Assembly: GCA_002633005.1 (NCBI GenBank)
Contig: NMRA01000011.1
Coordinates: forward strand, 713,931-777,930
Origin: Phoronis australis
Taxonomy: Eukaryota > Animalia > Phoronida
Length of the DNA: 64,000 nucleotides
Direction: 5' to 3'
The first letter of the stretch is position 1, and every line of letters begins with the position of its first letter. Position numbers and translations under genes: made by a program. Of the stretch, positions 1-64,000 are shown in pieces. The notes beneath the pieces were generated by a model, which saw only the letters and a program-made list of their open reading frames with translations, searched no databases and was not told where the DNA came from.

Positions 1-180
1 GAGATGCTTGCACGCAACTCGGCGTTCCAGGGAGAGCGTCTGCATTTGTCGTCTTTGCGTATTCGAACACGCAAGTCGGCTATTCGTACAGTTCGTATCT
101 TTGGTAAGTTTTTAGTGTTGTTCTTGTCAGTTCTTACCCTAGATTTTCTACCGAAGATACAGGCAAAACAAAGCACCGAG

Positions 181-1865
181 AAACATGGTGATTTTCCAAA
201 TCGAATATTTCCCTGTAGTGGAAAAAAGATCACGCCGCAAAGGATTGCCGTTTCAGGGAAGATGAACGCCACTTGTCAGAAGAAGGAACACATTAAGACC
301 GTCTGTTTGGCAAAAGAGAAAAGTACGCCAACATTTACTCGGGCATTTGGTTCTGCAGTCAGTAACATTACAGATCGTGATCCTATTCAAATACCATTGC
401 GAATTAATGGAAGAGATTTGTTGTTCGAGGTTGACACGGGATCGGCAGGTAATTTCATATCAAAGCAGACTTGGGCAATTTGGGAAAACCAACACTTAAA
501 GCTAGTCACAGCAAATACTTTCAGAAGCGAATGGCCAGCCACTTCCAGTCATAGGAATCTTCAAGGCTGAAGTTTCCATGGATTGTCAGCGTAAAAACGC
601 AGTGGATATTGTTGTCCGCGAAAATGTTCTAATTCTGTAAGTCATTCAGGGATACGCCAACTCAAGACAGACGTTACTTCACTTTGCGGTTTGCAGTTAA
701 AAGAGAAATTCAATGTTCTTCGCTAGCGAACAGAAGTAGATATAAGCCTCCAGAAAGGATACGAGGAACATTTGAAAGAATTTCCTGATCTGCTTAAGCC
801 AGACCTTGGCTGTCTGAAGGATTTTGAACAAGAAGTTAAATTCAAGTCAAACGCCGAGCCACACTTTTGCAAGCCTCGTACTGTACCACATGCACTGCTT
901 GAGGACATTATGCTTATGAAGCAGGTATCAAGCGTGGAGTATGGGTGAAATCTCAATTCAGCAATTATGGAACACCAGTTGTTCCTATGCCAGAAACCAC
1001 ATTTGCCTGGACAAAAGAAACGCACATTGCGTGTTTGTGGTGATTATTCTGTTACCGTAAATTCACAGACACATCGGCATCCGACACCTCTTCCTGAGGA
1101 CCTGATGAGAAAACTGAGTGGTAATCATTTCTATACAAAAATGATTTGGCTGATGCTTATAACCGGATTAAATTAGCTCCTGAAAGACAAAGACGACTAG
1201 CGTTATCTACTCATCAAGGGGTTCATTTTCAAAAACGTCTACCCTTTAGCATTAGTTCTGCTCTAGGGTATTTCCAAAAAATAATGGAAAAGTTATCAGG
1301 TGATCTTCGAGGTGTTACATATTACCTTGATGACATTTCAGTCAGTGGTAAGAATGCTACTGAACACCTAAGTCAGTTGTATGCATTATAGCAAAGATTG
1401 CAAGATAAAGGAATGCGATGCAGAAAAGAAGTGTTGTTTTGCACAACCAACAGTTGGATACATTGGACATTCACAGACGCAAAAGGGTATATCAAAAGGT
1501 TCAAAGGTTGACGCTCTTTTCTTGGTTAGTTGCAATTCTACGGAAAGTTTATTAAAAACGTTTCCACTCTTTCTGACCCACTAAATCGGCTAACACGAAA
1601 GAATATTTCATGGAGATGGTGAAAAGAAGAACAAGCTGCTTCCAAAATTTGAAATAAACTCTTTGCTCAGATGCTGTGTTTGTTCATTTCGATCCTAATG
1701 TAAATATTGGAATTTCATGCGGTGTCTCTCAGATGTACGAACAGGTGTAGTTCTTTTTTACCGTTACGTGGATAGCAGTGAACGTGCGATTTCAAATGGT
1801 TCTAAGACTCTAACGAGCACTCAACGTAAATACAGCCAAATTCAATAGGAAGCTTTAGACATAGC
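181..1865 (+). mobile_element. Decayed Ty3/Gypsy (Mag-like) retrotransposon gag-pol fragment, copy 1
   Basis: CCHC-knuckle remnant (CQKKEHIKTVC), protease LLFEVDTGS, RT motifs LRVCGDY, DAYNRI, RLPF and YYLDDI, and an RNase H remnant (SKTLTSTQRKYSQI*EAL near 1800-1858). Many frameshifts; no integrase or LTR seen. Confidence 0.9.
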
Positions 1866-2868
1866 AATAAAATGTACTATCTTTATTCTATTCATATCCA
1901 TTACAAACAAATAAGTAACGACCGAGTATTTAGTAAAATTTAATAAAAGTACGTATCACACGCCTTTTTTACTTGCCGGGATTTTTTGTGATTTTTAGTG
2001 GGGGTCAGTTTTTTTGGCTTTCACTGAAAGGATTTTCATGATATATGCATCAAACTAATCCTTATTTAATTTTGCATTCAGAGCAGAGTGTACAATTTTT
2101 AGTTTTGTACTTTAAAAAGTGAAAAATTAAGTGACGTAATTTACCATACTATAAAATTCCCGTCTAGAAAATTCTCGAAAGTTTGCAGGCAGTGACATCA
2201 CCATCAATCATATCTTAATCCATCCCACCAAAAATTCAGTCAACCAATCAATCGCGATCCATCCAGGAGCACTTCCAAAAATGGTATGTTTTTGACAGTT
2301 TGGGTTGCCAAGACACCTTAGAAAAATAGCAACCGTCGTCAAGTGACGTTACAAACCCCGCCCCTTCGTCTCACTTTGCCAAAAAGATGTCAATGGAAAT
2401 TCAGCCATATTTTACCTTCGGAGCTGACGAAATCGAGCGCGTCATGTCTGGCAATAGCATCGATATGAACGTCCGAATCATCAAAGGTAAGCCACTTTCG
2501 TTAAAACTTTGAATTATAGAGACAAAAGTAATATTTTGCGACGTTTTCCCGATCGTTGAGTGGCAGGCCACGTCGTCTGCTTGCGCGGGAAACGGAGGTC
2601 ACGATAGCAGGTTTGTGTTTTATGGTTTCTTTGCAAACCTTACGGATTAGAAATTGAACCAACCAGCCTTATATATCACTTAAACTGTTTAAAAGGGAAC
2701 TGTATTTTATTCTGAATAAATTCTGGAATTGTTGATTAATTTCGTAAATAATTCAACAAAACAAATTGAACTTATATTCTCTAACGAAGCTCAAAAAACT
2801 ACCGGCTTGGAGCACTGCTAAGACGTATTTGGCGGGGGCAAAGCCACTGTCCTGTGTTAGCGTGCAAT

Positions 2869-4156
2869 CAAGGAGTGTAGTAGTCTAGGAGAGTTCACTT
2901 GTGAGTTCGCTGTTACCGCTACTACTAGCGCCGCCAAGTGGTGAACAAGCTACGGTCAACCAGGAAGCGCCAAAACAATGGGGACGGACGCATTTTGCAG
3001 TGCGATAAATTGCATGAATTGATCCACGAAAACCCCANNNNNNNNNNNNNNNNNNNNNNNNNNNNNNNNNNNNNNNNNNNNNNNNNNNNNNNNNNNNNNN
3101 NNNNNNNNNNNNNNNNNNNNNNNNNNNNNNNNNNNNNNNNNNNNNNNNNNNNNNNNNNNNNNNNNNNNNNNNNNNNNNNNNNNNNNNNNNNNNNNNNNNN
3201 NNNNNNNNNNNNNNNNNNNNNNNNNNNNNNNNNNNNNNNNNNNNNNNNNNNNNNNNNNNNNNNNNNNNNNNNNNNNNNNNNNNNNNNNNNNNNNNNNNNN
3301 NNNNNNNNNNNNNNNNNNNNNNNNNNNNNNNNNNNNNNNNNNNNNNNNNNNNNNNNNNNNNNNNNNNNNNNNNNNNNNNNNNNNNNNNNNNNNNNNNNNN
3401 NNNNNNNNNNNNNNNNNNNNNNNNNNNNNNNNNNNNNNNNNNNNNNNNNNNNNNNNNNNNNNNNNNNNNNNNNNNNNNNNNNNNNNNNNNNNNNNNNNNN
3501 NNNNNNNNNNNNNNNNNNNNNNNNNNNNNNNNNNNNNNNNNNNNNNNNNNNNNNNNNNNNNNNNNNNNNNNNNNNNNNNNNNNNNNNNNNNNNNNNNNNN
3601 NNNNNNNNNNNNNNNNNNNNNNNNNNNNNNNNNNNNNNNNNNNNNNNNNNNNNNNNNNNNNNNNNNNNNNNNNNNNNNNNNNNNNNNNNNNNNNNNNNNN
3701 NNNNNNNNNNNNNNNNNNNNNNNNNNNNNNNNNNNNNNNNNNNNNNNNNNNNNNNNNCAAATTTTATTGTCCATGGAGGTATGAACTGTTATAAGGAAAG
3801 ATAATTTGCCTTGTTAAGAACTCAAACATGAAACAAAACCGTGATAGATTTTGAAGGGAGCTTCAAAAGAATAAAAACAAATACACTTTAATATTGATTA
3901 AAATACACATTTTCATTCTCATTCGATTATAAGTGGATGTTAGTTTACGTATTCTAACCATTTTCAATCACACAGTAATTTTATTGCACGTTGAACGTCA
4001 TTTAAGTATGAATTCATCAGTGTTTACATTGTTCGGACTGCGCTCCTAAGTAAGTATTGATTATTCACCGCTTGGAGCGCTAGTGTTTCGACCGGTAACC
4101 ATTGCGGCGAATGGTAAAATGGCGGAGTGAACTCTCCTATACTCGTACACTCCTTG
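2869..4156. mobile_element. Non-autonomous P-superfamily-like TIR element nested in the Kolobok
   Basis: ~31-bp TIRs (CAAGGAGTGTAG...GGAGAGTTCACT / AGTGAACTCTCC...TACACTCCTTG) and a perfect 7-bp TSD GTGCAAT (2862-2868, 4157-4163). Spans the N gap. Confidence 0.75.
3038..3757. other. Assembly gap (720 N)
   Basis: Run of N. Confidence 1.
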
Positions 4157-5993
4157 GTGCAATCAAGTAGCGTTTTTCATATTGTCGGAATAAGAAATTT
4201 TAGAGTGAAATGTCGGGTCACCAGGGATACTTGTTTGAGCCGAGAAAACACAAAGTGATAACCAGTCATCGTCATCGTCAGAGGTGCCATTTGCTAAAAA
4301 TTTGAGACGTCTTTCGGGACATGATGACAGCTTCGCAGCACCAAGGTTGTTCTAAAATTCGGTTTGCTGGTATAGAAATACTAAAAACTTGTAACAAAAT
4401 GAAACACGTTCCGATAATTTATATAACATGTACGCAACGCAGGTAGCGTCAGCGACGAACACTTGATAAAAGAATCGGCGGAAAAGAAACTGGTAAAGGT
4501 CAGGTGACGTAATCGCAAAAAGCCGACTCAAGAGAACACATCACAATTTTAGCAGCAGCCGAAGAACGATCGCTAACTTTTCCAACACCGGTAAATACAG
4601 AAGTTAGTTTACTCTAGAAACCTGGTTCCTATGTTTACTCGAGGATGAGATTAGTTTTAATGACATTAATTTTGAGTCTGATTTTATTTGTCCATTTTTT
4701 ACCCATATCACCTCAAACCTGCAGACATATATTTAGGATACAGCTTTGGGCCAAGTCTTGGGTAACCCGGCGATGGTATGCGATGACCATCCCTTTAGAA
4801 GACACCTGTTTCGAAGAGATTGAGCAACCAAGTGCCATACAAAAAGGCATAGAGAACCTATTACAGCACTGTGGCAAACAATAAAAAATAAGGACGATTG
4901 ATACAACGATAATTTACGATGTCACCTCTTCAAAATATGACATAAGCAATGAATGTGTAAAGCAGCCGATACCCCGCCTTCACGTCACTGACACATCAGC
5001 CAATCAGCGATCGCTTTCAGAAGTCAGTGTTTTAACCATGAATACAAATCGGCTTTTGTTTGGCACACAAGTCAGGCAAAGGTGCGTTTTATTTGTATGT
5101 TAGAACCGATTAACTGCAACATTATTATGAATACAGTCCCCTTCTAAGTCGTTGTTTACGCGAGTTTGGTTCACGTTAGATATCATAAAACTTATTTTTT
5201 TGACCGTGGCAACTGCCACGAACAAATGTGCTGCAAAAATGGCGGCCTACAAATCAAAAACGCGAGTATGTATAATTATTGGTAAAAAGTCTATGTATAT
5301 TTACTGTCATGACTTATTCGGCCTAGTTTCTAGTTTTTTATATTGATAAAAGTTCATTTGAGAGTCATTTAATTATCAAATGTGACTAGTTTATCAAAAA
5401 ATATGCAATTTCCACTTTCCGATTATTTTTTGTTTTACCCACGTATGACGTCAGTTGTTTAGGGAAGCCCTTTTGACGGATATTCCGATGTTTATACTAT
5501 CAATTAACGGCGTATCAATTCTTAATTTACAGCCCGCATTTAGAGAAACCGTTCAAGTTCCAGAAAATGTTATGTTGTTTTTCCCTCCGTCTATCACATG
5601 TATCCAGGGTCCCAATTAAACTGAGGAATATAACTGATTAAAGCGGTTTAGCCCGAAATTCAGTCACAAACCCATTTTTGATTACCACTTAGTCCACTCG
5701 CAAAAATATTCCGAGGTAAAAACGGATGTGATTTTTACAGTTAAAAAATAAACCCTTTGTTAGGCTTGGCACAAGGCTCGGCTGAAGTTGAGACCGTGTG
5801 CCGTGTTTTATTACAAAATCCCTTCTTTACTTGATTAAGGGACAAAATGTATTGATTTTATAGCAGTAAGTTACCTACATCCAAATTTAATAATTGCGAC
5901 ATAAACTTAACTACAATTTACCTCCCCTTTTGATGGTTTTCGTGGGTGTACGTTATATCTCCTTACTTCGTGGTAAGATCTCTATTAGAAGCC

Positions 5994-8900
5994 ATGGACA
6001 CAGGTGAGTATGCAGGTATGTCAGAGTTAGAGAAGATCAAAGCTTTTGAGGTAAGCATATCAACGCTTCATAGTTCAGCGATTATTCCTGCACATAAACG
6101 GATAAGGAAGTACATACACTCCTCGAAAGAACACGAATCAGTCAGTTGAAAAATGATTTATCTCAATGCACCCAGCGGCAAAGCAAGACGACTAGGGCTG
6201 AATTTCTGTCGCTTACCAAGTCCAACGACGAGCTCAAAAAAGATCTACGGCGCGTCAAAAGAATGAGGAACTACTACGAAGAACAGAACGCCTCTTCGCG
6301 ACAGGAGAACGACATCCTTCAGCAACGCCTTGTTTTGCAAACCAGGGACGGATTCGACCAGGAACGTGCTGCTGAGCATGCTCAGTGGAAGGAGAAGGAG
6401 CATGCCCTTCACAAAAACATCAAACAAGTAAGCAACAAAATAAATTGAAAAAGGCTAACTATGACATTTGTTCCAAGAAAATTGCTGAACTGCAGGATAA
6501 CATCAAATATTGGCAACTTGCCGCCACTCAGTACGAATACCAAATACGCACTTTCATCAGAGACCGGCAATTCATCACCTTCAAGGACGGACGGTACAGC
6601 GATAAGATCAGACTGCTGTACATGGAGCTCATGTCCATGCAAGTCAACTCGCGCAACGTTGAAAGAATCATCAAGTGAGTTTACAATTGTTACATTTCGT
6701 TAGAACTTTTAGAAAGCAATTTTGAAATTATTAGTTCGTGCACATAAAACCGGAAATACCTGATTAAGCTACTTATGTTTTTTAACGACAATATAGCAGG
6801 ACTTTCCAGTACTTGATGAAATTGACATTTACTTTATGTTATGACATACACACAAAATTTCTGTATAAATAACTATGCAATGATAATAAGTTGATTGTTT
6901 ACTCTTACAGAACAGTACTGAGCACGGTGACAGAGAAGACGTCCGTCGGACTACCTCGAGAGTCCTTCGCTCGCTACATGCTTCTTGAAGCGCTGTCCTT
7001 GGCTATTCCGCATCTTCAGATAGAGCTCCAGTCAGAGCAGTCATCCTTGGTGTATATGGAACCTCTAAGATTGGTCATCACTATGGCCAGGAAGAGATAA
7101 CCAGGTTATCTGTTCCTGCTGTGGCACTGGAGCCACATCGTTTTCGAACGGTCAGACGATGAGGCTATGACTGCGTGACATGGGCTGTTGTGATGCTGAA
7201 GCTTACCTTGCGAACACCCAAGGCATGCTCACCCAGGTGTCTCGTGAAGCTGCTCTCACCGACTCGTTCCTTAAGAAGACAGTGGCAAAGATGTACAAAA
7301 CCATGACTGACATGGCCAGCACCTGCAAGAAACTGAACGGTTTTTTACACAAGTGGAGAGCTGAACTCATTCCTGATGTTGTATCGCATTGGGATGAGTT
7401 GAGTGATCCTGAGCAACAAAAACTACTATCTATGAACAATTTCTGGTGTTGCCTTCACTATCTTGTAGGTTTGGCTTATCAAGCTTATAAGACCTTGGCT
7501 TCCTGGGAGAACATCTTGCATAGTGGTAGGACAACTGGGTCACCTTCACTCCCAGGGGGATACGCCAAACCCGGAAAACAACTCGTCTAGTGCGCGCCGT
7601 TTGCAAAGCTGTCCAGGACCGTGGCTGTGAAAGATCTGGCAAGCTGGTACAGTTTAGGGAGTACATCCAGGAGGAAACTTTGGTTGATACGGTTCCTCTG
7701 AAGCCCTTCAAAGGTAACCGTTTCAACATATTGTTTGAGAATGTGGCTGGCACTTTTTACCTTTTTGAAGACCTTAAAATCTTCTTCGAAAGGGTGAAAA
7801 GTGAAAACCGCGTCCTTGGAGCTGTGAATGCAGACTTAAATGTGGATTTTTTCAGGAGTGGCACACAAGCTCTCGGGTTGATTTCCAAAATTGTCACTGA
7901 GCTCCTGCGGAGGAAGTTGGAGATGGCAAACCATATAAACGAAGTTACACCAGTGCTCCAGCAGTTGAATGAAAGGTTTCGGGTGTGCTCTTTGGATGTT
8001 TCGAGTCTGAGACAACCAAGAACCAGTTGATCAACCAGCGCCTTCTGAAGGACCACTTGGATGGAAGGAAATTTGCTGTTTGGACGGAAGAGATGCAGAT
8101 GGAGACCACGTCTGTGCCGATCACCAACAAGGGCCCTGAGCAGATGTTCGGTCAGTTTGATCGAATAATCTGGCTTAAGCCTTCAGCTACAACCCTTGTT
8201 GTAGAAGCCATCGCCATGTAGAACAAGAATAAGCCGATTTACTGGATAGACAGTGAGTCTCCAGACATGAGAGGTTTATATTGAGCATGCACGGTTTTCC
8301 GTGAGGCGTAAGAAGGAAGAGTTTAAGGTACAGTGTTAACTTCTGAAAAATAAAATGAAAAGTGTCTATTAATTGTTAGCTTCTCAAACCTCCAAAATGC
8401 ACTTAAACCACTTCATAAGTAGGATATCCAGTCTATTCGGATAATGTTAGTACATTCAAATGGAGTATTTAGAAATAATGAATTTGGGGATATGAAGTTA
8501 AGCATAATCATAATCATGCATGGTTTAATAATGTTAGGAATATTTTGTAATTGGACATTAAGTGAAGCAGACACAATAATTTTACAAGCTGTAATTGATT
8601 GACTTAATTTAAATTGACATATTTTCAGACGCGAAAACCTGCAGCACAGCGTGAACGTCAACTCTGCCTTGCCTCAAAGCGACAGAAAGCTGCAGACAGG
8701 AAACTGGCAGACAGAGTTAGGAGAGAGAAGATGACGAATGAACTGCAGTAGGTCGGCAGCCTCATAACATCACCCGAGTCTCATGATACCCATCTGCAGG
8801 CAGTTACTGATGCAAGGAAAGGTAAGGTTGTAGTGATAAATATTAAGTCTAGAAAGTTTGTGATACAAGAGAATAATGCAAATGGTATTTGGAATCTATT

Positions 8901-9606
8901 TGCCAGTGGTAAGAAGATGTCCCTTGATGTATTGGTATCCAATCCGAAATGTGCAATACGTGAAACTCTAGATGAATTTGGTAGCAGTGCAACATCTACT
9001 TATTTAGCTACCACAGATTCATCGGTAAATTCTGATATTACTGCCTTAAAACTTCCAATTGCAGGAGATGGTTCTTAAGGAAAAAGAAAAGCTGTCGTCA
9101 TCCAAACGCCACTGTCCCAAGCAACTTGATGTTCCGTGTGTGAACGAGCCCTCAGATCCCCTGGGGAAACGTGTTAACCATCTGTGTGTTGATAGTGACG
9201 GTGAGAAATGGTATCGTGGTGTCATCACTACTATGTCTGAAAGGCGATGTAAAACGATGTACACTATACGGTACGATTGTGATCCAGAATCACGTACACA
9301 CTTCCGCTGCTTGAAGATCTGGAGAAGGGGGATCTAGAACTCATTCCACTGGATCCTAAGTGGTTGGTGGGGAAGAGAGTCGACCACCGGTTCAAATGTG
9401 CAGAAGATGGTGAGGAGTACTGGTATACTGGGAAAGTCATCTCGTACGTCAAGGACTAGGAAACTCACGTGATAGAATACGAGACTGAGGAGAATGGTGA
9501 GAATGACGATGAGGATGAAGAGCTAGAAGTGTATGAGGAACCTCTCCTGCAGGACTACACAAGTGGTGATATTAGAATTTTGTACCTTTCTGTACAAATT
9601 CTCTGA
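5994..9606 (+). pseudogene. Intron-containing DDE/CxxH (hAT-clade-like) transposase pseudogene with C-terminal tandem Spin/Ssty repeats, copy 1
   Basis: Predicted exons ~5994-6674, 6911-8327 and 8629-9606 with GT-AG introns. Coiled-coil N-terminus; LGVYGTSKIGHHY (probable first Asp read as Tyr); TMTDMAST; NNFWCCLH; GNRFNILF; PITNKGPEQMFGQFDR; two GKRVxH...WYxGxV/I...LLxDxxxGDxxI repeats at ~9155-9590. Multiple stops and frameshifts. Confidence 0.75.
7088..7118. repeat. 31-bp palindromic insertion with 7-bp TSD (transposon footprint)
   Basis: CAGGAAGAGATAACC-A-GGTTATCTGTTCCTG between CTATGGC and CTGTGGC. Absent at the equivalent site of copy 2 (~13676-13683). Confidence 0.85.
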
Positions 9607-10324
9607 CAATAAGGGCCTTGTAAATGCGCTAATAAAGCAATGCTGGTTTTGTTTTTGAAGTTCAAATTGAGTATAAGTCCAAACGTTTATGTACACTGAG
9701 CATCACTGGACTCGACCTAAGGTAATTTCAATTCCATCAAGAAATTCAGTAAAGTTTTATTTTGTGAGTTAAAATGTGACCAATGTAAGAGTAAGAATGT
9801 GAATGTCTTTTTCATAAGGTAATTAAGTTATTTGTAAATTTGTTTGTTGTGAGCTGTGTCAAGGAGAATGTAAACTTTTAAGAAGTATAAATTGTTAATG
9901 TTTGTTATTGTTTATTAGAATTTTATTTTTTATTAACTTACATGTTATTTAATGCTGATTGTTTACAGCTCGCAACATGCAATTTGTCTTGAAGTTTAAA
10001 ATAGTTTAAGATGCTCAAGNCTCTTGGGGGTTGAGATGATGATTAATGACGCTGGACGCCGAAGACTCTCCAACAGATATGGTGGGGAGGAATGCTGAAA
10101 GGCTTTGGAGTTGTCTCCCATTTAAACTTGATGGCAACGTCCAAGGAGAAGCTTGCACGCAACTAGGCGTTCCAGAGAGAGCGTCTGCATTCGTCGTCTT
10201 TGCGTATTCGAACACGCAAGTCGGCTATTCGTACAGTTCGTATCTTTGGTAAGTGTTTAGTGTTGTTCTCGTTAGTTCTTACCCTAGATCTTCTACCGAA
10301 GATACAAGCAAAACAAAGCACTGA

Positions 10325-11714
10325 GAAACATGGTGATTTTCTTTCCAAATCGAATATTTCCCAGTAGAGGAAAAAAGATCACGTCGCAAAGGATTGCAGT
10401 TTCAGGGAAGATGAACGCCACTTGTCAGAAGAAGGAACACATTAAGACCGTCTGTTTGGCAAAAGAGAAAAATACGCCAACATTTACTCGGGCATTTGGG
10501 TCTGCAGTCAGTAACATTACAGATCGCGATCCTATTCAAATACCATTGCGAATTAATGGAAGAGATTTGTTGTTCGAGGTCGACACGAGATCGGCAGATA
10601 ATTTCATATCAAAGCAGACTTGGGCAAATTTGGGAAAACCAACACTTAAAGCTAGTCACAGCAAATACTTTCAGAAGCGAATGGCCAGCCACTTCCAGTC
10701 ATAGGAATCTTCAAGGCTGAAGTTTGCATGGATTGTCAGCGTAAAAACACAGTGGATATTGTTGTCCGCGAAAATGTTTTAATCCTGCAGGTCATTCAGG
10801 GATACGCCAACTCAAGACAGACATTACTTCACTTTGCGGTTTGCAGTTAAAAGAGAAATTCAATGTTCTTCGCTAGCGAATAGAAGTAGATATAAGCCTC
10901 CAGAAAGGATGCGAGGAACATTTTAAAGAATTTCCTGATCTGCATAAGCCAGACCTTGGTTGTTTGAAGGATTTTGAACAAGAAGTTAAATTCAAGTCAA
11001 ACGCCGAGCCACAATTTTGCAAGCCTCGTACTGTACCACATGCATTGCTTGAGGACATTATGCTTATAAAGCAGGTATCAAGCGTGGAGTATGGGTGAAA
11101 TCTCAACTCAGCGATTATGGAACACCCGTTGTTCCTATACAGAAACCACATTTGCCTGGACAAAAGAAACGTACAGTGCGTGTTTGTGGTGATTATTCTG
11201 TTACCGTAAATTCACAGAGACACATCGACATCCGACACCTCTTATTGAGGACCTGATGAGAAAACTGAGTGGTAACCATTTCTTTACAAAATTGATTTGT
11301 ATGATGCTTATAACCGGATTAAATTAGTTCCTGAAAGACAAAGACGACTAGCGCTATCTACTCATCAAGGGGTTCGTCTTCAAAAACGCCTAACCTTTGG
11401 CATTAGTTCTGCTTTGGGTATTTCCAAAAAATAATGGAAAAATTATCAGGTGATCTTCGAGGTGTTACATTTTACCTTGATGACATTTTAGTCAGTGGTA
11501 AGAATGCTATTGAACACCTAGGTCTCTTGCATGCATTATAGCAAAGATTGCAAGATAAAGGAATGCAATGCAGAAAAGAAAAGTGTTGTTTTGCACAACC
11601 AACAGTTGGATACATTGGACATTCACTGACGCAAAAGGACATATCAAAAGTTTCAAAGGTTGACGTTCTTTTCTTGGTTCGTTGCAATTCTACGGAAAGT
11701 TTATTAAAAACGTT
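10325..11714 (+). mobile_element. Decayed Ty3/Gypsy gag-pol fragment, copy 2 (truncated before RNase H)
   Basis: LLFEVDTRS protease and YLDDI RT motif; near-identical to 181-1563. Confidence 0.9.
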
Positions 11715-12567
11715 GCTTAAGTCGTTGTTTACGCGAGTTTGGTTCACGTTAGATATCATACAACTTATTTTTTTGATCGTGGCAACTGCCACGAACAAAT
11801 GTGCTGCAAAAATGGCAGCCTACAAATCAAAAACGCGAGTATGTATAATTATTGGTAAAAAGTCTATGTATATTTACTGTCAGGCCTTATTCGGCCTAGT
11901 TTGTTATTTATATTGATATAAGCTCATTTTAGAGTCATTTAATTATCAAATGTGACTAGTTTATCAAAATAAAAATTATGCAATTTCCACTTTCCGATTA
12001 TTTTTTGTTTTACTCACGTATGACGTCAGTTGTTTGGGGAAGCCCTTTTGACGGATATTCCGATGTTTATACTACCAATTAACGGCGTATCAATTCTTAA
12101 TTTACTGCTCGCATTTAGAGAAACCGTTCAAGTTCCAGAAAATGTTATGTTGTTTTTCCCTCCGTCTATCACATGTATCCAGGGTCCCGAATAAACTGAG
12201 AAATATAACTGATTAGAGCGGTTTAGCCCAAAATTCAGTCACAAACCCATTTTTGATTACCAATTAGTCCACTCGCAAAAATATTCCGAGGTAAAACCGG
12301 ATGTGATTTTCACACTTAAAAATAAACCCTTTGTTAGGCTTGGCACAAGGCTCGGCTGAAATTGAGACCGTGTGCCGTGTTTTATTACAAAATCCCTTCT
12401 TTACCTGATTAAAGGACAAAATGGATTGATTTTCTGGCAGTAAGTAACCTACAACCAAATTTAATAATTGCGACATAAACTTAACTACAATTGACCTCCC
12501 CTTTTGATGGTTTTCGTGGGTGTACGTTATATCTCCTTACTTCATGGTAAGATCTCTGTTAGAAGCC

Positions 12568-15500
12568 ATGGACACAGGTGAGTGTGCAGGTACGTCAGAG
12601 TTGGAGAAGATCAAAGCTTTTGAGGTAAGCATATCAACGCTTGAAAGTTCAGCGATTATTTCTGCACATAAACGGATAAGGAAGTACATACACTCCTCGA
12701 AAGAACACGAATCAGTCAGTTGAAAAATGCTTTATCTCAATGCACCCAGCGGCAAAGCAAGACGACTACGGCTGAACTTCTGTCGCTTACCAAGTCCAAC
12801 GACGAACTCAAAATAGATCTACGGCGCGTCAAAAGAATGAAGGACTACTACGAAAAACAGACCGCCTCTTCGCGACAGGAGAACGACATCCTTCAGCAAC
12901 GCCTTGTTGTTTTGCAAACCAGGAATGGATTCGACCAGGAACGTGCTGCCGAGCGTGCTCAGTGGAAGGAGAAGGAGCATGCCCTTCACAAAAAAAGATC
13001 AAACACGTAAGCAACAAAATAAATTACCAATTGACAAAGGCTAACATTGACATTTGTTCCAAGAAAATTGCTGAAGTGCAGGGTAACATCAAATATTGGC
13101 AACTTGCCGCCACTCAGTACGAATACCAAATAAGCACTTTCATCAGAGACCGGCAATTCGCCACCTTCAAGGACGGACGCAACAGCGATGAGATCAGACT
13201 GCTGTACATGGAGCTCATGTCCATGCAAGTCAGCTCGCGCAATGTTGAAAGAATCATCAAGTGATATTACAATTGTTACATTTCGTTAGAACTTTTAGAA
13301 AGCAATTTTGAAATTATTAGTTCATGCATATATAAATGGAAACACCTGATTGAGCTACTTTTGTTATATGAACGATAATATAGCAGTACTCTCCTGTACT
13401 TGATGAAATTGACGTTTACTTTACGTTTATGACATACACACAAAATTTGTGTATAAATAACTATGCAATGATAATAAGTTGATTGTTTACTCTTACAGAA
13501 CAGTACTGAGCAGGTTGACAGAGGAGACGTCCGTCAGACTAGCTCGAGAGTCCTTCGCTCGCTACATGCTTCTTGAAGCGCTGCCCTGGGCTATTCAGCA
13601 TCCCCAGATAGAGCTCCAGTCAGAGCAGCCTAATCTCACCCTTGGTGTATATGGGACCTCTACGATTGGTCATCACTATGGCACTGGAGCCATATCGTTT
13701 TCGAACGGTCAGACGCTGATGCTAGGACTGCGTGACATGGGCTGCGGTGATGCTGAAGCTTACCTTGCGACCATCCAAGGCATGCTCACCGTGGTGTCTC
13801 GTGAAGCTGCTCTCACCGACTCGTTCCTTAAGAAGAGAGTGGCAAAGATGTACTACACCATGACTGACCAGGCCAGCACCTGCAAGAAACTGAACGGTTT
13901 GTTACACAAGTGGAGAGCTGAACTCATTCCTATGTTGTATCGCATTGGGATGAGTTGAGTGATCCTGAGCAACAAAAACTACTATCTATGAACAATTTCT
14001 GGTGTTGCCTTCACTTGTAGGTTTGGCTGATCAAGCTTATAAGACCTTGGCTTCCTGGGAGAACATCATGCATGGTGGTAGGACAACTGGGTTACCTTCA
14101 CTCCCAGGGGGATACGCCAAACCTGGAGAACAACTCGTCTAGTGGGCGCCGTTTGCAAAGCTGTCCAGGACCATGGCTGTGAAAGATCTGGCAAGCCGGT
14201 ACAGTTTAGGGAGTACATCCAGGAGGAAAGTTTGGTTGATACGGTTCCTCTGAAGCCCTTCAAAGGTAACCGTTTCAACATTTTGTTTGAGAATGTGGCT
14301 GGAACTTTTTACCTTTTTGAAGACCTTAAAATCGTCTTCGAAAGGGTGGAAAGTGAAAACCGCGTCCTTGGGGCTGTGAATGCAGACTTAAATGTGGATT
14401 TTTTTTTCAGTTGTGGCACACAAGCTCTCGGGTTGATTTCCAAAATTGTCACTGAGCCCCTGTGGGGGAAGTTGGAGATGGCGAGCCATATGAGCGAAGT
14501 TACACCAGTGCTCCAGCAGTTGAATGAAAGGTTTCGGGCGTGGTCTTTGGATGTTTCGAGTCTGCTCCGCGGTGAATTTCCCTTCCCTGAGACAACCAAG
14601 AACGATTATCTTCTGACGGCCCTTCTACGAGATGCCGAAAGCGATGAGCAAACCAAGCAACTGCTGGAGTTAATGTTCACCAGCTTCCAGTTGATCAACC
14701 AGCGCCCTCTGAAGGACCACTTGGATGGAGGGAAATTTGCTACTTGGACGGACGAGATGCGGATGGAGACCACGTCTGTGCCGATCACCAACAAGGCCCT
14801 GAGCAGATGTTCGGTCAGCTAGATCCAATAATCTCGCTTAAGCCTTAGCTACAACCCTTGCTGTAGAAGCCATCGCCATGCAGAACAAGAATAAGCCGAT
14901 TCACTGGATAGACAGTGAGTCTCCAGACATGAGAGGTTTATATTGAGCATGCACGGTTTTCCGTGAGGCGTCAGAAGGAAGAGTTTAAGGTATAGTGTTA
15001 ACTTCTGAAAAATAAAATGAAAAGTGTCTATTAATTGTTAACTTCTCAAACCTCCAAAATGCACTTAAACCACTTCATAAGTAGGATATCCAGTCTATTC
15101 GGATAATGTTAGTACATTCAAATGGAGTATTTAGAAATAATGAATTTGGGGATATGAAGTTAAGCATAATCATAATCATAATCATGCATGGTTTAATAAT
15201 TTTAGGAATATTTTGTAATTGGACATTAAGTGAAGCAGACACAATAATTTTACAAGCTGTAATTGAGTGACTTAATTTAAATTGACATATTTTCAGACGC
15301 GAAAACCTGCAGCACGGCGTGAACGTCAACTCTGCCTTGCCTCAAAGCGACAGAAAGCTGCAGACAGGAAACTGGCAGACAGAGTTAGGAGAGAGAAGAT
15401 GACGAATGAACTGCAGTAGGTCGGCAGCCTCATAACATCACCCGAGTCTGATGATACTCATCTGCAGGGAGTTACTGATGCAAGGAAAGGTAAGGTTGTA

Positions 15501-16275
15501 GTGATAAATATTAAGTCCAGAAAGTTTGTGATACAAGAGAATGATGCAAATGGTATTTTGAATCTATTTGCCAGTGGTAAGAAGATGTCCCTTGATGTAT
15601 TGGTATCCAATCCGAAATGTGCAATCCGTGAAGCTCTAGATGAATTTGATGGCAGTGCAACATCTACTTATTTAGCTACCACAGATTCATCGGTAAATTC
15701 TGATATTACTGCCATAAAACTTCCAAATGCAGGAGATGGTTCTTAAGGAAAAAGAAAAGCTGTCGTCATCCAAACGCCACTGTCCCAAGCAACTTGATGT
15801 TCCGTGTGTGAACGAGCCCTCAGATCCCCTGAGGAAACGTGTTAACCATCTGTGTGTTGATAGTGACGGTGAGAAATGGTATCGTGGTGTCATCACTACT
15901 ATGTCTGAAAGGCGATGTAAAACGATGTACACTATACGGTACGATTGTGATCCAGAATCAACGTACACATTTCCGCTGCTTGAAGATCTGAACAAGAGGG
16001 ATCTAGAGCTCATTCCACTGGATCCTAAGTGGTTAGTGGGGAAGATAGTCGACCACCGGTTCAAAAGTGCAGAAGATGGTGAGGAGTACCGGTATACTGG
16101 GAAAGTCATCTCCTACGTCAACGACTAGGAAACTCACGCGATAGAATATGAGACTGAGGAGAGTGGGGAGAATGACGATGAGGATGAAGAGCTAGAAGTG
16201 TATGAGGAACTTCTCCTACAGGACTACACAAGTGGTGATATTAGAATTTTGTACCTTTCTGTCCATATTCTCTGA
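12568..16275 (+). pseudogene. DDE/CxxH transposase-Spin/Ssty pseudogene, copy 2
   Basis: Predicted exons ~12568-13260, 13499-14989 and 15297-16275. Same motifs as copy 1 with a more complete catalytic region (ORFs 13479-13958, 14142-14822). Spin-like repeats at ~15823-16250. Confidence 0.75.
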
Positions 16276-18478
16276 CAATAAGGGCCTTGTAAATGCGCTA
16301 ATAAAGCAATGCTGGTTTTGTTTTTGAAGTTCAAATTTAGTTCAAGTCCAAACGTTTCTGTACACTGAGCATCACTGGACTCGACCCAAGGTAATTTCAA
16401 TTCCATCAACAAATTCAGTATAGTTTTATTTTGTGAGTGAAAATGTGACCATTGTAAGAGTAAGAATGTGAATGTCTTTTTCATAAGGTAATTAAGTTAT
16501 TTGTAAATTTGTTTGTTGTGAGCTGTGTCAAGGAGAATGTAAACTTTTAAGAAGTATAAATTGTTAATGTTTGTTATTGTTTATTAGAATTTTATTTTTT
16601 ATTAACTTACATGTTATTTAATGCTGATTGTTTACAGCTCGCAACATGCAATTTGTCTTGAAGTTTAAAATAGTTTAAGATGCTCAAGTTTTCCATATGT
16701 ACAGACCAACGCTGGACTCAAGTTAGAACAAATTTACATTTCATAGGCAAATTCAGTGTTGTTTCATGTGAGTGAAAATCTGACTAAGAATGTGAATGTC
16801 TTTTTCATAAGGTAAATAAGGTGCTTGTAAATACGTGTGCTGTGAACTGTGTGAAGGAGAACGTCAAGTAGCATAGGTAGTTCATTGTTAATGTTTGTTA
16901 TTGTCCATGGGAATTATAACTTAAGTTCAATTTCAATAATCTTAATTTATTTACAGCTAATCTATTGGTTAATTTGCTCATTATAAAACTAGTTTTCAGG
17001 TTTGTTTAATCAGTTTTCTAGCATAGGCACTATACTATTCATTCACAATTTAAGGTCATACCATGCTAATGAATGTTTATGTTACCGCATGTTTCCTCTT
17101 ACGTCATATTCACATCTTTTGTTTTTAATCTTTTTAGTAATTATAATTATCTCAGGCCCTAGATATCTATGTTCTATTCTGGGAGGGGGGTTGTTTATTT
17201 GGAAGGTGATTATTGTTTTTAAGATATCGTCGCTGAATACCAAACTCAAAACTCATTTACAACAGACACAGAACTTTACAAGTAACAAGTGAAAGCCATT
17301 GACAAAAACTGTATTATTATACAATGATAATGCCAGAAATATCAAAAACAATGAAAGATGGGAAAGCAGAACATTTGACTCAATATTCCGTCAACTGCAC
17401 CTCTTAGATTGTATTTATAACGCGAAACTAACAGTTTTCCTCGTATTGTGTTCGCTGAAGTGGGTAACAGTCTCCTTCATTAAATAATTACATAGATACT
17501 TTTGGTACTGCTTTCATAGATAAATCAATGGGTGTAAGGATAGATGAGTGTCGTACAAAAAAACAATTTTCTTTAAATCTTAAACGGTTTTTAAAATATG
17601 ACGTAAAACTTGAAAAATTAAGGAATTGCGATGCACTTTTCCAATCTTTGCAAGTTTGAGGTTTTTTTAAAAGTTAAAATTCATTATTTTTAAATCTTTC
17701 TAATCCGCAGCTAATTGTAATAATTTGTTATGCTCCACAGGTGACAGCTAATATACACAACAAGTTTCATCAATGTGACTGATCTACTTCAAGAGATACT
17801 GGTCCTTGAAGATGGTACCAGAACGCAAAATTGCGTCGTCACAAATGTGAATTTTTGCCATTCTTTATAATAAAAATATAACATCTCATGGTACAATCTT
17901 TGTTTTCTGTTGTTCACCTACATGAGAAGTACTTCCTATATAGTTTTAAGGTAATAATTACTTTTACTTTCTCTAATACAGGTGCTCAAACATGCTATTT
18001 TTGGGTCTCGAAATTTTCGAGGCTCATTTGCTGAATAAAGGGCCTTTTTTGAGGGTGGAAACTCAAAATATCTCGAAAAAGAGATAAGCAAATGGCAGGT
18101 GAAAAGCAATCATTTTAGAGTACCTTTGACTGATTCTGATTAAATTCGTATTGTGGTTTGCTCACCCTACTGACGGTGTATGAGAAGCAACACCTCGGCA
18201 TTGGTATTTATTCTGTAAACCAAGTCTGCCTGAGTGACACAGTGCTCACAACTCGCTTAAGTTATACCACCGAGGTTGTGAAATTTGAGTCTAATACTGG
18301 AATAAAACTTACTAAGAGATTGTTTATGTTCATCTAGTTTAAACACACCGGTTGGCCTCGTCCTTGGTTGAACCATGCCATGGAGAACTGCATGTTAGAT
18401 ACATGTACGTTCAGCGGACTACAATGTTAATGGAGACTGCATGCGAGAAATTATCCCAGCGTGCAGATTTCAATCACT

Positions 18479-20700
18479 ATGCTTTACTATTGTTGTGTGC
18501 CGGGATGCAAATCATCGGCATGCGGCCACAAGTTTCCAAAAGATACCAGATTACAAGAAGCATGGAGAGTTGCAGTCAAAAGAGTACACGAAGGCACGAA
18601 AAGTCTTTGGATGCCAAAGCCCCATGACCGCGCGTTTGCTCCAAATATTTCCAGGAGAGCGACTACATAAAGACGTTACTTGGTAAGGTTTTAGAAATTA
18701 GTTTTCAGTAACATCATCTATATCGTCCAAGAATATCATCGCTACCAGTTTATATCACTAAATGATTGGTTTTGTTCAGTGGAACCAACTGGATTCTTTT
18801 CAAAATCTTATCGGGGGCTCAGATGGTAGGTAAGTGCCTCCTGCATTAGTTCGTATTTGTCTCCCAATACCACAACAGAAAAGGTAACGGGAAGAATCCA
18901 AGGGCCAGTTTTTCACAACAGTTACTCTACAAGAAGATGCAATTTCCAACAAGATTCTAGATGGGTGAGTATATAATATCCCCGACTCTCCAAAAAAACA
19001 AGTAACCCCCCTAGCATTAGCTGATTAATTACCAAATTAACGTCAGTGAGGTTTTCGATACCTTCCTAACGTCGTTGACATTGTATTGGAATTAATACGG
19101 ACCCCTTGAATGAATTTATTTGTAGGAATGGACACATACTTTAAAAGGTGTCATTAAAACTGCACATTCTGAATCCACTTCACCCTGTTCATTATATTTT
19201 GATTAATTTAAATTTATTTATACCATATATCTATAAGGCTTGTGCATAAAGATTGGTAAAGGCTTTTTTGTCATCAAAGAGGTTGCTTTTATTTTGGGAG
19301 ACTAGAGGCTTTTGATTAGTTTCTACCCGTGAACATGAAGAAAAATGTCAGTAATAAAATAATCATGAGTGTAGCAAACGTTTATTGTGATACAAAAGCA
19401 CTGAATTGTTACCTGTGTTTTATTTTGGTAATATTTCTCCATAAATCCAATTACAGGTGAGAGAAACCGACTTAAACCAGATACAGTCCCATCTATTTTT
19501 CCTTTTCATAAAGCCAAATCTCCTTCAGCAATATCCCGAGATAACCCTATGGCAAAGCGAAGCCTTATGTCTGAGTGCGCCTTCGGACATCCCTGATTGT
19601 GGACAAGAGGTAGAAGCGAGTACTCATGACTGATTAATGCAAAATTGGGATTGCATGTACTTTTTTAGTGCCATACATACACTAAGGGGAATTCAACGAA
19701 AAGACAACATGATTACAATTATTACACTTCAATCTGAATAAATAATTTTTGCAATATCATTAAAAAATCAATTCATAAATTTTGTTCAACTCATATCTTC
19801 AACAGTGCCTAACATATCTTCTAGGTGATAACAGCCACTTCTAGTATTGAGAGAGTGACTGGTGAAGATGAGGACACTGGTCCACCAATGGACGAAGGTG
19901 TTCAGAGTGAAATCATCGCAACTTCTACCATTAAACAAAGTATTATGCTTCACACAAATGACCCAAAATCCGTAAAGTACTTGACCGGTTTTAATCACTT
20001 TCGCCATTTTATGCTTTTTTCAACTGCCTGGGTGAAGCAGCCCACAACTTAAATGTGACATGGAGCAGTCTGTCACAGGAAGACCAGTGTTTCCTAACGC
20101 TGATAAAGTTGCGTCAGGCATTTGATGATTTTTATCTTCCGTTGTTGTTTAAAGTTTCTGTGTCAGCTGTTTCAGAAAAAGTGAACACTTGGATAAATTT
20201 TATGTATTTCCAATTGAGTAATTGAATATTTGCCAGATAAGCGCATCGTTCAAAATTCCATGACAAAAAGTTTCAAGAAGCAATATCCAACAAGAGTGAT
20301 TCTAGATGCCATTGAGATACCAATAAATGGATGACCAGAGCGTCCCATTGTCTAGGTATAAAAACAAGAGCACGTTGAAAACCATCATAGGATGTAGCCC
20401 AAGAGGACTACTTACATTTGTCAGTGACTCCTATGGGGGAAGTGCAAGCGACCGTCAGATAATAGAGCGTTCAGATTTATGTTCAAAAGAATAAGTTGAA
20501 AGTGGCGACTGTATTATGGCAAACAGAGGTTTAATGATTCAAGATATAATGGTCAACAAGGAAGTATTGGTCAACACACCATCAATGCTTAAAGGAAGAA
20601 GCCAACTGGGTGCCATCACTGTCACCAAGGACCCACGAATTACCTCAGAAGCTGGTTCGTGTTGAGCGAGTCAATGGGTTAGGCAATACATTCAAAATTA
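18479..20700 (+). pseudogene. ISL2EU/Harbinger-group transposase pseudogene (THAP + HTH + DDE_Tnp_4-like)
   Basis: THAP exon MLYYCCVPGCKS...FPKD...W (18479-18682); exon 2 RLKPDTVPSIF (~19458); then FLTLIKLRQ, RVILDAIEIPI, GCSPRGLLTFVSDSYGGSASDRQIIERS, IMANRGLMIQD and VERVNGL. Frameshifted and 3'-truncated. Confidence 0.85.
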
Positions 20701-21679
20701 ATTTCTTTAGTTACAATGCACACCCAGATCGTTACACTGCCTTTACTCTGGCAAATGAACTCTGGTGACACGCACGTCTTCGCTCACTCACACACACGCA
20801 GACGAACTTCAAAACAAACGTCACGTGACAACAACATGTGTGTTCGTCCAGGAATTCTCTCGTGTTGCGGGGAACGATCTAGCGCAGATTTGTTGTGAAG
20901 TTAATCCCGACTCCACAAAAACTTAAAAATCTTGGGGACGCTATTTGGAAAACTTAAGGAGGACTTCAGGTAATTTGTTGAGTCGAAACTATATTTTTAT
21001 TCAAGGATTCAAGTTACCCTATCGACGATCGCGTGGTAGCGACGCATAAGTCGGCGAGTTTTCGCCCTGGTATTTCAGAACAATTTTCTGAAAAATGATC
21101 GTAATATAACAAAGAAGTTTGATAGCATGAACCACAATTTTGTAGCAAGTCCGTCATAGGTTACAGATGCGTCAAAGAGCGTAAATTTGATGAATCCTAG
21201 CTTAAGATTTTCACCCGTTCGGAGACGCTTTAAGCCATAATATGCGCCCCCCATTTTGAAACGAATTTTTCTAAGCGCCCTGGGGGCTTATTATGAAATT
21301 GTTAACTTGACCTCACGAGAGAAAGCGACTTACACTGTAGTAGACGTTTCCCGATGATACTTTCGCCAGGAACTGTTTAAAAGATATTTTGACGAGGTTT
21401 CGCGATTCATGCCTCTTTAAGAATATTGCTTTCCACTTTTTTAGCAATAAACAGTACCATTGTTTTTAACAATGTAGTTCATTTGAATAGATGTTCCTTA
21501 TTCAGATTGCCCAATCTTCAATGGTAACACCTGTACATTTGGTTCCTACAGTATGTACCACCAGAATCACATTTTAATTCAAACTACTGCGAATAACAAT
21601 GGTGTTCTATTCAGACCCCTATTCAATACACTTGTTTTCGGCCTTTTGTTGTTTGTCTGGAATCACGCGGTAATGCAAT

Positions 21680-21830
21680 ATGGCACGAAAAGGCAGATTC
21701 ATAAATCATTTGACGGGCTTACATGTGCGTGATTGAACTCGCGTTTCCTTATTTTACTAAGGCTTTGCCAGGACTATCTGGTTAGCCCAATACGTCTAAA
21801 ATAACAAAATTCCGTTGACGTTGGGCTTTA
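21680..21830 (+). repeat. ~150-bp dispersed repeat, second copy at ~35167-35317
   Basis: ATGGCACGAAAAGGCAG...GGCTTTAA in both places. The CTTTAA end resembles a TTAA-targeting transposon terminus. Confidence 0.75.
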
Positions 21831-22200
21831 AATACACTGATTATTATTTATTCCTGAGTGTTGTGCTACTGCTGTAATAGCATATTTTTATCATGCTAGC
21901 TACAAGGGCAGATCCAGGATTTTTAGTTAGGGGGAACCAGGGCAGAGTATTAGCCAGGAATTTTCCCGTCAAACATTCGCACCTCCGAATTGCCACATGG
22001 AATCTGGGACTTTTTGGGGGGGGCATGCCACTGAGTTATAGAGACATGGTTTACTTACACGTGGAGCTGTTTCTAATATAAGTTTACACAAAACTTACTT
22101 CTGACAATACGGTGGCCTGCATTTTGTCGGGATTTGGATCAGCGACTTTGCTAAACTCACATCCGTGATTGAATACATTGAACGCTCGTAGAAACGTTAA

Positions 22201-22797
22201 AGGAGAATGCCACCCGATTTAATTAGTCTTTTTTACCGTCTTAATCGGTTTATATCCACATCGCCTCTTATACGGTCGACCTCACCTTGCCGAGAGGTGA
22301 GAAGCGACGCAGCGACGTCAGTGGTTCGTCTGCAGAGTGAATGCCGCTATATTGCGGTGTAGGACTATCGGTTCCCGCTTGTCCGAACTATGAAGCTGCG
22401 AAGAAAGCGGGTATATCGTTTTTTTCGACTTCTTCGAGAGTCTGAAATGTTTAGGAAGTGGCTTGGGGTAGTGAAGAATGAAAGGTATGCTGTTAGTAGC
22501 AAGTATGAGGCCGTGAAACATCTCCGTGTCTGTGGCCGGCATTTCGTCAGTCGACAGTGATTTCTCTGACGAATTCCGGCTTACCAAAGACCTATACATA
22601 CGTTCCGTTGCCTATGCATGTTCACGGCACCTCTCTAGTATTTCTTGATCAGTGTATTCCGGTTCGAACTGATAGCCTGTGAAACCTAACGATCCGACCC
22701 GTGAAGTCTTCGTCGGATGAGCTCTTGACTAAGTCGGGATTGGCGGAAGGCGAGTTGCCATGTAGACGTTTATTATTCTGCCTTCTCTTTCAAAATG
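22201..22797 (-). mobile_element. Kolobok-like remnant truncated by the satellite element
   Basis: Begins TTAA|AGGAGAATGCC. Minus strand reads GYQFEPEYTDQEILER (~22630-22680), the YxFEP motif typical of Kolobok accessory ORF starts. Confidence 0.5.
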
Positions 22798-25276
22798 AAC
22801 TAGAAAGATTATTGTCAGGGCGTGCTTATTGCTGGAATTGCTTTGGAAAGTTATTGACAACAACCCGTTTACAAATATGAAAAATAATTCTATAAAACTA
22901 TAGGAGAAATACATGTTGATAATTTGATGACCTTTGCACTAATTGACCCTTGCCAATGCATTACGAGCCCAGATTAGGGAAGGAATGTAAACTCGATGAA
23001 AAGTGTGGTTAGTGCTAAGAATCAGAGATGTATTACTTTAAGCACTGAATGAATTGGTCAATATTTGAGAAGAAAAATGCACCTAATGACCCCATGTTTG
23101 CACCAAATGACCTGGGACTTTATAATTGAAACTTAATTGCATTTATTAAACAGATATGCAATTTTGAAGTCTCTAGTTCAAAAATTTAGTTTGCACTCTA
23201 TGACCTTTAACCTATTTTTTCTGATTGGGTGGGCCTATTGGTTAGTAAAGTAGGGTGTTCGATTGGCATGTTGATTTACACCAGTGTGCTGAAATTGAAA
23301 GTAATTCCTTGAAAATTTAGGAGATATAACATTTTGGACGTTAGCTGACCTCTGCACTAATTGACCCTATCCCGTGCATTATAAGCGTCTTTAGAATTAT
23401 TGCAAAGCCCGTGAAAATTTTATATAAAGCTGAGAACATTTGTTGTCTAACGGTTGAAACATCATATTTGGTGAATAAAAAGGGCAAATTTTCAGAAGAA
23501 AAATGGACCTAATGTCCCCATGGTTACACTAAATGACCTGAAACTTTGAATTTCAAATTGAATTCGACGTACCAATCAGACTTCTGAATTTGAAGTGTGT
23601 AGCTCAAAATTTTAGTTTGCGCCTAATGACCTTTGACCTGTTTTATCTGATTGGGTGATTCGATTACTTAGAAAAGTATTTTTTTAAATTGCCTTATTGA
23701 CTTAAACCTGTGCACTGAATTTGAAAAGAATAGCTTTAAAAATGAAGAAAAAGCATTTTGAAAATTACATGACCTTTGCACCAAATGACCTCTTCTGGTA
23801 CATTATGGAATATGATTATATAATGAATCAAAATTCATGTACTGCATAAAATCATATTTTAAATTTGAAGAACATACCTTTAACCTTTTTGGAGGAGTGT
23901 CAAAGTTGGTCGGAAGAATAAGAACTAGAAAGATTATAGTCACAGCGTGACAATAATGGGCTCTGAGCGTGCGTATTAAAGGAATTCTTATGGGAAGTTA
24001 CTGACAGCAACCTGTTTACCAATATGAAAAAGCATTCTTTAAAATTGTAGGAGAAATTATATGTTAATATTTCGATGACCTTTCCTCTAATTGACCTCTT
24101 TCAGTGCATTAGGAGCCCCGATGAAGGAATACTTGTAAACTCGATTAAAAGTGTGGTTAATGCCAAGAATCACAAATATTTACTTTAAGCACTTCAGAAT
24201 ACAACATGAATGAATTGGTCAAACTTTGCGAAGAAAAATTCTCCTAATGATCCCATGGGTACACCAAAGGACCTGATAATTTAGAATTCAAACTCAATCG
24301 CATTTACTAAACAGATATGTAATTTTGAAGTCTATAGCTCAATATTTAAATTTGCACTCAATAACCTTCGACCTATTTTTCTGATTGGTTAGGCCTATTG
24401 CGTAGTAAAGTAAGGCGTTCGATCAGCATGTTGACTTACACCAGAAAGCTGAACTTGAAAAGAATTCGTTGAAAAATATAGGATATAACATTTTGAACGT
24501 TAGATGACCTTTGCACTAACTGACCCTATCCGGAGCATTATAAGCGTGTTTAGGAGAATTATTTCATTCAAAGCCCGTGAAAATTGTGTTTAATGCTGAG
24601 AATCACAATTGTCTAACGGCTGATACATCAGAATACTTGGTGAATGAAAAGGGCAAATTTCTTTAACAAAAATGCATCTAATGACCCAAGGTTGCATTAA
24701 ATGACCTGAAACTTTGTATTTCGAATTACATTAGACGTACCACTCAGACTTGTGAATTTGAAGTGTCTAGCTCAAAATTCTAGTTTGCATTCAATGACCT
24801 TTGACCTATTTTCTCTAATTGGACGACCCTATTGCTTAGTAAAGTAGGGTATTTTATTGGCATGTAGCTTTACACCAATGTGCTGGAATTGAAGAGAATT
24901 CCTTGAAAAATGTAGGAGAAATAACCTTTTCAAAAGTAGATGACCTTTGCACTAGTTGACCCTATCCAGTGCATTACAAGCCCTTTTAGTAGAACTATTG
25001 CAAAGTCCGTGAAAAGAATATTTAATGCTGAGAATCACATTTGTTTAACGGCTGACACATCAGAATACTTGGTGGATGAAAAGGACAAATTTTCAGAAGA
25101 AAAATGCACCTAATGACCCCATGCTTGCACTAAAGGACCTGAAACTTTGTATTTGGAATTGAATTAGATTACCAATCAGACTTGTGAATTTCAAGTGACT
25201 AGCTCAAAATTTTAGTTTGCACCTAATGACCTTTGACCTGTTTTATCTGATTGGTTAGGCCTATTGCGAAGTAAAG
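22798..25276. repeat. Two adjacent Helentron-like non-autonomous elements with ~420-435 bp tandem subunits
   Basis: Heads AACTAGAAAGATTA at 22798 and 23923; a third isolated head at ~52868 shows the hairpin ATTATTGTCA...TGACAATAAT. Subunit marker TGACCTTTGCACTAATTGACCC recurs at ~22928, 23346, 23770, 24076, 24505 and 24941. Confidence 0.7.
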
Positions 25277-25679
25277 TAGGAGCTACATCGCCTCTGGTTC
25301 GGGCCAACAGAGGCGATGGTCAACCATCGCCTCTGTTGGCCCGAACCAGAGGCGATGCAGCTCGTATAGGCGCTCTATACGCTGGAAGCTTTTCGGCGAA
25401 TTATGCCTCGCACCGACTAAACCATCAAAGTCACGTTGTTATAAATACCTTTTGCGCATAGAGGAACACCTTAGGAGGTTGTCGATATGTTTAATTTCTT
25501 CCAACACGAACAAATACTCCCGCTATCAAACTTTTTCTTCCAGCAGTCCCTATTTCAGTTCCCAAAATCGTGAACTCAACATTTTCACCAATGAGATAAA
25601 TATAACTAGAGTTGACATCACGTGGTTTTCGTTGTGCGAAGTGGTCCGCCATCTTGCTGATGGGCGATAGTGGGGCGTC

Positions 25680-27620
25680 ATGCCCGTTTATTGTGTAGCA
25701 TTTAACTGCAAAAATGCCAGGACAGAAGAGTCTAAGCAACGAAATATCACATTTCATAGGTAATAGTGCCATGGTGCTTGTTATTGTTAGTGTTTGGTGT
25801 GCGCCACTGTGAATGAATGTTCACAAAATTGATTTATAATGATGAACGATCTCAAGTTGCACTGGGCAGAAGTTGTGTATGCGGACCCTGAGACTGTCAG
25901 ATGTTCTTTGAATTCGTTCTAAAATCACATTTCACAAGTAATTATGTCATCGTTAATGTTATGAAGACATAGCCAACTTAGCAAACCTCGGCGTGGGTCT
26001 GTTTGACTTAATATTTCCTAGCATGGATCCTGGTGACCTGGTGGGTGTGTAAAGCAGGGACTCCTAACCCCCTCGTCTGGCCTTATCACTCATTTGTTAT
26101 GTCTTTTGTGTCTTTTCTATTTTTTCATATTTCTTGTGGTAGGTTTCCCAAGGATGAATCACTTCGAAAACAGTGGGCTCGCGCTGAACGGAGAAGCAAA
26201 CCTGATGGCAGCGTGTGGGAACCAAGCTTGTACAGATTTTTGTGCTCCCAACACTTTTGTGATTCTGACTTTGATCGCACTGGGTGTACTGTTAGAATTC
26301 GACCTAATGCTGTACCTAAAGTCTTTTGATTTTCCTGCACATCTACAGGTAAGTAGTGTAAGACTATGTGTTCGAATTTTGCTACAATATGTCATCTGTC
26401 GCTCTTACATTATATTTTATATTGGTGCTGTTGCTTTCACTTAGTTTAAATCACATATTCCCATGAAGGGTCATTTGCCATAGTCATATGGCGAGACTGC
26501 TCATAACCTACAGGGGAGGATCCAGGATTTTGAGTTGGGGGGCAGGGCAGATTGTTAGCTAGGATATTGCCCCTTAAACATTTGCACCCCCGAACTGCCA
26601 CATGGAATCTGGGAAAATTTTAGGGGGGCCGTGACCCCCTTGGCCCCCCTCTAAATCCGCCACTGACCTAGGTCCTGTCTTGAATATTGCAGAACAAGGA
26701 GTCACTTCCTAGATTGACCAGAAATAGTCAACAATCATCCTCTGACATCTCAGCTTACACTGGCCCTGCTACAGATAGTGATGACAGCACTGTACTTGTG
26801 TCACAGCTACGTATGACCTATAGTTCTTTTCTAGAAGCTGTTTAATTGCTTATGAACAGACCACATTATCAAAGCCAATAGTTACTGAAGTGCTGAGGTA
26901 AGACCATCAACTAAGAAAGTGTAGCAGCTTAGTTTTTATCTCCAACTAAGCGAATCAATACACACACACGCACTCGCCTTGGTGGAAAAATTGGTATTAG
27001 TGTGTTATGTCCAACTGTTTGATTTTCGTCCAAAGAGGTATTGTAAACAACAGTACATTGTGGTTGACTTGTCACCCTCTCTTTTAGGATCATGCCTACC
27101 AGCTGCCTACTGCTATAGAACTGAAGAGACGTCTTGACTTAGCCTATGAGAGCCGAGAAATGCTTCAGCACGACGTCAGGAATGTAAGGGCTCGAGAGAA
27201 ACGAGCTAAACACAACCTGGAGGCTTTGTTGAATAATCTGAAGGAGCAAAGGCTTGTTAATGATGAACTGGTTGCCAAACTTGACATCATTCTCAGGTTA
27301 GCATTGCTTTTCAGGATATTACAATTCAATGACAAGTTATCTCATATCTTCAACATATGTTACCAGAACGTATCTTTGTTGTCAAAGAGCCGTTTACCAG
27401 ATGTTTAAGTCATATTAACCACTTGACCTCTAAAAGTCTTTGTCATTACAATTTTCTTCATTGTAGACATTCCGGTTGACTTGTTCAGCAGGCCAGTCCA
27501 GATGTATTCTGATGAACAACGAGACTTTGCCTTGACACTCTATTTCTATAGCCCTAAGGCATACGAATATTTAAGAAATGAAACAAACATAATTTCTATC
27601 CTTGCATATGCTACTTCGGC
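25680..27620 (+). pseudogene. THAP9/P-element transposase N-terminal half
   Basis: Exon 1 MPVYCVAFNCKN...ITFH (25680-25759); exon 2 RFPKD...W...LCSQHF...RPNAVP (26143-26348, with a frameshift); coiled-coil exon DHAY... (~27089-27296); YSDEQRDFALTLYFYSPKAYEYLR. Catalytic domain missing. Confidence 0.88.
26511..26665. mobile_element. MITE with 5-bp TSD
   Basis: CAGGGGAGGATCCAG...CTAAATCCGCCACTG flanked by ACCTA/ACCTA. Related partial copy at ~21903-22033. Confidence 0.65.
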
Positions 27621-27643
27621 GGCAGCAGTGTTTCAGGGAAATT

Positions 27644-27972
27644 CATTGGCGGATTTAGGGCGGTGCGCCCGGGCCGCGCTCCTCCCCGCCCTTGTCTGCC
27701 GAAAAAATAGAACATCAAGAGCGTCAGGAAATATTGAGTTTGTAAAGTAACCCCACTAATTAACATGCGGTTAAAACAAGATTTAACAATGTGTGCAGTT
27801 TTAGTTTATGTGCGTGTTCTAGTGTCAAATCACCGGCGCAATCGGTTTCCCATCTTTTTTTCGGAGCTCCCCAATTTTAGGCTGGGTGCGCCCACGCAAT
27901 TGTGCTTTGTGCGATTCCCGCGGAGACAAAATGTTGGGCCCGCCCCCTTATGATATCCTAGATGCGCCTCTG
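27644..27972. mobile_element. MITE with 5-bp TSD
   Basis: CATTGGCGGATTTAGG...CCTAGATGCGCCTCTG flanked by AAATT/AAATT. Confidence 0.65.
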
Positions 27973-28982
27973 AAATTTCAGTTCAATTATTTTCAAAGTT
28001 GAGGGGAAGTTCATAAAATTTCCCGATGTATTAAATAGGATCTCTTCAGGCTAAAGCTGACAAAAATTAACAGCATGTATACTTAGGGAATGCAATGGTC
28101 GATGGGAGTGTCTCCCCCAGCTGATCGTCCTATCCGGCTTGTAAACAACTAATAATCAAGTTCTGTACATTTATAAGGTTAGTTCAAACAAAATGTGTTA
28201 ATGGCTAGATTCTCATGTGGCTATTAAAGGCATCGAGGTATTTTTAAACTATTATAAAGTATATGCGTGGCAATTCGTAAACTGGCAAGAGATCCCAGGG
28301 CATTACGGCAGCTATTCACGGTCAAATAATTGGGAAATTATTTTTTTCTCGGACTTATAATGACCGTTTAAGCAACGCAAGGGTCACGTATTTACGTTGC
28401 TTTATGTTACCAACACTGTAAAACCTCGTTAGTATTCAAAATTTCAAATTTTATTCTGAAAATTGCCCGGCTTCCATAAGGCCACCGTGCTTTTGTTTAC
28501 AAATCGTCCATCATCAATATGGCGGACTGCGTGTCACGCGCTGTCTGGCTTGCGATTATAGTCGTGTCATCTCTATGTATATAGATCATGGATTTTCACT
28601 CGGTGCACGCCAAGAGATTCTTTTAACCAGGCCGAAGGTCAGAAGTTGCGGTCCTACCGGCGAACTTTGAAAGCTGAAGTTCCCACCCTTTACGTACGTG
28701 CTGCCGGTAACCAGCCGAGCATTTGTCGTGTTGTTAAACATTAAAATGTCAAATATGTGCACAAAGACTATTAAATGTCATATCAACAGCATGTATTTTT
28801 ATCAAATACAAACAATAATTCATTGAAATACAATCAGTTTCAAGTAACGCAAATTAAATACAAGTATAAGTGGTGGCATTTTGGAAACGAACATTTGACT
28901 GACAAGACCGCAATGGCTCACCTTTGGCCTATTTAAAGATTGAGGTCATGAAGTCACATCACCTAGCGAGCGCGGTAAAAAT

Positions 28983-31900
28983 GGGGCTATTCGGAGAATT
29001 CTCCTCGCGGTGTCGCTGCTGTACTAGTGGTGATTGAATTGCGCATGCGTGGCTGTCTGCATATAAACAACTGGTAAAAAATGGAATTTTTATCAAAATA
29101 CGTCGTCGCGCTAAGCCTTATTACTGCTAATTTCCCTGGTGCAAGTCTTCGATAGATGGCCACAAATTCCCAAAAGACCTAAGGTTACTATATTCGTGGA
29201 CAACTGCGGTCAACAGGGTCAACTAACTGACAAAAAGTGTGTGGATGCTGAAGCCCCGTGTGTGCTCTATGACTATGCAGTTCCATACGGAGACTACACA
29301 ACATTACTTGGTAAGTTGTTAGCAATCAGTTTCTATCAACATCGTTCGGTGATGTTATCCCCACCTGTTACCCCACTGAATAACGGGTTTATTGAGTGGA
29401 ACTAAGTGTTTCTTTTTGGAAACTCACCCGATGCCGGGTAGGCTAGCAGCACATATTCATATTGTCCTGGGTGGGAGTGCTCCCAAAATAAGAGGTGTAT
29501 GGTACGTGATGCACAGAAGTCAAGAGTGACTTTTTCACAGCAGTTTCTCTTCAAAACTATGCTGTTTCCAATAAAATTCTCTAGATGAGTGAGTTTCCTT
29601 ATTTTATCGTGGACCCCACCCCCAGGACCACCAGCTCAGTTATCAATTAACATGAATAAGCCTTAATTCAGTAAATGTCGCAACATTGCATTGGAAAAAA
29701 ATTGACACCTAGAATGAATTTTACTTGTTGAGATCAGAAGCACATTTTAAGTGTCATGAAAAATACACATTGTTAAATCACTTTTAGCCTGTTTCACATA
29801 TTTTAATTCAGATATTAAATAAGACTTGGGTACAAAGGTTATTAGTTTCTACACATAAACATGAAGATGAAATGTCAAGTATGTTCTGCCTTACGAAAGT
29901 AGTTTTGTCTTGTCTTTTCTTTTACAATTTGCTAATATTTTTATTCTGTTACAGGTGAGAAAAAACAACTGAAACCAACCTCCTGACCATCTATTTCACT
30001 GTTGGACAAAGTGAAAAGCAATCCTTCAGCAATAACCTGAAAGAATTGAACGTAATTCAGAAATTCAGCACCTGATATGCCTGATTATGGACACCCTCGC
30101 AATGTTGTTTCTTTCTGTGCTTTTTCAGTTTACCATTTGTTTTTAAATACACTGATAACTGTCTATTCTCGAATCTTGTGCATAGCAGATTCTTATCCAG
30201 CTAGCTACAATTGAAAACATACAATAAGACAATCGATGCAGTCTGAATGTCATTTCCCCATAATCTGTACCAAATTGAAAAGTTTTTACCAATAGTATAA
30301 AGCTTTCTGCTAAAAGGAAAATTTAATGTCACTCAGCTTTTAGCTATCATTTCACTGGGTTCTAATTTCAATGGCCTATAGAAGCGCACTTGTAAAAAAG
30401 TTCTAGTTTCAACACGTGGCTTTCTTTCATGTAACCTCATTCAGCCTCAATAACATCCACAATTAGACCCTTGAAGGTAAACACAGCAGCATATCACTTG
30501 AATCGCTTTGAGCCCAAAATCAGACACTGAACTAGACCAGAGTGTGACTAGGTCTTCTTTAGCTTCAGTCCCTCATGTTTCTTCCAGGAAAGGAAATAAG
30601 CTATTGTCCACACATGACTCATTGCCTATGAAAGGGCATCCTCACCAACAAGGCTTATTTGTGTAGCAGTCAGATATAGTTCGTCTGGATACACAGACAG
30701 TCCACTGGCACATTGTCTTATGGTAACTTAGTACTGCGATTCACATTTCTCCAGGGCCACTGACTTGCACATTGTGCCATGCAGCACTGCTGGTGTGTGG
30801 AAGTGCTGTGGGAAGAGAACGGAGTAACAAAGCTTGTCTATGATACAGCTTGAAGTGGCCTTAAAATGTCACTGAACCTGGAACAAATATTGAAATATGA
30901 ATAATTAAGTACTCCAGATTGGATCAAAAATGTTATCCCTGTTTTTCAAAAATATATGGTGATTGGTCTACAGTTTCACATAAAAGTAAATAATTACCAT
31001 TTTCAGAAACCAAGGGTGTATATAATGAGTATTGCATAAAACTGTGTCTTTATTTTTTATCCCTAGCCAAAACAATTCTTAAAACGCATCACTTGTCTGT
31101 AAAATATACAAGTTTTTTGAGACAACTTCAAACCTTTGTTACCCATTTTCAAGCCTTTTTAATTTCGATACTTTCAGCAATTTTAAACTCAGATTACAGG
31201 TTCATGGGTCTGTCAAGCATACTTCTATCCTAAGGTTGAGGGAACCGTTTTTCTTCTAATAGAAGATATGAAGACTTGCGGGTCATTTAAAAATGATGGA
31301 TAATCTTTCTGTAGTTTAAGAGTAATTACAAATCGTAAGGCACCATCAAAAATGCAATTTTCACAAAAATGGCAGTCATTTGAATTTATAACGACTTGCA
31401 ACATTTCAAGGCATGAGTTAAGACTGTTCAGTCACTGTGCATTCGGAAAATGTAATATATTTTCGTGGTTTTACAATTGATACAAGTAGCAAAACAGTTT
31501 CATGAAATCAACTTGAAGGGACTTCGTGAAGGCTAAGAATTACCTCACCATGCTCTTTTCCCCAAACATGTATTACCTGTTATTTGTTTCCACACATTCA
31601 GTTGTACCAAATATTACAACCCCCATGCCAATCCCCCCTCGGGACCTGAATAAGTAATTTAACAAAATGACTTTAAAAATAGCTGTTCCTTTTCAAAGGC
31701 TTTGTTCGTTGTCTCCAATATTGAAAGTAGGCTTTGACAACAGATCTGCACTGGATGGGAAGATCTTGTTGGTTAGCTGCAGTCAAATGCTAAAAACCAA
31801 TTTTTGTCCATTCAGGGACGGTGCAGAAGCGATGCATATCTCCTCTGCACGGTACAAGCCTTCAAACCTAAAAACCAAAGGTTACGTGAAAACTGACGTG

Positions 31901-32491
31901 ATAGATTTCCATTTCAACGTGTAATAGATTTCCAGAAGACATATGATAGGGAGTAAACAAATAGTCTAATGCAATGGATATTTATCACTCACGTACCCTT
32001 TGCCATTGGGATTGGATTGTAATCTTAACTCATTAACCTGTATCGAGTTGACAGCATAAACATTCAGCATTGATTGATGTAACTGTCACTGATAAACTTT
32101 TAGAAATCATTCCAAACAATAATAATGCTTTGATGTACGAAACGATCCCGATTGCTACGTCAAGTATCACATATCACAACATACAAAGATTAACCAGACT
32201 CTGGCTGGCGACTGACTGCCGCGAAGTCGACATCGGCGAGTGCCTCAGTTAACAGGCATCGGTAGAATAATCATGGAATGATCGTTAAAATAATCACAAA
32301 CCTTACCTTTGTATGAGGTCGTGCTTACTTCCTCTCATAGAAGCACCTTTTTTACGCAATCTCAGATTCAGCTGGCACGGCTGCAAGCCATTTCACCATG
32401 TATTTAAAGGGCTCGCGAAATCGAGGCTGTTAATCTATCACCACTAGTACACGCACGCCCTCTAGTTATTGTAGATTTTCCGAATAGCCCC
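28983..32491 (+). mobile_element. ISL2EU-type DNA transposon, internally deleted
   Basis: TIR GGGGCTATTCGGA with AT TSD; subterminal inverted motif GTACTAGTGGTGAT / ATCACCACTAGTAC. THAP exon (~29113-29310) and exon 2 (~29955) are homologous to the 18479 element. DDE region absent. Confidence 0.85.
30380..32399 (-). pseudogene. YqaJ/lambda-exonuclease-like second ORF of the ISL2EU element, with N-terminal SAP-like motif
   Basis: Minus strand: LRKKGASMRGSKHDLIQ then a GT donor (~32307-32365). Last exon (~30380-30878) reads TPAVLHG, GLSVYPDELYLTAT, CPF, GLKLKK and KLELFY. Heavily decayed; convergent with the THAP ORF. Confidence 0.7.
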
Positions 32492-33137
32492 ATTGGAGCG
32501 TGCGCAGTATAAAAATGGTGAGTTCACGATTTTGGGAACTGAACGAGTGACTGCTCGAACAAAAAGTTCGATAACGGAAGTATTTGTTCGAGTTGGAAGG
32601 AATTAAACACACCGCCAACCTCCTAAGGTGTCCCTTCATATGCAGAAGGTATTTATAATAACGTGACTTTCATGCTTTAGCCAGTGCGAGGCATAATTCG
32701 CCGAAAAGCTTCCGGCGTATGGAGCGCCTATAGGAGCTGCATCGCCTCTGGTTCGGGCCAACAGAGGCGATGGTTATTGCCTAGATGACAGCATACTTAC
32801 GTTTGTGACTGAAGCAGGAGTACAGGATAGAGACGATATGCGCGCACCCCGTGGGCCTACATGAAAACATAAAAGCCAGAAAGGTGTTCGTTTTCCACGG
32901 TAATGATGCAGCATCACCCGTAAATCAACGTCATTTGTACTCTTCTTATAACCCAGAGAGCACACACTCGAGTCAAGTCAGGAAGATCCAGTGCTGCGAA
33001 ATTTATTGCAGCAGACGCAAACATAGTTTGTCACAAGGGGGCGTCACGGTAATCCGGACGTGGACAACAGCGGTGCTTTTCTCAATACTCGCCGTTTCCA
33101 TGCGTGCCGTTAGATGGCCAGTAGCCAGCACCTAGGT

Positions 33138-36016
33138 CTCGCTGGTTCCGTACTGCCTAGCTAGCATGCAGGTAACACGCAATGGCACGCAATTTTGCAT
33201 TGGTTGGTGTATCCTCAGGAGTCATTGGTTAGCTTTACAACACCGTGAAAAAATGGCGATCTGTGAACGATTTTTAGCCTTGTTACGCAAGTGTTGTCGC
33301 AGCAACTATTTCGTTTCTGCAGTGATGTTAACTAGCCGCGTGCTTGAAGCACATACATGTACAATGAATACATAACTGGCCAATTTAACGGTGTGTTATT
33401 CAAACTGAATGAATATAGTACAGTGTCGTAAACTAAAGTCATGCAGTAAGGTGCACTCCGAAAAGGCGTACACAATTTCTAAGATTCACATTTCCTGGAC
33501 ATAAATTTTAAGCACCGATTTGTCTGCCCAACACATACCGAGAACATGCGCTTACAAGGAAGTCAACGAATTTTTAAAGATTTGCGGGAATTTTCACCGC
33601 TCGTCCTTCTGTGCGGCTTTTACCAGGATCAATGAGAGCGCGACGGCCGGAGTCAGGTACTGAGTTGTGATGACCGCATTGCCCGATGCGAGCAAGACCC
33701 AATATGGGCCTATTACGTGTAATTACCCAACCATAAACTGTATTAAACATCTCTGACTGTACATAATGACGAATTTTCAAAATGCATTAACCACTAATTT
33801 TCTTTAACTAAAAACGAACACCACGGCGGTATACAGCTGAAAAAAAATAAACAACAAAGTACGGTTTTCGATTTTTAAAAATCGATGAACTAATAATCCA
33901 AAAACTACAACCATTGATACGATTGAAGATAAACTACCGAGCTTATTGATATACTCGGTGGATATACAAACGCTGATCAGAGTTAGCAATATCACATGGG
34001 TTCACTTTCTTCCAATCTAGTTAACCAGATTTTTGACCAGGAAACAGTTGTACTTAAACAGTACACACCATGGATTTTTGCACATTTTGAATTACCGGTG
34101 GCCACAGACTAAATGTATGACGTAAAATTTAGCTAAACCCATGTTTATTTTGTGTAATTAGCTCAAAATTTTGATTTTTCTTTCAATTTTGCCAATTTTC
34201 ACATTTCCCGCCATGTGACGTCATGGGTTGAACACAAGAGATCAGTGACTAGCATTGAACAATGGCGGAGACCAGGGAATTTGAAAGTGACGACGATTAT
34301 GAGCAAGAATTGAACGAATACTATGAAGAAACGTATGAGAATGGTGGCCAGGATGAGGAAATGGGGTTGCACGAAAGCGAGAACAAGTTTAATGTGCTTC
34401 CGGCTGCGTACTTTTCTACTTTGAGCCTTATGAACTGGATCCTCCCGCGAGAGAAGCGGCCTCGGGCTCGGCGAGTCAACCCAGTCATCCAACAGACGAT
34501 CCTGAATTAAGAGCTGATGTTTCTGAATGATAAATATTGTCCTTTATTGAACCAGGCCTTCATCGTCTCCTGTGACTGGAGTCGAAACACGAGTCCTCAA
34601 AGTGGGCAGAACACAGAGTGGCCCCGGACCGAATCGCTTGGTCCACGATGACGTCCCACACTCTCGTTCGGCGCACGAAGTCATGCCACTTCTGCGCAAC
34701 TTTGGTGTCCTTCGGAACACCGAGACGTTTTCCGCCTGGCTGCTGTTGCTGCAGCCTCCGGAAACACATCTTTTGATCCCTCTACGAACCTTCTCGACGC
34801 TAAATGTACTTTGCATTCTCTTCACTCTATACACTTTGTCTCTGATCCGAACGGTATGGCGAACGACCTGGGTTCAACCCATGACGTTGTACATAATTAT
34901 TTTTTTTTCAATTTTTGCGTGTTTCTTTATGAGCTGTGCACTAAAGGCACTGAAATCAAGTAAGATATAATAATAAAATTTATTTTGAGGTACTAGAGTC
35001 ATGTTGTGTACACTTTAACCTGTGTCCACTTTTAATTTTTTATTAATGACAAAGAGCTAGAATAGTTATATAGTCAGTGCTACCAAAATTGTCCAGAGAT
35101 TCCAGGTCTTCAGTTTGGTTATCACCATATTTGCACTTTTGTATTTATTTTATGATTTGAGTTACATGGCACGAAAAGGCAGCTTCACTTATCATTTGAC
35201 AGGCTTACATTTGTGTGATTGAACTCGAGTTTTCTTATTTTACTAAAGCTTTGCTAGGACTATCTGGTTAGCCTAATACATCTAAAGTAACAAAATTCCG
35301 TTGAAGTTAGGCTTTAATGAAATGTTTAGTGCACCTGTAATGTGGAAAGTTCAGGGATGGGCTCAACTTAACTAATCAAGTTTCGCTGGCGATCAAAATC
35401 TACCACTGTTTTGGTACTTCAAGTTTAAAACTTAGATAGATAAAAAGTTATCAACCTGTTTCCGGTAAAAAAAACGTGGGCAGAAGCATTAAAGATTAAA
35501 TAACGAAAACCAATATGAAACATATCGTTCCTTTGGGAAGTGGACCTTTGTGAAGATAAACACAAGTTAACCTTTTTAGTCATTTTGTAATATTTATAAT
35601 GTATCAAGTTAAAATTACTCTCCAGATTTGCAGGCTGTAACTCTGCAAATATCAGAGGAAACCAAATAGGGGGTTCCAACAACAACCGTTGTTGAGACAA
35701 TAATGCTAGGTATTACCTTTCCACTTCATTAGCTCACACCTAAATCGGTACTAAAGGTGTGTTGTATACGCAACGTAAAAATTGTCTGGGGCTAAGGGAA
35801 TCTGAGCGGTGACCAGTGTAAGCGAGAAATTCTCCACGTGAGACCACCTTTACACCTCAGTCCATCAGCCATGCCAGTTTGTTTGCGTAAAGCGCTGCCC
35901 GTTAGGAATTCGACTAGCCAATCAAAAACGCCGGTGTAAAAAAATTCCAGAGGAAAGTTAAGTGATACCTGCGTGTTGGCTACCGACCACCTAGCGGCAC
36001 GCAGGGAACCAGTGAG
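33138..36016. mobile_element. Second copy of the same family inserted inverted in the outer copy's left end
   Basis: Termini CTCGCTGGTTCC / GGAACCAGTGAG; 10-bp flanks GCACCTAGGT / GCACGCAGGT (8/10). 33138-33420 is the reverse complement of ~36266-36558. Confidence 0.72.
34058..35014. mobile_element. Non-autonomous Kolobok with convergent KolX-like and THAP remnants
   Basis: TTAA TSDs (34054-34057, 35015-35018); TIR ACAGTACACACCATG / AGTGTACACAACATG. Acidic plus-strand ORF from 34262 with a frameshifted YFEP motif. Minus-strand THAP CVSGGCSN...PKD...W...LCSAHFEDSCF (~34575-34780). Confidence 0.75.
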
Positions 36017-36647
36017 GCACGCAGGTATCACTTAATTTTCCTCTGGAATTTTTTTACACCGGCGTTTTTGATTGGCTAGTAGAATTCTCAACAGGCAGCG
36101 CTTCACGCAAACAAACTGGCATGTCTGATGGACTGAAGTGTAAAGGTGGTCTGTTGTACAGACAAATCGGTGTTTATGTTCAGGAAATGTGAATCGTAGA
36201 AATTGTGGCTGTGCCTTTTTGGAGTGCATCTTTCTACTGTCGATGACATTTGTTTACGATACTGGTCTGTATTCATACAGTATGAATAACACACCGCTCA
36301 AATCGGCCAGATGTGTTTATTGTAAATGTATGTGCTTCAAGCACGCAGCTATTAAACATGTCACTTCAGAAACGAAATAGTTGCTGCGACGCCACTTGCA
36401 TGACAAGGCTAAAAATCGTTTAATCGTTACAGTACGCCATTTTTTATCACGGGGTTGTAAAGCTAACCAATGACTGCTGGGGTTACATCAACCAATGCTA
36501 AAGTGCGTGCCACTGCACGATACCTGCGTGCTGGCTAGGCACGTAGGGAACCAGGGAGTTCTCAATAGAACACATACAGTACATGGCAATATTCATCCGA
36601 CTTTCGGCAGAGGTGGACGCAAACTAAGAAAATTAATATTGTCACTA

Positions 36648-39294
36648 TAGGGCTCGACGCTATTAAAATTCGCATTTCGCGACCTAGCCAAAATCCCAGG
36701 TCGCATTTTCAAAATGCAGCTCGCATTCATAAATGCCAGGTCGCAAAATTTTCCAGCCATTTTACGCGCCAAACTTGATTTTTTAGATCATCGAGAATAT
36801 GTTTATATTAGGCTCTTACCTGCAGTGTTAAATACTCACAAATTTCAGATCGCAAAATTGACTTCGTTCATGCAGGTACGGCGTTACTGTTCTTCACCAC
36901 CGCCATTGAAAGGTTTTAGAGGCAAACCAAGTTGCCGACGTGAAAGTTGAATCAGTGCTCTCTAACTGACACGTGCATTCGAGTAGCTAAGTTTGCGATG
37001 TGAAAAGCGAGAAAATGCTCGNNNNNNNNNNNNNNNNNNNNNNNNNNNNNNNNNNNNNNNNNNNNNNNNNNNNNNNNNNNNNNNNNNNNNNNNNNNNNNN
37101 NNNNNNNNNNNNNNNNNNNNNNNNNNNNNNNNNNNNNNNNNNNNNNNNNNNNNNNNNNNNNNNNNNNNNNNNNNNNNNNNNNNNNNNNNNNNNNNNNNNN
37201 NNNNNNNNNNNNNNNNNNNNNNNNNNNNNNNNNNNNNNNNNNNNNNNNNNNNNNNNNNNNNNNNNNNNNNNNNNNNNNNNNNNNNNNNNNNNNNNNNNNN
37301 NNNNNNNNNNNNNNNNNNNNNNNNNNNNNNNNNNNNNNNNNNNNNNNNNNNNNNNNNNNNNNNNNNNNNNNNNNNNNNNNNNNNNNNNNNNNNNNNNNNN
37401 NNNNNNNNNNNNNNNNNNNNNNNNNNNNNNNNNNNNNNNNNNNNNNNNNNNNNNNNNNNNNNNNNNNNNNNNNNNNNNNNNNNNNNNNNNNNNNNNNNNN
37501 NNNNNNNNNNNNNNNNNNNNNNNNNNNNNNNNNNNNNNNNNNNNNNNNNNNNNNNNNNNNNNNNNNNNNNNNNNNNNNNNNNNNNNNNNNNNNNNNNNNN
37601 NNNNNNNNNNNNNNNNNNNNNNNNNNNNNNNNNNNNNNNNNNNNNNNNNNNNNNNNNNNNNNNNNNNNNNNNNNNNNNNNNNNNNNNNNNNNNNNNNNNN
37701 NNNNNNNNNNNNNNNNNNNNNNNNNNNNNNNNNNNNNNNNNNNNNNNATTGGCTAACAAAAACCACATGATCATATCCACTCGTATTATTGTCTGTTACA
37801 ATTTGTTCCCAAAATATTCTAGAATCTCTAGAGTACTTTGACCCCAGAACCCAAAGTTGTAAACACCATCTAAAAATAGATTTTGACGTTAAAATACATG
37901 TCAACAAGTCTGACCCCATGATTTAAAAGTACATATGCACAAATTTTGGGCAACTTAAAATGGATCTATTCTTACTAATTACTTAATCAATATTTATTCT
38001 GACAAAAAGTATCCGGGATTTTGCTGGGTCTGACCTGCTACTGGCTGTCATCAAAGTCGTTAAAGATTCAAACTAACTCGGAGTACAAATTCCCTCCACT
38101 TTTTGTTCGCAACCCAAATTTTGCAACTTGACGTTTAAAAAACAACAGTCGAAAAAAAAAATCCGTGTAACCATAGGCGGATTTAGGGGAGGCCCCCCCT
38201 TGGCTGCCTCAAAAAGATAAACCAGCAAAAGCGTAGGGAAATGTTGAGTTTATTAATTAGCCCTGGTAATTAAAATTATACGGCTGAAACAAGATTTAAA
38301 TTTCTGCAGTTTTAGTGTGTTGGGGGGGTTCAGATACGTGGAATATCGTAAGGCATCGGGAATCTGTGAGTTAATTTCCAAATAAACCACTGGCACCCAG
38401 GTGCTTAACAGAGCCAAGCCGGTATACTCTTTCATTTAGGACTGTTGCTGTTCTCTTTCGATGGGCAGCTTTGAGGTGGTGCGCACGTGTGAGTTCACGC
38501 ACTTGAATCGCTGGAGTAGGCCTACACTTTACGTTGGCAACAACGTGTGAAAGACTCATATTTCGCGCAAGTAGCCCCAGAAACAAGTAAAGGGTTTGAG
38601 AATTTCTTGGCAACTGAGTAAAGACGTGGCCGTCGTTTTGGCCATTAATAGGATTGTTATTTTCACTTTGGCTGTCATATGCCATAAAAACGAGACGCAC
38701 ATCTCTAAGTCACGATTGTCTGCCAGGACCGCTTGCGCGCTAACAACGGGACCGACCTGTGCCGCAGTGCGACATCAGGGATATTGTCGTGGATATTTGG
38801 TACATGAAATAAGGACATCCTACGCGAAAAAATAAACATATTTCTCCACCACAAAGTTTGGTAAGTTGATCGTTAAGAATTAGTAGAAACACCGCTCTTT
38901 TGTGACATTTTGTCACGTATTATGCAGTTGCCTGAAACTTTCTTCGCCGAATCCGGAAATTTGCAAAACTGGCCGAAAATGTTAGCCAATGAAACGCGTC
39001 AAAGATTCTGCATATCCCATGTTCACGCGACTTGCTTACAAGTCATCGGGAGGGCTGTTCTCGGTTAGTGTTCTTTTGAACTTGGATTTAGTAACAACCA
39101 AATAACGGTCGGATTATTAATAAGAGTTGCTTTATATTTGCCAGGTATCTGCCGAGAAGTGTAAAAACTCAGCTCGCATTCGTTGAAAATTCCAGATCGC
39201 ATCTTGCGACTTGATACGAGCTGACAAAAATCTCAGCTCACATTTGCAAATTTCAGGTCGCAAATGCGACCTGCAGCTCGTTATGTCGACCCCA
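36648..39294. mobile_element. Possible hAT-like non-autonomous element
   Basis: Ends TAGGGCTCGAC / GTCGACCCCA with repeated GGTCGCA/GCTCGCA subterminal motifs at both ends. TSD not resolved; spans the N gap. Confidence 0.45.
37022..37747. other. Assembly gap (726 N)
   Basis: Run of N. Confidence 1.
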
Positions 39295-42200
39295 ATTAGG
39301 GGGTGCTACAGTAATTATCTATCCCGTGGTCCGAAAACTAGTGTTGGTCAATGTTCCTCAAAAGGAATACCAATTTTTACAATGATTCTCCCGGTCGCTA
39401 ACAGATTTTAGGAGAGACACCAAAATAAAAAAACAACAATTTAGAATACAGCAGGCCTATACTTCAGACCAGGCAAAGACCCATACAATATCGATTGGCC
39501 CTATGTCGCGATTTGTATCACAATTTGCATTTTAGTATAAAATGCGGCATAAACAAATTCTGCTCTCAAGAATAGCTTTAAAGTCACTTACCTCAGTTTT
39601 CACTCAAAATCAGTATTACACTTTACATCAAAATCCCGTTTTTTTTTTGGTTTTGTGTGTAATCGCAGTAGCTACTGGACAACGAAATAATTTGTGTCCT
39701 GTATGCTGTCATCCATGATCTCAATAGCTAACTTACCATGAGAATATCGTTTGCAGACCTTGGTACACCACGACTAGCCTAGGCGGGGTGCCTTACCCAA
39801 GCCAAGCAACCACTCAAGCCCAATTTGACTGAGGATGAAAATCTTTGTTAGAAAGTAGTGTGCCTGCACCATATTATGGGATGCTCATATCATTGCTATG
39901 GAAACACCCAAATCAGCCAGCAGCTAAATGCCGTCGATAACAGATCTTCTGAAACATACGTTAAAGTCAGAGCTCCGGCAGTCCCGCCGACTGCAGACGG
40001 AGCGGCAGCTGATGTTTGGCTGAAAGGGCTTGTTCAGCACAGTTTGCCCTCAAAATTGACTGTTTTGTGGAAACCATCAGCTCAGTTAGAAATCTGATGG
40101 ATACTAAAGCAATATTAGAAGATGAATCAACCTTCAACCGTAGAAAGACTCTTTATCCAAGCTTGAGTTTGGTACATGTAAGCCAGTGAAAACGTGCAAA
40201 GAAAAGTATTGCTGAGGAGAAGAATTTAGCTGTTTCAGTTTGGATCAGGTGAGTTTTTATCCACATCATAAGTGTTCTAAAAATTAATTTCTATTATTTG
40301 CTTTGTCAGGAATGTTTGAATGGCTACAATACTATGTAGTCTTGCATTCACTTTACCTCAGCATTGAGGGTTTGGCGAAATACCCCTCAATAAATGAACG
40401 AACATTCCACGCTCATTATCAAAAAATTGATTGGGCGCTTGACACCTGTTCAGTGCTCATCTATATGTAATTCATGTGTTGTTACTTCTGATACTTCAAA
40501 TCTCGTATCTTCGCGCTAACGTTAGGATGCGGCGCGCAAAATTCAAATGCCTTTTACTAACTTAACCTTAGACAATAAAGTGACGTAAAAATAAAAAAAA
40601 ACGTCACTGTGACGCATTTTTCATGACTCTTCTTTTTGAAGACAAGTCGCTTCTAAGATGCTATTGATATATTTTTGAAAGATTAATATGGGTAAATTTC
40701 TTACGAATCTTCGGGCATGTCTATCATGCCTGTGTTGTCAACTTTTCTGCTTGAAGAGTATAGCAGTGGACGATGAAGACGAGATTCCTGAAAATGAGGC
40801 AAGTAAAAATTTTATAAAATTGAGAAAAACAGGCCACGGACTTGATTCTCCAGGCCTCTTAAAATATTTGCGAAAAAAGCGTAAAATTTTACTGCCATAG
40901 CCCTATCCAACGACAGCTATGGAAGATTATAATTTGAAATAGGAAAATCGGTGCACATTTTGTTTAATTACATAGTCATGCATGTTTCCGATCGACTGCA
41001 GGAGATCATTCGAAAATTATTAAGACTCAGAGATGGATTCAATAACTGGGTTAATGAATTAAAGATATTCAAAGCTAAGTTAAGGTTTACGCTTGAAATT
41101 AACCTAAAGTATGCTTGAATGGCAAACTATTTCTGAAAGACGGGAAGGAAAGCAAACATTCCAGCTGTCTTCTCGAGAAATCTCGGCTTTTCAAGAGATG
41201 TTCAACTCACCTCGCCCCGGGGTTCAGTCGCTCCTTCTCGTGAGTTAATTTCTCCAGTGTGCTTCCAGTCTTCGTTCCTTTTCCTTCCGTGCACTGTACT
41301 CATGAAATTTGAATGGTGATATATATTTATTGGTGAATGCACAGAACATACAAACAGTAATTACAAACCCAGAAATCGCGAAGCATCATATCCGGGCTGC
41401 ATACAATTCATAGATCAAAGTAGTTTACATAGAACAATATACATGAAACTAATATCTAACATAAGTATTCAAATATTTAGATATGCTATCACGAGCATTT
41501 CTGTCTAAGATACAAAACACGATAGAACTTGTTACGCCAACAGAACTATGGACCGGTGCCATTGTCAGCTCAGAACGAAGGCACTCATATGTTAATTGGC
41601 TACAGATTATGGAAACGAAGTGGCAGCCAGAAACTTGTGTAGGGATCCGCGGGTATAATACTGCATTCATTCGGACGCGTGGGAGGCGGGTAAGGTTGGT
41701 GGAGCCGAGAGGGGTTAGTTCTTTAAATCAACGTGAAGTCATTTTTTCCTGAAACGAATGTCAAACTATCACCCTGGTTTCGATCATGGACATATCCCTC
41801 AGTAGCCTGTAATTTCAAAACAATGGCTTCGTTAACTTTCATGAATAGCGTTGAGATGAACAAGTTGTTAAAGTCCTTCTCTCACGCGTTGTTAACCCTT
41901 ATTACATGGTTAGAAGATGTTATAAGGATCCAAGAAGTACCTACCCCATAACTAATACACGATCCGTACTCGAAAACAGTTTAAATGAACGCGCCACTCA
42001 CGATTCGCACCCGAAGAAACACCGCCATTTTGAACTTGCCGCGAACCCGGAAGTACAATTCATTCAGGAACCCAGGCCGAGAAAACGCCGTCAGTGCGAC
42101 TGGAGCAGTGCCTGTACTGTTACCAGCCAGCAAACGGGGATAAAAAAATCGACAGCGCGCCTTAATTTTGATAAAATCAAACTACGGACAATTTTATGGA

Positions 42201-44574
42201 ATTTGCTGAAGAAATGTGGCGAATAAATTTTGACAGAAATTATTTTGCCAGACTCGGGACCGCAGCCTATCGGACCCGGTGCGGATCGAGACCAGACACT
42301 GGCGAACGGTAAATGCATGCGGTTGCAAGCTGTTTTGTCGAAGTAAAATGGTCAAATGATAAATGCTGCATATATTCAAGGGTAGTTTCAGACACTTGCA
42401 TGAAATTACGGGCTGGTTAGTCCTGTGTCACACTGCCGCGGCAGACCTTAGTTAGCCTCAGTCACCAGCTACCAGTGAAGACTATAGTCAAAATACAGCT
42501 TGTTAGTAGGCCTATACAGCTTTGCGCCAAGACTACCCTTAGGCCTAACTGGTCGCTGGCCACAAACACAAAAAACACGAAAATTGAACAAAGTTTCTTT
42601 TTTGTAGCAACGTTTGTCAAAATGTATCAACGTTAAATCTTCACAAATTACAAAGTAGCCGATTGAACATGCCTTTCAGTTCAGCAAAAGTCGACATTGT
42701 AGGTGCCGCCAGAAATGAGACGAAGTCCAACGGGAATTGTGAGCACATTTATCACTTAATGAGTAACAACTGCGAGGCTGAAATTTGGTGAACACTGCTA
42801 AATCGTGCAGAATAGTAAGTAAAGATATGTCTAACTAAATTTTACCGTAATTTGTTGGCGAAAACAATTTACACAAAGTTTTAAACTCGTAACTCATCCC
42901 GCTGTCCTCCAATATGGCCGACGCGATCCAAACAAAGTGACCCAAATTTCGCCACAAAACTTGCAATAACTTTACAGTGCTTGCCCCGATTTTGATACTT
43001 TTTCGATTTTTACTGAGTAGAATGTACTACCTTTCCGATGATAGCAAAGTACTTTTTCAAAACGAGGAAAAAAATAAAACCGAAAAAAAATTGGTTCGAC
43101 CCATATTGGTTCCTAGGTTCGACCGGCCTACGTAAGGAACTAAACACCAATGCTATTTTAACATACTAAGTACGCGTAACATTCCAAAAAAATCAACGAC
43201 CACTAACTACAAACTATAAATACACTACATATGCAAACGAATCACGATATATTACTAATAAAACAAAATAATGAAGACTTTTCGAGCAAGCCATAGCACA
43301 TTCAGTTACAAGGAAAAAATGGCGGCGTTCAGGACAAGTTCCTGAACTGATGAGCCGGAAATGTGGGTACGGAAATAACCGATGACAACCGGTAATCATA
43401 CGCTCAGAGAGAAGGGTCAAATACTGTTAAAAAATCGCTTTTGGCAAGAAAGGCGAAAAGAATATAAAGAAAGGGTGTCGAAAATAAGAATTTATGTAGT
43501 AAGTATTTTCGGATACTGGAACCACATGGGCAGTTTGCAAGAAGGACTTTAAGGCAAATGAAAGTTTCAAGTGACAGACAACTGAGCGCTTAGTTTATGC
43601 TTTGAACTGCAGGAGAGTTTTACAAGCAAAATACAACGTCGTCTGCTACAGTTCAGACAGGTCCGCAGTGTAAAGATAAGGATTTATAACATGATTATTT
43701 ATTCAAAAATCTGAAAGTCAATCACCATGAACAGGTTTGGATTGCTTAAAATTGGTTCAGTTTTTGCTAGGACGTTCAGATTGGAGAAATTAACATAATT
43801 AATGCACGTGTACGCGGAATAACATTTCTAAACCTAACGTAGGAACTAACGAGGTATCAGATATGTCGCTTTTCGTGACACTGATGTATGCCATGCTGAA
43901 AAGGGCTATGGACTTGAATAATAATGGGATTAATTATAAAATAATTAATAATTAATTAATTCTCATCACATTTTCAAACATTTCCAGTTGTCAACGGAAG
44001 CCGCTGCGAACAAATCTGCAGAAAATATCGCTTTCGACGACATGACAGACAGAAAGAAGTACAGGGTTAACCTATTAGTCTGCCGCTGGTCACAGTGCCG
44101 AATATCTCTGTAAAACTCCCAGAGGTGTCGTTTGACATTCTGCAGCTACTAAAGCCTGTTTCTCTCATGCAGTTCTATGTCGGCGGATTGAAACTTTTAA
44201 CCAATGACTTAGTGGGGAGATACGCCCAGCCCCTCGGTCGGCTCTCCCGTTCTGTACCGTACGTTTTCCAGAAAATAGGTTTCCAGCTTCGTCATACAAT
44301 CGGGATATACTACGGCGAGTTCTGTTCCAACGTGCGCGGCGTCAGATTAACAATTAAGTACAGAACAATAACATGCGTCACCAAAACAAGGATTGCGATT
44401 CAGCGATTGGCCGTGAAGGACGGCATAATACAGAGATCAATGTCATGCTTCGCCTCTATAGTTCCAAAGATCATAACGGAAGCGCAGTGGATCGTTGTGC
44501 GCAGGACAAAAACTTGTCCCGTAAGAAACTTTACGTCATCAAAGCTCCGGCAGGTAAAATCGTGATACCCAAAT

Positions 44575-46093
44575 TTGTTGCGAAGAGCGTTTGCATTGAA
44601 ATACATTCGAAAAGTCAAGTCATGTGATACAAAAATAGTCCGTCGACCGCTTGAATTCATGAACGCACATGGCACGTTCAACTCACTCAAACATCGAAGA
44701 CGCCGTATGTCGCAGGCGCAAAAGCAACGACGCCGTTGCTTTAGCATGCCGGTCCGGCATAATCCGCGACCAATTGAACAAGAGAACATTGGTCCGCTTT
44801 CATCCCACAGGCAACCTTTAGTTGGAAACTGGGTCTCTTCAAGATCGCCTATCGCTGTAAATCCTGAAGGAGATATGCCGCCATCTATTGTTGCTGATGG
44901 GAACGAAAATTGGATAAGAAAAGTATTTCGAAAACGGAAGCCGAAGACGGCTTATCTACCAGAAAGAGCATTCAGGTAAGCTTTCAATTTTCATGGCTCA
45001 CTGATTGAAAGAAAAATGAACTTTACGTGTATCTCGTGTTCAAGTACGAATTTCAATAACTAGGTGCCAATAAATACATGTAAGAGCAATGGCAGATTTT
45101 CAAGATAAATGCAAGAATCTAACAGATTATCAAACTCATCACACACCATACACAGGTTTAGGACGAATAGGAGGTTCCGGGCATCACATAAGAAAGCCCT
45201 AAAAACCGCTCCAAGCACCGTGTAAGCTGATGGACCTGGGGCCCGTTCCAACCAACTGACTTAAACTGATCTTTGATTAACTAAAGTCTAAGGTTTGTCT
45301 CAACTTCCACATCCGGTAAAATAATAAAAATTAAGACAGAATTAAGTAAATAATTAGATAAAATTTAAGACCACTTTCTTGCAACGGCCTTGAGACCAAT
45401 TTACTGTAAGCGTCATCTTAAAATTAACTAATTTTGTCTTGGCTAAGTCGATTTTCAGGAACGGGTTCCTGGCTCGTGCGTTTTTTGTAGCAATGGCGGG
45501 GAGGACCTCTTCGCAAGATCGGAGCCAAATTCAGTATCCATCTAGCTAAACACGTGACTTTTTCTCTCTTTTACAGGTACAAAATTAAAGATGGGGATTA
45601 TACCGTAGTCGGCGAAGGAGCTTCTGGCACAGTGTATGTTGGAACTTACGTAAATGACGCTACGGGAATTGAGCAATAGGCGTGTGTTAAGAACTATTTG
45701 CCCGGCGACGTGGAGTCAACATCTAACAAGGAATACCAATGTCTACGGGCCCTTGCTAGGTACAAATGTGTCCCCGAACCGTTTGGCTTGTATCTGACAC
45801 CAACGGCTGACGACGAAGACCAACCGATAGTTGGACTTGTAATGGAACTCATAGATGGTTTGACACTCGCAGACTACATAGACAACCACCTTGAAAATGT
45901 GGACGAAGTATCGCTGCCGATCCCAGAAATTGTGAACGTATTGCTGAAAATCGCGAAAGCAGTTCATCGTGCTCATAGAAACAATGATAATACTACTTAA
46001 TGATTTCCACAACGACAATGTAATGGTGGAACGACAAACCAACAACGTGAAATTGATTGATTTTGGTAATGCAACCACAGAGAAAGGCTTTTG
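44575..46093 (+). pseudogene. Divergent Ser/Thr protein kinase pseudogene
   Basis: Exon ending 44975 splices in phase to exon 45577-46093: VGEGASGTVY, ACVK, LVMELIDG, LNDFHNDNVMV, VKLIDFG. Stop at 45677 and frameshift near 45985. Subdomains VIII-XI not found; 5' limit uncertain. Confidence 0.85.
45239..45468. mobile_element. Harbinger-like MITE in the kinase intron
   Basis: GGGCCCGTTCC...GGAACGGGTTC flanked by CTG/CTG. Confidence 0.45.
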
Positions 46094-48218
46094 GTAAGTA
46101 GATTTGTTAAGAACAAACGCCGCCTGTCATTGTATTCTCTGGGCTATCAACAATCGCATTATTCCCAGAACAATCTGAAAAAAATCAAAAATCGGTAAAA
46201 TCTTGTCAAGTTTCAACACCAAACAATTAAAATCAACCAAAAATGCAAATCGACTAGGATTCAACAACCTTAAGCAGCAAATATGAAATACATCAAAATT
46301 AATACGGTGACGAGCACAATAATGAGCTTGCACTTGCTATACAGTGTATATGTACTTGGTCTACTCGTTTAAACTGGACCGTCAGAAGGTCGTTCGTATA
46401 CCTACGAGAAGAATTATATTAAGGCTACCAAATCTCACAACTATGACATTTCTATAGATGAAATGTGATTATAATTATTGTCGCAATGATAGAATTGGTA
46501 ACAGTTACCTGTTCAGCTTGGGGTACGTTCCGTAGACCTAGGAGTCTAGCGAAAAATCAAAATTACGCATTACTACGCAAGTAAACGGCGAACGTTTCGA
46601 GAGTAGACCTACCGTGTATAAGGGATTCAAAACCCACTGTCCGGACTGTAGAACACAATTTGTAGTCGGACCTTAAAACGCGATGCCGGGGTACAGTGTA
46701 CCTCAAAACCAGATGGGAGCACCCAAATAGCTGGTTGGTCAGACTTAAAACGGTTTTGGTTGGTTCTCAAACACAATGACCAAACATTTCTTGACCTACC
46801 TTCAAAGCAAGACTCTGAGGAAGTCCTCGCCGTTGTGTTTGATAACCGGCCAACTGGTTATAAGACAACACGTTTAATCACCGAAGCCAACCCAGTGGTT
46901 TGGAAGTGCGTGATCCACTGTTGTTTACCCCCTCCCCCTCACTGTATCTCAGCGGTTATTAATATACACGCTAGCAAAAATGGCTGTAATCGAAATGACT
47001 ACTGGGCGAGTTTGAGAATGTTTAAACATCTTGGGTCCGGCTATTGAACCCAACTGCTGAATCCACCTACCGTTATGACAATGGTCTTCCTCAGTAAAAA
47101 TTGATGATTTCTGGATTGAGAATTTACTGACACTTCGCCTCAGTACTTGAGACCAGACTATAAGCATGTTTGTTACGGCTTGTTACTCTGTGTGCTCAAC
47201 ATGGTGTTCAAGAAAAACAAATTATGAGTTTCTCTAACAACATTAGACATTTCTCATGTGAGTAAGCAACAGACGACGACACGTCAGTTTTTTGGCGGTG
47301 GTCTAATCAAGTAAAGATCATCTGCTTTGTTTTTGTCGAAGGAGTTTCAAAGATGATCACTTGAAGCTCAAGACGGTTAAAGGCTATGATTGGTATCGAA
47401 AGTGTGATCGACGTCATGAACCGTCACCGCTCTGTTGCCGAGTGAATGAGAAAGTGGACTCGTAATTCTATTATTACGAGAGAAGACTGCTAAATGCAGA
47501 TATGAGAGAAAACTCAAGACAACATTTAAGAACGCTGTATCAGTGCATGGTTAACCTTTTGAGGACCCTGGCCAGGACATTGTTGTTGGGGTCTCCGCTT
47601 TTGCAGTACAGACCGTCTAAATGCACTTGGAAACGTTCACCTAATGATTTATGCATATATTTCGAAAAATCGACAAAATTTGTAAAGCGAAGCTTATGCG
47701 GCGCGTATTAATTTACTGGATTTTTTAATTCAGTAAGTCAACTTTGCGACTGCAAAACCTAGGCTATATTTTTCCAGACGTCCCTCTCCGGCAAGGGATA
47801 ACGGAGACAACTGAATTGTATATCACTTGAGAAAAAGTGATGACTTGACAGATATCATCAATTGCTGCACATTTCATGAAAATATAACATTTTCACATAG
47901 AGGCGCCCCACGTCTGAAGGAGACCACAGTTTTTATATTTCTAATGACAAATTCTTAAGGGCACGCTCAAGGAGAGAGGACCCGATGTTGGACTCAATTA
48001 CGTCTATTTTCCTATTTTTTGTGAAATCGTGCAACCATTTTTAATGTTGAAGGTCACTTGTTGCGCCGTCATCTGACCACACGACGGTGGAATGAACTGT
48101 CACTCTTTTCCAAGCTTAATGCTTTTCATACTTAAGGTGTCTAATTTCAGACGGGACCCTCTCTCGGTGGAGCAGTTCGGAGAAATGTCCCTTTGTCCCT
48201 CTTTACATGTATATCCGA

Positions 48219-48469
48219 CACTGCATGCCCGCACTCAGCCTTCACTATGGGGGGGCTCGAATTTCCGACGATGTGGACCATTAACCTTCAAAAATGCCGA
48301 AGAAAAACGGGGTACCGCGTCCAGAGCTGTGAATTGTGCGTTTGCGCCTTCTGAGTGGACTTTTCGTCTTGTTTTCTAGGACTTTTTGTTTCTCTGAGGA
48401 GGACCTTTTTGCCCACTTCGCCAAATGGGGGAGGGGTTCGTTGGACCCCCCGGGTGCGTGCATGCACTG
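48219..48469. mobile_element. MITE family member (relatives at ~50176-50418 and ~58071-58245)
   Basis: TIR CACTGCATGCCCGCAC / GTGCGTGCATGCACTG and shared internal GGGGCTCGAATTT motif. Confidence 0.6.
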
Positions 48470-49064
48470 CCAAGTATTCACGAGGGAAATTCTGATTCGA
48501 ATTTCATCAAAAAACACAAAATATTCGTGCACAGCACAGCAGTATCAAGACATTTGACCCAAACAACCAAAAATGTGAACAAATTTGTACCGCCATCGAA
48601 AAGCAGTCAGGTCAGGAATTTTAAAGAACGTGAAGACCGTTGTTTTTTTAATTACACAAAAGGACTATTTCCGATGGTTAGTTATAAAATAATGTTACTG
48701 TTTCCTATATTATCACAAGAATAGCATCTCTTTTGAAGATGGTTACTATGAGTTGTTTGTAAGGAATTCCCACATGTGGAAAACACTGCTGTCGAGGCTA
48801 CCATTGGGGTGACCGTGTACATGTCGAACGAACATACCCAAATACTCGCAATAACAGATAAATTAAACACATATTTCAGCGTTTTTTAGGTCAAGTTAAG
48901 TTCATGAACCGTTATATATGCCTCGAAAAGAGCAAAAAAGCACCTCACTATGAGTGCCCAATCTCCCATATTTCCCCCGTTACATGTCAACAGCCTGCGA
49001 GCATGCATGCGGAAATTGCTTATAACATTCCGTTTTGACTTATAAACTCGTTGGTTTCCGATTT

Positions 49065-49960
49065 AAATGTTTATGTATCTCTGAAAACCGACAGGTTAAT
49101 AGGGGATTTTTGGCAATTAGAAGCTAATCTTTTAAGAAATGATGATAATTCAGAGAATTTAGTTGAAGTCTGAATATGGACAAACTATAATCCGATCCCC
49201 AAATGGTAAAGTGCACTTGGACGCTTTTTGCCTATCAAAAATAACTGTTAAAAACATTGATGAAATTTGGACACTTCTCAAAAAAGTTACTCACAATTAA
49301 AATGACAATAAATGCATTGCATTTTGACTTCGGTACAAGATTTGTTGTTTAAAGGCACTACTAACAGGGTATTCAAAAGGAATTAAGTCGTTAAATCAAG
49401 GTAAACGCATTGCTCATGGATTTGGTTTCTGATTTACATGTTTATGTATATATCATCAGATCCCCAAATGGTGAAGTGCACTTGGACGCTTTTTGCCTAT
49501 CTCAAATAACTCTTGAAAACAATGATGAAATTTGGACACTTCTCAAAAAAGTTACAATTAAAATGACAATAAATGCATTGCATTTTGACTTCGGTACAAG
49601 ATTTGTTGTTTAAAGGCACTACTAACAAGGTATTCAAAAGGAATTAAGTCGTTAAATCAAGGTAAACGCATTGCTCATGGATTTGGTTTCTGATTTACAT
49701 GTTTATGTATCTATGAAAGTGGACTGATTGAGAGATGATTTGTTGACAATTAGAAGTTAATCTTGAAAAAAATGACAATACTTCAATGAATTTAATTGCA
49801 GGCCGACATTGGGAAATTCGATATATCATCAGATCCCCAAATATAAAAGTACACTAAAAGATTTTTGTCTATCTGGAATAAGTGTCAACGAATTTGATGA
49901 ATTTTGGACACCTCAAGAATGTGTTCAAAAATGTTCTCACAATTCAAATGAAAATTAATT
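49065..49960. repeat. Local tandem repeat
   Basis: ~49195-49448 is repeated almost exactly at ~49459-49710, with a diverged partial unit from ~49830. Confidence 0.85.
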
Positions 49961-52900
49961 TTTATTGGCTTAGGAACTAGATTACTGGGTTTACGTTTAC
50001 AAACCGTAGATCAAAAACGAAGTGTAAGCACTTAAATAAATAAAATCAAACTTATTGGTCATCAACTTGGAAAGGATGTCTTTGAACTTACTTGATCATT
50101 TTGGTTTCCAGTAGTATAGCGCGATGAATTTTTGTTCTTCAAACTTTGCTTGCATTTCCCGTGTATACTACACACACTGCATGCGCGCATCCAGCCTAAA
50201 ATACAGGGGGCTCGAATTTTTTAGGATGAGTACCATTTACTAAAGAAAAAAACAAATACGGGGTTCTTTCAGGGCTATAAATTGTGCATACGCTGAATCC
50301 TGGCATTTTAGTGAACTTTTGTCTTGTTTTTCTCGGATTTTTGTTTCCCTGAGGCGGACCTTTTTGCCCACTTTGCCATCGAGCCTCCCGACCCCCCCGT
50401 AGGTGCGCGAATGCACGGAGCACGTCATGACAGGCGCACCCACGTTAAAAATAAGATGTAACCATGCAGTAGACCTGCTTAGTTACCCACGGCAACTGCA
50501 TTTGAACCCCAGACATTGAAGTGTGTACATTTTTGGGACACACATCATTTTCCCAACAACCAGAAGCTGGACTACCGGCTGTGTTTCACCAAGGGATTCT
50601 GAAACGGCCACAAAGGCATTCATACCTGGCACCTCGGGATCTCACCTTTCCAAAAATTACTTCAAAGAATCCCCATAATAAAATGAAGTTTTCCCCCAAA
50701 TGGATCATAATAAAAGAAACCTTGACCTTCGACCCAGCCACCCGTCAGTGCACTCGGTGCCTAGACGCATTCTTACTCTCCGTGAATCTTTCTTGGTTTG
50801 TTGCTTCACGGTTACTCAAATCCTGATGGCTGCATCCCCGGTATTAACCCCACTTATGGCGGACGTGGGGGGTGGGGTTCGGTACAAATATGGTGACATC
50901 CAGAGAACGGGGGGGGGGCGTGACGATANCCCCAATATTGTTTCCTTCCTACGGGCCTGAAAAGGGATTGCTTTAAATTTCAGGCTGTCAAACTGAAAGT
51001 GCGTTCATGTGGGTCACGGTATTAACGACAACAAAAGTAATTTTCCAAGATCGACTCCAGCGAGGAATCGAAACTGAGACAATCGCGGTTGCAGTCCAAC
51101 GTTCTTGTGGTGGAGCGCAACGCAATACCGGTTTCTATTTCAGCGAATGGCTGGCAGACAACGGAGAGATTTGGCGAGTTGTAATGCAACCAACAAAACA
51201 CATTTATGGTCAAAGCTAATACTTTAGTTTCTCCCGATCATCAATTAAACCCAAAATGTTTTTTTCGTTCGTAAAACGGACAACGTCCTTTTTCAAATAC
51301 ACAATAAGTTTTTAGTCTAAATATAATTTGTCCCTTTAAAAGGATTCCAAACCCAGATTTGGCCTGTAAACATACACTAAAAACTACTTTCCCATCCAGT
51401 TTTCTGAAACAAAATAAAGCTCTGCAACCCTCGACAGCATTCAAATGTTTGGGAAAAATTGAAATCTCCTTTCAAAGTATGCAAAATGGACAAGCGTGTC
51501 CTACACTTTTAGCGAACTACACCGCACCTGTTCGGAAAAAACACCCACCAAGGACCAGAATGTTCAATGTGTGACATTGCGAATACGAGTTTTTAGTTGA
51601 TTCCTGCCCCTTTAACTAGGAAGATCGACGTCAATGATGCATTAGCAGGTGACAGAAACAATCCTCAGTCCGATGCTGCCCCAGCATTGTCAAAAATAGG
51701 CACTGAGAGACATTTTAATGTGTCATCATAGCGTGTAATATCGAGGTGATAGTACATCTTAATCACATTTAGGCCAGAGCAGAAGCACGAACTTTAAATT
51801 AGCGCGGAAGTAAATAACGATATATCTACCCAAAGTTTCGGTTCATTACTCTGAACCATTCTCAAAGAAACAGTTCACAGACTGCATTTTGACGTGTACC
51901 TCTCTTCACTACCTGTGTCGCCCGTTTTGAGTCTGTAAACTGTAATAAACCGAAACGTTGGACAGATATGTGGATTTTTACTTACCCGCTAGTACATCTT
52001 AAATTCTGCTATTTCGAAAATTTGGTCCAAGCTCCAATTTTGGGCGAAATAATTGAATTTTCACTGTCCCAAACTGGTTCAGTGACGTTTTTAGATAGCA
52101 GTGACAATGACAATCTTATAAGATATTTTTCCACTGTTGAGTGTTCCAAGAAACCGTTTTCCTGACATTACAAGACACCTGTCAATCATTTAACAGGCTT
52201 CTACCAGTTACCTAAAGCCTAGTGGGAACTACTCTCCACCATGGTATCCCTAAGTTATGGCTTTTCATGGAGATTTTGGGGGAAATTGACAAACAGAGTT
52301 TGGCTTTCCGTAAGTGATACAAATTAAACAGTTACATGGACACCATTAATTTGCAGCAAGTCTGATGAATACAACAAGTACTGGGGAAAATTGTATTGAG
52401 TACGAGATACAACGAAACATGCAAGGCGTAATATTCACACAGTGGCAAGATTCATGTCACTACAAACACAACACAGCTCTTGTATCCCAAATATCAATTT
52501 TCTTAACATCTGGATACAGCGCTTCGTTGTCTTGCAATGTGCATCATTTACAGATCAAACTCACGACAGTTCGATTATTCAGAAAAGTACAGAGTATAAA
52601 AGAGTACAGAGAATATTCTTTAAGCCATGTACTTTGTCACATGACTGCACTTTATCTCCAATAGTTCGTTTAAATAAAGGATAGTAACAGTTTGAATACT
52701 CGAAGTATCTTCATAAAACTTGTCTTTCTGCAAAAAATAATTTGTACTAACAAGTACCTCCGACTTGATATAAGAGCAACTGCAAGACTTATATTACTTT
52801 GTTCTTCAAAATAAACTGACCAGCATCAAAATTCAGTCAAGACAAATGTCCATTTCTTTTTGACAAGAACTAGAAAGATTATTGTCAGGGGGTGACAATA

Positions 52901-53092
52901 ATGGACTCTGGCGTGGGTATTACAGGAATTGACCTATCGCCAGGATTACGATTGGCGAATTAACTGATCAAACAGAACACAGCATTCTTGACACACCTTG
53001 GTCTGCTTTGCTAAGCCGCCATTTTACCCGACAGAGTACGTTGGCGTCTATAGTTTATTTTAGTTTATACATCAAGAAATTTTGCCATTATA

Positions 53093-53312
53093 ATGGTAAA
53101 ACGGTGCTGCTATGGCGTCTGCAAGTCTGACAGCCGGTATGTGGCTACAGAGAAAAATTCTGTCTCATTTTGGCCACTTCTCAAACCGAAAACTCATCTC
53201 GAGCAGTGTAAGCTATGGATAAAACTCTGCATGTGGACGGCCACACGTACAGCTCAACTTGACAATGTTGCCTGATTATCCCAAGGCTAAGCATAAATAT
53301 ATTTGTTCCAAC
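53093..53312 (+). pseudogene. Isolated THAP domain remnant (transposase N-terminus)
   Basis: MVKRCCYGVCKSDSRY...KPK...CKLWIKLC, then frameshifted GRPHVQLN...KYICS. Confidence 0.7.
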
Positions 53313-53967
53313 CTAAGTATATTTTTCAGTTTGGTGGCTGCAGTGTAGGCGTATCTGATTTCGACTATGCAGTTTCACTGGTCTGGCGGCATTTGTCTTA
53401 GCACCTGTTTGACCCTAGCCAGCCAGCGAGCTGTATGAAGACTGTCGTCAAAATATATTTAGTATACGGCTTTGAACCAAGGCTAGGTTTACCCCAGCAC
53501 TGACAATGGCACTAGCCCCAGCGGTAGTTAATGGCCCTATTATATTGAACATCGTTTTGTTTTGTAGCAAAGTGAAAACCATTTTTATTTTTATTTTATA
53601 TTCATATACCAATAGGGTGGTGCGTAACTGAACTTCTGTCCAAAATTGTTATATTTAGTTCGATGGACATAGTTGGGAGGGTTACTGCCCTTTTACTGAA
53701 CTAAAAGCCTTGTTCGAGCTGTCACGAAAACGTAAATTTCTTTTTGTTGAGAACCTCTGGTTTACACTTCGTCTATGGAGTTGGAGAGGTGTCCTTTTGT
53801 AGTTGATCAAACAGGATATTTTAATTTATGAAGCTTCAAAAGTATATTTTGTAAATCACTGCCCCCCCCCCCCAAAAAAATATTTTTGCACAAAAACCAC
53901 CAAATAAAATCTTATGGCTTATTGCATCCCAGTTGTACAAAAGGGTACGTATACTGTGTATACATCG

Positions 53968-54897
53968 GTGACCTAAAGTCGTGAATATAAGCATAATAAG
54001 CAGTGGATTGTCATACTACCCAATATCCGTTTGCAACTGCTCATGTGATGCCATGGACATATATCAGCCTTCACAAATATACGTGTTTTGACAATCTTAA
54101 TCCTTGTTTGTATCCGTAAGCAGAGTTTTAAAACAGTCGCTGATATCGCCGGCAATTTTGAATGAGGCCCTAAAGTCGTGAACATTTCGTTTAGACGGAA
54201 ATGCACGAAGTATGACCACACAAGTCAACTACAGTGCTTATAATTACTCTAGACGACATCAAAATGCATTGCATTGTTTATTAATTCAGTTTCAATTGAA
54301 ATAAATCGTTATATGTTTTGCAAACAACTTTGATGTGCACAGACGTTTTCAATGAGGTTGTTCACCTAAAACGCTAAGAACCCAGCATCAATTATCGCTC
54401 TGTATTTTATTGTTTTGTCCTTACGACCCTGGGACATTTTGATACATTGTTCAAGCTACCCCTGGAGCGCGTGTTTGAGTAAATCTGAACGATAAATATT
54501 TTCGAAAATATGTCCCAAAAATGCACAAAAAAGTGAATTAGTGAAATATGCTGTTTTTAAGATACATTTGAAAAAAGAAGCCACTCACTGACTGTTTGTT
54601 ATCATGTTGTGAATACAAACATGTCCGGGTATTCGTTTGACGCTGGAAACTTCAACGCCAACTTCCCGTTCAGTAACGCTAGGACCTCGCTAAAAAGCAA
54701 GACTTCACGAGATTACGTGAGATATTGCCATGTATTTTAAATACGAGCACGTGACTTTGACTACATTTTAGCTAGATCCTAGCGTGGGTCCTAGCGTAGG
54801 TCCTAGCGTCTACTGAACGCACGCCAGATGTTGCAGGACCGCGAAGAAGTGGAAATACGATCGTTCACGACTTTAGGGCACTCACGACTTTAGGACC
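53968..54897. repeat. Inverted-repeat element with CCTAAAGTCGTGA motifs
   Basis: Motif at ~53972 and ~54169, reverse complement twice at ~54865-54895. Internal TCCTAGCGT x3 at ~54777-54809. Confidence 0.5.
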
Positions 54898-56844
54898 AAC
54901 TTGTGGTCACAGCCAACTTCATACATAAGGTAGCTGTTAATTTAACAAGTTCTTGATCAAATTGAAGAAGTATCACATACTAAAGTAAGAAAAGTTATTA
55001 CCGTACTGATCAAGTTGTTCTAGATGATGATACATTGCATATCTTAACACAGTATTAATGAGAACCGTTCCTCTCTTGCAATATTCCGCGTAGTCGATAC
55101 GCGTAATGATGTCTCGTGGAATATTCCTTCATGTAGGCTTCGCCACTCTCGGCACGTTTTGTGTATGTATGAAGTTCAGGCTCAACGCACGTGATATTTT
55201 ATGAATACCGTAGTCTACCACAGACGTGCCCATTTTATAAAAATGTGCAGCGCAGAGAAATGTGTACACAAATTACACCCGGCTACGCAGCTACTGTTTT
55301 AGACTCGCCTTTTCGGGCTTAGTTTTCTCAATTTGGTCAAGTATAAATAATGCCACAGGTTTGGAAGTCTAGCGAAATATTTCTACCCTAATAATATGAC
55401 AGTCCCTCAGGAAACTTGAGCACCCAGCGTAAAAATGCAAATGACGAAATCGCGATGGATGAAAATCATCCACTTTGTTAATTTACCTCACTGACACAAT
55501 TTTGTTAAGTTGGGTTACTAATTCTTGTTCAGGAAACGTGAACATAACAGAGGATGATTATGTTATAATCCACCGATGTTTTTAAACTATTGCGAATGTC
55601 GCACATTCCACGTTTCGTCAAATTTTTTGAAAACCGCCGTTTTCAAAAATTGGAAGTAAAGCCAGCATATGTGAGTAGCATTGGTTTGAGACTGATCAGA
55701 ATGGGCACGAATAAGCAAATTCACTGTATCAACAGACTGGCCCAAATAAAAATAAGATACAAAACCTTGCTACAATGCACACGTGCATGTTGACTCAGCC
55801 TGTCATTTTCCCGCCGTAAGCGCCTGAGCCAATCAGATAATCAAGGACGCGAAGCTTTTCGAAAACAAGCTGGATTCTAAGGGAGTCCTGTTACTCTTCC
55901 TACACAATAAATTCATTTTCAAAAAATTGTAGTGTAACAATAAAATTTACATTCTGTTCAAGTCGATGAGGCCAGTTCATCTAAATACAATCAACACGGT
56001 TAAGAATGTTTAATTATAAACATACGGAAGTTAGACCAGTGAATTCGTTGCCGAGGCGCATTTTTAATCCGTTCAAAATTAATGAATTTCTGAAACATAA
56101 CAATATATAAGCATCTTTTGCATTCACAGATGCTCTGTATAATTTGTGAACAAATACGCTTTTGTAATTTTTCGAGTACATGAACGTGAACCCTGAATCT
56201 CGAGCTGTCTGGAGGCGGAGAACTAATTATATGCACAGGCGCTTGGGTTTATCGCAAATAACGTCACAATATATATATTTATTATAAGAAAACATAAAGG
56301 TTGGACACTCGAAATCTATTTCCTCAAAATTTTCTACTCAAATGTGCATGGAACTCCACGAAACTAGCATCGAACAACTCTTAGAATACCTTCTTTCATT
56401 TGATTTCTTCAAATTGCCTTCGAGTGGTGATTTGGCGACAAAAATCCCAAAAGAATGCCAAAATCACAAATTTCAAGGACGTGATTCCGTGATGTCATGG
56501 CAGACGGTCTTCGCACATCCGGGTTTTTGACGGACGCTCCCGAGCTAAATCCGAAAGTCTAATTTCGCGCGGCTTTCGCCGTCAATCCATCGACTACTTT
56601 GATCATGAGAAGCAGAGAGCACTTTATTGCCAAATAAATGTAATTACTCACATATTTGTGTCAAATATAAATTATCCAAATACTGGATTGATGTGCGAAG
56701 TTATGTTGTGTAATGTGAATTCTCATGAAGGTTTTGCTTTTGGCCAAAACCATTGAGTTATGGCTCTTCGGCCACGTGCATTGTAATACTCGCACGTACT
56801 GCGTTTCTTGGAGTTCGATCGTTTTTTAGCTTACTAAATGTAAC

Positions 56845-59800
56845 ATGTCAGAAGCAGATGTCCTTCGAGCAGTGCTTACTGGTCATAATATTTTACTTTG
56901 CGGGCAACCAGGGACTGGAAAATCTACACTAATCAAAAAGGTTGTGACACACGAACAGTTATTGGCAAAAAATGTTGCTTTAACCGCACCGACTGGAATT
57001 GCATCGTCAAACATTGGAGGACAAATTTTACATCACTATTGTGGCCTCAGAGATGGGAGATATTCAAACGAGGAGCTCTTCCACAAAATTAATGAGGAAC
57101 TGGACTTCATTGATCTAAAGAAAAAATTGACAACACTCGACTTAATAATTGATGAGGTATCCACATTATCTTGGAAAACATTTATGCAAGTGGAATATAT
57201 ATTTCGTAAACTAAGAGGAAAAGAGCAGCCGTTTGGTGGTTTGCAGGTTATGCTGTCCGGTGACTTCTTCCAACTGAAGCCAGTGCCCTGTGAAGTATAT
57301 GGTGACCCCGGCGAAAGTGTTGCTCTACATGAACAAGAGCTAAAGAAACTGGTTCCGCACGTATTCATTTTAAGAAACGTACACAGACAAAACCAGAGTA
57401 AGTCACTGCCCGTTAAGATCAAAATGATTCGTTTTTACGCTGAAGTTCGCCCTGGTTATCTTGAAACATTATGTTTCATGTAATTACTTTCTGTGAATGC
57501 GGGCGCGGCTCATTCGGCAACAATTTAATATCGGGTTACCGCGGCAATGTTTACTCTATAACCTTTCGATTTTCATGAGCATAAAAATCACAATTTATGA
57601 ATAGTAATCTAATCAAGCCAATCCATCACTACTTATTTATTAGAGGTTTCGCTTAAAGTGATGGTCAGTAACAAGTACATGTAGTTTAACATTTCCTTCT
57701 CTTGTCCTTCAGTTGATCTAGTAACAGCCATCCATCAGCTGAGCACTGGAAATTTGACGGACAACTCAAGGTCGTTAATGCGTAGAATGGAAAGAAATTT
57801 GCCTCCCGGAAAAACACCAATAAAAATATTTGCGACAAATTACGACGTGGAAAGAACGAACTCGCATTGTCTACTTGACATGCCTGGTGAGTGACATGTC
57901 CACTAAGGTGTTGAAAAGATGTCACTGAGACTGTTAACCATTATATTGTAAGTTAATAAAATGGACAAATAATTGGTACACATTCGACACGGCCAAATCG
58001 AATCTAGTTGATAGCGACAAGAAATATAATTTTGTTAATAATATTAACCACGTTTCAAATGTTAAACACTCGACGCATGCACGCACCCAGAAATATAGCG
58101 GGGCTCGAATTTATAGTTATAGGACCTTTTACCGAACAAAATCAACGAGGACAGGACTCTAGGTTCAGGCTTACGAATTGTGCATCATCTGCGCCCATTT
58201 GCTGTGTCTTTTGTGGACTTTTGTTTCGTTTACTCTGACTTTCGTAGCGAATCTGCTGTCCATTTCTAAGGAACATCCTCTGCCCCTGGTTTTAAATCAG
58301 AGTTTTCCTTCTCCTAGACAAACTGCCTGCCAAGGCTTACGAGTTCTGTCTACCCGGGTTTGAAATCAGAGTTTTCCCTTCTCCTAGGTTGAGTTGGTTC
58401 ACGGCACCTTATTCCGTATTATTCGGTGCAACCCCCATATAGAAGGGCTTCCCCCATCCACCACCCGGGGGACGCGCCTCCACGCCATACAACCACAGCG
58501 CGAGGGTTCCACGATGCGATAGCTTGCACACGTAAAACATCATGGGCACTTTATTTAACATTACAGGGGAGTCAAAGGTATATTGCAGTGAGGACTGGGG
58601 CGACAAAGAAGCTCTGGTGCAACATTGCCCGACAACCAAAGACCTGTATTTAAAAGTAGGCGCGCCGGTGATGCTGCAAGTGAATCTGAGTAAGACGCTG
58701 GTGAACGGAAGTTTAGGAACCGTACATGAGTTAATGGACGACTATGTTGTTGTTAATTTTGAAGATTTGGGCAAGCTCATCAAGGTTTATAAATATCATT
58801 TCACATCCTACAGTCCAGCAAAGAAGGTTGACGTTGCCGGAAGAAAGCAAATCCCGCTGAAGCTTGCATTTGCTCTAACAGTGCACAAAGTGCAAGGGCT
58901 TAGCCTTGATAGAGTTGAAATGTTTTTTCCAGGACAATTGGCTGTGGCTGTGTCCCGAGTCAAGTCAAAATGTGGGCTCAGAGTAATCAATTTTAGAGAT
59001 GCGTTTGTGCCAAAGCAACCCGACTATGTATACGAGTTTTATAACTCAAAATTTGTAGAGATATGTGAAGATCGTAGTTGTTGCAAAACGGTCGTTTCAG
59101 AGTTTAATGCTCTTGTAGATGCGGATGTAATTGAACATTCTATAGAAGAATATGATTGCGAAGAATATTTTTCTGATGATGAAATTTTAGTCGATGCCCA
59201 CTTCCCATCAGATGCCGATCACACCTATTGTGATTTGCCAACAGATCTTAGCAACATGAAACAAGTTTTGGACGTTATAGAAGTGTCCATTCCACATGAT
59301 CTACCGTCTTCTAAGCAGAGCATAGATGTACTGGAATTCTTGAAAAACCATGAGGTTGATCTGAAGAGATTTGTTCAGTACAACTACAAAGTATTTCACG
59401 GTATCTATGTACGGCATGTTGATTCCGATAAGAAGATCAATACATTGTCTCTGTATTCAGAAATAAACTTGCATCACCGAAGCTGTGCTTACGCAGCAAG
59501 TGTAAAGGAATTATTTGGTGAAAACAATCTGGGTAAAACTCATAATGTAATCGCATACCTAATTTGCAATGAGATTCACAAGTCTGTATCGCGCTTGAGT
59601 ATTTCAGACATCAGAGCTAAAGCTGTGGATATTGCCAATGAATCAACTAAGCTTTTTGTCCAGTTCCCTCATGGGAAAGGTAAGATAAGATATGTAGGTG
59701 GTTGGGCTATTGCAAAGGTGCAACACCAAAAGAAGCAATATGTTGTTAATTCACTGTATAAGGCACATCTGAAAGACAAAAGCTGCAAATGCCACAAACA

Positions 59801-60422
59801 AGTCACGTTGTTAGAGAGAACCAATGAGTCTGAAACAAAATTGAATTCTTCCTCGAAGGACAAGGAATCTCTTGGAATTACATCTGAAAAACAGAATTTA
59901 AGGAGATCACTACTCAACATCACAGATGATACGTACGACTATTTTTTGAAATTAGACTGCATGGTTAGAGGCTTGGAGACCGTAGGGAATGTTAATGTTC
60001 TTAGTGGTAGTCTTTACAAGGATATGTCCAGTAAACTGAAATCTGACAAATGCCTCATCGCCATGTGGTTGAAATGCGTAGTTTCCTGTGACGAAGAAAA
60101 TGAAATCGCTCTTGAAGTCATGAGTGAGGTTATCGACAAGTACCTGAGGATGTCGGCTGGGCAATTCAGGAAAGAACTTCAAAGAATGTACACGGTTAAA
60201 CGTAAAATGGAACACAGGAAAGTTGTCGATGGCAGCAAATCCAAAGTAAAGGTTTCAAAATCTGACAGTTATCCTTGTGGAGTCTGTACGAAAGAGTATG
60301 TGACTGAATGCGTCTGTTGTGATGGCTGTGATCGCTGGCACCATTATGTTTGTGTAGGTGTTTTTAGTGAAAGTCAGCTGAGCGAAACATGGTTTTGTAG
60401 CGGTTGTAATAACAGAAAATGA
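56845..60422 (+). CDS. PIF1-family helicase with C-terminal PHD finger (3 exons, ~860 aa)
   Basis: Exons 56845-57397, 57713-57886 and 58567-60422 join in frame (both introns phase 1, GT-AG). Motifs GQPGTGKS, TAPTGIAS, IIDEVS, PFGGLQVMLSGDFFQLKPV, HRQ, IFATNYDVERTN, LKVGAPVML, QIPLKLAFALTVHKVQG, GQLAVAVSR. C-terminal C4HC3 finger ending WFCSGC. Confidence 0.88.
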
Positions 60423-62545
60423 ATTAAGTTTCAATGTTTTGTGAAATAACAAAACGATGTATATTTGTCGAAAAAGTGACAACTCACGAGAGACGATTGT
60501 CTGCCTATGGTGCTTCGGCGACTTGCTTCAGTGCATTACAACGAATAGGACCACCTCAAGTAGGGGTAACGATGTTAATCTGTAGATGTTTTGGTTACAA
60601 GTGAAGCGTTTAGGTGTTGGCAATTGATTAATATTACCCTATTACGGTGTTCAATATGTGTTGTTATCTGAAAATACTGTGTTCAACACTATCGCAATAT
60701 TTAATTTACTTAGTCAAATTAGGGTCAGCTTATGTCTTTGAATAGGGCGGTCGAAGTCTGCTATTTTTGTTTTAGATCAAAGTAAATACCAATTTTTTTT
60801 TAAATTCTTCATCCGGTTATTTATAGCTCAAACCCCCCTTAAAATATTGAGATTTCACATGCGTTATGTGAATGTATCTAAAACCTCTTTTGAAATCTTG
60901 GCCAGTGACGTCATTCCGCGTGTCGTTGACTTTGCCGTGCTGAACATAATTATAAAATTTTCAACACGCGAGAAAATCTAATCCATCAAACAAAACTAAC
61001 ATTAACAGATCCAGAAACACTCCGTATCCCAAATCTAAATCTTTTAACGGACTTCAAATACATTTTCATACTCAACGGAACATTTGTTTTCGACACTGAG
61101 TTCAAAATTCACAAGAAAAGAACACCTTCGTAAGGAACAATTTTAAATGTGTCACAAGCGCTCAACACACAGACAAGTGATCAGTTTTCCGACTTTGCCC
61201 ACATGGAATATTCCTTACCAAGGGGTGTGAAGTGTATATGGAAAAATAAGGTCAAATTTTTGTAATATGGATGAAGAACTTGTCTTTATTTATTTTTGTT
61301 CGAAGTTCTTTTTGTTACATGAAAGTTTAATAAGGAATTCGAGTAAAAACAAAATATTCCTTCATAAGGTTTTATGAGCAACCCATCCCCTCTACATAAT
61401 GAACCAATCGTTATACAAATGTAACTGGAGTTGAGCACGCAAAAGATACAATGGTTGATGAAACATGTGGATTTCCCAGTGTCTAGGTTTGTCATTGTTG
61501 CCGAGCAAACAAATTACTGTCTTTGTATCACTTCATGCCTATTTTTAGCACAATTGTTAACAGCGAAGACCAGTTTCATTTCAAGTAGAATTTTCATAAA
61601 TTTTAACAAGTTATTGAGTATTTTCTGGTCACTCAATCATTGAAATGAAAGAACAAATCTGAGGACCGCTATGATTTAATAATTTAGGTATTCCACAGTT
61701 TAAATCAAAATCAAGTGCTCCCAGACGGTACTCTAGTGTGAAATACTTTCAACTTACAATACATCAGTCGAAAATGAAATAATCTCAGTACAGTAAGCCA
61801 AAATGATCCAACCTTTTACCATAATAAGTAACAGTACGTTAGAACATTTAAGCGAAACGTTATCCAACTACACAGATGAATCTTCATGATATGAAAGTAG
61901 ACATGCATACGACTATTACATGAACACGGAGTAGTGTTTCCTTACATCAGAATTTGACAACCGTGATTTAAAAAATATGAAATTGCAAGGAACAAGGATT
62001 GGAGGTTTGAATCTTCACAATCAAGCAGCCTATTTCTCTAAATCAAGATTCTTCACATTGTTGCCCTGATAACCTGAAGTAAGAAAGCAAGTTACAAAAC
62101 ATGACTTCAAAGCACAGTTTAGACATGAAATGTAGATAAATATGATTCATTTTGTGAACCATAATAAAGCCTTGAATTGCAGTTGACTGTCAAACAAAAA
62201 ACCATTGAAAAATATATTTCTGAACAACTATTTTTTAGCTTATTAAGATAACCTGAATGAGAAATACGCAGTAAAATATTTAGAATATTCCAATTTTTTG
62301 CACAAAAACGTAATAATTGAACAAAGTTGTGTTTTTGTAGTAGCTTTTGTCGAAATGATTATGATGCATTATCTTTCCCATGAAAGCATTTTTAGAAAAC
62401 GAGAAAAAAAAATGTTCGATCGCCCTACTTTTAATAAACGAATGGCTCATTACTGCTTAAGATGATGATTTAAAACATTGTTAAAAACTGCGTTGAGTCA
62501 TTTTATTTACAAAAAATAACATCTTCGTAAAGAACGATTTTGGAG

Positions 62546-62745
62546 GAGGCAGTGTGGCCTGGTTGATAAGGGCCCGCTTTCTTTACTCCAGGTTGTGGAT
62601 TCAAGTCCCACCAGGTCACACTGCTAAACCCTTGAGCCAGGTTTCTAGCTCCTCAGCTCGGTTTTAACCATATATCAATAAAGCAGAAAAATATTTCCAG
62701 GTGATCAGTGCAATGGGCCCATATGCAAGGCCTGCGCACGTCAGG
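62546..62745 (+). mobile_element. tRNA-derived SINE fragment
   Basis: A-box-like TGGCCTGGTTG and B-box-like GGATTCAAGTCC followed by CCCTTGAGC. No complete cloverleaf; 3' end approximate. Confidence 0.6.
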
Positions 62746-64000
62746 TACAACGTGTATCAGACCGTCTGCAATTAATGTTTTTTAAAGAACAATTTTAGAA
62801 CAATTGTATCATAAATCTTAGTAATTTTTTTAAAATTATTTTAACGCCAAAACTGACTGAAAGTTATATGAAAGTACATACCATGATACTATGTTGGAGT
62901 TCTTGTAAGACATCACTAGTGGGACCTTTAACAAAACATTTTATGGAACCCAATTTTTGCCTGCTTGGAATACACGTCCTCACGCCACGAAGGCAAAAGT
63001 CATTCTGAGTGAGAATAATTTTGGAACGCGCACCCCAATACGACGCTGTGAGTTGTTCACGTGCCAACTCTCATACCAATGGGCCAATAAAAACGGTTGA
63101 AGCGAAGAACTTGGTTTGCTGGCCTTGGGCTATTGGACAACGTTGAAAATTCGGCATCTGCAGACGATTTCCCGCGATTCTCGCATCGGAAATCTCCGAG
63201 CGTTTCCAAACCGAGTGTGTGTTGTGCTTCATCCAAGAAAAGTGTGTGATCTCAAGATGAGGAACAAGATACGCCAGTTTATGCAAAACAAATCTGAGTT
63301 AAGGGCTAAAATGAGCCGTCAATGGAATAAAGTTACATACAATCATTAAAATACTAACTTTAACATTCTCAATTAGTTGAGTTTTGGATTAGAATTATTG
63401 AATTTGAAATATAGGTTGCTTGCTCAAACTCGAAGTTTCACCTACGACAGGCGTACAAGTTGAAGCACAACTGAAATCCGCCATGTTTACTATTTCATGT
63501 CCTTGAATTCAGAGTTTTGAGATTGTTTTGGAAATTCCATCGCCAATTCACCACTCACGGAGACATTTAATAGGATCTAGGAAAGATAAGGCTTCGAAGG
63601 TTTATGCAACACCAGATTGAGGGAGGTGCACGCAGATTTTATTTGGATTTTGGACGGTTGAATTTGGGAGCCTCGGCTAAATAGATTTCGAGTGTCCAAC
63701 CTTTATGTTTTCTTATTATATATTATTGAGTGACGTGTCATTTGCGATAAACCCAAGCGTCTGTGATTATAGTCCGATTACCTCTCGTCGTCAGTCTCCA
63801 AAGGTCGTCCGCCATCTTGTTTCGCGTGCAGCGCTGCCACGCGGGACTTAGCGTTCCAATTTGGAACGCTCGTCTGCACGTTAGGTACTAACCTCTCGGG
63901 AGAAACACGCGTGGAAGAACTGAGACTAAAATTAATGCATTTACCGACTGTTTTTTTGAGACCACTTAAAAACTTGTTGATTTTACTAATGCACTTTTTT

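Follow-up and report, generated by a model that had tools for sequence, protein, structure and literature searches.

Broken copies of a hAT-like transposase gene with a predicted Spindlin-type Tudor pair in a Phoronis australis contig

The locus

The DNA analysed here (the window) is a 64,000-nucleotide stretch of a Phoronis australis contig, and it holds two broken copies of a gene whose DDE transposase core is followed, in the last exon, by two Tudor repeats (Table 1). An earlier note, made from the sequence alone, had recognised xGTS, MTD, CCLH and PEQM motifs and two last-exon repeats in both copies, and all of these were found in place: GVYGTS at 7049 in copy 1 and 13644 in copy 2, MTD at 7303 and 13860, CCLH at 7447 and 14003, and PEQM at 8135 and 14798. 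A homologue, P0044, matches copy 2 at 13052-13261 by tblastn. Two GT-AG introns bring the window gene into the frame of its homologues, including at the junction of the DDE exon with the Tudor exon, a join that the earlier note had marked for checking and that is predicted to be in frame. RNA reads at the locus, taken from three runs carrying one species label, are sparse (almost absent from one run), extend over the introns and run on downstream; none shows a splice joint, and the splicing is therefore described here as predicted. Across 11600-20700, which takes in the element and its flank, RNA coverage in two runs is low, one-sided and unspliced. This pattern fits a long transcript of the host passing through the region, probably from the minus strand provided that the library was stranded in the usual way.

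Table 1. Coordinates of the transposase gene copies and associated features, numbered from the first letter of the window
Feature	Position	Strand	Remarks
Copy 1, same broken gene	5994..9606	+	predicted introns 6675-6910 and 8328-8628; deletion in core
Copy 1 repeats 1 / 2	about 9161-9345 / about 9364-9582	+	
Broken LTR-retroelement pol remnant	10146..11714 (= 1-1562)	+	duplicated along with the transposase; outside the transposase gene
Copy 2 5' coding segment with coiled-coil region and candidate start	12568..13260	+	frameshifted; upstream part from frames only
Copy 2 predicted intron 1, GT..AG, 238 nt	13261..13498	+	excision gives ERIIK-TVL, homologue frame
Copy 2 exon for the DDE core (RNase H-type, with CxxH and helical insertion)	13499..14989	+	several frameshifts
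Copy 2 predicted intron 2, GT..AG, 307 nt, separating the DDE and Tudor exons	14990..15296	+	excision gives KEEFK-TRKP, homologue frame
Copy 2 last exon, coding for a long helix, a linker domain and the Tudor pair	15297..16275	+	
Copy 2 Spindlin-type repeat 1 (predicted)	about 15829..16014	+	cage positions C/Y/Y/Y
Copy 2 Spindlin-type repeat 2 (predicted), acidic insert	about 16033..16251	+	cage F/Y/Y/Y; neighbouring Trp changed to Arg at 16090; TAG at 16126
Two degenerate 3' repeats, about 200 nt each	16393..16918	+	75% alike; self-BLAST
Transposon end TAGGGTG.., then CTGACGG	18134..18169	-	candidate right terminus; 1.9 kb downstream of gene

In both copies the first catalytic Asp is replaced by Tyr (13650 in copy 2), and TAG stops stand at equivalent sites in the last exon (8749 in copy 1, 15417 in copy 2) and inside repeat 2 (9457 and 16126); because these changes are common to the copies, the gene was dead before they split. 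The last exon of copy 2 also changes frame near 15720. With three inactivating lesions and the neighbouring retroelement remnant in common, the copies represent a single dead insertion that was either duplicated or assembled twice. Two independent insertions are ruled out by the same common lesions and common neighbour. The copies of the remnant, which matches RVT_1 (E 2e-7) and, weakly, aspartyl proteases, are about 95% identical (94.7% by one measure; divergence of 4.7% by another), while the window copies diverge by 1-7%, depending on the segment. As between haplotypes and a true duplication, the signs are mixed: the junction of the duplicated unit is a single N at 10020 and other individuals show mosaic, allele-like patterns, but the contig depth of the unique flanks (about 25) equals that of either copy, and a second allele did not appear. 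The segment 1563-5144 occurs only ahead of copy 1.

The degenerate repeats 3' of copy 2 are possibly subterminal. Elsewhere in the window, a 31-nt inverted repeat (2869-4156) flanks the assembly gap at 3038-3757 and perhaps delimits a small element. Very high-copy repeats occupy 20720-22700, where contig depth reaches up to 300,000 and a common boundary lies at 22197, and an array of degenerate repeats of about 430 nt, 65-85% alike, extends over 22820-25280 and ends at a 44-bp hairpin (25277-25366). Three long inverted-repeat pairs bound 25322-32775 (264 nt, 89%; 7.4 kb), 33138-36558 (about 400 nt, 81%; 3.4 kb) and 56228-63771 (about 95 nt, 85%; 7.5 kb), and are read as the ends of further, putative DNA transposons.

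The transposase core

A search with the core query returned five of 1302 candidate proteins at 40-49% identity, and a wider search, in which 7990 proteins were scored, gave 23 relatives that include gar, sturgeon and Clytia proteins; related tails are known from Mytilus and Apostichopus. Two homologues, P0005 and P0006, carry the core and the same Tudor pair in a single reading frame. The structural model of a further homologue, P0008 (pLDDT 79.5), superposes on Hermes with Z 16.7 and rmsd 3.6 over 342 residues, as compared with Z 10.3 for ISCth4; the Hermes/hAT structures together score Z 13.8-16.7 over about 340 residues. The proposal of the earlier note that a cut-and-paste transposase is fused to spindlin-type repeats is borne out by these single-frame proteins and by the Hermes match.

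The catalytic set is conserved among 41 homologous rows wherever these are covered, with D in 36 of 36, D in 39 of 39, C in 38 of 40, H in 39 of 40 and E in 35 of 36, and the CxxH motif reads CCLH in both window copies. Both the CxxH and the Trp features are common to hAT and MULE transposases in the available text of PMC5225508. Canonical hAT features, as given in the accessible part of PMC4763223, include an 8-bp target site duplication, an N-terminal BED finger and a C-terminal hAT domain. No BED finger was found by pattern in the 14 long homologues, nor by Pfam, and the homologues gave no Pfam match to the hAT dimerisation domain; the structural match of the P0008 model extends to Hermes residue 609. 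An Arg followed by Phe (36 of 41) or Ile (5 of 41) stands at the motif position that we take to be the equivalent of Hermes W319. The PDB sequence search returned no transposase with a convincing score, the best being of the Mutator family (E 0.035). We infer that the enzyme acts like a hAT element. It probably belongs to the hATw subgroup of Repbase/Dfam, a subgroup with a 7-bp duplication.

Element ends and mobility

The family was represented by 49 loci among 433 candidate stretches, and the 14 with long matches were examined for ends. One of them, L002, holds at 1931-9763 a whole 7.8-kb element with 15-bp terminal inverted repeats (TIRs) and the 7-bp duplication CTGAAGG on both sides, inside which P0005 is encoded as one unbroken frame; an inverted match as long as these TIRs arose in 1 of 300 shuffles. 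TIRs with a target site duplication (TSD) were found in this 1 of the 14 loci, most loci being too short to hold both ends, and many broken copies occur among the 49. The family is mobile, as an intact relative with TIRs and a TSD exists, and the search for such a copy that the earlier note had recommended is answered by L002. Another transposase-like remnant, recognised by sequence motifs only, lies upstream of the family member at about 7000-8600 of L003.

No TIR pair was found in the 64-kb window. The transposon end that terminates at 18169 has the TAGGG start of the L002 element and is followed by CTGACGG, which shares six of seven letters with the L002 target duplication. DNA as well as RNA reads show a high-copy family that stops at 18169/18170; no matching left end was found in the window. 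This candidate end likely belongs to the window transposase element.

Fold of the Tudor repeats

By predicted fold, the window repeats are Spindlin-type Tudor repeats. The tail of copy 2, with X at the stop, finds Spindlin-1 as its best PDB sequence match (E 3.8e-5), spindlins making up 16 of 17 matches, and a profile of 12 homologous tails matches Spindlin-1 with E 8e-20, the next family being SETDB1 (E 6e-4). The model of the copy-2 tail (pLDDT 86.6) consists of two barrels and ranks Spindlin-4 first among 48,161 chains (Z 9.2, rmsd 2.2, 66 residues; repeat 1 on domain 2), with a plant Tudor domain as runner-up (Z 8.4, inside the tie margin). Spindlins also rank first in a Foldseek search with this model (E 1e-7), and the Atlas lead for the Spindlin-type fold scores 0.88, all Atlas leads being under 0.9. 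The closest agreement is that of the last repeat of the P0008 model with SPIN1 residues 127-194, that is, domain 2 (Z 11.1, rmsd 1.7-1.9, 67 residues). The packing of the tandem pair differs from that of SPIN1 domains 1-2, with an rmsd of 13-16 across the pair.

At the level of sequence profiles, the window repeats gave no match to Pfam Spin-Ssty (PF02513) and only a match to Agenet, below its cut-off. Pair-type homologues reach at most 24.3 against the PF02513 gathering cut-off of 25, which is passed by four single-repeat tail fragments. The Pfam and structure checks suggested in the earlier note thus divide: SPIN1 domain 2 and the Hermes fold are matched, but the window repeats lack the Pfam Spin-Ssty match.

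The aromatic cage

The methyl-lysine cage of SPIN1 is formed by F141, W151, Y170 and Y177 (PMC3967050, in its available text). For comparison with this cage, 93 full-length matches were reduced to 68 by an 80% identity filter and, minus nine spindlins, to a set of 59 pair tails, many of which are fragments without a visible core. In an ungapped register, the repeat-2 positions corresponding to these four residues are aromatic, in the same order, in 47, 40, 58 and 31 of the 59 tails; the cage is complete in 22, has at least three aromatic positions in 39, and falls short of at least one aromatic in 37. Repeat 1 has a complete cage in only six of 59. Among the 13 single-repeat tails, seven have a complete cage and all have aromatic first and third positions.

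Repeat 2 of the window has the cage F/Y/Y/Y in both copies in the ungapped register, a Tyr taking the position of W151. The earlier note had held that the aromatic cage was kept in copy 1 and had lost its Trp to Arg in copy 2; the aromatic positions do stand, in both copies, but the substitution falls on a Trp beside the cage in this register. In the gapped MAFFT register, that Trp sits on W151, the second position is aromatic in 58 of 59 tails, 26 tails have a complete cage, and that of copy 2 is lost. The most invariant residues of repeat 2 include some outside the cage, namely the flanking Trp (aromatic in 58 of 59) and Y185 (57 of 59). This partial conservation of the cage supports a putative reader role but does not single out a ligand.

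Evolution of the repeats

The tail profile matched 580 of 1.84 billion representatives. Of the best 150 among these 580, 37 run into transposase sequence (Mutator-like in one case), 11 are spindlins, which first appear at rank 73, 21 are proteins with several Tudor domains, and the remaining 81 consist mostly of tail-only fragments. On a tree of the cores (quick search, midpoint root), all 18 pair-type rows and four truncated rows form one clade (SH-aLRT 99) with ten single-repeat rows outside it, so the tandem pair likely arose once within the family. Its derivation as a collinear pair from SPIN1 domains 1 and 2 was set aside: hhalign places the two repeats nearer to each other (90) and to SPIN1 domain 2 (79 and 70) than to domain 1 (51 and 41). 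The AU test does not reject a grouping of repeat 1 with domain 1 (p 0.41).

The single-repeat tails are nearest to vertebrate spindlins. Their mean score on the SPIN domain-2 profile is 36 bits, higher than those of the other SPIN domains themselves (28 for domain 1), and the pair repeats reach 13-16. A repeat tree was built from 87 rows and 63 columns, for which 24 of the 59 pairs, 6 of the 9 spindlins and 10 of the 21 outgroup rows were chosen by hand; in it, all spindlin repeats form a clade (87/91) within a group that also contains ten single-repeat tails (97/93). The suggestion in the earlier note of a mobile source for the spindlin domain is therefore favoured by the best tree and the profile scores, through the single-repeat relatives and not the tandem-pair clade; a separate transposon clade is not rejected by the AU test (p=0.17), and the nesting of spindlins in the best tree is not significant. 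The full proposition, that vertebrate spindlins were domesticated from a transposon Tudor tail and that a transposon lineage picks its insertion sites with a histone-mark reader of its own, is advanced tentatively, as one we would sooner doubt than assert.

Several homologues bear on the wider history of the module. P0190, from Mytilus coruscus, is a Mutator-like transposase (PF20700, E 9e-60) that ends in two near-identical Spindlin-type repeats; since it carries the same repeat, the module would move between transposon superfamilies, unless P0190 is a gene-model fusion. The gar and sturgeon homologues P0008, P0200, P0201 and P0202 are annotated as 'SPIN4 protein', 'Spindlin-W' or uncharacterised, and as the core tree does not pair the two gar proteins as closest kin, several lineages or domestications are indicated. 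Two members are strongly diverged: P0122, whose cluster is named from Apostichopus, lacks most of the core, and P0147 has a degenerate one; both keep the Tudor pair and may be domesticated readers.

Possible roles of the repeats in transposition

The explanation that best accounts for the locus, and that we hold to be moderately probable, is that the window contains two broken copies of one hAT-like DNA-transposon insertion, whose Spindlin-type tandem pair likely binds methylated histone tails and would in this way tether the transposase to chromatin bearing the marks. With a tail shaped like Spindlin, and with an intact relative that bears the hallmarks of a mobile element, the enzyme is likely to be a reader of chromatin marks. 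The transposase would bind TIRs that start with TAGGG, excise in the manner of Hermes and insert with a 7-bp stagger. Repeat 2, with its aromatic cage and acidic surface, would dock on a methyl-lysine such as H3K4me3, and this docking would bias insertion or access. The pair itself would go back to one event, in which a single repeat was duplicated within the transposon family.

The strongest competing account, on balance unlikely, grants the repeats a binding function unconnected with target choice: they would read methyl marks or bind host partners in anti-silencing, through arginine-methylated proteins of the piRNA pathway, or in regulation of the transposase. The variable cage would fit different ligands, and spindlins have partners other than histones as well (complexes with SPINDOC and HBx appear among the structure titles). 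Moreover, the flanks of the ends (CTGAAGG, CTGACGG, CCATAGG-like) look like a sequence preference, so that the target may already be determined by DNA sequence. Against this account, the structure matched most closely is domain 2 of SPIN, which binds H3K4me3, and the tail lies on the catalytic polypeptide, as do the reader domains of Gypsy integrases in the accessible text of PMC12477816.

It is less probable still that the repeats form a structural or oligomerisation module of Tudor/SH3-like fold that reads no methyl mark. The invariance of non-cage residues (the flanking Trp and Y185) and the 37 of 59 tails deficient in a cage aromatic agree with such a module, whereas the 39 of 59 pair tails with at least three aromatic cage positions and the aromatic first and third positions in all 13 single-repeat tails speak against it. 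It is very improbable that the locus derives from a host gene, domesticated and perhaps since turned pseudogene. The gene has introns, no TIR pair was found in the window, some fish homologues are annotated as genes and the diverged P0122 and P0147 may be domesticated, but the intact, TIR- and TSD-bounded L002 element contradicts the claim for the family, and the many broken copies among 49 loci, the conserved catalytic set and the transposon end downstream of the gene speak against it.

Comparison with known systems

The family is like Hermes and other hAT transposases (PDB 6dwz, 4d1q, 8sjd, 8edg, 2bw3) in its core fold with a helical insertion, its D-D-CxxH-E set and the short TIRs of L002. 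It is unlike them in its 7-bp rather than 8-bp duplication, the lack of a Pfam match to the BED finger or hAT domain, the long N-terminal coiled coil, the F/I at the W319-like position, and the C-terminal helix, linker domain and Tudor repeats. With the hATw subgroup it would share the 7-bp duplication, the hAT-like fold and animal hosts, and the family may well be catalogued there. A definition of hATw is absent from the available portions of PMC4455052 and PMC12905397. Literature listings and the openings of abstracts yielded no mention of a Spindlin-type domain on a transposase. The fusion is real and its proposed mechanism plausible, while the copy in the window is dead.

The repeats resemble those of Spindlin-1 to -4 (PDB 4h75, 4mzg, 4uy4) in fold (Z 9-11 at an rmsd of about 2), in the pattern of their sequence and in cage positions. 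Unlike the spindlins, which are free three-repeat proteins, two repeats are here borne on a transposase, with a short linker, other packing and an acidic insert; both are nearer to domain 2 than to domain 1, and those of the window fall below Pfam detection. A chromatin reader of vertebrates may thus have its source in this family. The window adds the tandem-pair clade and the repeat phylogeny, and the useful material, the window copy being dead, is the intact L002 element and the fish homologues.

Reader-guided targeting is established for retroelement integrases. Reader-bearing examples are the chromoviruses and Ectocarpus Gypsy-10, the latter with a Tudor domain; PMC12477816 (2025) calls this brown-algal Gypsy the first reported transposable element with such a domain. 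The present family is like these in placing a chromatin-reader fold at the C-terminus of an inserting enzyme; those integrases belong to LTR retroelements, whereas here a DNA transposase carries a putative Spindlin-type reader. A widespread cut-and-paste family with such a reader built in would make the chromatin choice of DNA transposons testable through one small domain.
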